A stretch of 60,259 nt of DNA from a virus (lineage: Duplodnaviria; Caudoviricetes): the IMG/VR virus record IMGVR_UViG_3300044497_000019, positions 1 to 60,259 of that record, one strand, 5' to 3'. The notes beneath the pieces are model-generated. The model was not told the origin of the DNA and made no database searches. It saw nothing but the letters and a program-made list of their open reading frames with translations. This document shows positions 1-60,259 of the stretch, one piece after another. A program made the translations under genes and the position numbers. Each line of letters starts with the position of its first letter. Positions within the stretch are counted from its first letter, which is position 1.

Positions 1-1
1 G

Positions 2-658
2 GCAGGCGTTGACTGCACCTTCATGTTCCGCGACGACGCGTTGCGGGTGCGCGACTGGAAGCGGTACGCGAAATCCAACCACTACATCGGCTGGGGAAGC
101 GATCCCGAATTGTTGTTCCCAGAACAGCGACCGGAGGAACTACGCATCCTGATCGACCACCAATTTTACAAGGGTGGGCACCCCGATCACACCAACGCCA
201 TCGTGCACGACGCGATGCTGTTCGCCACGGCAGGCTCGTGGAAAAAGCATCACCCGAAAGCCAACGGCGTGAGCGTGCGGCGATTGATCAATGGCGGCGC
301 AGAGGACGTGACGCTGGAGAACATGACGGGCTTGCCGTTCAACCGGATGCACGTTCCGTTCCCCGACATCTGCCGAGAGTACCGCCGCGCCCACGTGTAC
401 ATGGTGACGCACCGCGAGAGCGTCGGTCTCACCTGTCTGGAACTGGCGACGTGCGGTGCGCTCGTGGTCGCGCCGATGGGCATGATCTATTCGGATCGCC
501 TCGCCACCATCCGCCACATTGAATTTGCGGGCGTCCGAATTCCGTGGTCGGAAATCATGCGCGCCATCGACATCAAGGCGTCGGTGGAGCAGGCGCGTCT
601 CCAGACATGGCCCAAGGTGGCGGATCGTTTGTTGAACTGGTTCGCGGAGTACAGATGA
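2..658 (+). CDS. Glycosyltransferase (GT-B/GT4-like), 5'-truncated by window edge
   Basis: Frame open from position 2; C-terminal 'ESVGLTCLELATCG' resembles the GT4 E-x7-E donor-binding motif; ends 'TWPKVADRLL'. Confidence 0.65.
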   Translation, partial: AGVDCTFMFRDDALRVRDWKRYAKSNHYIGWGSDPELLFPEQRPEELRILIDHQFYKGGHPDHTNAIVHDAMLFATAGSWKKHHPKANGVSVRRLINGGAEDVTLENMTGLPFNRMHVPFPDICREYRRAHVYMVTHRESVGLTCLELATCGALVVAPMGMIYSDRLATIRHIEFAGVRIPWSEIMRAIDIKASVEQARLQTWPKVADRLLNWFAEYR

Positions 659-1305
659 CCATCGTCGCCATCGTACGCACCGGGGAAAAATTTTCCTTCG
701 ACTACGTGGAGCGGATGCGCAACATGGTCGCGCGCCACATGCACCGCGACTACGAATTGGTCTGCCTCACCGATCAACCGGAGCGATGCGACGACGTGGG
801 TTTCGTTGACATCGGCGCTCTCAACCTTCCCGGCTGGTGGGCAAAGATGGCGTTGTTTGCTCCCGAATGGCGCGGTCGGCATCGCGTCGTGTACCTCGAT
901 CTGGACACGGTGATCATCCGCGACGTGTCGGAGCTTGTGGACGTGCCCGGTGAATTCTCGACGTGCGAAAATTTCACGAGGCTGGCGGGCAACCACGCCT
1001 ACCCGTGCCGCTACAATAGCAGCGTGATGGTGATCGGCGGCGGCATGGCGAGCTACATCTGGACCACGTTCGACCGTGAGCGTGTCGCGTACATGACGGA
1101 GAGCGATCCGTACGGCGACCAGCGCGCCATCGAGTTGATCGTACCGGATGCGCCCTTCCTCCAGTCGCTCGTGCGTCCCAATTTTTTCCTGAACTACAGG
1201 AACCTCACCGCGCACAAACCGGCGCACGCGGCGGTGATCAACTTCGGCGGTCGCAACAAACCGCACGCGTGCGACATTGGATGGGTGCAGGAGGAATGGC
1301 GATGA
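655..1305 (+). CDS. Glycosyltransferase (GT-A fold, DxD motif)
   Basis: 'YVERMRNMV..LVCLTD', 'GWWAKMALF', 'VYLDLDTVI', 'YNSSVM', 'GDQ', 'KPH'; ATGA overlap with upstream stop. Confidence 0.8.
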   Translation: MTIVAIVRTGEKFSFDYVERMRNMVARHMHRDYELVCLTDQPERCDDVGFVDIGALNLPGWWAKMALFAPEWRGRHRVVYLDLDTVIIRDVSELVDVPGEFSTCENFTRLAGNHAYPCRYNSSVMVIGGGMASYIWTTFDRERVAYMTESDPYGDQRAIELIVPDAPFLQSLVRPNFFLNYRNLTAHKPAHAAVINFGGRNKPHACDIGWVQEEWR

Positions 1306-2045
1306 TCCTCGACGTTGATGGTCTCCAGATCAACCTCATTGACGACGAGGATCGTCAGGTGCTGCACGTGAAGCGCGGTGACGGATACGAGGAAGCATCG
1401 TTGGTGGCATGGTCCAAGATGGTCGTGCCCGATTTAGTGGCACTCGACATCGGTGCCTACACCGGATTGTTTTCCATCATCGCTGCGAAGCGCGGCGCGG
1501 TCGCCGTCGCGCTGGAACCGATGCCAGCAAACAGGTGGCGGCTCGACTGCAATGCAAAGCAAAACAAGGTGCTGGTGCGTGTGATGCCCTGCGCGGCGTC
1601 GGACGCACCGGGCGTCACCACGCTGCACTACAATTCCAAAGTGCCGCTCACAACCGGAGCCAGTCTGGAAAAGGGCGCGATGCACAATGCATCCATTTCC
1701 ATCACGCGATGCACCGTCGATGCGCTCGCCCTACCGCGCGTGGGTGCAATCAAGATTGATGTGGAAAAACATGAGCATTGCGTGATCCGTGGCGCGATGC
1801 AAACCATCAACCGCGACCGACCGTCGCTGTTGATTGAAGTCCTCGATGCGGATGCCTTTCGCACGGTGCGCGACATGCTTCCAAATTACGAGTGCAAGGT
1901 TGTCTACGATGGTCGGAACGCTTTGTTCACGCCCATAGGAGGCAATCATGCCGCAAGGACCGATAGCAGGCACGGCGTTTCTGAAAGTGGACGGACGGAT
2001 GTATCCGCTCAAGGGAAACCTGACGGTCTCGTCCTCTCCTGTTGA
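1302..2045 (+). CDS. FkbM-family SAM-dependent methyltransferase
   Basis: 'LDIGAYTGLFS', 'ALEP', 'IKIDVEKHE', 'P-LLIE' motifs; C-terminus runs into tail tube gene. Confidence 0.85.
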   Translation: MILDVDGLQINLIDDEDRQVLHVKRGDGYEEASLVAWSKMVVPDLVALDIGAYTGLFSIIAAKRGAVAVALEPMPANRWRLDCNAKQNKVLVRVMPCAASDAPGVTTLHYNSKVPLTTGASLEKGAMHNASISITRCTVDALALPRVGAIKIDVEKHEHCVIRGAMQTINRDRPSLLIEVLDADAFRTVRDMLPNYECKVVYDGRNALFTPIGGNHAARTDSRHGVSESGRTDVSAQGKPDGLVLSC

Positions 2046-2310
2046 GCGCAACGGCATCGCCGGTCAAGACTACGTGCACGGCTATCAGGAACTGCCGCGC
2101 GTTCCGTACATCGAAGGCGACGTGTCCACGCTGCCCGAAGTGTTGATCGAGGATTTGGAACAGGTCACGGATGGCGTCGTCACCGCCGACCTTGTGAACG
2201 GTCGCAGCTACGTCCTCTCGCACGCGTGGACGAAAGGTCCAATCGAAATCAACACGCACGACGGACAGTTCCGCATCCGCTTCGAAGGCGTGTACTGCGA
2301 CGAACTGTAA
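1948..2310 (+). CDS. Tail tube protein (Mu-like)
   Basis: 120 aa, 'IAGTAFLKVDG', 'VHGYQELPRVPYIEG'; AGGAGG RBS; precedes chaperone and tape measure. Confidence 0.85.
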   Translation: MPQGPIAGTAFLKVDGRMYPLKGNLTVSSSPVERNGIAGQDYVHGYQELPRVPYIEGDVSTLPEVLIEDLEQVTDGVVTADLVNGRSYVLSHAWTKGPIEINTHDGQFRIRFEGVYCDEL

Positions 2311-2319
2311 GGGTGACGC

Positions 2320-2694
2320 ATGGCGGATGCAGCAATCAATAACCGAGAGCCGACCGTGGCGGCGGCGGCTCCGGTCGAGACCAAGGAGCGGTCGAAGGAG
2401 GTTATCATCAAGCTCGTGGAGCCGGTGCAGGCTCACGGCGAGACGGTCAAGGAACTGAAATTCCGACGACCGACCGGCGGCGACATCATGGCGCTTGAAG
2501 GCGGCTACCCCATCAACATCAACTGGCAGACGGGACAGATCACGCCGAACCCGCCAGTGATGGGCATGATGATGTCAACGCTGGCGATGGTGCCGACATC
2601 GACCATCAAAAATCTCGACGCGGAAGATTGGTCCACCTGTGCTCATGCGCTCATGGGTTTTTTCGCACCGGGCGCGCAGGCGATGCAATACTGA
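2320..2694 (+). CDS. Tail assembly chaperone
   Basis: 'L..PV...GE...EL.FRRPT..DI' pattern, ends 'GFF'; lies between tube and tape measure. Confidence 0.85.
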   Translation: MADAAINNREPTVAAAAPVETKERSKEVIIKLVEPVQAHGETVKELKFRRPTGGDIMALEGGYPININWQTGQITPNPPVMGMMMSTLAMVPTSTIKNLDAEDWSTCAHALMGFFAPGAQAMQY

Positions 2695-2829
2695 ATTGCT
2701 ACCGCCTCGCGAAATTCTACTCCCGCAACCCGGCGGAATTCCTCGCGCTGCCGCTCGATGAAATAGAGCAGCACATCCACTGGACCGACCGTCTGTTGGA
2801 GACATCGGAACAGCAAGGTCCACGGCGCG

Positions 2830-2837
<8 letters not shown>
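2655..2837 (+). other. -1 programmed frameshift site (G GGT TTT) and extension ORF of tail chaperone
   Basis: XXXYYYZ heptamer GGGTTTT at 2655-2661; -1 frame stays open to 2837 ('YRLAKFYSRNPAEFLALPLDEI'). Confidence 0.75.
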
Positions 2838-5792
<2,955 letters not shown>

Positions 5793-5796
<4 letters not shown>

Positions 5797-6407
5797 AAAT
5801 AGGAGACGTGCACAACAAGTGGCGCGACAAGTGGAAGCAGGCGATGTACCGCGGCGCGGAATTTTTTGTCGAGACCGACACGCGCTCCAGTGGTCGCCGT
5901 GTTGCGATCCACGAATATCCGAAACGCAATGTGCCGTACTCGGAGGACATGGGGCGCAAGGCAGTCAAGATCACCGTGCAGGGATATTTGATCACCGGAC
6001 CCGGCGAGGACACCTACCTGATCAAAAAGGATTTGTTGATCGAGCAATTGGAGAAGGATGGTCCCGGCATGTTGCGGCTTCCGTTGCCGTATCAGGCGCA
6101 GGACGTGGAGGTGATGGTCGTCGGCTACACGGTGACGGAGACTAGAGAGCGCGGCGGCTACTGCACGATTGATATGGAATTTGTTGAGTACGGTGATCCG
6201 ACCTACCGATCCAACATTTCGACCGGCGGTGAAATCCGCAAGGCGGCAGGCACGACGGAGGATGTCGTCGTCGGTCCTTCGACCGACATGACAGCGCAGG
6301 AAGTGGCTGCGTACTGGCAGGCGTATCAGGCGGCGCAGCAACAACAAGAGCCAGCGTGGAACCCGACACCGGAGGAAGCGACGGCGGCGGCGGGGATGGG
6401 ACCATGA
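5793..6407 (+). CDS. Mu gpN-like DNA circularization protein, N-terminal domain
   Basis: 'A.YRG..FFV....GRRVAIHEYPKR...EDMGR'. Confidence 0.85.
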
Positions 6408-7072
6408 CCGGCGACGAGGCGGATGAAGTCCTTGGCATCGTGCGGCGGATCGGTCCCGTGATCATGTCCGCTGCGGTCAAGCCGACCGGCGAAGTGGGCA
6501 CGGCGTTGCGTCGATGTGTCGGCATGATGGTCGCTGACAAAAACATGGTGCATCGCGCCTCGTTCGGTTTCGCGATGGTTGTTTGTTTGGACCTTGCGCG
6601 GATGTGCTCCGCCACGATTGTCACGATGGATCGCGTGCGCAAGGCGGCGCTCGCCGAGACGCCTCTTGGTCAACCGGCGGTGATCACGGTCAACATGATC
6701 GTGCGGCTGGCGCTTGCGAGCGAAGCGCGCATCCTCGCGGATCAAACGTTCCGGTCCCGCAACGAGGTGGACGACATCGCGACCGCGATCAACCTCGCAT
6801 TCTCCGCGACGGCGGAAGCTGCCGCCGACAGTCTCGACGCCGAGACCTACATGGCGTTGACGCGGCTGCACGGCGATGTCACGCGCCACCTTGGTGATCG
6901 CGGTCGGCAGCTTCCGCGCGTTATCAGCTACACGATGCAAGCGGTGCTTCCTTCGTTGAGAATGGCGCAACGATCCTACGGCGACCCGAAACGGCATCAA
7001 GAGTTGATCAACGAAAACCGCGTCGTGCATCCGGCGTTCATGCCGCGCACGGGCGTGATGCTGGCGGTGTGA
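6404..7072 (+). CDS. Mu gpN-like protein, C-terminal part
   Basis: 'LPSL..AQR.YGD..R..EL..EN...HPAFMP' C-terminal motif; ATGA overlap. Confidence 0.75.
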   Translation: MTGDEADEVLGIVRRIGPVIMSAAVKPTGEVGTALRRCVGMMVADKNMVHRASFGFAMVVCLDLARMCSATIVTMDRVRKAALAETPLGQPAVITVNMIVRLALASEARILADQTFRSRNEVDDIATAINLAFSATAEAAADSLDAETYMALTRLHGDVTRHLGDRGRQLPRVISYTMQAVLPSLRMAQRSYGDPKRHQELINENRVVHPAFMPRTGVMLAV

Positions 7073-7073
7073 C

Positions 7074-8300
7074 ATGGCGACCGCACCGAAGGCACCAACC
7101 AAACCGCTCGACCTGTTGCGCAAGCCAGCGCAAGGACAGAATGTCACGCACACGCCGTTGACGCGCGTCCTCACCGGCAGCAAGGAAATTTGTACGCTGG
7201 AGGTCAACGGCACCTTGTTCACCAACTGGACGACGGTGCGCGTCGAGCAGCGGGTGACGCAGGCGTTTCCGATTTTCCAATTTGAGTGCACGGAGGAAAT
7301 GCCGATCCCGCTGCGGATCACCGGACTGCAATTCACACCGGGCGACATCGTGACCGTGTACGTCGGCGGCGTGCCTGTCGTGTTCGGTTTCATCACGGAG
7401 CGGCACGTCGGCTACGATGGCACGCAACACGGCGTGAAGTTGATAGGCACTGGCGACACCTTCGACCTGACCAATTCATCCGTGCCGCTGGAGAAGCTAA
7501 ACGGGCACGATGGAAAAAACTGGCAGGCGCTTGCGTCGGAGTTAATGCAGCACCTTGGCATCAAACTTCACACGATGGGCGCGGTGGACCCGAAGCCCTA
7601 TGACCGCGTGCAAGTGCAGCCCGGTGAAGTGATCATGCAAGTGTTGGAGCGGTATGCGCGGATGCGCAACATCGTGGTCGGCTCCAACGCGAACGGCGGT
7701 CTGCTCGCCATCGGCGAACACGAGGTGCAGCCGACCGGCGACCTTGCCGAAGGATACAACATCCTGCGCGCCAACGCGGTCGTGCGGGACAACATGGTTT
7801 ACAAACGCTACCTCGCGGTCGGTCAGGGCGCAGGCAGCGACGCCAAGCACGGCGACGAACAGAACAAACAAATTGCGCAGCGGTGGGGCACGTCAACGCG
7901 CAATCGGTATTCCATCGTCGTCGCCGATCTGGCTGACGACCTGTACGGGCTGGAGCGGCGCGTCAAGATGGAGGAAGTTTTTTCCGAAGGGAGCAACATC
8001 GAGGCGTCCATCACCGTGCAAGGCTGGTTCAAGAATAACAACACGTCGGAGGAAATCTGGCGCGCGGGAGAATACTACACGATTTTTTCGCCGTCGCTTA
8101 TCCTCAACGATACCGTGCTCGGATGCGCAGGCTGCGTGTACGAACAAACAAACGGCGGCGGCACCACCACCACGATGCAGATGGTGAAGCCGATCCACAT
8201 GAACGGGCAATATAATTACCGCAACGAGGCGCAGGAATACGCGCGACGGGTGCGCGAACGCCGACCGCCTCCTACGACACCGGAGGTCAAAACGAAATGA
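7074..8300 (+). CDS. Baseplate hub protein (Mu gpP/gp44-like)
   Basis: 'LEVNG..F..W..V.V', 'G...DL..SS', 'TVQGW' motifs; synteny. Confidence 0.85.
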   Translation: MATAPKAPTKPLDLLRKPAQGQNVTHTPLTRVLTGSKEICTLEVNGTLFTNWTTVRVEQRVTQAFPIFQFECTEEMPIPLRITGLQFTPGDIVTVYVGGVPVVFGFITERHVGYDGTQHGVKLIGTGDTFDLTNSSVPLEKLNGHDGKNWQALASELMQHLGIKLHTMGAVDPKPYDRVQVQPGEVIMQVLERYARMRNIVVGSNANGGLLAIGEHEVQPTGDLAEGYNILRANAVVRDNMVYKRYLAVGQGAGSDAKHGDEQNKQIAQRWGTSTRNRYSIVVADLADDLYGLERRVKMEEVFSEGSNIEASITVQGWFKNNNTSEEIWRAGEYYTIFSPSLILNDTVLGCAGCVYEQTNGGGTTTTMQMVKPIHMNGQYNYRNEAQEYARRVRERRPPPTTPEVKTK

Positions 8301-9181
8301 ACAGGAACAGCCTGACGGAAATGTCTGGACGCATCATGCATCTGGCATCGCGGTTCACGCTCAACAAGAGCACGGACCTTCCGATGATGCAGGAATTGTT
8401 TTTGGACAGCATGAATTCGGACGGTCGCAACAAGGTGCCGGTGGAACGCGTGCAGGCGTTCGGCTTCACGTCAACGCCGCTGCCGCGCGACGAGGACGAC
8501 AAAAAGCAGGGCGGCGAAAGCGGCGGCGGCAGCGGCGGCGACGGCGAGAAAAACAAGGGACCGTCAGCGGAAGGGATTTGTTTGTACCTTGGCGGGCAGC
8601 GCAATCATCCTGTGTGCATCGCCATTGACGACCGGCGGCATCGCCCGATGGGATTGAAGCCGGGAGAGAATGCCCAATACGATGACATCGGGCAGATGAC
8701 CCTACTGCGCCGCACCGGCATGTTCATCCTGTCGCTCGACAGCGACGAAAAGGGATCGGACGGCAAAACAAAAAAGGTGGAGCGCATGGTGTCGCTGCGC
8801 CACGTGGAAAAGAAAAAACAGGAACGGCACAAGACACAGCCGAAGGCGAGCCTGTTGCGCGGCGAGAGCGCCGAACAATGGGCGGCGGCGCAGGCGAAGG
8901 CGAAGGAGGAACACAAGCACGAAGGCGAGACGGTCAACACGGAGGTGCGGTGCACGAAGGGCAGAATTGAATTCCGTTCCGGTGACAAGGTGGTCGGCTA
9001 CTACGATGTCGGGAAGGAGGAATGGCACCTGTCGGGGAAAATCGTGACGATGCAGGGGAGCAGTCGCGTCGAGACCATCGGCAAGACCTACCTTGGTCTG
9101 GACAGCAAAAATGAAAACGGCGTGCTGGTCGAGACCGTCACCGACGTGCCAAGCAAACAAACATTCGCGAAGGTGACGTGA
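8297..9181 (+). CDS. Baseplate spike protein (Mu gp45-like)
   Basis: 'ERVQAFGFTS.P', 'GG.R.HPV.IA.DDRRHRP.GL.PGE..YD'. Confidence 0.85.
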   Translation: MNRNSLTEMSGRIMHLASRFTLNKSTDLPMMQELFLDSMNSDGRNKVPVERVQAFGFTSTPLPRDEDDKKQGGESGGGSGGDGEKNKGPSAEGICLYLGGQRNHPVCIAIDDRRHRPMGLKPGENAQYDDIGQMTLLRRTGMFILSLDSDEKGSDGKTKKVERMVSLRHVEKKKQERHKTQPKASLLRGESAEQWAAAQAKAKEEHKHEGETVNTEVRCTKGRIEFRSGDKVVGYYDVGKEEWHLSGKIVTMQGSSRVETIGKTYLGLDSKNENGVLVETVTDVPSKQTFAKVT

Positions 9182-9711
9182 TGGCAGCACCGCACGGCGA
9201 CGTTCGCTTCCTCCAGCAACTGGATTTTCCAGCGTACGCGGTCGAGCTTGACTGGCTCATGACCGATCAAAATTTGATCGAGGATGGCTACGACCTACAG
9301 TCGGCGGTGATCGTTGCTCTCGGCACCGACGCACGTGCACCGGAGAGCGAGGAATTGCCCGATCCGAAATCCACCGACCGTCGCGGTTGGTGGGGCGACA
9401 TGGATGCGGAGGAACTGTGGCACGGCTGGCCCGTAGGATGCCTGCTCTGGTTGCTGTCACGAGCAAAGATCACGGGTCCGCTGGCGAAGGGCGGATCAAC
9501 AATTGCCAAGGCGGAAGGCTGGACGCGCGACGCCATGATGCCGTTCACCACGCACCTGATTGCATCGCGCATCGCGGTGCTGGCGGAACAGGTTGGGCGC
9601 GACCGCATCGACGTTGCGGTGACAATCTTCCGTGGACCCGATCCTAAAATTGAATTGCGGTACTCGGAACTGTGGGACGAAATCGGACGACGCGAAGGAC
9701 AGGAAGGTTGA
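9178..9711 (+). CDS. Mu gp46-like baseplate protein
   Basis: 'LQSAVIVAL.TD.RA', 'RRGWWGD', 'G..LWLL.RAK'. Confidence 0.9.
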   Translation: MMAAPHGDVRFLQQLDFPAYAVELDWLMTDQNLIEDGYDLQSAVIVALGTDARAPESEELPDPKSTDRRGWWGDMDAEELWHGWPVGCLLWLLSRAKITGPLAKGGSTIAKAEGWTRDAMMPFTTHLIASRIAVLAEQVGRDRIDVAVTIFRGPDPKIELRYSELWDEIGRREGQEG

Positions 9712-9714
9712 ACG

Positions 9715-10788
9715 ATGCCGTGGTCAACTCCGACGCTCAAGGACATGCGGCGCTTCACGCGCGACTATGTGCTGTCGCAACTCGGCGCGAAGGCGATGGT
9801 GCCGAATTCCGTTCTGCGCATCATGTCGGATGCGATGGCGGGACTGACGCACCTCGCCATGCTCTACCTCGACTGGCTGGCGAAGCAACTATTGCCAGAC
9901 ACCGCCGAACGCGAATGGCTCGACCGTCACGGCGTGATTTGGTTGACCAACGCCGATGGATCGAAGGGACGCAAGGCGGCGACGTACGCCAAGGGCTGGG
10001 TACGTTTCACCGGCAACATCGACACGATCATTCCGACCGGCACGCTGCTCACCGGAGCGAACGGCGTGCAGTATCAAACAACCGTGCAAGGTCGCATCGG
10101 CTCCAATGGTCTCGGCGACGCGCCTGCGTACGCTCTCGCCAACGGATCGGTCGGCAACATGGAGGACGGAACGTCGTTTGGTCTTGCTGGTGCGATCACC
10201 GGCATCGAAAGCGCGGAATGCTACGGCGACATGACCGGCGGCATTGACGAGGAAACCGACGACCAACTCCGCGAGCGCATCCTGCTGCGAATTCAAAATC
10301 CGCCGATGGGTGGATCGCAATCCGACTACATCCAGTGGGCGCTTGCCGTGCCCGGTGTGACGCGCGCGTGGGCGGCGTGTGAGATTGGTCCCGGCACCAT
10401 GACGGTTCGTTTCCTCATGGACGATCTGCATCCGCCGTACGGTCAGCCGAACCAGACCGACATCAATCTGGTCTCCGACTACATCGACAGCAAGCGTCCG
10501 GTGACGGTGAAGGATTGTTTTGTGTACCCACCGACGATCCAATTCTACGGCATCACCATCAAGGGATTGGCGAAGGACGACATGACGGTGAGAGCAAACA
10601 TCGAGGCATCGTTGCGCGCGATGGAGCGCAAGCGTAGCGGTCCCGGTCAGACCATGTACCGCTCGTGGGTTGACGAGGCGGTGAGCAACGCGGTCGGCGA
10701 GGAATATCACGAGTTGACATTCACGACGACGGTGCCGCTTGCGCCAGCGTACATGCCCACACTCGGCACGGTGCTGTACCAGCCATGA
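9715..10788 (+). CDS. Baseplate J-like wedge protein (Mu gp47)
   Basis: 'QLLPDTA', 'GG.DEETD..LR.R', 'PP.GG...DY..WA..VPGV.RAW'. Confidence 0.9.
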   Translation: MPWSTPTLKDMRRFTRDYVLSQLGAKAMVPNSVLRIMSDAMAGLTHLAMLYLDWLAKQLLPDTAEREWLDRHGVIWLTNADGSKGRKAATYAKGWVRFTGNIDTIIPTGTLLTGANGVQYQTTVQGRIGSNGLGDAPAYALANGSVGNMEDGTSFGLAGAITGIESAECYGDMTGGIDEETDDQLRERILLRIQNPPMGGSQSDYIQWALAVPGVTRAWAACEIGPGTMTVRFLMDDLHPPYGQPNQTDINLVSDYIDSKRPVTVKDCFVYPPTIQFYGITIKGLAKDDMTVRANIEASLRAMERKRSGPGQTMYRSWVDEAVSNAVGEEYHELTFTTTVPLAPAYMPTLGTVLYQP

Positions 10789-11564
10789 CCGATCTGGAGC
10801 ACGACCGGCATGTGACGCGAACCGGCGACGATTACGCCGAGGCGATGGCGCATCTATTGCCGACCGGGCAGGCGTGGCCCCGCGCGTTCGGTTCGGTGTT
10901 GATGCAGACCTTGCGCGGCTTGTGCAAAATCTGGGGCGGCTTTGAGAACCGCGCATCGTGGTTGCTGGAGAGCGAAAGCGATCCGCGCATCACCGTTGAA
11001 TTGTTGCTGGATTGGGAACGCAATTGGGGCTTGCCGGATAAATGCTACACCGCGCCGCTGTCGATTAGCGAACGGCAATTTGCGCTCGTGCAGCGCATGA
11101 CGATTGAAGGTGCGCAGAGCAGAGAATTTTTCATCGAGGTGGCGGCGTCGATTGGATACCAGATCACTATCAGCGAATTCCGACCGTTCTTTATCGCGAT
11201 GGACGGCTGCGGCGATTGTCGCGTGTACGGCAACCTTCCACCGGACCCGATGCGGAACGAGTGGAACCAAATCATCATGGACGAAAACGGAAACGAGCCG
11301 ATCAAACACGGCGAGCTTTCCGAATGGCCCAACTACGGTCTCGGTCCATTGGAGAACCGATACTATTGGTCCGTGCACGTCGGCAACGCCAAGCTGGTTT
11401 GGTTCCGTTGTTCGGCGGGACAGTGTGGCGTGGACCCGCACCTTATGATCGGCATCGCCGACGATCTGGAATGTTTGTTGAACCGCTGGAAGCCCGCTCA
11501 CACCGAAATCATTTTCGACTACAGCGGATTGCAGGACGGCGGCGAAATGGCAGGCACACCGTGA
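10785..11564 (+). CDS. Mu gp48-like baseplate protein (DUF2313/YmfQ type)
   Basis: 'LLP.G.AWP', 'ELL.DWER..GLPD', 'LEC....KPAHT'. Confidence 0.9.
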   Translation: MTDLEHDRHVTRTGDDYAEAMAHLLPTGQAWPRAFGSVLMQTLRGLCKIWGGFENRASWLLESESDPRITVELLLDWERNWGLPDKCYTAPLSISERQFALVQRMTIEGAQSREFFIEVAASIGYQITISEFRPFFIAMDGCGDCRVYGNLPPDPMRNEWNQIIMDENGNEPIKHGELSEWPNYGLGPLENRYYWSVHVGNAKLVWFRCSAGQCGVDPHLMIGIADDLECLLNRWKPAHTEIIFDYSGLQDGGEMAGTP

Positions 11565-11580
11565 GCAACAGGAGAGCCAA

Positions 11581-12927
11581 GTGAAATATAATCAGCCGTA
11601 CGGCGTCAGCGATCCAGAGGCGGCGTACATCAACGGCAATCCATCGACCGGAACGATGGGATCAATTCCGCCTGCGGCGAGCATCGAGCATCCGCAGCGC
11701 GAAATCGTCAACCTGATAAAGAACACCAAGAACGGCGACGGGTCGGCGTTCGCCGCGCCAAGCCCCGGCGACCTGTTGCAGTTGGCGCGGTGCATCCAAT
11801 CCGGTCTGTTGATCTACGCTCGCGACAGCGGCGTGGCGAACGTCGTGCGGCTCAACATTTCGCCAGCGATCAATCAGTATTGGGAAGGTCTGACGGTGCT
11901 GGCGAGAATTCTGTACGCCAACACCGGACCAGCGATGCTGGACATCAACACGCGCGGCGCGAAAAACATCGTGCACCGCGACGGCAGCACCTTGGTCGGC
12001 GGCGAGTTGATCCCCGGCGGGATGCACTGTTTTGTTTACAACGGCGTGGAATTTGAACTGGCGTGGTCGAATGTCATCGCAGGCATTCCGGTTTACCTCA
12101 CGCGGTCAACGGATTTCTACGTCAACTCGGTGAGCGGAAGCGACACCGTGTACGATGGAACCGCCGCCTCGTATTCCGGCGTCGGCACCGCCGGTCCATT
12201 CAAGACCTTGCAACGCGCGTCGCTGGAGTGCGGCAAATACAATCTCAACAATTACAACATCACGATCCACGTCGCCAACGGAACCTATGCGCCGGTCGGT
12301 TTGTACCGCGCCGCTGGCACCGGCAGGATTTATTGGACCGGCGATCCCAGCAATCCGCAAAACGTTATCATCGACGGCGGTGCCTATAGCTGCATCGTCG
12401 GCAGCGAAGCCGGGTCGGCGCACCACTTTGAAGGTTTCCGCTTGGTGAGTGCGGGCACGCCTGCGGTCGGCAGCGCAATGTGCGGCGTGTTCGTGCAAGT
12501 GGACACGACCGTGCACCTCAACAACATCGAATTCGGACAGTGCCTTGGCGCGCATATGTGCGCGGCGTCCGGTGGCAACATTCAACTCGGCTCTGGCTTC
12601 ATCCGCTGCACGGCAGGCAGCGCAGGCTTTGCACTCGGTGCCGGTCTGCACGCGATTGCGAGCGGGCAGGCATCCATCACGATGTCATCCTCCGCGCCGC
12701 CGATCCTGATCCTGACCAACACGTGCACCTTCGGTCGCGGTTGGGCGCAATGCAGCCGCAACAGCTACATGGCGCTCTGGTACGGCAGCATCACCGGAGG
12801 TGCGTTCGGGACCGGCGTCCGGTACTCCGTCAACACGACATCCATTCTGGAGGTCGGCGGGCACGGCGACCTGTACTATCCCGGCACGCTGCCGGGTGAG
12901 GTTTCCTCGCAGGGCTTGTACTACTAA
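11581..12927 (+). CDS. Tail fibre / receptor-binding protein
   Basis: Follows gp48; N-terminal 'Q.EIVN.I' anchor; beta-rich C-terminus with 'YVN..GSD..G...PFKTLQRA'. Confidence 0.75.
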   Translation: MKYNQPYGVSDPEAAYINGNPSTGTMGSIPPAASIEHPQREIVNLIKNTKNGDGSAFAAPSPGDLLQLARCIQSGLLIYARDSGVANVVRLNISPAINQYWEGLTVLARILYANTGPAMLDINTRGAKNIVHRDGSTLVGGELIPGGMHCFVYNGVEFELAWSNVIAGIPVYLTRSTDFYVNSVSGSDTVYDGTAASYSGVGTAGPFKTLQRASLECGKYNLNNYNITIHVANGTYAPVGLYRAAGTGRIYWTGDPSNPQNVIIDGGAYSCIVGSEAGSAHHFEGFRLVSAGTPAVGSAMCGVFVQVDTTVHLNNIEFGQCLGAHMCAASGGNIQLGSGFIRCTAGSAGFALGAGLHAIASGQASITMSSSAPPILILTNTCTFGRGWAQCSRNSYMALWYGSITGGAFGTGVRYSVNTTSILEVGGHGDLYYPGTLPGEVSSQGLYY

Positions 12928-12938
12928 CGGAGGGCGAA

Positions 12939-13580
12939 ATGTTTTTCGACAGCGCAAATTGGTACTGGTTCGTCGGCGGTGATGAAACGCGCGCCTACCA
13001 GAGCAGGACCAACACGTACGTGCCTGCCGCCGATCCAGAGTTTGTTGAGTGGCTGGCGGCGGGCGACGTGCACCAGCCAGCGCGCATCGGCACCGAAGCG
13101 GAAATCTGGCCCTACGTGAAGGAGCCGCCGCTGTCGCGACCGTCGTGGTTGTTCAACGGCACGACGTTCGCGCAGCCGACGCCGGATACCTACACCACCG
13201 ATCAACTAATCGGCGCGGCGAAGGAGGAACGGTGGCTCAACGAAACCGGCGGCATCATGGTCAATCTCATTCCGGTCGAGACCGACGACCGCTCCAAGGG
13301 TCTCGTGTCGCAACAGCGACTGGTGGCGTTGAAAGACCCGACGCTGTTTTCCACCACGTGGCAGTCGGTGGACAACACGCTGCATCCGATCACGGGCGAC
13401 CAGATGATAACGCTCGCCGACGCCGTGGCGGCGCACGTCAACCAATGCTACCTCGACTACGCTGCCGCAGTCGCTGCCATCGAAGGCGGCGTGATCCTGA
13501 ACGTCGAAGGCGTGCGGGAAAAGTTGCGCGTGCAGCGCGAAGGCTTCCTCGACCTGACACGCAAGCGTCGCCGACGCTAG
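12939..13580 (+). CDS. Tail fibre assembly / DUF4376-like protein
   Basis: 'RW..ETGGI.V....V.TD.RS', 'AV.AHV..C'; downstream of fibre gene. Confidence 0.6.
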   Translation: MFFDSANWYWFVGGDETRAYQSRTNTYVPAADPEFVEWLAAGDVHQPARIGTEAEIWPYVKEPPLSRPSWLFNGTTFAQPTPDTYTTDQLIGAAKEERWLNETGGIMVNLIPVETDDRSKGLVSQQRLVALKDPTLFSTTWQSVDNTLHPITGDQMITLADAVAAHVNQCYLDYAAAVAAIEGGVILNVEGVREKLRVQREGFLDLTRKRRRR

Positions 13581-13590
13581 GAGAGCCACG

Positions 13591-13934
13591 ATGGCAATCG
13601 TCAACATCACCGTGAGCAACGATGCCGATTTTTATCAGGCGTTCCAGTACATGACGACGCTGGGAGAGCCGGTTGATCTGACGCTCGTGTCCTCGATGTG
13701 GATGATGCTGCGCCGTCACGCGGAGGACGAGGCGGCGGTGCTGCGCATCGACACCGAGACCGGCGGCATCGTTGTGTACGACGCGCCCAACGGAAAGTTT
13801 TCCGTGCGCATCGCGCAGGATGTTTTGGAGCGTCTGGATGTTGGCGACTACGATCATTCGTTGATCGCGGAAATGATGCTGTACAAGCGGTGCATCTGGA
13901 CCGGCATCCTAACAAACAATGCAGGACCATCACG

Positions 13935-13938
<4 letters not shown>
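13591..13938 (+). CDS. Small fibre-adaptor-like virion protein
   Basis: 'PVDLT', 'YDH.L' pattern; coupled to the next fibre gene. Confidence 0.5.
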
Positions 13939-15857
<1,919 letters not shown>

Positions 15858-15871
15858 GGAGCAAACAAAAA

Positions 15872-16144
15872 ATGACCGGCGTTAGCGAAGGTGTCACCAA
15901 GGTTGCGGGAACTGCGGTGGAAGCGATGCGCAGCGTGCCGCTCGCCATCGCGTTGCTGTTGGTGAACGTGGGCTTCCTCGCGTTCGCCGCCTACGTGTTG
16001 GGTCAGGTCGCGGAGAACGCGCAGGAGCGCAATCGCACGCAAAGCGAATTGGTCGGCACGCTGGTCAAACAAATCGCGGAGTGCAGCGCGCGCAATACCA
16101 AACCGCAATCGCTCATGTTCCGCAACATCGGGAGCAAGCCATGA
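15872..16144 (+). CDS. Putative holin
   Basis: 90 aa with one hydrophobic segment; GGGAG RBS; directly upstream of endolysin. Confidence 0.5.
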   Translation: MTGVSEGVTKVAGTAVEAMRSVPLAIALLLVNVGFLAFAAYVLGQVAENAQERNRTQSELVGTLVKQIAECSARNTKPQSLMFRNIGSKP

Positions 16145-16848
16145 CGACCACACAGGTGATCGACCTTTCGCATTGGAACACGGTGCAGAGTTTTGCCAGC
16201 GTCAAAGCCGCTGGCGTCGTCGGCGTGATCCACAAGGCGACGGAAGGCAACTACAACACCGACCCGGAATTCCGTCCGCGCCACGCCGATGCGTGCGAAG
16301 CCGGATTGTTGTTCGGCGCGTACCACTTCGGCACCGGCAATCCGGTCGGCGAACAGGTGAGCAGATTTTGCGGAGAGGTCGGCGACCATCCCGATTTGTT
16401 GCTCGCCCTCGATCTGGAGGACTACAGCAACCCCATGACGCTTTCGCAGGCGCGCGAATTCATCGAAGGCGTCGAGGCGCGCATGGGACGCTCGTGCGTG
16501 CTGTACTCTGGCAACCGGATCAAGGAACTGTTGGGCAGCAAAGTTGATCCGTGGTGGGGCACGCGCCGTCTCTGGCTGGCGCACTACACGACCGGCACGC
16601 CGACGTGCCAAGCGTCGTGGTCCACGTACTGGCTCTGGCAGTTCACCGACACGGGCAAGGTGAGCGGCATGAGCGGTGACACAGACCTGAACCACTTCCA
16701 AGGAACGCACGACGCGTTGCGCGCGGAATGGAGTGGAGGCGGCGACATCATCGAACCGCCGACGATTAAACCGCCGCCTGCGGAATTCGTCACCGTCACA
16801 ATCAAGCTCACGCTGCCGAAGGGCAGCAAAGTGGAGGTCACGTCATGA
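16141..16848 (+). CDS. GH25 muramidase endolysin
   Basis: 'IDLSHWN', 'KATEG', 'GAYHF', 'LDLE', 'LWLAHY', 'WQFT', 'DLN'. Confidence 0.9.
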   Translation: MTTTQVIDLSHWNTVQSFASVKAAGVVGVIHKATEGNYNTDPEFRPRHADACEAGLLFGAYHFGTGNPVGEQVSRFCGEVGDHPDLLLALDLEDYSNPMTLSQAREFIEGVEARMGRSCVLYSGNRIKELLGSKVDPWWGTRRLWLAHYTTGTPTCQASWSTYWLWQFTDTGKVSGMSGDTDLNHFQGTHDALRAEWSGGGDIIEPPTIKPPPAEFVTVTIKLTLPKGSKVEVTS

Positions 16849-17075
16849 GCGGCTTGGCTGGATTGTTGCTTGGCGTGCTCGACATCGCCATCGTTGTTGC
16901 CATCCTGTTGCTGATTGGCGCGATCATCCTGTGGGGATTGAGCTACATCAGCGTGACGGTGCCAGCGCAGGTTCAAAAACTTTTCATCGCGGTGGTCGTG
17001 TTGATCGCGCTGTACATGCTGGTTGCTTTGTTGCTCGGAATGCCAAGCGTCAGCTTCCTCCGTTCCTTTCGATGA
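16845..17075 (+). CDS. Small two-TM membrane protein (lysis-associated?)
   Basis: 76 aa, almost entirely hydrophobic; ATGA overlap with endolysin. Confidence 0.6.
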   Translation: MSGLAGLLLGVLDIAIVVAILLLIGAIILWGLSYISVTVPAQVQKLFIAVVVLIALYMLVALLLGMPSVSFLRSFR

Positions 17076-17159
17076 CCACAAGCGGTCTCGTGTGCTGCCG
17101 CCACCGGGACCGATCCCGCCCGCGCCGCCGCCGATCTGCACGGGGTGCTAGGATGCTCA

Positions 17160-17330
17160 ATGGCTTCCAGCACCCCACGTCCAACATTGCATTGCCGGAT
17201 TTGCCGCGAGCGACCGCGCCAGCGTCCCTACACGACGTGCGCCGCGTGTCACCGCCCGATCCGTGCGGCGGCATCGCGCAAGGCGTGGCGCACGCGCAAG
17301 CGGATGGCGTTGAGCAGATCGGGCAAATAG
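17160..17330 (+). CDS. Possible small Zn-finger protein
   Basis: CxxC-x10-CxxC and basic tail; RBS weak. Confidence 0.3.
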   Translation: MASSTPRPTLHCRICRERPRQRPYTTCAACHRPIRAAASRKAWRTRKRMALSRSGK

Positions 17331-17597
17331 AGCGCCGCCCGATCCGCCCAACCGTTCGTTGATCGCGGAGCGTGGCAACCTAGCTATGCACCCATGCTGG
17401 ATGGCTGCTATGCGCACGACGCTGGGAGCGTCGCTGGCGCGTTCGGGCGGGCTGGGGCGTCCGATGTAGCTGGGATGGGCGGGAAACGCGCCACGGACGC
17501 TCTGGCGGGGCTTGGCGCTATAGCTTCAACGGCACCTGACACCCCGACAGCACGATGGCGACGCCGAGAGCCACGAGCATGATCAGGATCAGCCATT

Positions 17598-17990
17598 TCA
17601 GCGACGGCATCGCCATGATCGCCCTCCCCTCGTGATCACTCGACCCTTGCCCCGGCAGATGTCCCGATGGTTGGCACGTGCACGAGCAACCTGACGGTGG
17701 GCGCGGCGGGCGGCACGGTGGCTGACACGTGCACGAGCGACGCGACGGCGTGGCGGTCGTTCCACGATGTCGTCGTCGGGCAGGCGCATCATCGCGACCG
17801 GCTCCGGTGGCGGCGACGGCGCGACCGGCACCGTGCGCACCACCTTCGGAACGATTTCGATCTGGCGCACGACCGGCGGCGGTTCAACAATCGGCGGCGA
17901 CGACGGTCGCGTGTTGCGGGCGGCGGGCCACATCGCAGCAACGAACATCGCCGCGCCGAACACGCCCGCCGCTGCCAGCCTGCCGATCAT
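17598..17990 (-). CDS. Hypothetical protein with N-terminal membrane anchor
   Basis: Hydrophobic N-terminus, Pro-rich linker, C-terminal 'DIC..GR...SWRC'; coupled start/stop. Confidence 0.6.
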   Translation of the reverse strand: MIGRLAAAGVFGAAMFVAAMWPAARNTRPSSPPIVEPPPVVRQIEIVPKVVRTVPVAPSPPPEPVAMMRLPDDDIVERPPRRRVARARVSHRAARRAHRQVARARANHRDICRGKGRVITRGGRSWRCRR

Positions 17991-18265
17991 TTCAGCTTCA
18001 CTCCGATCACGGTCTTGTCGCCGTCCTCGCCGATTTTTCCAAACACGTACCGACCGCGTTCGTTGCGCGTGCCGACGCGGTGGTATTCCCGCATGAAGTT
18101 TTCCAACAGCAAGGCGTCGTCTGCACTCACCGCCATTTCAACGCCGTTGGCGAAATGAAATTTCACCGTGTCGGCTGGGAACGGCGGCGAGCGCAGTATC
18201 CGCACCTTGATTGGTTCCGGCACCGCGTGCAGGCGCTTGCGTTCGCCGTCGTCAACATTTTTCAT
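17987..18265 (-). CDS. Hypothetical protein (paralog of 18262-18528)
   Basis: Coupled ORF; shares 'GER.R..AVPEPI.VR'. Confidence 0.65.
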   Translation of the reverse strand: MKNVDDGERKRLHAVPEPIKVRILRSPPFPADTVKFHFANGVEMAVSADDALLLENFMREYHRVGTRNERGRYVFGKIGEDGDKTVIGVKLK

Positions 18266-18528
18266 TTCAGCGGCACCGCCGAAATCGTAATCGTGCCGTC
18301 AGCCCTCCTGCCGGATGTTTGGAGGGCGAGACGCGCGCCGGTCTGGCGGCACGCCAGTAGCATCCTCGCCACAAGCGGGGCTTCCTCTTTGCTCACCACC
18401 AGCAACGGTGCTCCGCTGCTGATTTCAAATCCCACCCCACCGCTTCCGCTGTACGGCGGATAGAACGGTCGCACCGTGATGGGTTCGGGCACGGCGTTGA
18501 TCCGATTGCGTTCGCCATCAATTTTCAT
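18262..18528 (-). CDS. Hypothetical protein (paralog of 17987-18265)
   Basis: Starts MKIDGERNRINAVPEPITVR; 4-nt overlaps on both sides. Confidence 0.65.
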   Translation of the reverse strand: MKIDGERNRINAVPEPITVRPFYPPYSGSGGVGFEISSGAPLLVVSKEEAPLVARMLLACRQTGARLALQTSGRRADGTITISAVPLK

Positions 18529-18764
18529 TGCAGCAATCCTCGATGCTCCGCGACGGAGACGGCGATCTCCATGAAGTAGTCGTGCACGGCATCCGCCGCG
18601 CGCTTCCACGCCAGCGCGACATCTTCCTCCATCGCGTCCAGTGCCTGTTCCGCTGTCGAGCCGCGCGGTCGTCGCTGTTGTGCGAACGCTTCCGCCATGC
18701 GCACGATCAACTCCGCTTCATCCATGATGACAAGGCGAAGCTCTCCGGTGCCTCGATGCATCAT
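18525..18764 (-). CDS. Hypothetical protein
   Basis: Coupled ORF in leftward operon. Confidence 0.6.
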   Translation of the reverse strand: MMHRGTGELRLVIMDEAELIVRMAEAFAQQRRPRGSTAEQALDAMEEDVALAWKRAADAVHDYFMEIAVSVAEHRGLLQ

Positions 18765-19114
18765 CCTATCCTCCGTCGAAAATCCTCACACGCGGCGCGG
18801 ATGTCGCTCGACACGCGCGACGCTTCCTCGATCTGGAGGTGCACGAGCTTACCCTTTTCGCGGATCGCGTCGGCAGCTTCCTTCACCAACTTCATGTCGG
18901 TGTGGCATTCGGACAACGCCGCTTCCAGCGTGTCGATCCGCACCTTCACTTCCTCGCCCATGTCGGCGACGGATTTCGCCGCCGCGTCGTACATCGCCAG
19001 CACCGCCTGCGCCGACATCCTGCCGATGTCCGTCACCGCTTGTTGCTGCGCAGGCTGCGCCGCCTGTCGCGCCACTTCATCCAGATCAATCGCCTTCGGT
19101 AGTGCGTCGCTCAT
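18761..19114 (-). CDS. Hypothetical coiled-coil protein
   Basis: AAAGGAA RBS; helical heptad pattern. Confidence 0.65.
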   Translation of the reverse strand: MSDALPKAIDLDEVARQAAQPAQQQAVTDIGRMSAQAVLAMYDAAAKSVADMGEEVKVRIDTLEAALSECHTDMKLVKEAADAIREKGKLVHLQIEEASRVSSDIRAACEDFRRRIG

Positions 19115-19404
19115 GTTGGCAGTTCCTTTTCCATTGGGCCAAGTCCAGCGTCGTCAATGACGCGGATGTTTAGGTAGCGGTAAATCTCTTGGAGGCAGTA
19201 CAATTCCTGTCGCTGCGCCTCGCGGTCGAAAGATTGCGCGTACGACAACAGATGGAAGGACCGACCGCGCTTCACGAATTTCAGACCGCTACGCGGCACC
19301 GTCCACGTGCCGCCTTCACGCAAGGCGTTGTAAATCCGTTCGCTGTCGCGCACGATCCGCGACCATGCGATTGCCTCCACGGAGCGACCGCCGTCGTCGA
19401 TCAC
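19111..19404 (-). CDS. Hypothetical protein
   Basis: Coupled ORF. Confidence 0.55.
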   Translation of the reverse strand: MIDDGGRSVEAIAWSRIVRDSERIYNALREGGTWTVPRSGLKFVKRGRSFHLLSYAQSFDREAQRQELYCLQEIYRYLNIRVIDDAGLGPMEKELPT

Positions 19405-20399
19405 AGCACGTATTCCTTTTCCACGGTGCCGTGCTCCGCGCTCCCACGAGCGAACGGATGCCAGAAAAAAATGCCGGTCCTGCGCACCTTCCAGTGACCG
19501 CGCACGAGGTGCATCCGCATCGCGGAATGCGAGCCGTTTGTTTGTTTGTTCGCTGCCGCCACGCGTGCACTCAATTTCGGATGGATGCGCAGGCGGTGGT
19601 GCGAGAAAAGCGGAAGTTGTTTTTGCTTGGCGCGCTTTTTGTTGTGTTCGGTCTTGTCAACCAACACGGTGTCGGATGCGTTGCGCGTGTTCATCAAGCC
19701 GATGGTCGCCAAGATGTACGCCACCTCGCCAGCCCAATCGGCGCGCGCCAACTGGAACAGCGCGTGATAAAATTTCTCGATCTGCGGCGGCGTGAACCAC
19801 ATTGGCGGAACCGGCGCACCGAAATCGGTCAGCGCCTGCGCGGTGTGGTTCATCATCGCGAGCTTCACGCTGTCGTCGGCTTTGGTCCAGCCGGGATGCG
19901 GTGCGGCGACACGCACGATCCGCTGGTCGTAGCTGCGATCAATCTCCGCTTGGTCTGGCAGCGTTGTTTGATTGCTCAATGGGAACGCCATGTCCACATC
20001 CATCGCGATGCTCGCGGTGCTGCGCCCTTCCTTGATGTCCGGTCCCTTCAAGGACCAGAACAGATGCGTGCGCCATGCGCTCAAATCGGCGCGCGTTGCA
20101 GAGCAGAGAAATCCGACGCGCGTCGGCGAGCGTTGGAAACCGGGCGCGTGAATGCCAGCGGAGAGGAAGCGCGGTCGGTCGTGCTGGCAAACCTCGATCC
20201 ATGTTTCCTTGAACGGCAGGCGACAGAATGGGAACGCGCGCACCAAGCCAGAGTAGCTGGCGGATAGTTCCTCTGCGGCGGCAGCAAATTCAGGTTCGAT
20301 CAAAAACTTTGCAGCGCCCTTGAGGCGATCCTTGATCGGGGTGATGTCCATGCCGCTCATGTCGCATCCGTGCTGCACCAATTCGTCCGCGAGCAACAT
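19401..20399 (-). CDS. Hypothetical phage protein with C-terminal HxVRGHW motif
   Basis: 'RLPF..TW.E', 'HLVRGHWK'; paralog of 36836-37960. Confidence 0.7.
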   Translation of the reverse strand: MLLADELVQHGCDMSGMDITPIKDRLKGAAKFLIEPEFAAAAEELSASYSGLVRAFPFCRLPFKETWIEVCQHDRPRFLSAGIHAPGFQRSPTRVGFLCSATRADLSAWRTHLFWSLKGPDIKEGRSTASIAMDVDMAFPLSNQTTLPDQAEIDRSYDQRIVRVAAPHPGWTKADDSVKLAMMNHTAQALTDFGAPVPPMWFTPPQIEKFYHALFQLARADWAGEVAYILATIGLMNTRNASDTVLVDKTEHNKKRAKQKQLPLFSHHRLRIHPKLSARVAAANKQTNGSHSAMRMHLVRGHWKVRRTGIFFWHPFARGSAEHGTVEKEYVL

Positions 20400-20716
20400 C
20401 AACCCTTCTCCGTGCAGAATGTCGTGTAGTACGCCAGCGCCAGCGCGACTGGATCGGTGACGCCCTGTCGCATCCACCAATCGCGTTCGCCGTGCGCGTG
20501 CTGATCCCGATGGCAGAGCCAGTGCAGCGGCAGCGCGAACCTGTCGTCGGGTTTCCTGCCGGTGCCTGCTTCCGTTTTGTTGTTCGCGTGATCAGCCATC
20601 CGCACGTGCGCGGCTTCACACGGTGGCCCTCGCAGGCATCCGCACGCGCAACGTTGCGTGCGGAGCCATGCGAGGTAGCGCGCGTCACTCTGCCGTGGCT
20701 GGCGCTGCCGCAGCAT
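20399..20716 (-). CDS. DUF968/HNH-like Zn-binding protein
   Basis: 'YLAWLR...C.CG...EAAHVR...K.DD..ALPL...CH..QH'. Confidence 0.7.
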   Translation of the reverse strand: MLRQRQPRQSDARYLAWLRTQRCACGCLRGPPCEAAHVRMADHANNKTEAGTGRKPDDRFALPLHWLCHRDQHAHGERDWWMRQGVTDPVALALAYYTTFCTEKG

Positions 20717-21711
20717 TACTTGCCCTTGCCTTTCGCGCGCGGCTTGCGGTCGGGCGGGAAGATGTCAGCTTCGCTTTGCGCTTGTACTTTCGGCGCGGCT
20801 TCGCTCCCGACGCCAGCATCCGGCGCGCTGCTCGCATCCGTTTGATCACCGCGTCCACTTCCTGCGCGGTCGTCATCAACGCTTGCAGCGTCAGCGTCAT
20901 CACGCTGTCCACCGCCTCCAGTTTCAGGATCAATCCGTTCGGTAGTTCCGTCATTATCAACCGCCTCCTGCGGTTCGTTTTCGATCACCGACGCCGCGTG
21001 ACCGGCGGTGAAGCCTTGTTGATCGCCATCACGCTTGGCGTCTTTCAGTCGCTGCGAGAATGCCGCGACCGCCGATGTTGGCGGCGTGACATCGCGCGGC
21101 TCGTTGTCGAATTCATCCGGCGTGTAGATGCCAAGGATGGTTTCGGAAGCAAACAACCGCGCCCACTGTCGCACGCCAGAATATGCAAGCTGCACTTCCG
21201 GCTGGGTGTCCCACAGCGGCGATCCTTTGAGGCTGCCGTATTCATTGCGACCGCGCGCATCGCGCAGCTTGCCCAGCGTTTCGCTGGTGTACACGTGCGG
21301 TTCCGTTTCGTTCCGAAATGTGCCCCACACCTTGCATCGGCGTTCGTCACCCTCGCCGACGATTTCGTACCGCAGGCGATTTTTCAGCGGGGCGAGTGCG
21401 GTGATGATGGCGTGCACCAACTGTGCCTCGTAGCCAACACGCTCCTCGCCTTTGTTGCTCACCATGTAGGTCTTTTCGGCGAAGGCATAAGGGTCGATGC
21501 CGAGACGCCACGCCTTTTGACAGATGCCAAGACAGGCACCGACGTTGCCGCGCAAATACTTTGGCAGGAGGATGCCAGCCATCGCCATCAACTTCGCGTA
21601 CTCGACCGCCTCGCCAAAATTTGCTGGCGCGAACCGACCGGCACCATCAATCGGCATCGGTGAAGCAATGGCGCGATCAACGCGCTTTTCAATTTCCGAA
21701 ACGTCCATCAC
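20716..21711 (-). CDS. recT: RecT-like single-strand annealing recombinase
   Basis: 'P.YLRGN.G.C', 'GYEAQL..A', 'SPLW...P..QL.Y...R.WAR...E..LGIYTPDE'; near RecE-like gene. Confidence 0.8.
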   Translation of the reverse strand: MMDVSEIEKRVDRAIASPMPIDGAGRFAPANFGEAVEYAKLMAMAGILLPKYLRGNVGACLGICQKAWRLGIDPYAFAEKTYMVSNKGEERVGYEAQLVHAIITALAPLKNRLRYEIVGEGDERRCKVWGTFRNETEPHVYTSETLGKLRDARGRNEYGSLKGSPLWDTQPEVQLAYSGVRQWARLFASETILGIYTPDEFDNEPRDVTPPTSAVAAFSQRLKDAKRDGDQQGFTAGHAASVIENEPQEAVDNDGTTERIDPETGGGGQRDDADAASVDDDRAGSGRGDQTDASSAPDAGVGSEAAPKVQAQSEADIFPPDRKPRAKGKGK

Positions 21712-22091
21712 GCGGTTTCCTTCGCTGCCAGTCGGGTTGCGTGGTGGAGGATCAGTCGTTGATCCTCCGTCGTCAGTCGAGCGAACACGCTGGCTAGTGT
21801 CAGCCCTTCCTTGGTGGAAAGTAGGTTGTTGATTTCAGGATCAACGCGACCACGGATGTCAGTCGATGGGAAAAAATATGCGAACGGTCGATTGAGTGCG
21901 GTCATCAACAATTCGATCCGACCGCTGTTCAACCGGGTCTCGCCGGTCTCATATTTTTGCACCGCCTGAAACGAGACGCCCAGCAATTCGCCAAGCGCAC
22001 GTTGCGACAGCCCGTTGGAGAGGCGCGCTTCGCGGATGCGCTCGCCCATGTAGCGTTCGCGATCCGTTACCGTCCGTGGTTTCTGCGCCAT
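21708..22091 (-). CDS. XRE-family HTH transcriptional regulator
   Basis: 'GERIREAR...GLSQ..LG..LGVSFQAVQKYE.G'. Confidence 0.9.
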   Translation of the reverse strand: MAQKPRTVTDRERYMGERIREARLSNGLSQRALGELLGVSFQAVQKYETGETRLNSGRIELLMTALNRPFAYFFPSTDIRGRVDPEINNLLSTKEGLTLASVFARLTTEDQRLILHHATRLAAKETA

Positions 22092-22101
22092 CCATCACCT
22101 C

Positions 22102-22611
22102 CTACAATGGTCGTTGTCTCATGCCGGGAACGTTACGATTTGGTGCATACTGCACGTCACGGGACTGCCAGCCGACCGGCACCACCATGTGGGGGTGCAC
22201 GACGCGCAACACCCACAGGTGCCACTTGTTGCTCGTGTCCACGAGGCGGCTTTCGCCGGGGAATTGTTGAACCGCTTCCGCTTCCGGTCCCGCTATTTCG
22301 TTTTTGATCTGTTGGAAGTGTCGGAAATCCCAGATCATGCCGCCGTCGCGACGACGGATGCAAATTTGCATACAGAAAAATTTGTTGTCCTCGATGGGAT
22401 TGGCGCTGCATTGGTACAGGTCGTTGACGTAGTAGGTGCAGCGCGCGTGTTCCTTCGCCAGCATCGCGCGCGCCGTGTCCTCGTCTATGCCGTAGTGGTT
22501 CATCGCGTCCTGCAAAACCTCGCGCCGCATCGGGGCGAAATCGTTGGTCGTGATCTGGAGCAACGGCTTCCAGTGGCGCGGCACGTCAGCCGGTTTGTTG
22601 TTCGTCGTCAT
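22102..22611 (-). CDS. Conserved hypothetical phage protein
   Basis: 'Q.IKNE..G.E.EAV..FP.ESRLVD..N..HLW'; GAAAGGA RBS. Confidence 0.65.
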   Translation of the reverse strand: MTTNNKPADVPRHWKPLLQITTNDFAPMRREVLQDAMNHYGIDEDTARAMLAKEHARCTYYVNDLYQCSANPIEDNKFFCMQICIRRRDGGMIWDFRHFQQIKNEIAGPEAEAVQQFPGESRLVDTSNKWHLWVLRVVHPHMVVPVGWQSRDVQYAPNRNVPGMRQRPL

Positions 22612-22876
22612 CGTCGGTTCCTTTCATGCTGGAGTGGAAGAAGGTCACGAACGCCGCCGCCAGTTCGGCGCGCTCCGGTTCGCTCTCTGGCAATGCGTCG
22701 GCGGCAACCTCTGCCAGAGCCGTGAAGTAGGAGAGCATCGGAACGCCGCCGATGATGTCCACGCCCGCGTTCATGATGGATTGGATCAGGTCAACCAACT
22801 TGCGATGCACCGCCAGCGCGTAGTCGCGCTGTTCGTCGTCGGTCATTTTTTCGTACACGGGTTCGTTGTCGATCAC
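22586..22876 (-). CDS. Hypothetical protein
   Basis: Coupled ORF. Confidence 0.55.
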   Translation of the reverse strand: MIDNEPVYEKMTDDEQRDYALAVHRKLVDLIQSIMNAGVDIIGGVPMLSYFTALAEVAADALPESEPERAELAAAFVTFFHSSMKGTDDDDEQQTG

Positions 22877-23808
22877 GCCAGACCCTCCCGCTTCAACCGT
22901 TCGTCAATGCGTGCACGCGCATCGGTGCCGATGGGCAGCGGACGTAGATCGCCTTCGCCGGGACCGGGCCAATGCTTGGCGTTGATCGCCGTCGCGATCT
23001 TGCGCAACGACCAGCGGTTCTGTTGACGACCGCGCCCGATGTCGTCGTCATCCGCTGGCACCATGCGTGCGCAGTACGGCGGCGCGGTCTCGACAAACGC
23101 CATCACGAAAGATTTGAAAGGATGACCGAGAGCCTCGCACGCTTCCCACACGAGCGCGCCTTGTTGATGGTAGCCGTAGGCGTGCATGGAATATTGCAGC
23201 GCGGGCGTCGTGACATCGCTGGCGGTTTTCAGATCAACAAAATCGCCATCGGTAGGTGGGATCACGTCGGGACGCACCTTGATCCACAATCCGGTTTCCT
23301 TGTCGCGGAAAAATCCAGACACCTCGACGTAACCGCGCAAGGCACCGGCACCTATGAGTGGTTCCAGCGCAAGCGACCGTGACATGGCGATGATCACTTC
23401 CAGTTCCGTCATCGTCACCGGCACCTTGCCAGCTTTGATTTGTTGCTCGTTCCATGTCTTGCAGTAACCGGCACCGTTGTGCCAAGGCTTCTCCACCGCC
23501 GTCACCTTGTCGCGATAGGTCTCGGGCTGGCGAACAAATTTCATTCTGAAATTGTCCTCGCCCAGCAACAGGTGATGCGCCGCAGCGCCAAGCGTCATGA
23601 AGCGCGACGGCACACGCTGGATCGCGTCGGGATTTTCCGCCCACGCCGCGTGCATGTGAGCCTCCGACTTGCTCCAGCACGTGCGGAGGTTCGTGCTCGA
23701 CACCGCAGGACCGTCGCAAATTCCTGCACCGTGATATTTTTCAATCGGCACGCCGGAATACCATCCCGGCTTTTTTACTGGACTTCCATTCCACTTCATA
23801 ACTTGCAT
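22873..23808 (-). CDS. RecE-like PD-(D/E)XK exonuclease (DUF3799 type)
   Basis: 'YH....VSST.L', 'G.A.H..LL', 'KVRPD', 'VDLKT', 'YGYHQQ.A'. Confidence 0.85.
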   Translation of the reverse strand: MQVMKWNGSPVKKPGWYSGVPIEKYHGAGICDGPAVSSTNLRTCWSKSEAHMHAAWAENPDAIQRVPSRFMTLGAAAHHLLLGEDNFRMKFVRQPETYRDKVTAVEKPWHNGAGYCKTWNEQQIKAGKVPVTMTELEVIIAMSRSLALEPLIGAGALRGYVEVSGFFRDKETGLWIKVRPDVIPPTDGDFVDLKTASDVTTPALQYSMHAYGYHQQGALVWEACEALGHPFKSFVMAFVETAPPYCARMVPADDDDIGRGRQQNRWSLRKIATAINAKHWPGPGEGDLRPLPIGTDARARIDERLKREGLA

Positions 23809-23811
23809 CGC

Positions 23812-24639
23812 TCAACGTGCCTCCAACAATTTTTCCAGTCGCTCACTGTCCGCGCGCCATTCGGGAGCAAAATTCGCGCGTGCTGCCGGGGCGGCGTTGG
23901 TAAATCCAGTGCGGAACGCCGACCACAGTCGCCGTAGCGCACCCAATCCTGTCGGCGATTTTTCCTCGCCGTTCACCGCGCTGACAGTCTCACCAGCGGC
24001 GGCGCGTTCGATCAACGGCGCGCGATCCTCTGGCGGCATGGCGGCGAGCGCATCCAGTTCTGCGCCCTTGTCGAGCGACGTTCCGGCGACGCGATCCAGA
24101 TCGGCACCGAGACGCTTGGCGCGCGTGGCGTCCTCACGAATGGTCCGTTCCGACTTGCCGGTCTTGGTCGCGGTGTCGCTCACGAAAGACTTGGGTAAGG
24201 TGGCGGATTTCGCCGTCTTACCTCCCTTGCCACCACGCTTCGCGGGAGCGCGACCCTGCTTGGTTTCAGGATGCACCGCCTCGTAGGCAACCTTGCGCCG
24301 CGCTATCAGCTTGGCGCGTTGCGCTGGCGTCAGTTCACGACGCACCAGATTTTCATCAATCTCTGCCAGCACCTGCCAGCGTTCCACCTCTGGACTGTCC
24401 TCGCCCTCCACGATGGCGGCGATGGTTTTGTGTTTGAGGCGCTTGCACGCCTCATAGCGATGAAAGCCAGCGACAATAAAGATGCCGTGGCGCTTGCGCG
24501 CCACGACGATAGGTTCGATCAGCCCAACCTCCTTGATGGATTTCATCAAGGCGATCACATGCTTTTCCACCAACGGCAATCGGTCGCTTGGCGGGCGCAA
24601 GTTGCCGCGAATGGCGATTTCCTCAAAGTGGCGAGCCAT
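23812..24639 (-). CDS. ParB N-terminal domain protein with HTH
   Basis: 'L..SIKEVGLIEPIVV', 'VAGFHRYEA', 'EIDENLVR.EL'. Confidence 0.85.
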   Translation of the reverse strand: MARHFEEIAIRGNLRPPSDRLPLVEKHVIALMKSIKEVGLIEPIVVARKRHGIFIVAGFHRYEACKRLKHKTIAAIVEGEDSPEVERWQVLAEIDENLVRRELTPAQRAKLIARRKVAYEAVHPETKQGRAPAKRGGKGGKTAKSATLPKSFVSDTATKTGKSERTIREDATRAKRLGADLDRVAGTSLDKGAELDALAAMPPEDRAPLIERAAAGETVSAVNGEEKSPTGLGALRRLWSAFRTGFTNAAPAARANFAPEWRADSERLEKLLEAR

Positions 24640-24646
24640 TTTTGTT

Positions 24647-25549
24647 TCAGCCTCGAATACGGGGAACAGCGTCGGCGGGTGTCCACCTGAAATCAGGTTT
24701 GCGTCCGACGCGACGCTGCACCACGAGGTTCCACGCGACGATCCACGCGGATATGCGCGCCAGTTCATGCACGCGACCGTTGGATGCCGTGTTGAGTGCG
24801 GCGAGGTAGTCGCTCGCCTTTTTGATCGGACGCATCCGACCGCCCCAATTGCGCGCCGCCCACGCCTCGAAAAATTCATTGGCGAGAGCAGGGTTCTTGT
24901 CGGCGAACAAATAGTGCAGCGCCGCTGCGATGGTCTTGGGTGTATCGTCGGCATTGGAAACAGCCCGTGCCGCCGCCACCGATACCTTCATCCGCACGCT
25001 GTCATAGTGTTCGTGGAACGCATTGACGCCTTCGTTTTGCGTGAGACCAGAACGATCCTTGACGGTGTTGGTTCTGAATTTCTCCAGCCACCTCACCGCG
25101 CCAGCTACCGTTGTCGGATTTTCGACGCCTTCGATGGCGAAGGCATCACCGACCGTGCGGGGCTTTCCGTTGTCGAGGAAGGTAAAGATGCGGTCGTCCA
25201 GACCGAACACGACGTGCGTCGTGAACGGCACGCCCGAACGCACGCACGCTTCCATACGGTTCTGTCCGTCGCGGAGATATAGATTGGAAAACTTCACCGT
25301 GTCGCCGGTCAGCTTCCAGTTGCCCGCCGTCATGTAGTTGGCGAATTCGGCGACCTTGACCGACTTGCGCGGGCGGTTGTTGCTGTTCAACTGTTCCAGT
25401 ATCATCTTGGCTGCACCGGGCGTGAACGTCATGATCACGCTTGGTCCGTGCGGCTCTTGCATTAAGTGTTTGATCGAGCGTTCAACAAATGCCTCATCGG
25501 CATTTTGCTTCGCCGCGCGCCGCGCGGTTTTAAGGTCTGCGACTGTCAT
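24647..25549 (-). CDS. ParB/Srx-like (DGQxR) domain protein
   Basis: 'N.NNRP...V..FA..M..G.W', 'L.DGQNR..A', 'D.G..RT..D'. Confidence 0.65.
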   Translation of the reverse strand: MTVADLKTARRAAKQNADEAFVERSIKHLMQEPHGPSVIMTFTPGAAKMILEQLNSNNRPRKSVKVAEFANYMTAGNWKLTGDTVKFSNLYLRDGQNRMEACVRSGVPFTTHVVFGLDDRIFTFLDNGKPRTVGDAFAIEGVENPTTVAGAVRWLEKFRTNTVKDRSGLTQNEGVNAFHEHYDSVRMKVSVAAARAVSNADDTPKTIAAALHYLFADKNPALANEFFEAWAARNWGGRMRPIKKASDYLAALNTASNGRVHELARISAWIVAWNLVVQRRVGRKPDFRWTPADAVPRIRG

Positions 25550-25582
25550 TGCTTCACCTGTGTGATCGCCGCTTGATTGGTC

Positions 25583-25615
25583 GGGGCGGGCCATGCGGCG
25601 AAGCTGGCCCGCCCC
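25583..25615. promoter_or_regulatory. GC-rich hairpin in divergent intergenic region
   Basis: GGGGCGGGCCA...TGGCCCGCCCC inverted repeat upstream of the leftward operon. Confidence 0.45.
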
Positions 25616-25818
25616 TCACGCCGTAGGGTCCAATCGGCGTGTCCACGTTGATCGCGGAGACAAGCAACTAACAACCGCGACCGTGCCTCGCGTCGGAGCA
25701 AACACAACCCGCCTCCTGTTCGCGACACATGCCGGTTGTACACTAGGCGGTGGAACCTTGGCAAGCGCCGCTTGCATCCGGCTGTGGACGGGCGTAAAAA
25801 TCCTTTCGGCGGAAGGCG

Positions 25819-26016
25819 ATGTCAGAACCACCGGCAGCATCAACAGACGACCAGATCGCCTCGATGGAGCAGGCGATCAACGCCGTTGCGTGCGGCAAGG
25901 CGACGTTCGCCGACGCGTTCGGCATCGAGGATGTCGTCGGTCTGCTCTTGCGCATCCGCGCCCTCAAAGCCGAACGGAAAGAGCTACAGCGACGCGCCGC
26001 ATTCCGTGGCGCGTGA
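25819..26016 (+). CDS. Hypothetical protein
   Basis: First ORF of rightward operon; GGAAGG upstream. Confidence 0.5.
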   Translation: MSEPPAASTDDQIASMEQAINAVACGKATFADAFGIEDVVGLLLRIRALKAERKELQRRAAFRGA

Positions 26017-26030
26017 ACAGGAGCAGCGAC

Positions 26031-26477
26031 ATGGCGAAAGCAGCGAAGGCGGCGAGCGACGATGCGGTGGCTGGCATCAAGATGGCAGGGAAATTCCTGA
26101 CCAGCATCCTCGACGCCTATGCCAACATCGAGAGTGCGCGCGGAAAATTCATGAACGCCGCACGCAAGGAACGCGAGCAGATGACCGCGCTCTATGAGCA
26201 GATGGCGGCGAACGGCGTCAGCCAAAAATCTGCCAAGACCAACGTCAAGATCACGCGCGCGATGCTGAAAATCGAGGGATGGATCGCCGATCTGGAGGAC
26301 GAGGATCGCAAGATGGCGGCGCGTCTCGCCAAGGCGCAAGAGGACAAGCGCCAGCTTTCGTTTTTCCCCGACGAGCCGAAGCCGCCGCGCGCGAAGGCGA
26401 AGGCGAAGGCGAAGGCGACGCCGAAGGTTGTTGAACCGCAGAGCAACGGCGAGGCGGAAACTAATCTGGCGGCGTGA
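26031..26477 (+). CDS. Hypothetical helical protein
   Basis: AGGAG RBS; Ala/Lys-rich C-terminus. Confidence 0.65.
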   Translation: MAKAAKAASDDAVAGIKMAGKFLTSILDAYANIESARGKFMNAARKEREQMTALYEQMAANGVSQKSAKTNVKITRAMLKIEGWIADLEDEDRKMAARLAKAQEDKRQLSFFPDEPKPPRAKAKAKAKATPKVVEPQSNGEAETNLAA

Positions 26478-26479
26478 TA

Positions 26480-26640
26480 GGGTCGGTTGCTGGAGCGTTC
26501 CGCCGCGCACCTCACAGAACCGCGCGGCATGGTCGTTGCTCCGCTCCAGCCAGTCCACTCGGCGGTGACTGCGATAACACCGAGAGCCGGTGGCGCTTAG
26601 TTCCTTTCGGGCGCGCGACCGGCAACTTTTTCAAGGGAGC
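26480..26640 (+). ncRNA. Putative structured RNA with three hairpins and an anti-SD loop
   Basis: Stems GCTGGAGCG/CGCTCCAGC, CTCGG/CCGAG, GCCGGT..GCGC/GCGC..ACCGGC; last loop AGTTCCTTTC. Confidence 0.4.
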
Positions 26641-26645
26641 AAACA

Positions 26646-26858
26646 ATGGCAAAGCAGGAAGCAGGACCGCGCGAGGCGCAGCTACGTGCGCAGCGTGAGG
26701 CGATGGACATCAAGCGCAAGATGGCGGCGCGCGAATTGCAGATGACGAAACCGTCCGAAGGCGGGCAGAGCAGCGGCAAGGTCAAGAGCGTCGGCAAGCT
26801 CACGAGGATGAAGGCGCGAGCGATCAACAAAATGCGCGGCGGTAAGCGCGGTCGATGA
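26646..26858 (+). CDS. Small basic hypothetical protein
   Basis: GGGAGCAAACAATG start context. Confidence 0.6.
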   Translation: MAKQEAGPREAQLRAQREAMDIKRKMAARELQMTKPSEGGQSSGKVKSVGKLTRMKARAINKMRGGKRGR

Positions 26859-27556
26859 CGCTCACCGCGCAGGATCGTAAGGACGCTGCGGAGCACGCGC
26901 AACGGCGTTGGGATTTTCACCGGCAGCGCGGCACGGTTGATCAAATAGTCGCCGACGACATGGACGGCATGGAAGCGATCCGCCGTGGTCTGCTTGGCGA
27001 ATACGAATGCCAGCACGTGTTCGGATCGACCGTTGACGTGGAGCTACGCGCAGGCGGCGACGGCGGTCAGGATTTTTTCCTGCACTTGCGTGTCGCCGAT
27101 CATCCTGTTCGGTTCCGTGTGGATGTGAAAACGTCATCCTTCGAAGGTGATCGTGATCTGACATGGTTGCTCGTGCGGAAGCACAAGATCGAAAAACAGG
27201 TGATCTACATCCACGGTCAATATATTTCCAAGAGCGACGACGTGGAATTGCAAGGATGGGCGTGGGGCGTGGAGTTGATCCGGCGGAACGAAATCCGCGT
27301 GCTGACATCGAAAGGCATCGAGAATTATTCCATGCCGGTGACAGAGTGTCGGAGCATTGATGAACTGTTGGCGAGGATCGTGTACGTGCCGACGCCAGAG
27401 GAAGTGGAGGCGCGGCGCGGTTTCGTCGGCGAGGATCGCGGGCACCTCGTGCACTATTGCCATTGCGGCAAGTGGGGCTTTCACGGTCACGAGGTTGACA
27501 CGCGCAAAGGCAAGCTAGGCGTCTGGTTCTGCGGCGAACACAAGCCAGCGGATTGA
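26855..27556 (+). CDS. PD-(D/E)XK-like nuclease with C-terminal Cys/His cluster
   Basis: 'GLLGE', 'DGG.D', 'VDVKT'; 'CHCG..G..G...WFC..H'. Confidence 0.55.
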   Translation: MTLTAQDRKDAAEHAQRRWDFHRQRGTVDQIVADDMDGMEAIRRGLLGEYECQHVFGSTVDVELRAGGDGGQDFFLHLRVADHPVRFRVDVKTSSFEGDRDLTWLLVRKHKIEKQVIYIHGQYISKSDDVELQGWAWGVELIRRNEIRVLTSKGIENYSMPVTECRSIDELLARIVYVPTPEEVEARRGFVGEDRGHLVHYCHCGKWGFHGHEVDTRKGKLGVWFCGEHKPAD

Positions 27557-27558
27557 TC

Positions 27559-27741
27559 ATGGCACGCAAGAAAAAACCCGCCATCACCGACGACGTTGGC
27601 AAGCTGTTGCGCAGCTACGGTCTCGACACGATCACCGAAACGGAATTCTGGGATCGGATGCGCCGCGCTGGTTTCACGCAAGCCACCATCGACAAATTTC
27701 TGGACGACGAACGCGCCAAGCTCGACAAGGAACGCGGATGA
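27559..27741 (+). CDS. Hypothetical protein
   Basis: Operon-coupled ORF. Confidence 0.55.
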   Translation: MARKKKPAITDDVGKLLRSYGLDTITETEFWDRMRRAGFTQATIDKFLDDERAKLDKERG

Positions 27742-27926
27742 CGTGGGTGTCGGATTACGAACCGGCGCGCAACTCCAGCGCATGGGCCATCGGCGAGGAA
27801 ACGCGTCGCGGCTTCAAGGTGCGGCGCGTGGTCTGGGGCAGATTGTTGGCGCGTGCTGAAAAGCGAAAGGGCGAGCGCATCAAACGCGCGTCGATCTGGA
27901 TCGAACGTGAAAAGATGTTGCGATGA
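27738..27926 (+). CDS. Hypothetical protein
   Basis: ATGA overlaps at both ends. Confidence 0.55.
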   Translation: MTWVSDYEPARNSSAWAIGEETRRGFKVRRVVWGRLLARAEKRKGERIKRASIWIEREKMLR

Positions 27927-28447
27927 AATTTTCTGGCAACGTGCTGGCGCTCGACATCGCGACGACGACCGGATGGGCGCACGGCAAGCCGGGATCGGTG
28001 CCGACGTTCGGCTCGATCCGCTTCGGCAAGGCTGGTGGTGCACGTGGCAACGCCTATCGGCAGATGCGCACGTGGCTGGACCTGTTCTGCTCTGCACACG
28101 CGACCGCGCTGGTGGTTTTTGAAAGCCCCGCCGTGCCCATGATCATGCACGGTCGAACAAACATCGACACGGTGAAATTGTTGGTCGGCTTCGCGGAGCA
28201 TCTGGAGGAATGGGCGCAAGGCGTGGTCGAGCTACGCGAGGCGAGCGTGCAACAGGTGCGCTCCCATTTCATCGGTCGGAATTTCAAGAGCTTGGTTGCC
28301 AAGGGCATGACCATCGAACGGTGCCGGTCGCTTGGATGGGCGGTCAACAATTCGGATGAAGCCGACGCATGTGCCTTGTGGGACTACCAAATTTGCCATC
28401 TGCGCCCTGATCTGGCGGCACGCACCACGCCGCTGTTCGCGTCGTGA
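27923..28447 (+). CDS. RuvC-like Holliday junction resolvase
   Basis: 'LALD.ATTTGWA', 'VVFE', 'N.DEADA.A'. Confidence 0.8.
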   Translation: MKFSGNVLALDIATTTGWAHGKPGSVPTFGSIRFGKAGGARGNAYRQMRTWLDLFCSAHATALVVFESPAVPMIMHGRTNIDTVKLLVGFAEHLEEWAQGVVELREASVQQVRSHFIGRNFKSLVAKGMTIERCRSLGWAVNNSDEADACALWDYQICHLRPDLAARTTPLFAS

Positions 28448-29024
28448 CCTACTACCGGCGGATCGGCGGCGTGTGCACACCGCCTACATTTTGTGGGTTG
28501 CCAAATCAGTCTGGCGGGATCAGGCTTCGATCCAGCGGCGCAGTCATGCGCCTAAAATGCGAACGGCGGCGCTCTAGCCAAGCGACCGCCGCTCTAGCCC
28601 GATCACCTGTAGCAGAGGTGGCGCGAGCCTTGAATGGAAACCATTGCACACGGTTTCTGCTCAACACAAGCCCCATCCTGAATTCTAGTTCCGTGATTGG
28701 CTGCGCGTCCGGTGTGAGGAATGTTTTTCCTGACTGGGGTCGTGGCAGCAAAAACCAGTCGGACGACGCCGCGCATATTGGCATCGCCCACGGCTTGTCG
28801 CGTGGGAAGCACGAGGTCGCCAGCGCGGATGTCGGTACGCCCCGGCTCTTTGCACGATGTGTCCGGTGGCGGGCATTTTGTGTGAGGGGTCGGGGTGTAG
28901 CTATGGAGAAAGAGGCTACCGAAGGAAGCAAGGGGAAAGGAAGATTACAGTGGTGGTTATTCTAACAGGGCCGCACAACCGCCATCGAAGGGACCAACAA
29001 ACAAACAACCGAAAGGCGAGCGAC
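28448..29024. other. Non-coding, hairpin-rich region (candidate origin or ncRNA)
   Basis: No convincing ORF; several inverted repeats; direct repeat CGCTCTAGCC x2; purine-rich 3' part. Confidence 0.4.
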
Positions 29025-29240
29025 GTGAGAGCGAGACAAATCCAGAGCCTTGAGCGGGAGCGTGAACGGCAGCGAGTGCGGGAGGAATTGCGCGAACAGG
29101 CGAAGGCGATCTGCACCGGCTGCGCTGCCGACTGGAACATTTACTACAGTCACGCGCACGGCGACATGCGCTGTAGGGCGCGCTCCATCCGGCGACGGAT
29201 GCATCGGATCAACAAACAAACGAAAGGAAAGCAGTCATGA
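29025..29240 (+). CDS. Hypothetical protein
   Basis: GTG start after GAAAGG; coupled to next gene. Confidence 0.45.
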   Translation: MRARQIQSLERERERQRVREELREQAKAICTGCAADWNIYYSHAHGDMRCRARSIRRRMHRINKQTKGKQS

Positions 29241-29437
29241 GCAAACAAACAACACCGATGCAGGCGATGCGCCAGCGCGTGAAGGAGAAGGATTTAAGCC
29301 CTGAATATTTTGCGACGGTTTACGCGCTGGGTGAAATTCTCCAGCGGCGCGGCATCCGGTGCACACCGGAGGATGAGGTGGCGATTGCGGATTTTGTGTT
29401 GAAGCGGCTGCGTGAGCGGTGGGAGTTTCCGCGATGA
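29237..29437 (+). CDS. Hypothetical protein
   Basis: GAAAGGA RBS. Confidence 0.6.
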   Translation: MSKQTTPMQAMRQRVKEKDLSPEYFATVYALGEILQRRGIRCTPEDEVAIADFVLKRLRERWEFPR

Positions 29438-29721
29438 CCAAACAAACACCGACCGGAACGGAAACGCTGCCTGCCATTGAGGACATCAAACAGTATTGCA
29501 TCGAACGCGACGCCGTGTTGCGCAAGCTCGATGTGGATGCGCTCCATGTGCACATGGCGAAGTGGAATGTGCCGCGACCGGAGCGGTGGGCGCATCCATC
29601 GGTGCCGGTCGCGATGATGCACAAGGCGCGGCTGTCGATCAACGCGTTCACCGCAGAGGAAAAGGAAGTGTCGCGCGTGTGGTTGCTGGCGAATGATTAT
29701 TTGCTGCCGCCGGAAGGGTGA
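29434..29721 (+). CDS. Hypothetical protein
   Basis: ATGA overlap. Confidence 0.6.
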   Translation: MTKQTPTGTETLPAIEDIKQYCIERDAVLRKLDVDALHVHMAKWNVPRPERWAHPSVPVAMMHKARLSINAFTAEEKEVSRVWLLANDYLLPPEG

Positions 29722-29725
29722 GGCG

Positions 29726-29974
29726 ATGGCGCAGACACCGCAGCAAATCCGCGCGGAGGAATTTCGCCGCAAGGTGCAATTCGCCGCCTCCGATCTGAAA
29801 AACAAAAAAGCGAAAAACATCGCCATTGCGATTGACGACCTGTACCGGCGGCACGCGCCGCCGCGCGATCATGATCGGCTCGTGGAGTTGGTCAATCATC
29901 AAATCAGGCACGCGATGCAATTGGTCGTCGGCACCGTGACCGGCGTGCACCGATTGGAGAGCGACGACGAATGA
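29726..29974 (+). CDS. Hypothetical protein
   Basis: GAGG RBS. Confidence 0.6.
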   Translation: MAQTPQQIRAEEFRRKVQFAASDLKNKKAKNIAIAIDDLYRRHAPPRDHDRLVELVNHQIRHAMQLVVGTVTGVHRLESDDE

Positions 29975-30249
29975 TCGCCGACGCCGACATCGACGCCGCG
30001 ACATCGGAGCGGCAGGCATATTTGCTGCACACGATGCGCGTGCTGTGGGTACAGTACGAAACGGCGCAGCATGATTTGGTCGCCGTCGCCTCCGCACTCA
30101 AAATCGGATTGATCAACAACGAAATGGCAATCGGACTGCTCGCAGGCTACGGCATCCTCCATCTGTTAGGCGAGGACGAATACCGTGGCTACGAATACGC
30201 GGAGGGCGTCGTGCTGCCGGATGCGCTGCCGATGGAGCCGCCGCCATGA
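29971..30249 (+). CDS. Hypothetical protein
   Basis: GGAG RBS, ATGA overlap. Confidence 0.6.
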   Translation: MIADADIDAATSERQAYLLHTMRVLWVQYETAQHDLVAVASALKIGLINNEMAIGLLAGYGILHLLGEDEYRGYEYAEGVVLPDALPMEPPP

Positions 30250-30581
30250 CAGCGGTCGAGTGCAACGGATGCCGCGCGTGCTGTCGCTTCCAGTTGATCA
30301 TGTTGATGGACGGTGACGATCCGAAAAAATTCGACACCATCACGATCCTGCATCCAGAGCATGGCGAGGTGCATGTGCTGCGGCGAATGCCAAACGGCGA
30401 TTGCGTCTACCTCGCAGAGCATGGTTGCTCGATCCATGCGCGCGCACCGAAAGTGTGCCGCGCGTTCGATTGTCGGCAGTTCATTGCTGGCATGACAAGC
30501 GCGCATCGGCGCACGCTTATGCGTGACAAGGTGATGGGCGAGGTGGTGAAGGCGGGCAAGGCGAGACTGCACACATTGTGA
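30246..30581 (+). CDS. YkgJ-family cysteine-cluster protein
   Basis: 'CNGCRACC', 'CVYL...GCSIH...P.VCR.FDC'. Confidence 0.85.
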   Translation: MTAVECNGCRACCRFQLIMLMDGDDPKKFDTITILHPEHGEVHVLRRMPNGDCVYLAEHGCSIHARAPKVCRAFDCRQFIAGMTSAHRRTLMRDKVMGEVVKAGKARLHTL

Positions 30582-30593
30582 AGGAGGCGAACC

Positions 30594-32192
30594 GTGCGCA
30601 AATTGCGAGAGGATCAGGAATGGGCGTTGGATCAACTCCGCACCCACATCGCCGCCGGTCATCGGCGGATCGTGATGCAGGCACCGACCGGCTACGGAAA
30701 AACAATTCTGGCGTCGGCGGTGGTGAGCGGCGCAATCAAAAAATCGAACCGCGTGCTGTTCACCGTGCCTGCCGTTTCGTTGATCGACCAAACAATGGAA
30801 ATGTTTTACCAGCAAGGCATCACCGATGTCGGTGTGATCCAAGCCCATCACGCAATGACGAATTGGGATCAGCCGGTGCAGATCGCCAGCGTCCAGACGC
30901 TCATGAAACGCACCATGCCGGAATGCGACATCGTGCTGGTGGATGAAGTGCACCGCTGGTTCAATGTGTACACAAAGTGGCTGGACTACACGACCGGCTG
31001 GCAATGCCCGGTGATCGGATTGAGCGCAACGCCGTGGTCGCCAAGTCTCGGCACCTACTTTGCTGGACCGCGCAATTATGCCGACGAGGATCGCAAGCCG
31101 TGCCTGATCGTTGCTTCAACAATTCAGAACCTGATTGATGAAGGCAGGCTCTCGCCGTTCCGCGTGTTCGCTTCCTCGCATCCTGATTTGTCCGACGTGT
31201 CCACGGTGGCGGGCGACTATCACGAGGAACAATTGTCCAAGGCGATGCAACGCGGCACGCTGGTCGGCGATGCCGTCGAGACATGGTTGAGGCTGGGAGA
31301 GAACCGACCAACATTTTGCTACGCTGTGGATCGCGCGCACGCCATGCACCTGAAAGAAAAATTCGAGGCGGCGGGCGTGCCATGCGCCTATCAGGATGGG
31401 AACACGAAGGATGCCGACACGCGCAACAAGGCGAGCGGATTGTGGGTCGATGGGCGCAAGACCATCCGGCGGAAATTCCACGACGGCGAAATCAAGGTGG
31501 TGGTGTCGGTCGGCACGCTCACGACCGGCGTTGATTGGGATGTTCGTTGCCTCTCTATTTGCAGACCAACAAAATCGGACATGCTGTTCACGCAAATTGT
31601 TGGTCGCGGATTGCGCACGGCGGAAGGCAAGGCGGATTGTTTGATCCTCGATCATTCCGACAACCACGCGCGCCTTGGTTTCGTCACCAGCATTGATGTC
31701 AGCTACGAGGGCTTGCACGTCGGCAAAACGCCGATGCACTCCAACAGGAAGGACGACGGCATCCGCCTGCCGAAAGAATGCCCGAAGTGTGCGTTCCTGC
31801 GACCGCCAACGACGCCGACCTGTCCCGCCTGCGGCTTCACCGCCAAGGTGGTGAGTACGGTGGAGGCGCAGGCAGGCGAGTTGCGTGAACTGAAACCGAA
31901 GCCGAAGCCGGTTCCTGTTCCGCGCGATCTGTCATCGACGGTCGAGCGTGAGATATTTTTCCGCGAACTAAAAGCGCACGGCATCGCGAAGGGCTACAAT
32001 GCGAATTGGGCAGCGAACGTGTACCGGGAAAAAATCGGTTCGTTTCCTCCCGCTCACTTCAAGTGGCTCGACCCTGCCGCTGGCGTATCGCCGTGGACGC
32101 AAAACTGGATCACGTCGCGCATGATCGCCTATGCGCGGAGCAAGCGACCGGCACCACGCGTGTTTCCGTACCGACCGCCGACACTGTTGTGA
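30594..32192 (+). CDS. SF2 DEAD/DEAH-box helicase with C-terminal Zn finger
   Basis: 'APTGYGKT', 'DEVH', 'SAT', 'TTGVD', 'QIVGRGLR', 'CPKC...CPACG'. Confidence 0.95.
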   Translation: MRKLREDQEWALDQLRTHIAAGHRRIVMQAPTGYGKTILASAVVSGAIKKSNRVLFTVPAVSLIDQTMEMFYQQGITDVGVIQAHHAMTNWDQPVQIASVQTLMKRTMPECDIVLVDEVHRWFNVYTKWLDYTTGWQCPVIGLSATPWSPSLGTYFAGPRNYADEDRKPCLIVASTIQNLIDEGRLSPFRVFASSHPDLSDVSTVAGDYHEEQLSKAMQRGTLVGDAVETWLRLGENRPTFCYAVDRAHAMHLKEKFEAAGVPCAYQDGNTKDADTRNKASGLWVDGRKTIRRKFHDGEIKVVVSVGTLTTGVDWDVRCLSICRPTKSDMLFTQIVGRGLRTAEGKADCLILDHSDNHARLGFVTSIDVSYEGLHVGKTPMHSNRKDDGIRLPKECPKCAFLRPPTTPTCPACGFTAKVVSTVEAQAGELRELKPKPKPVPVPRDLSSTVEREIFFRELKAHGIAKGYNANWAANVYREKIGSFPPAHFKWLDPAAGVSPWTQNWITSRMIAYARSKRPAPRVFPYRPPTLL

Positions 32193-32196
32193 CGCC

Positions 32197-32880
32197 ATGA
32201 GCACCACCACCGTGATCTGGGTTGCCAACGTGCAAGTGGAATTGTTGGACGACGGCGATGCCATCGTGCGCATGACCAACAACAAAAAACTGTGGGAGCC
32301 GGAGACGCGCGCCTGTTGGCATTCGCTGCGCAAGGAAGGCGAGTTGGTGATTGATGTCGGTGCCTACACCGGGATTTATTCCATCGCCTCCGCTCTCATG
32401 GGATCGAAGGTGCTGGCGTTTGAACCGCATCCGACCAACTTCATCCGCCTGAAAAAAAATGCGGCGATCAACAGCGCCAAGATCGGCATGTTGCCACTGG
32501 CGGCGTCGGACAGGATCGGTCTCATGCACCTCGTGTCCGGTCGCAAGCTCGACAGTGTGAGCGACACCGCCTCCGTTGCCTCACGCTTGCACAAACCTAA
32601 CATCGGCGGCGATGTCGTGTGCGTGATGCCGGTGATGGCGAAGCGCCTCGATGATGTCGAAGGCCCGTGCAAGGTTTGTTTGATCAAAATCGACGTGGAG
32701 GGCCACGAGTGCGAGGTGATCATGGGTGCGCGCAACATGATCATGAGGCACCGCCCATTGATAGTGGTGGAGGTGCTGTCGCAGGCGCAAGCCTACGCGG
32801 TCGAGTGTTTGATGCAGACCATGCGCTACCGTTGCCGCCACACGATGGACAAGCGCAACCGGCTCTATGCACCGGACTAG
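32197..32880 (+). CDS. FkbM-family methyltransferase (second copy)
   Basis: 'IDVGAYTGIYS', 'AFEP', 'IKIDVEGHE'. Confidence 0.9.
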   Translation: MSTTTVIWVANVQVELLDDGDAIVRMTNNKKLWEPETRACWHSLRKEGELVIDVGAYTGIYSIASALMGSKVLAFEPHPTNFIRLKKNAAINSAKIGMLPLAASDRIGLMHLVSGRKLDSVSDTASVASRLHKPNIGGDVVCVMPVMAKRLDDVEGPCKVCLIKIDVEGHECEVIMGARNMIMRHRPLIVVEVLSQAQAYAVECLMQTMRYRCRHTMDKRNRLYAPD

Positions 32881-32911
32881 ATCGGCGGTAGGATCGCCAC
32901 GGAGGCGCAGC

Positions 32912-33523
32912 ATGGTCGTTCGTGTGCAATGGGATTTCAGCGACTGGCAGCAAACCGCGATGGCGATTGGTGCTGCCGAAAATCAGGTGCCGTACGCGAT
33001 GGCGCTCGCCATGAACCGCGCCGCCGACATCACGCGATCATTTCTGATCCGCCACACATGGCCCGGTGCGATCAAACAACGCAACGCATCCTTCATCGCC
33101 GCGTCGCTCACGACACGGGGCGCACGAGCAAACAAACGATCCTTGTCGGTGGAAATCTACGACCGCCTCAACAGAGGAAATTTGTTGATGCAGGCGTTGG
33201 GCGGCGTGCGCACGCCACGCGGCGGATCGAACCTCGCCATTCCTGCGAGCGACATTCCTCGATCCGGTCGCGGCGTGCCCGGTCGCCTGCGACCACGGAA
33301 CATGGGCAACCGCGCCTTCAAGCTGCGGGACAAATTGTACACGCGCACCACGAAGGGTCGGCTCAAATTGTTGTACGCGTTGAAACATGCGACGCCCATT
33401 CCGCGCCGCGTTCCATTCCACGCGGACTTCGCCGCCTCGATGCATCGCGAAATGATGCGCACGCTACCGGCGGCGATCCAGCGCGCTATGGGCACCGCCT
33501 TCAACCGCCGCCAGAAAAGGTGA
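32912..33523 (+). CDS. Minor tail protein Z-like / neck protein
   Basis: 'QVPYA.A.A.N..A', 'GG.R', basic, ends 'A..RAM.TA'. Confidence 0.55.
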   Translation: MVVRVQWDFSDWQQTAMAIGAAENQVPYAMALAMNRAADITRSFLIRHTWPGAIKQRNASFIAASLTTRGARANKRSLSVEIYDRLNRGNLLMQALGGVRTPRGGSNLAIPASDIPRSGRGVPGRLRPRNMGNRAFKLRDKLYTRTTKGRLKLLYALKHATPIPRRVPFHADFAASMHREMMRTLPAAIQRAMGTAFNRRQKR

Positions 33524-33589
33524 ACAGGATGCGCGTGCACTTCACGTTCCAATCGCCGACATCGCGCCGCGATCACGAGCGCATCCGAC

Positions 33590-34350
33590 CGTGCACGACG
33601 ACGACGACGCACGATGCCGCCGCCGTGCGTGCACGACAGCACGACGACGCACGACGCGACGGCGAACGTGCACGCACGACGCACGACGACACGCACGACG
33701 ACACGCACGACGACACGCACGACGACACGCACGACGACACGCACGACGACACGCACGACGACACGCACGACGACACGCACGAGCAACGCATGAGGGAAAG
33801 TAGTAGCCGGGTACGCTTTCACTACTTGGGTACTACCCTGACGCACGACACGAGCGACGCCCACCCGACCGATAGCGGTTTCCCGACGTTCTGGGGCGGC
33901 GTAGGCGGCTTCCCCACCCCTCCCCGCTGTACACGTAGCTGGGAGGCTCTAAAGCCGCCAGCGACGCTCCCAGACGCGTTTCCCAGCGTTCCCGTGTCTG
34001 GGATAGTCGGGAGAGCGGGTTTTTGACGCTCGCCAGACGCTCCCAGACGCTCGCCAGCGGCTTTCCCGCGACGACACGCACGAGAGCAGCACGCACACGG
34101 GAGAGCCGCCAGCGACGCTCTCACGACGACGCACGAGTGCACGCACGAGCGACGCACGAGCAGCACGACGACAGCACGGCAGCACGAGAGCAGCACACGA
34201 CGACGCACGACGACGCACACGAGCGACAGCACGAGAGCAGCACACGCACACGACGACGCACGAACGCCCGCCAGCGACGCTCCCAGACGGCGTACGACGC
34301 GAAAGGATCGCACGGCGACGCCGCGACGACGCACAACACAAGAGCAACAC
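33590..34350 (+). repeat. T-poor non-coding region with about 25 co-oriented GCACGA motifs and CGCCAGCGACGCTCCCAG repeats
   Basis: Motifs counted by eye; 18-mer at 33956-33973 and 34269-34286, 14-nt partial at 34107-34120. Confidence 0.85.
33681..33782 (+). repeat. Perfect tandem repeat GCACGACGACAC x8.5
   Basis: Eight full 12-bp units plus GCACGA, read directly. Confidence 0.95.
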
Positions 34351-34359
34351 ACCATAGGG

Positions 34360-34410
34360 CCAAGTTACTTCGGGAGAGGGGATGAAATGCGGGGACCGCG
34401 CGACGGAGCT
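34360..34410 (+). other. Possible cos/packaging-site region
   Basis: AAGTTACTT...ATGCGGGGACCGCGCG loosely resembles lambda cosQ-cosN spacing; genome encodes a GpA terminase. Confidence 0.2.
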
Positions 34411-34527
34411 TGTTCCCCATATTCCATCCGTTCCTAATCCCGCTTGCGTAGCCTTCGAACGCATCCGTAGGGTGGGACGGAACCCGATTTGTTGATAGGG
34501 TCTCCGCAGGAACGGGAGCAAACAAAC

Positions 34528-35112
34528 GTGCAGATCGCCGGATCGCTTGCAGCGTCGCCGAATGTCGAGAGCATCGAGGTATGGCCCATCGACCGACCGC
34601 GCGACAGCGCCGCCAACGCGCGCGTGCATCCAGACAAACAAATTTTGGAACTGCGATCCTCGCTCCGCGAATACGGACAGGTGTGGCCCATCCTCGTTCG
34701 CGAGGACGACGAAATCATCGCCGGTCATGGGCGGCGCGTTGCGGCGAAGCTGGAGGGCTTCACCGAAATCAAGGTGCTGGTTGCGCGCGGCTGGACCGAA
34801 CAGCAATGCCGTGCCTTCGCGCTGCTCGACAATCGCATTCCGCTCAACGCGGATTGGGATGCTGCCAAGCTGGCGAAGGAACTGGCATCGCTCCGCGACG
34901 ACGGCGTGAAATTGTTGGACATCGGTTTCAGCAAGGGCGATCTTGCGCGACTGCTTCCGACAGCGGAGGCGGCGGCGCGACGCGAGGCGGCGATGCAATC
35001 CTTCCAGCCGGTCTATCAGGTGTTGATCGAGTGCGCGGACGAGCACGAGCAATTACGCGTCCTGACAAAGCTGCAAGAGGACGGCATCAATTGCCGCGCG
35101 TTGATCGCATGA
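34528..35112 (+). CDS. ParB/Srx N-terminal domain protein
   Basis: 'NAR.H...QI..L..S..EYG...PILV...IIAGHGR..AA', 'DNR'; GTG start after GGGAG. Confidence 0.85.
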   Translation: MQIAGSLAASPNVESIEVWPIDRPRDSAANARVHPDKQILELRSSLREYGQVWPILVREDDEIIAGHGRRVAAKLEGFTEIKVLVARGWTEQQCRAFALLDNRIPLNADWDAAKLAKELASLRDDGVKLLDIGFSKGDLARLLPTAEAAARREAAMQSFQPVYQVLIECADEHEQLRVLTKLQEDGINCRALIA

Positions 35113-36218
35113 GTGCCGTGGTGATCGCGCGCGGCACCGACATCGTGCGGTCGCCTCGTGTCATGCAACTGGAAGGCATGTTCGACATCGCGCCATCGCA
35201 GCGCGCCGACCTGTCGTGGAGTGTTGATCTGCCGCTCGCGGAAAAAGACTGGAGCATCGGGCTGATTGTTGGTCCATCCGGCTGCGGAAAGACCACGATT
35301 GCGCGCGCGCTGTTTCCAGATGCCTACATGAGCGGCTTCGATTGGGACAATTCGCGCGCCGTGGTGGATGGATTTCCGAATGCGATGTCGATCAAGGACG
35401 TGACGCTGTTGCTATCGTCGGTGGGATTTTCCTCGCCGCCTGCGTGGCTGCGTCCGTTCGCGGTGCTGTCGAATGGCGAGCAGTTCCGCGCAACGTTGGC
35501 ACGCGCGCTGGCATCCAAGCCCGACCTGTGCGTGTTCGATGAATTCACGTCGGTCGTTGATCGGACGGTGGGGCGGATCGGGAGTGCGGCGGTCGCAAAG
35601 ACCGTGCGGAGGCGGGGCGGGAAATTCATTGCGGTGACGTGCCACGACGACGTGCTGGAATGGCTCGATCCAGATTGGGTGTACACGCCTGCGGACAATA
35701 CGTTCGCTTGGAGGTCACTTCACGGACGACCTACGATCAATCTCCAAATTGCTCGCGTGCATCGAGCGGCGTGGAAATTATTCGTGCACCATCACTATCT
35801 GACAGCGGAGCTTGCGTCGTCGGCGATTTGCTTTGTGGGATTTGTTGATGAACGTCCGGTGGCGTTCCATTCCTACTTGCCGTTCGTCGGGAGGCTGTCG
35901 CATGGCAGCGCGTGGCGCGGGCATCGTTCGGTCGTGCTGCCCGACTATCAGGGCGTCGGCATCGGCAACAGGATGATCACGACGCTGGCATCCATGTGGA
36001 GCGGTCTCGACAAGCGGGTGTTCAGGAACACGGGGCATCCGGCAGAGGTGGCGGGCGCGATGCGCGATCCGGCGTGGGTACTGACGCGACCGCCGTCGAT
36101 GCGCGCGCGGGACGCTGGCGGGAAAATCAAACACGCGACCAACCGGATGACGGCATCGTTTGAGTACGTCGGTCCCAAGATGGACGCGACGGCGGCGGCG
36201 GCGCTGCTCTCGGCATGA
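35109..36218 (+). CDS. ABC-type ATPase fused to GNAT acetyltransferase
   Basis: Walker A 'GPSGCGKT', signature 'LSNGE', 'DEFTS'; then 'HHYL' and acetyl-CoA motif 'VLPDYQGVGIG'. Confidence 0.85.
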   Translation: MSAVVIARGTDIVRSPRVMQLEGMFDIAPSQRADLSWSVDLPLAEKDWSIGLIVGPSGCGKTTIARALFPDAYMSGFDWDNSRAVVDGFPNAMSIKDVTLLLSSVGFSSPPAWLRPFAVLSNGEQFRATLARALASKPDLCVFDEFTSVVDRTVGRIGSAAVAKTVRRRGGKFIAVTCHDDVLEWLDPDWVYTPADNTFAWRSLHGRPTINLQIARVHRAAWKLFVHHHYLTAELASSAICFVGFVDERPVAFHSYLPFVGRLSHGSAWRGHRSVVLPDYQGVGIGNRMITTLASMWSGLDKRVFRNTGHPAEVAGAMRDPAWVLTRPPSMRARDAGGKIKHATNRMTASFEYVGPKMDATAAAALLSA

Positions 36219-36676
36219 GCGACAGCGTGGATTTTATTTCCTCCGTGCATCGGATACGTCCGATTGATTTTGAACGCGGGCAGCGCGCGGCGTTGATCTG
36301 CGCAGGCAGCGGATTGATGCTGTCGCTCATGGACGCGTGTCCCGATCTGCGGTGGTGCATCGACGTTGATTTGTTGGACGCGGCGGGGCTGGCGCGGATG
36401 CCAGCGTGGGCGACGTGCGTCTCCAACGTCACCGATCTGGTCGTGGTCGCCGGATGGTACTGCTCGACCAATCCGGTGCCGCTGGCGACCGCTGCACGTT
36501 CGCTGCGGCGCGGAACGCTGGCGTGCTACGTGCAATGCCGGGGCGTCGGCGGCGATCCGTTCGTGCCGCTGCGCACGTCGGAGACGCTGGAGGAACTGGT
36601 GGAGGAAGTGAACCGCCGCCTGCGAAACCAAAAAAATGGCCCGCTCCCGCACGACGTGTGCGGAAGCGGGCCATAG
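36215..36676 (+). CDS. Hypothetical protein
   Basis: ATGA overlap with the ATPase-GNAT gene. Confidence 0.5.
   Translation: MSDSVDFISSVHRIRPIDFERGQRAALICAGSGLMLSLMDACPDLRWCIDVDLLDAAGLARMPAWATCVSNVTDLVVVAGWYCSTNPVPLATAARSLRRGTLACYVQCRGVGGDPFVPLRTSETLEELVEEVNRRLRNQKNGPLPHDVCGSGP
36630..36674 (-). terminator. Intrinsic terminator for leftward early operon
   Basis: Long hairpin ATGGCCCGCT..CCGCAC/GTGCGG..AGCGGGCCAT followed by T7 on minus strand. Confidence 0.7.
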
Positions 36677-36835
36677 GATCAGTGACGCGGTGGCGACTGT
36701 TGAAGTTTCATGATCGCGTCGCGAAGGATCGTGGCGACGGAGAACAGTTCATCGACAGTCGGTTTTTTGTTCGCACGAGGCTGACCGGGTAGGTACTGAC
36801 CGATGGTGCCAAGTGCGGCGCGGAGCAGATCAACA

Positions 36836-37960
36836 TCATGCTGATCCATCTGTTCGCTCCCTTTCTGTCGTCACGCGGTAGTCGTGCGTCACCATTCCCA
36901 GCGACGCGTCGCCACGCTCGTGCGGCGGGATGTGGATTTTCATCCCGCGACACAGGCGGCACGTCAGGTGCGCATCGTCAGTGGCAACGTAGTCGTGCGG
37001 GCACATCGGGTCTGGCGGGTGTCGCCAGTCGATGCGCCAGTGACCGCGCACCTCGTGTGCCTTGCGGCGCGCGGCGGCGATCACCTTGCGCGCCACCTTG
37101 CGGTATTCGCTCGCCGGGATGGTGAGCGTCAACGTTCGATGGTCGAGGTATTTTTTGTAGCTGCCTCGACCGATGAAACCTTTCGACGCGACGACATCGC
37201 GAAAGGCGAGCGGCAGATCATTGAGCGTCGAGAGCAGCGCGAACACGCGACGCATGACGCCGGTCCATTCGCGGAGCAGCGTCACCATCGTGTGTGTCAG
37301 GTCCATCGACCTGAACAGCGGGTTGCTGGCGATCCCAATCCGGTCGCTCTTGTAACCCATGATGCCGGTGGCGATTTCGCTCATGCTCGTGGAGCCGCCG
37401 GGTAGTTCAAACGGAGCGCGCCACGGCACGACGGCATCGTCTGTTACCCACGCGAAGGAAATCGGGAAGGTCCAGACATCGTTGCCGTCGCCAGCGTCGA
37501 TGGTTTCGTTGCGCGAAAAGATCGACAGCATCGCGGCGGTTGGAATGCCGGGGTGCTGTTCTAACAACCAACCTTCGGTCTGCGGCACGTCGTGCGGATT
37601 GAATTCGCGTCCCAGCATTGCGTTCGATGCGCGCATGGCGGGGTGGAGCGGATATTCAAACCACGTGATCGGGAACGGCAGGCGGGACTGGATGCGTAGC
37701 TGCTCGACCTTGCGAGAGTGGACGCGCACATTTTTTTCGTAGTTGCGCTCTCGATCCTCCAAGCTCTCGCCGCGTTCGCGTGTGAAGGCGGCGGTGGCAA
37801 GCTCGCCGCCCAGCATCGTCGCCATCCCTTCATCGAGGACGAACCGGCGGGCGCGTTTGAGGACATCGCGCACCCGTTCGTTGTTGTTCCACGACATCAT
37901 CGGTTTGTTGCTGAATGATGCGCGGTACAGGTGGTCGATCAACGTCGGAGGCGTTTTCAT
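36836..37960 (-). CDS. Hypothetical phage protein with HxVRGHW motif
   Basis: 'RLPF..TW.E', 'AHEVRGHWR', 'RGDA..G.V'; paralog of 19401-20399. Confidence 0.7.
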   Translation of the reverse strand: MKTPPTLIDHLYRASFSNKPMMSWNNNERVRDVLKRARRFVLDEGMATMLGGELATAAFTRERGESLEDRERNYEKNVRVHSRKVEQLRIQSRLPFPITWFEYPLHPAMRASNAMLGREFNPHDVPQTEGWLLEQHPGIPTAAMLSIFSRNETIDAGDGNDVWTFPISFAWVTDDAVVPWRAPFELPGGSTSMSEIATGIMGYKSDRIGIASNPLFRSMDLTHTMVTLLREWTGVMRRVFALLSTLNDLPLAFRDVVASKGFIGRGSYKKYLDHRTLTLTIPASEYRKVARKVIAAARRKAHEVRGHWRIDWRHPPDPMCPHDYVATDDAHLTCRLCRGMKIHIPPHERGDASLGMVTHDYRVTTERERTDGSA

Positions 37961-38157
37961 TTCGCGTCCTCCGCTGCTTTCACTTCCGCGTTGAGCAGCG
38001 CCGCGATCTGCAACGCCTCTCCCCGATTGGCGACGAACCGAATGAGGTGGTCGGTCGTGCGCTCGTGACGGATGACGACCCAGCCCGTGTGCGGCTGAAA
38101 TTCCGAGACACGCGGAACGTTGTTCGCGTGCTCGACGGTGTAGTGATTTCGCATCAT
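37957..38157 (-). CDS. Hypothetical protein
   Basis: Coupled ORF, GGAGG RBS. Confidence 0.55.
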   Translation of the reverse strand: MMRNHYTVEHANNVPRVSEFQPHTGWVVIRHERTTDHLIRFVANRGEALQIAALLNAEVKAAEDAK

Positions 38158-38363
38158 CGCCGCCCTCCGTTGCTGGAGGGTGTGGTAACGATGCGACGCC
38201 CGGTGGCGGCGTCGTAGGTCGTCGTGGTTCCTTGACTGTCGGTCGTCGTGCGTGTGACGGCGCGACCGTCAGGTCCGTAGGTCGTACGCTGTTGCGCGCG
38301 TGCCGTGACGACAAGCGCGAGCAACACGGCGGCGAGGATCGCCGCTTCCTGTAGTGCCTTCAT
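38154..38363 (-). CDS. Small exported protein
   Basis: Signal-peptide-like N-terminus with ARA cleavage site; repeated 'TTY..xGR' motif; GAAAGGA RBS. Confidence 0.6.
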   Translation of the reverse strand: MKALQEAAILAAVLLALVVTARAQQRTTYGPDGRAVTRTTTDSQGTTTTYDAATGRRIVTTPSSNGGRR

Positions 38364-38386
38364 GGTGATTTTCCTTTCGAGGATTT

Positions 38387-38737
38387 TCAGAGTGCGGATG
38401 CGATGCGCGCGGCGCGGGCGGCGGCACTGAATTTTTGATAGGTGCCGAGACGTTTGTTCGCCACGATGTCGTACACGTAGAACAGCACGCCGATCTGGCG
38501 GACTGCGAAGCGCGACGCGTCGATGTTGGTCGGCTCGCGCCTCGCGCCGATCAGGATGTGTTTCGCCGACGCGCGGATTTGCGCGGGCACGTCGCGAGGT
38601 TGGCAGAGAACGTCAGCACCTCGCGTGTCGGCGGGCATCACGGAGTAGTTGATCTTGCGTGATCCCTTGCGCGCACGCTCTGCGATGAACGTGCGCCGCG
38701 TGGCGATGTCGGTCGCCATGAGGTAGATGTTGCTCAT
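38387..38737 (-). CDS. Hypothetical protein
   Basis: Coupled ORF. Confidence 0.55.
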   Translation of the reverse strand: MSNIYLMATDIATRRTFIAERARKGSRKINYSVMPADTRGADVLCQPRDVPAQIRASAKHILIGARREPTNIDASRFAVRQIGVLFYVYDIVANKRLGTYQKFSAAARAARIASAL

Positions 38738-38982
38738 GACATCAATTCCCCGAAGTGCGTTTCGATCAGGTGTTCCAGATGCCAGCGCGGCTCGCTGTCG
38801 TTCGCGCCGACCGCGCTGTAGGTTTCCATCACCTTGTGCACGTGCAGCATGGCGGCGAGTGCACGGTCGCGGCTGGGCTTTTCAGGCGACAGTCGGATTG
38901 CTTGCTGCCACGCCGCGTCGAGTGCGGCGGTGGCAGTCGCGTACAGAGGATGATCCTCGTACAATTCCCATTTGTTGCTCAT
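38734..38982 (-). CDS. Hypothetical protein
   Basis: CACGAAAGGAAACATCATG start. Confidence 0.65.
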   Translation of the reverse strand: MSNKWELYEDHPLYATATAALDAAWQQAIRLSPEKPSRDRALAAMLHVHKVMETYSAVGANDSEPRWHLEHLIETHFGELMS

Positions 38983-39070
38983 GATGTTTCCTTTCGTGAG
39001 CGGGGTTAGCAACGCTCGTGGCGTTGCGTGCTGCGCACCCATCGCACGGGTGCGCAGATGCGCAGCGTCA
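38983..39070 (-). promoter_or_regulatory. Conserved intergenic stem-loop + RBS element (copy A)
   Basis: Stem CTGCGCACCC/GGGTGCGCAG, loop GTGCGAT (minus strand). Confidence 0.75.
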
Positions 39071-39448
39071 GGCAGCGTCGCGCCTGCGGAGCAGACGCAC
39101 GGTGCTGGTGAACAGACCCAGCTTGCCGTTCATCGGAACGGGGATGCACGCTCGCGGATTGGCGAGCACCCATCCGAACGGACCAACAAAGTAGGGCGAC
39201 GGGTGTTGCTCCACGATGTCGATCAAATCAACGACGCCGATTGCAGCGCCGTACACGAGCGACGACGTGTCGAGCGTGATGCCGAAGCGTGCGAGGATGT
39301 CGGCGTCGCGGTCGAGCTTGCGACCGGCGTGGATCAACAGCGGTCCACGATAGTCGGTTTTCCACGAGCGATTTTCGATTGTCTTGTTGCCGTCGATTAT
39401 CAGATGCGCCCACGGCTGTTGGATCGTCAGGGTTTTTATGGGCTTCAT
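39068..39448 (-). CDS. ASCH domain protein
   Basis: 'LTIQQPWA.LI..G.K.IENRSW.T.YRGPLLIHAG'. Confidence 0.9.
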   Translation of the reverse strand: MKPIKTLTIQQPWAHLIIDGNKTIENRSWKTDYRGPLLIHAGRKLDRDADILARFGITLDTSSLVYGAAIGVVDLIDIVEQHPSPYFVGPFGWVLANPRACIPVPMNGKLGLFTSTVRLLRRRDAA

Positions 39449-39660
39449 TTCACCCTCCTGATTTTCGCGACAGCATCGGGCGTCATGCCGTTGAGGACCA
39501 TCGCGCGCAACAGCATCGCCGTTGCGTGCGGGATCGGATGCGCGTTTGATTTCCAGCGACGCGATGTCGTGTCGCTGACATCGAGGAAGCGCGCCGCGCC
39601 CACTTGCGTGAGAGCGAGGCGACCGATGGCGCGTTCGTATTCCTTGCCGTCCATTTTCAT
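39445..39660 (-). CDS. Small HTH DNA-binding protein
   Basis: 'LTQ..AARFL.VS..T.RRW.....IP'. Confidence 0.75.
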   Translation of the reverse strand: MKMDGKEYERAIGRLALTQVGAARFLDVSDTTSRRWKSNAHPIPHATAMLLRAMVLNGMTPDAVAKIRRVK

Positions 39661-39881
39661 GGGTGCTCCGTTGGGTAGATTTCGCAGTTGAACCAGTTCA
39701 CTTGCGGAAACGCTTCCGCGTTGCCGGTCTCGGTCGCGCGCTGTTGACGGTAGCGGTTCTCGTGCAGCGCGCACGACAGGCACAGGATAAGATTTGCGCC
39801 GCCGCCCAATGGGAACAATCGCACGACGCCGTTCGGCATCGCGCACTTGTCGCCATCGCAGTTCCAATTTTTGTTGCTCAT
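39657..39881 (-). CDS. Hypothetical Cys-containing protein
   Basis: GAAAGG RBS; 'NCDG..C', 'LC.SC...E'. Confidence 0.6.
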   Translation of the reverse strand: MSNKNWNCDGDKCAMPNGVVRLFPLGGGANLILCLSCALHENRYRQQRATETGNAEAFPQVNWFNCEIYPTEHP

Positions 39882-40045
39882 GTCATCGCCCTTTCAGCGA
39901 CCGCCTTCGCCTCCAGTCGGCTCACGAACGAGCCGGGGAGACGCAGGCGGATTTCAAGAGTGCGCCCCACTTTCGTGATGCGCGTGATGACCCATCGCCT
40001 TCCGGCGCGCGTCACCTTGTGTTGCTCGCGGAGGACGCGTCTCAT
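39878..40045 (-). CDS. Hypothetical protein
   Basis: GGAGG RBS, coupled. Confidence 0.5.
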   Translation of the reverse strand: MRRVLREQHKVTRAGRRWVITRITKVGRTLEIRLRLPGSFVSRLEAKAVAERAMT

Positions 40046-40383
40046 TGTGCGTCCTCCGTCTGCTCGTGATCGGACCAGTAACCGAAGTCCGACCCGTCGC
40101 CTTCGTGCGCACCGAACCACAGACCCTCAAGGGCAGCGATCAGGTTGAGGCGGTCGATGACATCGCACAACACGGCGCACGCGATTTCGTGATCCGTATC
40201 CTTCGCGTCGGCGCGGTCGATGATTTCGGCGTTCTGCAACGCCTCTGCGGCGAGCGGTTCACCCGGAGCGACGCGCAGCAATTCTGCACCCAGCGCGCGG
40301 AGCAAATCTACCGCGCGCCCGGTTCCGTGTATGACAGTGCCGACGCTGATTGCGCCGCCTGTCGTGTAGGTTTTGTTGCTCAT
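40042..40383 (-). CDS. Conserved hypothetical phage protein
   Basis: 'GTV.HGT', 'FGAHEGDGSDFGYW'; strong RBS. Confidence 0.7.
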   Translation of the reverse strand: MSNKTYTTGGAISVGTVIHGTGRAVDLLRALGAELLRVAPGEPLAAEALQNAEIIDRADAKDTDHEIACAVLCDVIDRLNLIAALEGLWFGAHEGDGSDFGYWSDHEQTEDAQ

Positions 40384-40471
40384 GATTTTTCCTTTCAATG
40401 AGCGGAGTGAAACACCGGATGGCGTTTCGTGCTGCGCTGTCATCGCACGACAGCGCAGAGGCGAAGCGTCA
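40384..40471 (-). promoter_or_regulatory. Conserved intergenic stem-loop + RBS element (copy B)
   Basis: Stem CTGCGCTGTC/GACAGCGCAG, loop GTGCGAT. Confidence 0.75.
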
Positions 40472-42019
40472 GTACACGCCGACATCAATGCCGCGCGCGC
40501 CCCACGGGGCACGTTCGATCAATGACGCGACGGCAACGGAATTGCTTCCGTACACGGCGAACAGAACGGGGCACGCAGGAAGCGGACCCGCGTCGCCGAT
40601 GTGCAGATCGGTGAAGTTGATGATGCACGACGCGTCGTCGTGGAATTCGGCAGCGTAGGCGAACAGCGGCTTCATATCGGTGCCGCCACCGCCGCGCGGA
40701 TCAAACTCCATCTGGTCGCCGGTCGTGTATTCATCGACACGGGTGACGCGCGTGTCACCGTAGACGACGACGACGTGATCAATGATCCCGTCATCTAGCA
40801 TCGCCTGCGCCTCGACATTGATGCAGGCGAGAGCACGATCATCCATCGACCCGGAAGTGTCGATCAGGAACACCGCTTTGTTGATGCCGTCTTTTTGCGA
40901 CGACGGCAAAATCAAACCGCTGTGGGCGAAGCGGCGGTTTGGTCGGTTCCAAGTCTCGATGCGCAACGCGCCTTCCTCGCAGAATTCGCGAAGCTCGTCC
41001 CGCCAGTCGCGAGGCGGATTGTTCGCGCGTTCGATTTCACGCGACACATGGCCCGGCAGTTCTCCGACTGCCTTCGCCATCGACGCTGCGATGCGCACGA
41101 TCCGATCCCACTCGGCATCCTGTGCCGCGATGTCGCCACCGTCAGCGGGGTTGCCTTCGTCGTCGGTCGCGTCGAGCACGTCGCCCCACGAACGCGGGTC
41201 GCCGCTCGCACCCGTCATCGGCGCGTCGTCGTCGTCGCTGCTCCCAGCGTCACCGCCGCCGCCCTTCCCAGCGTCGCCGGTCTCGCCGTCGCCTTCGCCG
41301 CTTCCGTTGCCAGCGTCAGTGTCAGCCTCGCCGTCGTCGCCTTTCCCATCGCCGCTGTCGGCGTCGTCGCCAGCGTCGCTGTCGTCGTCGCTGGCGGCTT
41401 CGTCGTCGCCGTCGCTCTCACTGTCGCTGTCGTCGTCGCTCTCGCCAGCGTCGCTCTCTGTGTCGCCGTCGTCGCTCGTGTCGTCGTCGGCAGCGTCGTC
41501 GCCGGGATCGCTGTCGGCGTTGTCGTCGTCGCTGTCATCCTTGTCGTCGTCGTCGCTCTCACCCGGCTGGGGCGGTGGCGGCGGCGGCGGGCGTCGCTCC
41601 AGTTCACGCATACGGTAGATGTCCTCTGCGGACATGCCCCGGTATTTCGCATCAATGTACCCGTCTGGCGGAAGCTCAAAGCCTTCGTCAATCAGGTCGA
41701 TGTTGATCGCCAGATCACACGCGATGTTCCACTCCTTCGGATCGCGTCCGTTGCGACGCGTCGAGTGGCGGCGCGCGTCGTGTTCGCTCTCGTGAGCTTG
41801 CAGCCCCAGCATCTGCTTGGGCGTCAGCGGCAGAATGAAATCAGGATTGCAGTAGTGACGACGACCATCGGTCGCCATCGTCGGCACTTTGTTTGATACG
41901 ACCGGCTCAACGTTCGACACGAGCACGGCATAAAACCGGCGCTTCACAATCAGTTCGGCGCGGGCATTCATCACGCGGCGCATCGTCTCGGCGTCGCGGT
42001 CGATTTGTTGGTCGCTCAT
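40469..42019 (-). CDS. Metallopeptidase-like + VWA domain protein (DUF2201 type) with acidic linker
   Basis: 'TMATDG', 'HESEH', 'WNIACD.AIN', MIDAS 'DTSGSM', 'GGGGTD', 'FTD'. Confidence 0.85.
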   Translation of the reverse strand: MSDQQIDRDAETMRRVMNARAELIVKRRFYAVLVSNVEPVVSNKVPTMATDGRRHYCNPDFILPLTPKQMLGLQAHESEHDARRHSTRRNGRDPKEWNIACDLAINIDLIDEGFELPPDGYIDAKYRGMSAEDIYRMRELERRPPPPPPPQPGESDDDDKDDSDDDNADSDPGDDAADDDTSDDGDTESDAGESDDDSDSESDGDDEAASDDDSDAGDDADSGDGKGDDGEADTDAGNGSGEGDGETGDAGKGGGGDAGSSDDDDAPMTGASGDPRSWGDVLDATDDEGNPADGGDIAAQDAEWDRIVRIAASMAKAVGELPGHVSREIERANNPPRDWRDELREFCEEGALRIETWNRPNRRFAHSGLILPSSQKDGINKAVFLIDTSGSMDDRALACINVEAQAMLDDGIIDHVVVVYGDTRVTRVDEYTTGDQMEFDPRGGGGTDMKPLFAYAAEFHDDASCIINFTDLHIGDAGPLPACPVLFAVYGSNSVAVASLIERAPWGARGIDVGVY

Positions 42020-42078
42020 GATGTTTCCTTTCGTGAGCATGGGGAAGCCCCGACGCGGGATGCGTCGGGGCATTGATG

Positions 42079-42981
42079 TCAGGCGAACATGCCAGACACG
42101 GCGGCGACGATTTCGTCCGCGCTTTTCTGCACGGACAAACGAGCGTCGTCATTCTTGCGGAGCACGCTCGCGTCCTCTGCGCACAATTCTTTCTGGATGC
42201 GCAGAGTGATCGCGGTCAGCTTCGGGTCGTTCGCGAGGTTGAACGCGGGCAACAATTCGGCGAGGTCGCGAACGTTGTCCACGAGGCTGTCAAAAAAGAA
42301 CTGCCCGCGCTTGCCCGGTTCGCTCGGGTCTTTGTACGCGGCGAGCTTGGTCGCCATGTGCCCGACCGTATCAACAATCTGTTGAGCGGTGTTGCGCATC
42401 GCGTTGCCCAGCACGTTGCTGGTCGTCGCTTCAATCTCACGTCGGATGTCGGCGACAGTATCGGCGTCCAGATCGGCGCGGAAATCTTCCGCGTCGGGGA
42501 ACGGCAGCACCGTCAGCGTGAGTTGGAATTTTTCGCGGATGTCGGACGCCTTCGGATAGTCGCTCTCATTGAACAGTCCGTTGAGGGCGACACGACGTTC
42601 GGCAACGAACCGGGGATAGTCGGCAGCGAAGCGATCCGCAGCGTCGTGGAAGTCCCGCTTGAGGATGCGGAATTCGTCGGTGAATTTTGCGTACAACGAA
42701 TTCGGCAGGATGCGCGGGCCGTCGTCAGCCCACGGCTGCGTCATGCGATAGTGCAGCACGCGCGCCTTGGAAACGATGCCGGTGATTTCCGTCAGGTGAT
42801 CGGCGGCGATCAACAATTTGTTGAAGCGCCCCGCGTCCTGTGCGGCGTTGTAGCGGTCGTTCGTTTCCTTGGTCACGCGCTTGTCGAGCTTGCGTGCGGT
42901 CCACTGTGAAATGTTGACCGACACGAGGACTGCTTTGCGCGACAGCGGGGTGGCGATTTTAGTTGCGGTCTGGGTGCTCAT
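42079..42981 (-). CDS. Conserved phage protein (DUF3150-like)
   Basis: 'LV...IS.WT.RK.D', 'T.PW.D.G.R.LP', 'F...DYP'; lies between AAA and VWA genes. Confidence 0.6.
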   Translation of the reverse strand: MSTQTATKIATPLSRKAVLVSVNISQWTARKLDKRVTKETNDRYNAAQDAGRFNKLLIAADHLTEITGIVSKARVLHYRMTQPWADDGPRILPNSLYAKFTDEFRILKRDFHDAADRFAADYPRFVAERRVALNGLFNESDYPKASDIREKFQLTLTVLPFPDAEDFRADLDADTVADIRREIEATTSNVLGNAMRNTAQQIVDTVGHMATKLAAYKDPSEPGKRGQFFFDSLVDNVRDLAELLPAFNLANDPKLTAITLRIQKELCAEDASVLRKNDDARLSVQKSADEIVAAVSGMFA

Positions 42982-43099
42982 GATTTTTCCTTTCGTGAGC
43001 ATGGAGGAAGCGTCGCTCTCATGAGACGACGGAAACGCGTTCGGCGTTTCGCAATGCTGCACCACGTGAGCGGTGCAGCATCTGCGCAACGTCGGGTTA
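42982..43099 (-). promoter_or_regulatory. Conserved intergenic stem-loop + RBS element (copy D)
   Basis: Stem ATGCTGCACC/GGTGCAGCAT, second hairpin, TCTCATGAGA palindrome at 43017-43026. Confidence 0.65.
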
Positions 43100-44128
43100 C
43101 TGGATCAGCAAGTCTTGGTTGGCGACGGCCCACTTGCCGTAGCAGGCGGTCTCCTTCAACTTCGCATCGCGCGTCGTCATGTCGTGCACGACGAGGACAC
43201 GCGGCTCACGGGGCAGACGGTCGGCATAGCGGAACACCGACGCGATGTTCTGGCGCGTCGCCATGCGCGCGAGGCCCGTGCACACGGCGAAGCGCATCGA
43301 CGGTTCGGTCGGCAGCGGCGCGCTGTCGGGATTGTCGATGATGTCTTGCAGCGATCCGATGGAAGCGTACAGGTCGCAGAACCCATCCAACTCGGCAGCG
43401 TATGCGTCGCCGACGTGAGCGGCGAACAAACGCATCCGATGCGTTCGGGGAGCGTGGACGTATTTGCTGCAACGCGCCCACGAACGCGGAGTGGGGAACG
43501 CGTTTTCATCACCCTTCGGCATGACGTGCAGCAAATTGCGGCGCAGGCGAATGAACGCGACCAACTCGGGCGCGATCTGATTTTTGTTCGCCCAATTGGC
43601 CCACGCGTCAACGTCGGCGGTGACGTACACGTGAGCGAAGCGATTGCGCAACGCGGTCGGCATTTTCTGCGCCGACGCGCGATCACCCACGCGGTTGCCA
43701 GCGGCGATGATTTTCCATCCCGGCAGCAACGTGTAGTCGCCGACGCAACGATCCAACACAAGCTGGAACATAACCGCCATCATCTGCGGCGATCCCGTGT
43801 TGATTTCGTCGAGGAACAAATATCCTTCTGGACCGTCGCGCTCCAACTGCGGCAGTTCATCGGGGACGAACCATCGCGTCCGTCCCGTTTTCATGTCGGG
43901 GACGGGCACGCCGCGAACGTCAACCGGCTCGCGAATGTTGGTACGGAATTCAATAACCTTCCGGCCCGTCTCGGCACCCAACTGTTTCACGATGTCGGAT
44001 TTGCCGACACCGGGCGGACCCCACATCATCACGCTGTCGCCTTCGTCGGTGAGGATGCGAAGCAACTCGGCAGCTTCGGCGATAGTGCACTCGTGTTCCT
44101 TCACGAGCGAATTGCTGGTCGTCGTCAT
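43097..44128 (-). CDS. MoxR-like AAA+ ATPase
   Basis: 'GPPGVGKS', 'LFLDE', 'AAGN', 'ALRNRF', 'PTPRSW'. Confidence 0.9.
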   Translation of the reverse strand: MTTTSNSLVKEHECTIAEAAELLRILTDEGDSVMMWGPPGVGKSDIVKQLGAETGRKVIEFRTNIREPVDVRGVPVPDMKTGRTRWFVPDELPQLERDGPEGYLFLDEINTGSPQMMAVMFQLVLDRCVGDYTLLPGWKIIAAGNRVGDRASAQKMPTALRNRFAHVYVTADVDAWANWANKNQIAPELVAFIRLRRNLLHVMPKGDENAFPTPRSWARCSKYVHAPRTHRMRLFAAHVGDAYAAELDGFCDLYASIGSLQDIIDNPDSAPLPTEPSMRFAVCTGLARMATRQNIASVFRYADRLPREPRVLVVHDMTTRDAKLKETACYGKWAVANQDLLIQ

Positions 44129-44244
44129 GGTGTGTTCCTTTCGTGGAACGTTGGTGGTGGAAACGTTCGCTCTCATGAGACGAACGGAAGCGAGGCGCTT
44201 CATGCTGCGTCGCCATCGCACGGCGGCGCAGATGTGAAACGTCA
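44129..44244 (-). promoter_or_regulatory. Conserved intergenic stem-loop + RBS element (copy C)
   Basis: Stem CTGCGCCGCC/GGCGACGCAG, loop GTGCGAT; TCTCATGAGA at 44171-44180. Confidence 0.75.
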
Positions 44245-44577
44245 GGGTCCGATTGCATCGTCCGCGTCAATGCATCGCTCGATGCACTCGGCGGCTTCGG
44301 GCGTGTGATAGTCGCACCACGATGCGGGGATGGAGAGAATGCAATTGCCGTCAACGTCGGCGGCAAAGTTTGGACCGTCGTCGTCGCGCACGGCGTGGAC
44401 GTATTCGTGACCCTCGTGCATTTGCGATCCGGCGATCCACACGCGGTCGCCGTTCGTGTACAGCACGATGGGGAACGTTCCGCGCCACGCATCGAACGCA
44501 ATGCTTTTGGGATTGCGCGCGTCGGGGTGGCGAACGGTGACGTGGGTGTGAGCGAAGCGGTCGTAAATTTTGGACAT
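44242..44577 (-). CDS. Hypothetical protein
   Basis: CGAAAGGAAC RBS. Confidence 0.65.
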   Translation of the reverse strand: MSKIYDRFAHTHVTVRHPDARNPKSIAFDAWRGTFPIVLYTNGDRVWIAGSQMHEGHEYVHAVRDDDGPNFAADVDGNCILSIPASWCDYHTPEAAECIERCIDADDAIGP

Positions 44578-44605
44578 AGGATGTTCCTTTCGTTTGTTTG
44601 TTTGA

Positions 44606-44788
44606 TCAATCGACGGGCTGGCAGTCGGCGAGGATGAAGCGCATCGTCCTGCCGCTCTTGTCGAGCAGCACGTGGACAATCTCTTTGCCTTTGCGGCGAG
44701 TGATCTTGGCGACAGTGCCGAAGCGATCACCCATCATCCAGCGATCCGTGTACGCGGGGATTTGGACGCGGAAGGTGTAGGTCGTCAT
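44606..44788 (-). CDS. Small SH3-like hypothetical protein
   Basis: CACGAAAGGAAC RBS; 'D.WM.GDRFG.V..I....V.V.LDKSG'. Confidence 0.65.
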   Translation of the reverse strand: MTTYTFRVQIPAYTDRWMMGDRFGTVAKITRRKGKEIVHVLLDKSGRTMRFILADCQPVD

Positions 44789-45294
44789 GGCGTGTTCCTT
44801 TCGTGGAACGTTCGTTGATCACGTTCGATGGAACGTGCGTGCAGGCTGCACGACGAAACGCGAACGGCGCACCCTCTCGGATGCGCCGCTGCGTTTTAGC
44901 TTGCAGTCTATTTGTTTGTTTGTTCGGATCGGCGTTGTCAGGGTCGATCCGTTTCGTTGCGTGCATGGGCGCAACGGGCTGGACAATTGCTTGTCAGCTT
45001 TCAACAGCGTGGCGGGATGGTGGGAGCCTATCGCGCGTTCTGTTGTTGCTCTGTCTGCCGGAACCCACGACGCTTATGTGCCCGAAGGCATCTGCGGCGT
45101 ACCGACGCGTGCATGATGTTTCACATGCTGGGGCGTGCTGCATTGTTTCCCTACTGCGGCCCGTTCGGGCATTCAGGCGGCGCTTTCGCGCTAAACAATC
45201 TCGCAACGCTTGCTTGCTGTCAGACCCTCGCTCTCTATGATTGCCTAGCGTGAGGAACGCCGTCGTCGCGGTGCATCGCTGCAAGCGCGTATGT

Positions 45295-45323
45295 AATATA
45301 GTGCGTCGTGCACTACGGCTCAA
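45295..45323 (-). promoter_or_regulatory. Sigma70-type promoter for leftward early operon
   Basis: Minus strand TTGAGC-17 nt-TATATT with AT-rich upstream sequence. Confidence 0.6.
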
Positions 45324-45690
45324 CGGAAATCTTCCTCAATGATTTCAATAGGTTAGGGCGGAAAAGAGTGCGTCGTGCCCGTAGGGCGTCGTGCTGCACC
45401 CGCTTCCCAGCTCCGAAAAAACACGTGTTTTCCGTGCTGTTTTCCGTCGAGCGAAAACCGTGGAAACCGCTGCGGCAGTAAGCCAACTCATGCGCCGATC
45501 CCGCCGCTTTCCGAGGCGGCGCTTCCCCGACGTTGCTGTCCCGCAGCGGATCGCGGAAAATACAACCCATTTTGCAACCCAGAAAAAAAATTACAACCCG
45601 CCGGGAAACACGGGTTTCCGCTCGTGCGTTTGTTTGCTCCCGTGCGTGGTAGGATGCGCGCGCCGCGATCAACAAATCGGGAGAGCAGCG

Positions 45691-46251
45691 ATGGCAGACG
45701 ACGACAATCCGACAATCATTTCCACGCCCGTGCTCTGCCAATTGTTGATGCTGTCGCGACAGCGGATCGACCAGTTGGTCCACGACGGATTTCTCCGACG
45801 ACACGACAAGGGTCAATTCAGTCTCGTGGAGGCGGTGCAAGGCTACATCCGTTTCCTGCGCGACGACGCGCGACGGTCCTCGATGCACGCCGCCGACAGT
45901 CGGGTGCGCGATGCGCGCGCGCGTGACATCGAGGTGCGGACACAGCAACGATTGGGCAAGCTCGTGCCGCTGGATGTTTTTGAGGAAGTGCTGGACGGTC
46001 TCTGCGGAAAAGTGCGCAGCGAATTCGCTGGACTACCGGCGGCGGTTACGCGAGACCTACCGCAGCGGAGGATAATTGAACGCGATGTTAACGCCCGCCT
46101 CAAGCGGATCGCCGAACACGCCTTGGCAGAAGCCGTACGGATGGAGGCGGATCGCAGCCTTGATGATGCCGTCCGTCGTGATGGAACCGGACGAGTGGGC
46201 GGCAGCGAACAGGACGTATCCATCGACGGCGGCGGTGCCGGGTCCACGTGA
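45691..46251 (+). CDS. Terminase small subunit (Nu1-like)
   Basis: N-terminal HTH, 'V.GYIRFLR', 'G.LV', upstream of GpA. Confidence 0.8.
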   Translation: MADDDNPTIISTPVLCQLLMLSRQRIDQLVHDGFLRRHDKGQFSLVEAVQGYIRFLRDDARRSSMHAADSRVRDARARDIEVRTQQRLGKLVPLDVFEEVLDGLCGKVRSEFAGLPAAVTRDLPQRRIIERDVNARLKRIAEHALAEAVRMEADRSLDDAVRRDGTGRVGGSEQDVSIDGGGAGST

Positions 46252-48127
46252 TCCGTTGCTAACGCCCTACGTGGTCGAACCGGAGCGCGCGATTTCCTCC
46301 GGTGCGTTCCGTCGCGTCGTGATGGTGTTCGGTGCGCAGACCGGCAAGTCGGAAGCGATGCTCGATGTGGCGGGGCAGCGCCTCGACCAGAAACCGGGAC
46401 CGATCCTGTACGTCGGACCAAGCAAACAATTCCTCACCGAACAATTCGAGCCGCGCGTGATGGCGTTGCTCAATGAAGCACCAACCTTGATGGCGAAGGT
46501 GGCGCGCGGCAAGCGCATGACCAAGACGCGCAAGATCGTGGCGGGCGTTCCGTTCCGCCTCGCGCATTCCGGTTCCTCGACCGCACTCAAATCCGATCCG
46601 GCGGTGCTGGCGCTCGTGGACGAATACGATGAAATGCGGGACAACGTGAACAACCAAGGTGGACCGCTGGGGCTTGTCGAGCGACGCGGCGACACCTACG
46701 CGGATTTTGTTTGTGTCGTGACATCGACGCCGAAACGCGGGAGAGTGGCGGCGGTCAAGGACACGCGATCCGGTCTCTACCTCTGGGATGTTGCCGTGAA
46801 TGAGGACATCGAAAGTCCGATCTGGCAACTCTGGCAGCAAGGGACGCGCCATCACTGGACGTGGCCCTGCCCGCATTGCTCCGAATATTTTGTCCCGCGC
46901 TTCAACCTCCTGCGCTATCCGTTGAAGGCGACGCCGCTGGAGGCAGCGCGCGAAACGTTTTTGGAATGTCCAGAGTGCAGCGGCATCATCGAGGACAAAC
47001 ACAAATCCGAAATGAACGCGCGCGGTCGTTATGTTGCTCCCGGTCAGCGCATCGACGTTGCCGGTGTCGTGACCGGCGACGCGCCTGACAGCAAGTCGAT
47101 GTCGTTCTGGGTGTCGGGGTTGGCATCGCCGTTCGTCACCTTCGGCGAGCGTGTCGCCGTGCTCGTGGAGGCGCAGCAATCCGGCGACGACGCGATGGTC
47201 CAACAGGCGATCAACGCGGGCTTCGGTGAACTGTACTCACCGGGCGGCGGCGAGGTGCCAGAGTGGATGGAGATAAAAGAAAAATCCCGACAGGCGACCT
47301 ACGCTCGCGGCGAAGTGCCAGCCGACGCGATGATCCTGACGCTGACGTGCGACGTGCAAAAACATTCCATCCCGTGGGTGATACGCGGATGGGGTCCGCG
47401 CGCCACATCGTGGCTGATCAACTACGGCTACCTCCGTGGCGACACGACGGAGGAAGAAATCTGGAACGCTCTCGGCGATCTTGTCGCCACGCCGGTCGGC
47501 ACGATGCCGATCAAACTGGCATTCATCGACAGCGGCTTCCGTCCCGGCAAGACCGACACGCTCCCGCTCAACCGCGTCTATGAATTCTGTCGGCGGTTCA
47601 TGCGACGCGTGCGACCGACGAAGGGATCGGCGAGCGCAATGCGGACGCCGTTGATCATGAGCAAGATCGAGGTGAGCAGGAAGGATGGCAAGGCAGCGAG
47701 GTACGGATTGGACCTCGTGCGTCTCGACACCGACCATTGGAAAAGTTGGGTGCACGAACGCCTGCGCTGGCCCGATGATCACGTCGGCGGCTGGCATGTG
47801 TTCCGTGGAATTGATGACGACTACTGCCACCAGATCGTTTCCGAAGCGCGGATGAAAAAGCCGACCGGGCGCGTCGAGTGGGTACAACGCAGCCGGGACA
47901 ATCACTTTTTTGACTGCGAGGCGATGCAGGCTGCGGCGGGTCACTTGTTGAACGTCCAGCGCATCCCATTGCCAAGGAAAGAAATTCCGATTAAGGAGGC
48001 GGTCGGCAGGAAGCCGACCACCCCTCCCGAGGTTGCAACACTCGCAGCGCCACCACCACCACCGCAGCAACAAACGCGCGGTCGGAGAGTGCGTCGCGTT
48101 TTCAGGTCGAGCTACCTTGGTGCGTGA
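46163..48127 (+). CDS. Terminase large subunit (lambda GpA family); start codon uncertain
   Basis: 'AQTGKS', 'DEYD', 'STP', 'PCPHC', 'CDVQ', 'IDSG', 'NH.FDC'. Confidence 0.95.
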   Translation: MMPSVVMEPDEWAAANRTYPSTAAVPGPRDPLLTPYVVEPERAISSGAFRRVVMVFGAQTGKSEAMLDVAGQRLDQKPGPILYVGPSKQFLTEQFEPRVMALLNEAPTLMAKVARGKRMTKTRKIVAGVPFRLAHSGSSTALKSDPAVLALVDEYDEMRDNVNNQGGPLGLVERRGDTYADFVCVVTSTPKRGRVAAVKDTRSGLYLWDVAVNEDIESPIWQLWQQGTRHHWTWPCPHCSEYFVPRFNLLRYPLKATPLEAARETFLECPECSGIIEDKHKSEMNARGRYVAPGQRIDVAGVVTGDAPDSKSMSFWVSGLASPFVTFGERVAVLVEAQQSGDDAMVQQAINAGFGELYSPGGGEVPEWMEIKEKSRQATYARGEVPADAMILTLTCDVQKHSIPWVIRGWGPRATSWLINYGYLRGDTTEEEIWNALGDLVATPVGTMPIKLAFIDSGFRPGKTDTLPLNRVYEFCRRFMRRVRPTKGSASAMRTPLIMSKIEVSRKDGKAARYGLDLVRLDTDHWKSWVHERLRWPDDHVGGWHVFRGIDDDYCHQIVSEARMKKPTGRVEWVQRSRDNHFFDCEAMQAAAGHLLNVQRIPLPRKEIPIKEAVGRKPTTPPEVATLAAPPPPPQQQTRGRRVRRVFRSSYLGA

Positions 48128-48139
48128 GCCGCGCCGCCG

Positions 48140-48364
48140 ATGGCGACCATCGAGGAAATCCGATCACAGATCGCCGCTCTCAAATCGGTGATCGTGTCTG
48201 GCGTGAACAGCGCCGGTTACGGCGACAAGCGCACCGAATTCCGTTCGCTCGCGGAGCTTCGGCAAATCCTCGCCGATCTGGAAGAACAGCTTGAGGAATT
48301 GCTGGGCACCGGAGGACGGACGCGCCAGATCAGGATGACGACGCAATGGGACAAGGGGCTGTGA
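48140..48364 (+). CDS. gpW-like head-tail joining protein
   Basis: 74 aa between terminase and portal; 'SGV....YGD....RSL.EL'. Confidence 0.8.
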   Translation: MATIEEIRSQIAALKSVIVSGVNSAGYGDKRTEFRSLAELRQILADLEEQLEELLGTGGRTRQIRMTTQWDKGL

Positions 48365-49914
48365 TGGCACCTTGGACCGGACTGCTCGACAAATTCCGAT
48401 CCCGTTCTGACAAATCAGCACGCGGAGATTTCGACGCCTCGCGGATGCGTCGTCGTCTGAAAAGCTGGCAACCAACCAAGGCGACCATCAACACGATCCT
48501 CACCTCCAACGGTGAGACGCTTCGCGCGCGATGTCGCGATGTCATGCGCAACAATCCGCACGCCGTGTCAGCCGTTGACAGCTTCGCTGCCAACCTGATC
48601 GGCACCGGCATCAAGCCGTCGTCGCTGTTCATCAACAACCCGACGCTCCGCCAATTGTTGATGGAGCTATGGCTGGACTGGACCGACGAATGCGACGCGG
48701 ACGGGCTGGCGGATTTCTACGGGATGCAAAGCATCGTCGCGCGGTCGCTGTTTGAAGCGGGCGAATGCTTCATCCGTTTCCGCAATCGGCGCGAGACCGA
48801 TGGCTATAAGGTGCCGCTGCAAATCCAGTTGCTGGAAAGTGAGATGTGTCCGTACGGCGACAACAGGAAAGCGCCGAACGGAAATTTCATCATGAACGGC
48901 ATCGAGCTTGACCACCTTGGTGCGCGCGCCGCCTACTGGTTCTATCCGATCCATCCCGGCGACGCCGCCATTGAAGCGCCGCCCTTCAATCTCCAGCCGG
49001 TGCGCGTGCCTGCCACGGAAGTGTTGCACGTGTTCCGCTGCACGCGACCGGGACAGATGCGCGGCGTGCCGATTGTCACGCCTGCGCTCGTGCGCCTGTT
49101 CCTGCTCGACCAGTACGACGACGCGGAGTTGGAGCGCAAACGGATCGCGGCGATGTTCGCCGGTTTCATCACGACGCCCGCACCGGAGGACGTGATCCCG
49201 ATTGATGGGCTGGACGACAGCGCGCCGCAGGACAACATCGGTTTGTCGGGGCTGGAACCCGGCACGATGCAAACGCTGCTCCCCGGCGAGGACATAAAAT
49301 TCGCAGAGCCTGCCGATGTTGGCGGCAGCTACGAAACGTTCCAGTACCGGCAGCAACTTGCGCTGTTCGCCGCTCTCGGCATTCCGTATTCGCTCGCCAC
49401 CTCCGATCTGCGGCGCGCGAATTATTCCTCGCTCCGTGGCAGCATCGTTGAGTACCGGCGCAAGCTGGAACAGTTCCAGCACAACATCATGGTCTTTCAG
49501 ATGTGCGCGCCGATCTGGCGTCGCTGGCTGGACACCGCCGTGCTGGCGGAAGCGTTGCCGATCCCGGTGAAGGACTATCTGGAAAAGCAAACCGCATACC
49601 AGCGCGCGAAATGGATACCGCAGCGCAACGATTGGGTTGATCCGCTCAAGGATCGCCAAGCGGAGAAGCTGGCGGTGGAGGCTGGCTTCAAGAGCCGCAG
49701 CGACGTGATCGAAGCCGAAGGGTACGACCCGGAGGAAAACGATCAACGCATCGCCGCCGATCACGCGCGCGAGGATCGTCTTGGCTTGGACTTCACGCCC
49801 GCCGCACCGATGCCGTTCGGCGCTGCTCCCGCTCCCGAACCCGACGAGGGCGGCGAGGAACAGGAGCAACAAAAAACCGACGCCGAAGATGCCGAGGATG
49901 AAAAGGCAGCATAG
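48364..49914 (+). CDS. Portal protein, lambda family
   Basis: 'LRAR.RD..RNN', 'GE.F', 'RPGQ.RG.P', 'NYSS.R', 'WVDP.KD'. Confidence 0.95.
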   Translation: MAPWTGLLDKFRSRSDKSARGDFDASRMRRRLKSWQPTKATINTILTSNGETLRARCRDVMRNNPHAVSAVDSFAANLIGTGIKPSSLFINNPTLRQLLMELWLDWTDECDADGLADFYGMQSIVARSLFEAGECFIRFRNRRETDGYKVPLQIQLLESEMCPYGDNRKAPNGNFIMNGIELDHLGARAAYWFYPIHPGDAAIEAPPFNLQPVRVPATEVLHVFRCTRPGQMRGVPIVTPALVRLFLLDQYDDAELERKRIAAMFAGFITTPAPEDVIPIDGLDDSAPQDNIGLSGLEPGTMQTLLPGEDIKFAEPADVGGSYETFQYRQQLALFAALGIPYSLATSDLRRANYSSLRGSIVEYRRKLEQFQHNIMVFQMCAPIWRRWLDTAVLAEALPIPVKDYLEKQTAYQRAKWIPQRNDWVDPLKDRQAEKLAVEAGFKSRSDVIEAEGYDPEENDQRIAADHAREDRLGLDFTPAAPMPFGAAPAPEPDEGGEEQEQQKTDAEDAEDEKAA

Positions 49915-49923
49915 GAGAACGCC

Positions 49924-50958
49924 ATGCGCCAGTGGTTCACGATGCAAGCGACCGACAACGCTGCCGAGATTGTCATCTATGACGAAATCGGGAAATCTTT
50001 TTGGGGCGAGGAAACCGTCAGCGCGAAATCCTTCCTCGACAGCCTCACCGCTCTCGGTGACGTGGGCGCGATCACGCTGCGGATCAACTCACCCGGCGGC
50101 GACGTGTTCGATGGCGTCGCCATTCACAACGCCATCCGCGCGCACAAGGCGACGGTGACGGCACACATCGACGGCATTGCAGCGTCGATGGCTTCCTACA
50201 TCGCGATGGCGGCGGATCGGATCGTCATGCCTGCCAATGCTTTCATGCTCGTGCACAACGCCAGTGGTCTCGCGTGGGGCAGCGCCGACGACATGCGCGA
50301 AATGGCAGCGGACCTTGACCGCATCGACAAGGCGATGACCGCGACCTACGCAACGCGATCTGGATCGACGCCCGCCAAGATGCGTGCGTTGATGAAGGAG
50401 GATCGCTTGATGGATGCGAAGGAAGCGATGGACCTTGGGCTTGCGGATGAAGTGGTCGCCGAGAAAAAAATGGCGGCGAAGTTTTCGTTGCGTCTGTTGC
50501 CGAAGGCGGCAGCGGAACGCTTCCGAGCAGAGACTGGTAACGGACAGAGCGACCCGCCTCCTTCTGCACCCGTGCCAGAGAAACCGGAGGAGCAGCCGGC
50601 TGTTCCTCCGGTTTCGCACGAGCCGCCGACGCCAGCCGATCCGCCCGCGCCGCCGCCTGCGTCGCCTCCCGCAGCGACGGTCGTGGACCTCAACGCCGCT
50701 CGTGCGGAGGGGATCGAGGAACATCGGGAATACGTGAGCAGCGTTACCGATCTGTGCACGCTGGCGTCGGCACCGGATCGCGTCGGCGCGTACATCCGCG
50801 CCAACACACCGCTGGCGACGGTGCGCAAGGAACTGTTGGAAATGCGCGCGACGGAAAGTGTGCTGCCGCAGCATCCGTTGGCGCAGCACATGGGAACGAA
50901 GGCGGCGAGTGCAGCGTGGGAAAAAATCACCGACAAGATGAACGCGCGTAACAAGTGA
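49924..50958 (+). CDS. ClpP-like head maturation protease with scaffold-like C-terminus
   Basis: 'INSPGGDV.DG', 'GIAAS.AS', 'M.HN', 'GLADE'; Pro-rich linker. Confidence 0.9.
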   Translation: MRQWFTMQATDNAAEIVIYDEIGKSFWGEETVSAKSFLDSLTALGDVGAITLRINSPGGDVFDGVAIHNAIRAHKATVTAHIDGIAASMASYIAMAADRIVMPANAFMLVHNASGLAWGSADDMREMAADLDRIDKAMTATYATRSGSTPAKMRALMKEDRLMDAKEAMDLGLADEVVAEKKMAAKFSLRLLPKAAAERFRAETGNGQSDPPPSAPVPEKPEEQPAVPPVSHEPPTPADPPAPPPASPPAATVVDLNAARAEGIEEHREYVSSVTDLCTLASAPDRVGAYIRANTPLATVRKELLEMRATESVLPQHPLAQHMGTKAASAAWEKITDKMNARNK

Positions 50959-50997
50959 AGCCCCGCCCGATTGGGCGCAGTACATGGAGAAATTCCG

Positions 50998-51375
50998 ATG
51001 CCTCAATATCCGATCCAGACCGAGACTGCGCACCCGGCGGAATTCATTCTGTCGGAGGCGAACGGACACCGCTCGCGCGACAACGCCTACTTCGCCGATC
51101 CGACGACGTTGCGACCGGGACAGCCTGTCAAGAAAACCGCAGGCGCGACCACCGACAAACCGGCGACCTACACGATTGCGACGGCGGGTGCCGACTGCAA
51201 CGCCATCGCGATCTACGGCGGCAAGTCTATCCCGGTCGATGGCTTGCGCGTCGCGGTCATCGCACGCGATGCGGAGGTGAACGTGCGCCTGATTGATTGG
51301 GGCGCGATGTCGCCAGCCGAACAGGTGATCGGCGCGACCACGCTGCTCGCCAGCGGCATCGTCTGCCGCGTCTGA
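50998..51375 (+). CDS. Head decoration protein (gpD-like)
   Basis: 'EF..SEA.G.RSR', 'R.AEV'; lies between protease and capsid. Confidence 0.8.
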   Translation: MPQYPIQTETAHPAEFILSEANGHRSRDNAYFADPTTLRPGQPVKKTAGATTDKPATYTIATAGADCNAIAIYGGKSIPVDGLRVAVIARDAEVNVRLIDWGAMSPAEQVIGATTLLASGIVCRV

Positions 51376-51410
51376 ACCATCCCGCCATTCCAGCTACAGG
51401 AACAGAAACC

Positions 51411-52424
51411 ATGTTGGACATTTTTCGTAGTGATGCCTTCGGGGTGGTGCCGCTCACGCTCGCCATCAACAACCTGAAATTCGTTCCCGGCTATGTGTCG
51501 AGCACGGGGATTTTTTCCGAGAGCGCAATCGCCACCACGGTGTTCGCCATCGAGGAACGCAACAACACCCTGACGCTCGTGGCTCCGACGCCGCGCGGCG
51601 GTCCCGGTCACACGCAAGGGCGCACGCGTCGCAACATGCGGATGCTTGGCGTTCCGCATTTTGAAATCAACGATGCGGTGATGGCAGAGGAAGTGCAAGG
51701 CGTGCGACCGTTCGGACAAGAGGACGGAACCGAAGCGGTGATGACCAAGGTCGCCGAACGGATGCAGCAGGCGGGGCAGTCGCTGGAGTACACGCAGGAG
51801 CACACGCGCGTCGGTGCCATCAAGGGCGTGATCACCTACGCGGACGGTCAGACGCTGAACCTCTACAGCGAATACGGTCTGGCGCAGCCTGCCAACATCG
51901 ACATGAATTTGGACAGCACCACCAATGACGGCTCGCTCCGTGCGCAATGCGCGGCGATCACACGCACGATGGGCACCAACCTCGACGGTCAAACATTCTC
52001 TGGCATCGAGGCGATCTGCGGAGACGCCTACTTTGACGCGTTGATCAAAAATCCAGAGGTGCGCACTACCTACCTCAACCATCAAGGCGCAGCGGAACTG
52101 CGGTCGTCCTATATCAGTGCCGGTCAGGTGTGGGGCAGCTTCCCGTTCGGCGGCATCCTGTGGACGAACTATCGCGGCTACGTCGGCGCAACGCCGATGG
52201 TCGAGACCGACATGGCGTATTTGTATCCGACCGGCGTGCCGGATTTGTTCAAGACGGTCTACGCGCCAGCCGACTACATCGAGACCGTGAACACGATGGG
52301 CAAGCCGCGCTACGTGAAACAGTACACGATGCCGAACGATAAAGGCATCAACCTCGATGTCCAGATGAACGCCCTGAACATCTGCACCAAGCCGCTCGTG
52401 TTGATGCGCGCAATCAAGACCTGA
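51411..52424 (+). CDS. Major capsid protein (lambda gpE family)
   Basis: 'DIF..DAF....LT.AIN', 'EVQG.R.FG', 'YAPAD..ETVNT.G'. Confidence 0.9.
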   Translation: MLDIFRSDAFGVVPLTLAINNLKFVPGYVSSTGIFSESAIATTVFAIEERNNTLTLVAPTPRGGPGHTQGRTRRNMRMLGVPHFEINDAVMAEEVQGVRPFGQEDGTEAVMTKVAERMQQAGQSLEYTQEHTRVGAIKGVITYADGQTLNLYSEYGLAQPANIDMNLDSTTNDGSLRAQCAAITRTMGTNLDGQTFSGIEAICGDAYFDALIKNPEVRTTYLNHQGAAELRSSYISAGQVWGSFPFGGILWTNYRGYVGATPMVETDMAYLYPTGVPDLFKTVYAPADYIETVNTMGKPRYVKQYTMPNDKGINLDVQMNALNICTKPLVLMRAIKT

Positions 52425-52465
52425 TCGGATCGCGAGGCGCGCGCCACCAACAACGGGAGCAAACA

Positions 52466-52897
52466 ATGACCATCGCAGATGTCACCGAGAACGCGATCCT
52501 CAATCTGATTTTTTCCGGCACGACGTGGGCGAACTATGCGCAGAACGCCGCGTCCGCGCCGGAAACAAATATCGTCGCGGGGATGCACACCGCCGATCCC
52601 GGCGAGGCTGGCACGATGGCAACGTCGGAAGCAGCCTACACCAACTACGCGCGCCAGAACGTTCTTAGATCGACCGGCTGGAGCACGGCGGTGGCAGGCT
52701 CCGTCAGTCCAGCGAACCCGATCAACTTTCCAGCCAGCGGCGCGGCGGGCGCGACCATCACGCATTGGTCAACCGGCAAGAGCGGCGGCGGTGCCGCGCC
52801 TCTGCTCTGGTCCGGTGGCGTGTCTCCCACCGTCGCCATTGGCGCATCTGGGATCACGCCGCAACTCACGACGGCGACCACCATCACGCTCGATTGA
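52466..52897 (+). CDS. Small virion fibre/adaptor protein
   Basis: 'HTADPGE.G....E..Y..YAR', 'I.FP', 'ITH' pattern. Confidence 0.55.
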   Translation: MTIADVTENAILNLIFSGTTWANYAQNAASAPETNIVAGMHTADPGEAGTMATSEAAYTNYARQNVLRSTGWSTAVAGSVSPANPINFPASGAAGATITHWSTGKSGGGAAPLLWSGGVSPTVAIGASGITPQLTTATTITLD

Positions 52898-52902
52898 CAT
52901 GA

Positions 52903-53364
52903 ATGCTGCACGAGCATTTCAGGCAAGCGTTGGAGGACGGTGACGTTTCGTTGCTGCGGAAAATTTGGGCGGATCAATTCCCGAAAATGCCGCAGCCGAA
53001 AACCGACGACGAGGCGCGCGCGATCATGCATCGCGCACGCACCGAAATGGAAATGATGCCGTTCGCGAAGCGCGCCTACTCTCACGCGTGGCTGACGGAA
53101 CGTTCGTTGCCTTCGGCGTTGCCAGACCATCTGAAACCGAAAGCGGAGCGACTGTACCCGGTGGTGGTCGGCGTCGTCGGCATCGCTGTCATGGGCAAGT
53201 CACCAATCGGCAAAGCCATCGCGCCGCTTATCAGCAAGGCGATGTCGGATGCGGTGATGGACGCCTACGCGCACGGCACCACCGATCCGGTATTCGTCAA
53301 GCAACGGATGATGGAAGCGCGGGAGCGTGAGCTTCAAAAACTCCTTGGCAAGTTGAAGGTGTGA
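52903..53364 (+). CDS. Hypothetical protein
   Basis: Intact ORF within the late operon. Confidence 0.6.
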   Translation: MLHEHFRQALEDGDVSLLRKIWADQFPKMPQPKTDDEARAIMHRARTEMEMMPFAKRAYSHAWLTERSLPSALPDHLKPKAERLYPVVVGVVGIAVMGKSPIGKAIAPLISKAMSDAVMDAYAHGTTDPVFVKQRMMEARERELQKLLGKLKV

Positions 53365-53365
53365 C

Positions 53366-55204
53366 ATGGGTCAACTATTCAACCTTGCGCGCATGACGAC
53401 GGCGACGGTCGGCACCGGCACGATCACGCTTGGCGCAGCGGTGTCGGGATTTCTCACGTTCGCTGGCGCGGGCGTTCCCACCGGCACCACGGTCTCCTAC
53501 GCAATCGAGGACGGAGCCAATTCCGAAATCGGCGAAGGCGTGTACACGACAGCGGGAACCACGCTCACCCGCAGCGTCACCAAATCAACAAACGCCAACG
53601 CGCCGATTGCGCTGTCAGGAAACGCGCATGTGTTCCTGACGCCGCGCGCGGAGGATTTGGTAGTCAACCCGGCAGGGGTTGCCGCCGAGATTGCCTCGAA
53701 GGTCGCCAAAGCTGGCGACACGATGACCGGCTTCCTGACGCTGGATTATGCCGCGCCGCAACTGTATTTCAAAAAGGGCGCGAGCGGCGACATCGCGTCC
53801 ATCCTCGTGTCAACGGCAGGCTCAACACGCTGGTCATACCGGCTAAGTGACGCGGCGGCTGAAAGCGGAGCCGACGCAGGATCAAACTTGGCGATCTATC
53901 GGTACAGCGACACGGGCGCGCTGCTTGGGGTTGGGTTGTTAATCGAGCGTAAGTCCGGGCTGGTGACGCTGTTCACTGATCCTGTGCAGCCGATGCACGC
54001 CGCCACCAAACAATACGCCGACACCAAGCTGTCACTCGCAGGCGGCTCGATGACAGGTGCGCTGGAGGTGCAGACACCAACAACGACGTGGCACGCGACC
54101 ACCAAGACCTACGTGGACACGGCGGTGAGCGGCAAGGTCGCCAAGACCGGCGACACGATGTCTGGTGCCCTCACGTTCTCCGATCTTGGCGAAGGCGTCG
54201 TGTTCTCACACGGCGGAAGGATTTACGACGCCAGCGACGGCACCAACCTACAGGTCAACGCCGACCTGTGCCGTGTCTACAACGAGGCGGGCACCGTCTT
54301 GATGTTCGCGGTCACGCCAGCACTCGTGTCAACGAACGCCGCTCTGTCGGTTGCCACCACTCTCGCTGTCGGTGGAGCATCAACTTTCAGCGGCACGGTG
54401 ACGGTGCCGACACCGACACAGCCGCTGCACGCTGCCACCAAGGGGTATGTTGATGGGTTTCTGCCGCGCACCGCAGGGGCGAGCTATCCGCTGACCGGCG
54501 ATCTATCAATCGTCAAGTCCTATCCCGGCATTCTGCTCGACAAGGCGGCGGGAGAGTATTGCCACCTGACATCTGCCAAGGGCGGGCTGACGCGATGGAT
54601 GGTGCGCATGGGCGACACCGCGCCGGAAAGCACCGGCAACCTTGGTTCGGATATTATATTCAACGCCTATGCCGACGCGGGCGGATTTCTGGCGGCTCGT
54701 TTCAGCCTCGTGCGTGGAACCGGCGTCGCGAGTTTTTACAATACGTCAGTTTACAAACCCGGCGGCGGGCAGTTCACCGACAGCAGCGACCGGCGGATCA
54801 AGAACATCGTCGGCGAATACAAGGGCGGTCTCAAGGAAATCATCGGTCTCTATCCGCTCCGCTTCACCTATCGCGGCAATGACACCGACGTTGATCCGGT
54901 CGAGCCGATCCAAACGCCGTCATCGAAGGAAGGCGAGCCTGACAAGATCGAGGCGGATGATGTCGCGCCGTACAAGCGGTCGGGGCACTACGGTCCTGCG
55001 ATTGCAGCGCAAGAGTTTATTGGTCTCGCCGCGCAGGATGTCGAGCCGGTGTTGCCGGAATGCGTGAGCCATCGCAGCGCCTACATCGACGGCAAGCCGG
55101 TGGACGATCTGCGCAGCATCGACGCCAGCCCGTTGATCTACGCGTTGATCAACGCGGTGAAGGAACTGGAGGCGCGCGTGCGCGTGCTGGAAGGCACGGC
55201 ATGA
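53366..55204 (+). CDS. Fibre protein with C-terminal S74 intramolecular chaperone
   Basis: 'T.T.GTGT.TL..A..GF' N-terminus; repeats 'KxGDTMxG', 'HAATK.Y.D'; 'SDRRIKN', 'G..AQDV', 'LINAVKEL'. Confidence 0.8.
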   Translation: MGQLFNLARMTTATVGTGTITLGAAVSGFLTFAGAGVPTGTTVSYAIEDGANSEIGEGVYTTAGTTLTRSVTKSTNANAPIALSGNAHVFLTPRAEDLVVNPAGVAAEIASKVAKAGDTMTGFLTLDYAAPQLYFKKGASGDIASILVSTAGSTRWSYRLSDAAAESGADAGSNLAIYRYSDTGALLGVGLLIERKSGLVTLFTDPVQPMHAATKQYADTKLSLAGGSMTGALEVQTPTTTWHATTKTYVDTAVSGKVAKTGDTMSGALTFSDLGEGVVFSHGGRIYDASDGTNLQVNADLCRVYNEAGTVLMFAVTPALVSTNAALSVATTLAVGGASTFSGTVTVPTPTQPLHAATKGYVDGFLPRTAGASYPLTGDLSIVKSYPGILLDKAAGEYCHLTSAKGGLTRWMVRMGDTAPESTGNLGSDIIFNAYADAGGFLAARFSLVRGTGVASFYNTSVYKPGGGQFTDSSDRRIKNIVGEYKGGLKEIIGLYPLRFTYRGNDTDVDPVEPIQTPSSKEGEPDKIEADDVAPYKRSGHYGPAIAAQEFIGLAAQDVEPVLPECVSHRSAYIDGKPVDDLRSIDASPLIYALINAVKELEARVRVLEGTA

Positions 55205-55205
55205 C

Positions 55206-57593
55206 ATGCTGGGCCACGGCGCGCTAGGTCAATTCGCTCTCGGTCAAACGCGAAACATTCCCGCGCCGACAGTCGGCAGCGTCGGCGTCGCACGCGGTCT
55301 GGCGAACGGCGTCGGCGTGACGCTTGCGCTGACGGTCGGATCGGTCGGCACCGCGCGCGGTCAGGCGAGTGCAGTCGGTCGAGCGATCACACCCACGACG
55401 GGATCGGTCGGCGTCGCTCGCGGTCTTGCCAACGGCGTCGGTGCTGCACTCTCGACCACGACGACGACCGGCTCCGCGACCGGATCGGGAGCGACAACCG
55501 CCAACAGCAAAGCGACCGTCGCCGTCGCAGGCTCCGTTGGCGTCGTGCGTGGCAACGCCTCTGGCGCAGGCGCTGCGATCAAGGCGACGGTCGGCGCTTG
55601 CACGTCGAGTGGGCAAGCGTCAGGTGTCGCGTCGTCGCAGGCGAGCGTGGCGACGACCGGATCAGCGACCGGATCGGGAGCGGCGGCAGGCACCGGGCGA
55701 TCTACAAACGCCACGGTCGGTTCGGTCGGCGTCGCGCGCGGGCAGGCGAACGGTGCCAGCGCGGTGATCGTGTCGGCTCCGACGACAGGCTCCACCGGCA
55801 CCTCGCGCGGTCTGGCGAACGCGGTTGCTGTCGTCACGGCGCGCACGGCTGGCTCCGGTGGCGACGCGCGCGGTGCCTGTCTCGGCATCACGTCGAGCAC
55901 GGCGAACATTCCGACAGTCGGCAGCGCGACCGGCGCAGGCACCGCCGCCGCTGTCGCGACGGCGCGCGCTGCAACCACGGGATCAGGGACCGGCGTCGGC
56001 ACCACCGCTGCGATTGGCACCGGGGTGATCCTGTGCGCAGGCACCGCCGACAGTCTCGGCACCGCCAGCGGTCGCACGCCGGTCATGGTGGTTGGCACGG
56101 CGTCGGGCAACGGAGCGACAGCGGCGACGGCATCGAGTGTCGCCGCGACGACAGGCACCGCCGCTGGTTCCGGCACCGCGTCAGGCTCCGTGTCAGGCTC
56201 CGCGACGACGACGGGCACCGCGTTCGGCTTCGGCATCGCTGTCGCCGCGATGGTCGGAATTTATTCGCGCATCGTCACGGCGCGCGGCGACGGTGCTGCA
56301 CTCGCGGCGAGCGCAAGCGGCACGACGAACCTTGGGCAAGCGTTCGGCTGGGGCGAGGCGGCAGGCTCCGGTGCCTCGATTGCAGCGACGACAGGCACCG
56401 CCTACGGCGGCGGCTTCGCGCAGGCTCAAACGATCAGGCTCGCGGTCGGCACCGGCACCGCGTCAGGCACTGGCACCGCCAGCGGCGCAGGCGGGCGCGT
56501 GGATGCGGTGATCGGCACCGCCGCCGGTTCAGGCACCGCCAGCGCGACGACGGCGCTGCCGGTGTTCCCTGCGCCGTGCGTCGGCACCGCCATCGGCGCA
56601 GGCTCCGCGTCTGGTGTTGTCGCGTACACGTTCCGCACGCAAGGTCTCGCCTCCGGTTCCGGCGTTGCTCTCGCCGCTGGCATCGGAGGCGTGCGAGGCA
56701 CCGCGTCGGGAACAGGCACCGCGTCGGCTGTCAGCACGAGCGCACGAGCGGCGGTCGGCACCGCGTCAGGCACCGGCACCGCGCAGGGTCGAGCAGGCTC
56801 CGCAGGCACCGCCACGGGCGCAGGCACCGCCAGCGCAATAAGCTCTTGCATCGCAGCGACAACCGGCACCGCCACGAGCCAAGGCACCGCGACTGCGGAA
56901 GGTGCCGTCAGGCTCGTGCTGGCGTCAGGTACTGGCACCGCGTCAGGCACCGGCTCGACCGCCGCCGTCGTGCACGTGATCGCCTCGACGCAAGGCACCG
57001 CGACTGGCACCGGCACCGCCGCTGCGGCGCTCGTGTCGATGGCGTATCGCGCGCCGTGGGCAGACGGCAACGGAACCGCGCAGGCGATCACCGCCGTGAC
57101 GGTGGCGACGACAGGCACCGCCAGCGGCGTCGGCACCGCCACCGGCAACATCACCGGGGTGCACGAGCGTCAGGGCTTGGCGCTTGGCGCAGGCTTTGCG
57201 TTCGGCGTCGGTCTCACCGGCAGCTTCGGCGATGGTCGAGCAGATGGGCGCGGCGATGCCAGCGGACACGGCAACGCGATCCGCGCATCGGTCGGCGAGG
57301 CAGGCGGCAAGGGTGAAGCGTTCGCCATCACGACCACGACCAAGAGTGTCGTCGGTCTGGCGCACGGCTACGGTGTCGCCGTCGCCGATGGATCGACCGC
57401 CGCTGGAATAAACGAGGCGACCGGCTACGATCTGCACCGCAAGAACCCGCGCGTCCGCGAGCTTGTCAGCTTTGACCGGCGCGCGCGGTCGCTCAAATAT
57501 CCTGTCCTCCGTCCTCGCTTGCTGGTAAACGACAACGATCAAAGATCGCGTGAACTGGTTGGCGGGCGTACTCGACACCTACAAGGAGTGTAG
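55206..57593 (+). CDS. Gly/Ala/Thr/Ser-rich repetitive virion protein
   Basis: 795 aa with dozens of 'GTASGTGTA'-like units; 'MLG..A.G...LG' start. Confidence 0.7.
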   Translation: MLGHGALGQFALGQTRNIPAPTVGSVGVARGLANGVGVTLALTVGSVGTARGQASAVGRAITPTTGSVGVARGLANGVGAALSTTTTTGSATGSGATTANSKATVAVAGSVGVVRGNASGAGAAIKATVGACTSSGQASGVASSQASVATTGSATGSGAAAGTGRSTNATVGSVGVARGQANGASAVIVSAPTTGSTGTSRGLANAVAVVTARTAGSGGDARGACLGITSSTANIPTVGSATGAGTAAAVATARAATTGSGTGVGTTAAIGTGVILCAGTADSLGTASGRTPVMVVGTASGNGATAATASSVAATTGTAAGSGTASGSVSGSATTTGTAFGFGIAVAAMVGIYSRIVTARGDGAALAASASGTTNLGQAFGWGEAAGSGASIAATTGTAYGGGFAQAQTIRLAVGTGTASGTGTASGAGGRVDAVIGTAAGSGTASATTALPVFPAPCVGTAIGAGSASGVVAYTFRTQGLASGSGVALAAGIGGVRGTASGTGTASAVSTSARAAVGTASGTGTAQGRAGSAGTATGAGTASAISSCIAATTGTATSQGTATAEGAVRLVLASGTGTASGTGSTAAVVHVIASTQGTATGTGTAAAALVSMAYRAPWADGNGTAQAITAVTVATTGTASGVGTATGNITGVHERQGLALGAGFAFGVGLTGSFGDGRADGRGDASGHGNAIRASVGEAGGKGEAFAITTTTKSVVGLAHGYGVAVADGSTAAGINEATGYDLHRKNPRVRELVSFDRRARSLKYPVLRPRLLVNDNDQRSRELVGGRTRHLQGV

Positions 57594-57595
57594 CC

Positions 57596-57916
57596 GTGTA
57601 CGTTGGTCGCGATTTCGATCCATCCGACACCGGGGAGAATGAGCGGTACACGCTCGATTTCCTCAACGACATCCAACAGGACGACAGCATCGCGTCGGTG
57701 TCGTGGACGTGCGCCGTTGCCGCCAAGAGCGAGAACCCTGATCCAGATGCCGCGTCGTGCATCATGGGCACGGCGGTCTATGAAGGAAAGAAAACCACGC
57801 AACGCGTGCACGGTCTGAAATTGGGCGTGACCTACGTCCTCACCGCGACCGTCGTCACCACGCTCAACGATGTCGTCAGCCTCTGGTCGCATGTCGAGTG
57901 CAGGGGGCCAGCATGA
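57596..57916 (+). CDS. Fibre adaptor-like protein
   Basis: 'DP....YT.DF', 'D.I.S..W'; AGGAG RBS, GTG start. Confidence 0.55.
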   Translation: MYVGRDFDPSDTGENERYTLDFLNDIQQDDSIASVSWTCAVAAKSENPDPDAASCIMGTAVYEGKKTTQRVHGLKLGVTYVLTATVVTTLNDVVSLWSHVECRGPA

Positions 57917-58263
57917 TTGATTTCGATGCGCTCGTGTTGAACCCGTGCGAGGACATCTTTTCCATCGTGTGCAAATTCACGCTGCAAGTGACGCGACCGG
58001 AGGCAGCGCCCGTGATCGCGCGCGGGATTTTTTCGTCTGCTCCCACCGACGTGATGATGCAGGACGAAACGATTTTCTCCGATCAACAAACGTCGCTTGG
58101 AATTCGTGTTCGCGATTTCAAATACATGCCGGATCGCGGCGACATCGTTGAGATAACCGACACGCGCCATCCCGCGTGCGGAATGAAATTCTGGATCGGC
58201 GACGCCGATTGGGACGGGCAAGGCGGGATGATGTTGATGCTCCGAACGAAGGAGCCGGAATGA
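57913..58263 (+). CDS. Head-tail joining protein (gpFII-like)
   Basis: 'GIF', 'P..GD', 'DG.G....L'; position. Confidence 0.6.
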   Translation: MIDFDALVLNPCEDIFSIVCKFTLQVTRPEAAPVIARGIFSSAPTDVMMQDETIFSDQQTSLGIRVRDFKYMPDRGDIVEITDTRHPACGMKFWIGDADWDGQGGMMLMLRTKEPE

Positions 58264-58820
58264 GCACCTACGCGGTGAAGGTTGCAGAGAAGGCGCACGA
58301 GCTTTGCCGCGCTGGCTTCCACACGCGGTTCAAGACCTACCGCAAAACGCCTGCCATGCAAGTGACGCCCGTCGATCTGCCGATGCTTGGCATCTACATC
58401 CTGCGAGAGCGGCGCACCGAGGACGGTCACGCCAACCACGCCGCGCCACACTTCAAGCATGAACTGACGCTGGGCTTTTCCGGCGCGGTGCACGCCGACA
58501 CCGACGACCAGAACAAATACAGCGCGTTGGAAAACATGATGTCGGAACTGGACGACATCCTGTTGAGCGATCCGAAATTTGTTGCGCTCTCCGAAGGCAT
58601 CACCTCGATGGATCGGATGTCGCAATACGCCAAGGTCGGCGAGACCACGCTATTTGAAATCAGGATCGAAATGGTGCTGGAATTCTCCAGCCACTTCCCT
58701 CCGCGCGTGGAGGATGAACTGAAAACCATCCACGTCGAGACCCGCTATCCCGACGCCGACACCGATCCAGATGCGGTGCAACAAATCATCCGCATCTATG
58801 ATCTGGAGCAGAACCCGTGA
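58260..58820 (+). CDS. Tail terminator/completion-like protein
   Basis: Position before sheath; 'LP.L.IY...E'. Confidence 0.5.
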   Translation: MSTYAVKVAEKAHELCRAGFHTRFKTYRKTPAMQVTPVDLPMLGIYILRERRTEDGHANHAAPHFKHELTLGFSGAVHADTDDQNKYSALENMMSELDDILLSDPKFVALSEGITSMDRMSQYAKVGETTLFEIRIEMVLEFSSHFPPRVEDELKTIHVETRYPDADTDPDAVQQIIRIYDLEQNP

Positions 58821-58883
58821 ACCACCCGAAGCCAATCGCGATGCGATGGCACCCACCACTGGACCAAGAAGGAGACCGCTACC

Positions 58884-60259
58884 ATGCCCGTCTCGTTTAA
58901 CAGCATCCCCGCTGGATGGAGAATGCCGCTCTATTGGGTCGAGGTTGACCCGTCGATGGCGGGCTATCCGCGCTCCCGCCTGCCGTCTTTGTTGATCGGC
59001 ACCAAGCTCGCGGCAGGCACGGCGATCCCGAACGTGCCGATCCCGGTGCCGTCGCAGGCGGATGCGCGGCAGCTATTCGGCTACGGCTCCATGCTCGACC
59101 AGATGGTTGAAGCATTCACGATGAACAATTTCGCGCAGGAGCTTTGGGTCGTTCCAATCGCGGAGGCGGCGGCGGGAACCGCAGCCACCGGCACCATGAC
59201 AGTCGCCACCGAACCGACAGCAGGCGGCACGCTGCCGGTCTACATCTCCGGTCGTCGCGTGCAGATCGGCGTTGCTGCCGGTGAGGACGTCGGACCCATC
59301 GCCACCAAGATCGTCGTGGCGATCAACAAGGATCGGTCGATGCCGGTGATCGCCACGCAAAGCGGCAGCGACAGTCCGATCATTTCGCTGGCGTGCAAGT
59401 GGAAGGGCGTCGAAGGAAACGAGATTGATGTTCGGCTCGCCTACGGCGGTGCGCTCGCCGCCGAACAGGTGCCGGTCGGTCTCACCATCACGATGCCGGT
59501 CAACAACAAATTGAGCGGTGGATCGGGATCGCCTGACATCGTTGCGGCAATCGACAACCTTGGCGACGAAGCCTACGAGTACGTCGCCTCCGGTTTCTCC
59601 GACAGCACATGCATTGGTTTGTTGGAGCAGGAGTACGGCTTCGGCGACAGCGGACGGTGGGGCTGGATGCGCCAGCTTTACGGTCACGTGTTTTTCTGTA
59701 TGCGCGGTTCCTACTCCGGTCTGCTCGCATACGGACCCAGCAACAACAGCGGTGTCCTGTCCTGCTTGGCAGTCGAGAGCCACACGCCGACGCCGCCGTG
59801 GGCGTGGGCGTCGGCGTACTGCGCCAAGGCAGCGCGCGCGCTGGTCAACGATCCGGCGCGTCCGTTGCAGACGCTTGCGCTGGAAGGTTGCCTACCGGCA
59901 CCGAAACATCTGCGGTTCGACATGAAGCAATGCAACGACCTGTCGGGCGTCGGCATCGCCACGCAGGGTGTCAACGCCGATGGCGTCCCCGCGATCAAAC
60001 GTGAGAGCACGACCTACCAGAAAAACCTGTACGGTCAGGGCGACGACGCCTACGAATTGGTGCCGACGCTCGCCACGCTCTCGGCTCTGTTCCGTTCGCA
60101 GCGCCACGCGATCACGAGCAAGTATCCGCGTCACAAGCTCGCCGACGACGGCACGCGTTTCGGTGCCGGTCAAGCCATCGTCACGCCGAAAATCATCAAG
60201 GCGGAATTGATCGCGCAATATCGCGCCGATGAATTCCTTGGGCGTGTCGAGAATGCGGT
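58884..60259 (+). CDS. Tail sheath protein (Mu gpL-like), 3'-truncated; absent from the ORF track
   Basis: AAGGAG RBS; MPVSFNSIPAGWRMPLYWVEVD, 'FG.GSML', 'DPARPLQTL', 'TTYQKN', 'KLADDG', 'VTP..IKAEL'; open to window end. Confidence 0.95.
   Translation, partial: MPVSFNSIPAGWRMPLYWVEVDPSMAGYPRSRLPSLLIGTKLAAGTAIPNVPIPVPSQADARQLFGYGSMLDQMVEAFTMNNFAQELWVVPIAEAAAGTAATGTMTVATEPTAGGTLPVYISGRRVQIGVAAGEDVGPIATKIVVAINKDRSMPVIATQSGSDSPIISLACKWKGVEGNEIDVRLAYGGALAAEQVPVGLTITMPVNNKLSGGSGSPDIVAAIDNLGDEAYEYVASGFSDSTCIGLLEQEYGFGDSGRWGWMRQLYGHVFFCMRGSYSGLLAYGPSNNSGVLSCLAVESHTPTPPWAWASAYCAKAARALVNDPARPLQTLALEGCLPAPKHLRFDMKQCNDLSGVGIATQGVNADGVPAIKRESTTYQKNLYGQGDDAYELVPTLATLSALFRSQRHAITSKYPRHKLADDGTRFGAGQAIVTPKIIKAELIAQYRADEFLGRVENA

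Follow-up and report, generated by a model that had tools for sequence, protein, structure and literature searches.

The window, i.e. the whole stretch of 60,259 nt analysed here, contains a minus-strand operon that spans from about 45300 to a canonical intrinsic terminator at 36674-36636 (17-bp stem followed by TTTTTTGG). A candidate sigma-70-like promoter of the operon (45295-45323, minus strand, TTGAGC-17-TATATT) is the sole match between 36500 and 46200 and is weak, since 1 match was found where 1.9 are expected. Four spacers on the minus strand separate the stop codon of one gene from the start codon of the next. Spacer 1 (38980-39070) runs from the TGA (39070-39068) of an ASCH-domain gene (39448-39068) to the ATG (38982-38980) of the gene at 38982-38734, and spacer 2 (40381-40471) from the TGA (40471-40469) of a DUF2201 metallopeptidase/VWA gene to an ATG at 40383-40381. 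Spacer 3 (42979-43099) connects the TAA (43099-43097) of a MoxR-type ATPase gene with the ATG (42981-42979) of a DUF3150-like gene, and spacer 4 (44126-44244) the TGA (44244-44242) of a 111-aa gene with the ATG (44128-44126) of an ATPase gene. All four are more stably folded than shuffled sequences (z -3.62, -2.96, -4.66 and -2.79 for spacers 1 to 4). Each opens with the upstream stop codon, which reads TGACG at 39070, 40471 and 44244 and TAACC at 43099, and the elements described below lie on the minus strand where the first-pass annotation had placed them. Within blocks, genes are joined by overlapping ATGA stop/start codons instead of an element. The ASCH-domain gene, whose product we take to have a predicted RNA-binding fold, sits in this element-bearing operon.

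One family of elements is found in the spacers, with three strong copies and a divergent fourth, all on the minus strand. The covariance model R1 scores the strong copies at 58.4 bits (39001-39073, E 1.6e-16), 64.7 bits (40402-40474, E 1.6e-18) and 54.9 bits (44175-44247, E 2.1e-15). The fourth, at 43024-43097, reaches 16.2 bits (E 0.0056) as against 55-65 bits; by folding it has the architecture of the others with a different inner-stem sequence (TGCTGCACC...GGTGCAGCA). Of the four homologous copies claimed earlier, three are therefore firm and this one belongs only as a divergent member. In copy 1, the outer stem CGCTGCG/CGCAACG pairs 39067-39061 with 39028-39022, and an internal loop (CAT/CA) separates it from the inner stem at 39057-39031. 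The 3' arm of the outer stem is reused by a second hairpin, GCAACGC-CACGA-GCGTTGC (39027-39009). Copy 2 has the outer stem CGCTTCG/CGAAACG with one C·A mismatch, an inner stem at 40458-40432 and the second hairpin GAAACGCC-ATCC-GGTGTTTC (40428-40409). The corresponding parts of copy 3 are CGTTTCA/TGAAGCG, an inner stem at 44231-44205 with one C·A mismatch, and GAAGCG-CCT-CGCTTC (44201-44187); the divergent copy carries GAAACGC-CGAAC-GCGTTTC at 43050-43032. Reading and folding thus recovered every part reported previously, namely the 7-bp outer stem, the 3x2 internal loop, the 10-bp inner stem and the competing hairpin with the 3' arm.

The pattern CTGCG-N5-GTGCGAT-N5-CGCAG occurs exactly at 39031-39057, 40432-40458 and 44205-44231. 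Four matches were obtained in the window against 0.84 by chance, and at least four in 0 of 100 shuffles; the fourth (34297-34323, 3 mismatches) is unrelated. In a repeat search the strong copies form a 53-nt family with 83% and 77% identity to the reference. RNAfold extends the stem into the GTGCGAT loop by G·U and U-A pairs, leaving a GCG triloop. Compensatory change in the stems of these three copies had been proposed; homology and compensation are borne out, while the third stem, CCGCC/GGCGA, contains one C·A mismatch.

The same repeat search recovered an RBS/start block. GAAAGGAA is found 13 times in the window against 1.04 expected (0 of 100 shuffles), with 8 of the 13 occurrences on the minus strand between 38371 and 44802. 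An exact 25-nt repeat, GCTCA-CGAAAGGAAACATCA-TGAGC at 38977-39001, is present in 3 copies against 0 expected; when folded, it places the Shine-Dalgarno sequence in the loop and the UG of the start codon with the next AGC in a 5-bp stem. Further minus-strand blocks are a variant at 40378-40403 (GCTCATTGAAAGGAAAAATCATGAGC, by folding), one at 42976-43000 before the DUF3150-like gene (by repeat search and folding) and one at 42014-42038 before the DUF2201 gene, which is preceded only by a simple hairpin. Spacers 3 and 4 additionally contain a third hairpin module, predicted by folding at 43011-43031 (CGTCGTCTCATGAGAGCGACG) and 44165-44185 (GTTCGTCTCATGAGAGCGAAC) on the minus strand. Its 15-nt core occurs exactly twice in the window, and at least two occurrences at 2 mismatches were seen in 3 of 100 shuffles.

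Two simpler minus-strand hairpins noted before are real. The first, with a 10-bp stem (GCCCCGACGC-ATCCC-GCGTCGGGGC, 42071-42047, z -3.95), lies between the DUF3150-like and DUF2201 genes, and the second is a long leader hairpin (44898-44866, z -4.83) upstream of the first gene of the operon (44788). Neither is a family member: R1 gives only 7.6 bits at the former, on the plus strand (42016-42070, E 3.1), and a partial match of 10.7 bits at 44867-44886 for the latter.

Members of the family were found in IMG/VR viral contigs, soil metagenomes and 3 Bradyrhizobium genomes, 134 distinct copies altogether, and Rfam returned no match for the element, so that the family is absent there. The window phage is itself from soil and sediment. 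The unit consists of the stop codon, the 7-bp outer stem (P1), the 3x2 internal loop and an inner hairpin of 8-10 bp, followed by the Shine-Dalgarno sequence and start codon. P1 is often lengthened by two pairs in which the stop codon takes part. In 120 of 134 copies, an upstream ORF with 30 or more codons terminates at the element; the distance from its stop codon to P1 is 0 nt in 60 of these and 1 nt in 24. In a second hairpin (P2), the 3' arm of P1, from base 2 of the freed arm, can instead pair with the next 5-8 bases; a few bases separate the end of P2 from the next Shine-Dalgarno sequence.

Covariation in the homologs is strong, as the first-pass annotation had anticipated. In a set of 51 distinct copies, the paired share of cells is 96.1%, compared with 83.2% after shuffling, and 14 of 17 pairs show both-sided change; in a set of 135, the share is 96.5% (84.6% after shuffling), and both-sided change affects 16 of 17 pairs and 249 cells. 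In either set 0 of 500 shuffles were as good, and sliding the partner columns by 1-3 in the 135 copies left 28-48% paired. G·U outnumbers A·C by 74 to 2 in the first 51 copies and by 191 to 19 in the enlarged set, which indicates that it is the sense-strand mRNA in which the structure acts; at one position of the outer stem, 123 of 135 copies carry U·G. Of 134 copies, 122 have a P2 that reuses the P1 3' arm, while this is so for 26% of the controls with shuffled tails, and the mean P2 energy is -10.6 kcal/mol as compared to -5.9 in shuffles (first 51 copies). The arm differs from GAAGC in 11 copies (types GAAAC, GCAAC, GAAGG, AGAGC and GAUGC); 10 of these 11 have a matching P2 partner and most a matching 5' arm as well. 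Since the competing hairpin covaries, with three-way compensation, both folds are under selection. The structure exists and works on the sense strand between stop and start codon, with P1 and P2 both selected. The best explanation is that it acts in cis within the polycistronic mRNA transcribed from the minus-strand operon, and the spacer probably controls the cutting, stability or translation of this long mRNA.

The loop, in contrast to the invariant loop described earlier, is the most variable part: GTGCGAT is invariant within this genome only, and 36 different loops occur among the first 51 distinct copies. Tetraloops are present in 25 of the 51, 10 of them UNCG or GNRA. A site for a phage-encoded RNA-binding protein, such as a boxB/N-like antiterminator or translational operator whose apex is read by a phage-specific factor, is consistent with the identical GTGCGAT apex in three window copies above 5 bp that differ, with an apical likeness of 0.46 within contigs against 0.34 between contigs (e.g. 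ATCACGGT three times in L145 and GAAAG three times in L014), and with the ASCH-domain gene in the operon. It is nevertheless very unlikely: loops vary within most relatives as well as across the family, many are generic stable tetraloops, and the whole inner hairpin sequence is replaced in divergent members. The ASCH gene is also present in L008, which is without the element, and no candidate protein co-occurs with the family among the loci examined. Lambda-type nut sites (boxB), which lie in early phage transcripts, resemble the element in being small hairpins. An operon has a single nut-type site, and boxB function needs a defined loop and an N protein, whereas the element recurs after each gene block and its loop is the least conserved part. 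The restriction of GTGCGAT to this genome argues against the boxB-like loop recognition suggested before.

Our tentative preference, held at less than even confidence, is that the element may be an RNase III-type processing site, each product of which would keep a protective hairpin. The long P1 and inner hairpin would be the substrate of a double-strand-specific endonuclease, most likely host RNase III, with a single cut at the internal loop or 3' arm as in the T7 early signals. The stable inner hairpin would then close off the upstream cistron block and protect its 3' end, and the downstream block would start with the freed 3' arm, which could snap into P2. As a 5'-terminal hairpin, P2 would hide the new 5' monophosphate from RNase E-type decay and leave the RBS free; that such protection operates in the host of this phage is an assumption from E. 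coli knowledge. The operon would thereby be divided into blocks that are each independently stable and translated.

The T7 early signals (R0.3-R1.3) are likewise repeated irregular intercistronic hairpins in one long phage mRNA, with two stems and an asymmetric internal loop. They have no sequence relation to the element, in which the helix, with 14-18 pairs, is shorter, the stem incorporates the stop codon and a covarying alternative hairpin reuses the 3' arm, to our knowledge not a known T7 feature. According to the available excerpts of PMC3867540, the T7 early precursor of roughly 7000 nt carries five such RNase III signals, cleavage of a single strand at internal loops leaves 3' hairpins that stabilise the RNA, and an idealised RNase III substrate has 22 bp. 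The element, with 14-18 canonical pairs in the hairpin in 48 of 51 copies plus the asymmetric internal loop, is shorter than this idealised substrate. Processing by RNase III would fit the anatomy of the element. No RNA sequencing run was found to contain the sequence.

Processing does not call for a stop codon directly against P1, and this close abutment suits a ribosome-actuated switch at least as well. In this main rival, which we consider possible, if doubtful, the ribosome terminating at the stop codon would cover and melt the 5' arm of P1 and the freed 3' arm would form P2, resulting in translational coupling. P2 would sequester its own 3' arm (..CUUCA), otherwise paired with the next Shine-Dalgarno sequence (GGAG), and the downstream gene would be translated only after the upstream one. 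The gap of 0-1 nt in 84 of 120 copies, the predicted pairing of the stop codon itself in the P1 extension and the mutually exclusive, covarying P1 and P2 agree with such a switch. Two-state folding covered 42 of the 51 copies, 9 without an assigned start codon being left out. Forcing P1 gave a mean unpaired probability from Shine-Dalgarno to start of 0.54, blocking the 5' arm one of 0.62; blocking raised the value in 18 copies, lowered it in 5 and left it similar in 19. The largest shifts, from 0.26 to 0.82 and from 0.39 to 0.77, belong to L010 and L014 copies with ACUUCA-N5-GGAG. On average, however, the predicted effect is small, and it is absent from the three strong window copies (0.66/0.66, 0.67/0.65 and 0.44/0.48). 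The CUUC:GGAG pairing is weak (4 bp), and the long stable inner hairpin is left without a role.

Nearly all of the spacer is base-paired in either fold, as would also be the case for a generic structured spacer, i.e. a 3' exonuclease barrier, a Rho-loading block or a terminator/attenuator lacking a U-tract, without specific cleavage or switching. In L005, L010 and L014, a separate hairpin with a T-tract comes after the copy that precedes the ATPase, an arrangement in line with this explanation. We regard it as quite unlikely, as two exclusive selected helices and conserved arm sequences are left unexplained, the element itself has no T-tract and the canonical terminator of the operon lies elsewhere.

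The ATPase/DUF3150 junction varies among relatives: L005, L008 and L012 have no hairpin there, L009, L010 and L014 have one of another type, and L006 has a terminator-like one. Presence and absence at one gene junction imply that the element is dispensable for the flanking genes, which counts against the processing reading. Elsewhere, elements separated by ORFs of about 40-290 codons form dense arrays: L152 has 10 in 4.4 kb, and 3.8 kb contain 7 in L205 and 6 in L208. L097 (2305) and L014 (10204) share a near-identical element from stop to start codon, with both flanking ORFs unrelated, and homologous small genes occur in differing orders and contexts with elements as bounds (clusters c7, c8, c9, c11, c12, c13, c15, c20 and c23). 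Gene content of relatives differs exactly at elements, as expected earlier, and also at element-free junctions (L006, L008). Near-identical elements between unrelated genes indicate that the elements also mark cassette boundaries; of the recombination or cassette sites proposed at first, this part is supported, and the original interpretation as a whole is partly supported. As a side effect of processing, the unit of about 85 nt, which brings its own stop codon, RBS and start context and is therefore portable, could serve as a common joint for gene-cassette exchange.

A recombination linker like the T4 PeSL, with about 85 bp of DNA conserved as homology through which co-infecting phages swap small genes as modules and with a secondary role for the RNA fold, would account for the shared L097/L014 element, the re-ordered small genes and the dense arrays. 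It is unlikely, because homology alone would preserve neither base pairing in the face of 249 both-sided changes nor, on one strand, a 10:1 ratio of G·U to A·C, nor three-way covariation. Gene content differs at element-free junctions too, and no recombination product was seen in the four sequencing runs examined. Phage mosaic joints fall at gene boundaries anyway, so coincidence with the element is expected. In the accessible parts of PMC2839356 and PMC4122927, T4-type PeSLs are similarly described as short conserved motifs on either side of small variable ORFs; they recur in unrelated contexts, indels and swaps map to them, and in PeSL-rich regions such motifs mediate shuffling. A PeSL combines a sigma-70-like promoter with a terminator stem-loop. 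The scan of 36500-46200 found neither a sigma-70 promoter nor an intrinsic terminator at the elements of the window, which are mRNA-internal and reach from stop codon to RBS; they are thus not T4 PeSLs.

Arrays of short ORFs with a hairpin after each, and the strand-specific fold, are also reminiscent of single-stranded DNA hairpin sites (integron attC, REP/RAYT, IS200-type ends) at which a recombinase moves cassettes. Integron attC sites share with the element an imperfect palindrome after each short cassette ORF, a conserved base, a variable apex and the arrangement in arrays. They fold as bottom-strand single-stranded DNA and have conserved core sites, whereas the folded strand here is always the coding, mRNA-sense strand, the unit is exactly stop codon to RBS, UNCG/GNRA loops and frequent G·U pairs are RNA features, and the family consensus lacks an attC-like RYYYAAC/GTTRRRY core. 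A non-systematic look beside the arrays revealed no integrase or HUH gene. We consider such a site extremely unlikely.

The SAS/ESAS of Cluster K mycobacteriophages also resemble the arrangement in the window. According to the available portions of PMC3203893 and PMC12699233, a conserved block covers the RBS just ahead of the start codons of some non-structural genes, in a single orientation. About half of the cases are directly preceded by imperfect inverted repeats that enclose a variable spacer, and the function of SAS/ESAS is still unknown. Sequences and host phylum differ, and the covariation, stop-codon abutment and second exclusive helix of the element are not found in those portions of the ESAS descriptions (PMC3203893, PMC12699233). 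In the window, the part of the SAS is taken by the RBS block GCTCACGAAAGGAAA-ATCATGAGC.

The assembly is a single contig of 60,259 bp with a G+C content of 61.6%, which makes up the entire window. Matches to PHROGs identify a tailed phage and include portal, head protease and tail proteins, an exonuclease, a ParB-like protein, the terminase large subunit (46076-48127) and a helicase (30594-32192). The elements are located in a minus-strand operon whose first gene starts at 44788 and which ends at a canonical terminator (36674-36636), the only strong one within 36500-46200. A weak sigma-70-like site upstream of the operon (45323-45295) is the only promoter-like site in this interval, and we infer that the operon is transcribed as a single unit. 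It encodes a 60-aa protein (phrog_5546), a 111-aa protein, a MoxR/AAA_5 ATPase (44128-43097, phrog_1297), a DUF3150-like protein (42981-42079), a DUF2201 metallopeptidase/VWA protein (42019-40469) and a block of five small genes with overlapping ATGA stop/start joins (40383-39068), in which an ASCH-domain gene comes last; more small genes follow this block. The DUF2201 protein carries a long low-complexity insert rich in Asp, Ser and Gly (41285-41562), which drew the sole blastn matches to haloviruses and a Microbacterium phage as well as weak mir-598 noise in Rfam. A non-coding stretch of 1.2 kb (44800-46075) with several hairpins and CAAA-rich tracts separates the operon from the divergent terminase operon.

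The hairpin CTGCG-N5-GTGCGAT-N5'-CGCAG, described in the first-pass annotation, is found exactly at 39031-39057, 40432-40458 and 44205-44231. For this pattern, 0.84 matches are expected by chance in the window, and four or more were obtained in none of 100 shuffles. A repeat search groups the three hairpins as one family and finds the repeated ribosome binding site (RBS)/start block separately. The sequence GAAAGGAA occurs 13 times in the window, with 1.04 occurrences expected. As proposed from the sequence, all four spacers (numbered 1 to 4: 38980-39070, 40381-40471, 42979-43099 and 44126-44244, minus strand) start at the stop codon of the upstream gene, and their folding exceeds that of shuffled sequences (z -2.8 to -4.7); the element-free spacer 44572-44612 is unstructured (z 0.31). 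The spacers are modular. A bipartite hairpin comes first, the 3' arm of its outer stem is used again in a second hairpin, and spacers 3 and 4 contain an additional third hairpin with the common core GTCTCATGAGAGCGA. The RBS block comes after the hairpins and takes the form GCTCA-CGAAAGGAAA.ATCA-TGAGC at four junctions, where the loop of its fold contains the Shine-Dalgarno sequence and the stem the start codon. Another type of RBS block, GTTCC-ACGAAA-GGAAC, precedes the ATPase (44134-44149) and the first operon gene (44794-44809), both times on the minus strand, and pairs the Shine-Dalgarno GGAA itself. Three small genes share identical first 12 bases, ATGAGCAACAAA (M-S-N-K), at 38980-38969, 40381-40370 and 39879-39868 on the minus strand; two of them come after an element and one is found at an element-free ATGA overlap.

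Rfam 15 gives no match at the gathering score in the whole window. At E values up to 10 within 36500-46200, four weak matches are obtained, none at an element, in agreement with the first-pass annotation, in which the family was not recognised. A blastn search of INPHARED found no relatives (seven records with at most 3% coverage each), and the element as query against cultured phages returned just three spurious short matches. The ATPase reaches at most 35% identity among the matches listed for cultured phages, where the gene is annotated as N4 gp24-like. As a protein query it retrieves 11 IMG/VR loci with 64-83% protein identity. In L005, L010/L011 and L014 (L-numbers denote relative loci) the element also precedes the ATPase, where its apical stem and loop differ.

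Pattern scans yielded 27 viral loci, 61 metagenome loci and three Bradyrhizobium genome contigs plus one chance match. A looser pattern matched at least 118 stretches in IMG/VR, mostly by chance in coding DNA; its matches were kept only if TTTCG lay upstream and the stem had 9 or more pairs. Five loci (L036, L064, L075, L090 and L134, the last a Brachymonas MAG) were removed before the seed alignment; they were considered chance matches, since their arms are not complementary between the CTGCGC and GCGCAG anchors and the second hairpin and RBS context are missing. The seed alignment A1 of 35 copies was used to build the covariance model R1 (69 positions, 17 pairs). A first search with R1 over 29 of about 148 loci (pattern matches and ATPase relatives) gave 60 matches at E ≤1e-7, 51 of them distinct; a second, over 82 of 209 loci, gave 147 matches, 135 of them distinct. 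Run without filters on the window, R1 detects strong minus-strand copies at 40402-40474 (64.7 bits), 39001-39073 (58.4 bits) and 44175-44247 (54.9 bits), and also scores their mirror images at 19-31 bits. The fourth of the suggested homologous spacers carries a divergent copy at 43024-43097 (16.2 bits, E 0.0056); no other convincing match is found in the window.

The element is abundant in uncultured phages from soil and sediment and is also present in the three Bradyrhizobium genomes. Of these, the B. elkanii region is also an IMG/VR viral contig. PHROGs searches with ten ORFs around the Bradyrhizobium copies gave one match, an HNH endonuclease in L135, and thus do not establish these regions as prophages, although the L136 region matches the IMG/VR viral contig L147. 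The host assignment derives from the three Bradyrhizobium contigs, which carry relatives of the element, and not from the window phage.

The covariation proposed for the stem-loop is borne out in both copy sets. Among the 51 copies, 96.1% of alignment cells are paired (83.2% in shuffled alignments) and 14 of 17 pairs are changed on both sides; among 135 copies, the values are 96.5% versus 84.6%, with 16 of 17 pairs and 249 cells changed on both sides. None of 500 shuffles was as good in either set. Fitting to R1 somewhat favors the structure in these alignments, but the both-sided changes and the slid controls remain far apart, with only 28-48% paired when the structure is slid by 1-3 columns (135-copy set). 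G·U juxtapositions outnumber A·C by 74 to 2 in the 51-copy set and by 191 to 19 in the larger one, and one pair of the outer stem is U·G in 123/135 copies. Tetraloops are found in 25 of 51 loops, ten of them UNCG or GNRA. The G·U excess, the U·G pair and the tetraloop types indicate that the fold acts as RNA of the coding strand. The inner stem has 8-10 pairs in 41/51 copies, and the complete hairpin 14-18 canonical pairs in 48/51, with up to 2-3 extra pairs at its base. Three nucleotides of the internal loop (ACA, CCT, ACC and others) face two (NA in 50/51 copies), and the arms enclose a loop of 3-8 nt. The apical loop, taken as invariant in the first-pass annotation, is not so across the family: 36 different loops occur among the 51 copies. 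Since boxB sites have a conserved loop that an N-type protein reads, this diversity speaks against the boxB-like protein-binding site suggested there. A loop-specific pattern matched four IMG/VR loci, all by chance, and in none of them are the N5 arms fully complementary.

Of 134 distinct copies, 120 have an ORF of at least 30 codons that terminates at the element; among these 120, the gap between stop codon and outer stem is 0 nt in 60 and 1 nt in 24. In the 51-copy set, the gap is 0 nt in 28/48 copies, and the stop codon is TGA in 38 and TAA or TAG in 10 of the 48. Downstream, a Shine-Dalgarno sequence and a start codon follow, the latter typically 30-45 nt past the 3' arm. The predicted competing hairpin is also a family feature. 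The 3' arm of the outer stem can pair just downstream in 122/134 copies, compared with 26% of tail-shuffled controls; in the 51-copy set, 44 copies reuse the arm (30% when shuffled), with a mean energy of the second hairpin of -10.6 versus -5.9 kcal/mol. In 11 copies the 3' arm departs from GAAGC (variants GAAAC, GCAAC, GAAGG, AGAGC and GAUGC), and in 10 of these the downstream partner has changed to match, mostly together with the 5' arm. The first window copy (CGCTGCG / CGCAACG / GCGTTGC) is one of the copies with a non-GAAGC arm. In more divergent members, the sequence of the inner hairpin is wholly replaced and the arms GUUUCG / CGAAGC / GCUUCA are kept. The second fold is thus also under selection, which makes the family a two-state element; this two-state character is the part that we consider new.

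By analogy with phage T7, the element may be an RNase III-type processing site, our preferred reading, to which we nevertheless give less than an even chance. Its outer stem and inner hairpin make up an irregular helix of 14-18 pairs interrupted by an asymmetric internal loop, a layout that resembles an RNase III substrate. T7-type signals are irregular hairpins of about two helical turns that have an internal loop where they are cleaved. RNase III cuts one strand at such internal loops and leaves a stabilizing 3' hairpin, and the T7 early precursor contains five such signals (PMC3867540). With the loop cut on its 3' side, the freed arm would become the 5' end of the downstream RNA, and the second hairpin could form from the second base of that arm. 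Processing would in this way give every part a job and explain the covariation of both helices. Like the T7 signals, the element separates cistrons: on the coding strand it follows one gene's stop and precedes the start of the next. The idealized RNase III substrate is 22 bp (PMC3867540), compared with 14-18 pairs and a 3x2 internal loop here. The short helix counts against processing, as do the abutment of the stop codon, which the model does not need, and the finding that the same junction occurs with or without an element in different relatives. A search of sequencing runs listed no RNA run with the element sequence.

The stop-codon abutment is put to direct use by the main rival, a switch flipped by the terminating ribosome, which we regard as rather unlikely. 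The base of the outer stem holds the stop codon; a ribosome finishing the upstream gene would melt the stem and allow the second hairpin to form. By this flip the next gene, about 100 nt away, would become licensed for translation or be protected from decay. Two-state folding offers modest support: the predicted accessibility from the Shine-Dalgarno sequence to the start averages 0.54 with the outer stem forced and 0.62 with the 5' arm blocked. Blocking raises it in 18 of the 42 copies and lowers it in five; the three window copies are unchanged. In its wider form, a portable stop-to-start coupler operated by ribosomes, the proposal is similarly doubtful. If true, soil phages could plug unrelated small genes into an operon and still keep their expression linked, and the apex, which is specific to each genome (GTGCGAT here), may bring in a further signal from a phage-specific protein.

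The elements coincide with cassette borders, in support of the cassettes of the first-pass annotation. One element of L097 and one of L014 are almost identical all the way from stop to start, and the ORFs flanking them are completely unrelated. Homologous small genes between elements differ in order among contigs; based on rough gene calls, the ASCH gene adjoins the ATPase in L008 and L015 and lies downstream of DUF2201 in the window. Dense arrays in metagenome contigs (10 elements in 4.4 kb in L152, 7 in 3.8 kb in L205 and 6 in 3.8 kb in L208), with ORFs of about 40-290 codons between the elements, resemble cassette arrays. The further idea that the elements are recombination sites agrees with these borders, but no recombinant joint is seen in four partial DNA runs (X16, X19, X21 and X23), whose short low-depth contigs also hold no informative stem variants. 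Since mosaic joints fall at gene borders anyway, exchange is better viewed as a consequence than as the primary function. In run X23, one low-depth contig has an additional A at window 40404, which falls in the spacer 2 tail 3' of the second hairpin. At the ATPase/DUF3150 junction, just past the ATPase stop, L009, L010 and L014 carry another conserved hairpin type (..CACTGAG-GC-rich hairpin-CTCACAGTG.., then one or two small hairpins); the hairpin of L006 is terminator-like and has a T-tract, and L005, L008 and L012 are without a hairpin. At this one orthologous junction, spacer modules are thus exchanged.

Repeated intergenic stem-loops are known from few phage groups, namely the T7 RNase III sites, the T4 PeSLs and the mycobacteriophage ESAS (PMC3867540, PMC2839356, PMC4122927, PMC3203893). 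Like PeSLs, the element is repeated at the edges of variable small ORFs, and swaps are located there (PMC2839356, PMC4122927). PeSLs contain a strong sigma-70-like early promoter and a stem-loop that acts as a terminator. A PeSL identity was rejected, as no promoter-like site is found at the window elements (the only one within 36500-46200 being 45323-45295) and no terminator-like site overlaps any of them; in some relatives, a separate T-tract hairpin follows the element. In layout, the element comes nearest to the SAS/ESAS repeats of Cluster K mycobacteriophages. SAS is a 13-bp motif, GGGATAGGAGCCC, 3-8 bp upstream of starts (PMC3203893); the window start block, GCTCACGAAAGGAAA-ATCATGAGC, is alike in position and different in sequence. 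ESAS is described as 17-bp imperfect inverted repeats with a 4-13-bp spacer directly upstream of the start block (PMC3203893, PMC12699233), a layout analogous, by motif reading only, to the inverted arms around a 3-8-nt loop seen here. The function of SAS/ESAS was still termed unverified in 2025 and the mechanism of ESAS not known (PMC3203893, PMC12699233). Literature word searches returned no description of the element family, though such searches cannot exclude one.

Further identities were considered for the element. An intrinsic terminator, a GC-rich hairpin with a U-tract behind it, was rejected, as the inner stem is followed by CA-CGAAGCG and no T run. Integron attC sites possess an inverse core RYYYAAC and a core GTTRRRY and fold from the bottom strand; the element consensus TGACGTTTCG...CGAAGCGCCA lacks these cores and folds on the coding strand. 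The TTGACG at the stop codon fails as a sigma-70 -35 box because no -10 follows it. SECIS or readthrough signals were dismissed, as TAA or TAG also serve as stop (10/48) and reading on in frame past the stop at 40471 does not lead into the next gene. Hairpin promoters of the N4 type are unlikely, given that the window encodes no giant virion RNA polymerase (longest ORF 988 aa).

The family is defined by sequence and can be searched with a covariance model. Its signature is unusually clear, with two mutually exclusive helices that are both selected and anchored at a stop codon, which makes the role of such phage linkers directly testable with a small reporter. The element is also a natural compact part to insulate or couple genes in synthetic operons, and a marker for tracing the shuffling of small accessory genes among phages.

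Two other repeat regions are located outside the operon. A perfect 12-bp tandem repeat, ACGCACGACGAC, is present in about nine copies at 33655-33798 on the plus strand. Two runs of 9-bp periodic repeats (GGCGCGACC-like) at 14076-14646, within a 719-aa ORF (13698-15857), look like the collagen-type Gly-X-Y repeats of a tail fibre.
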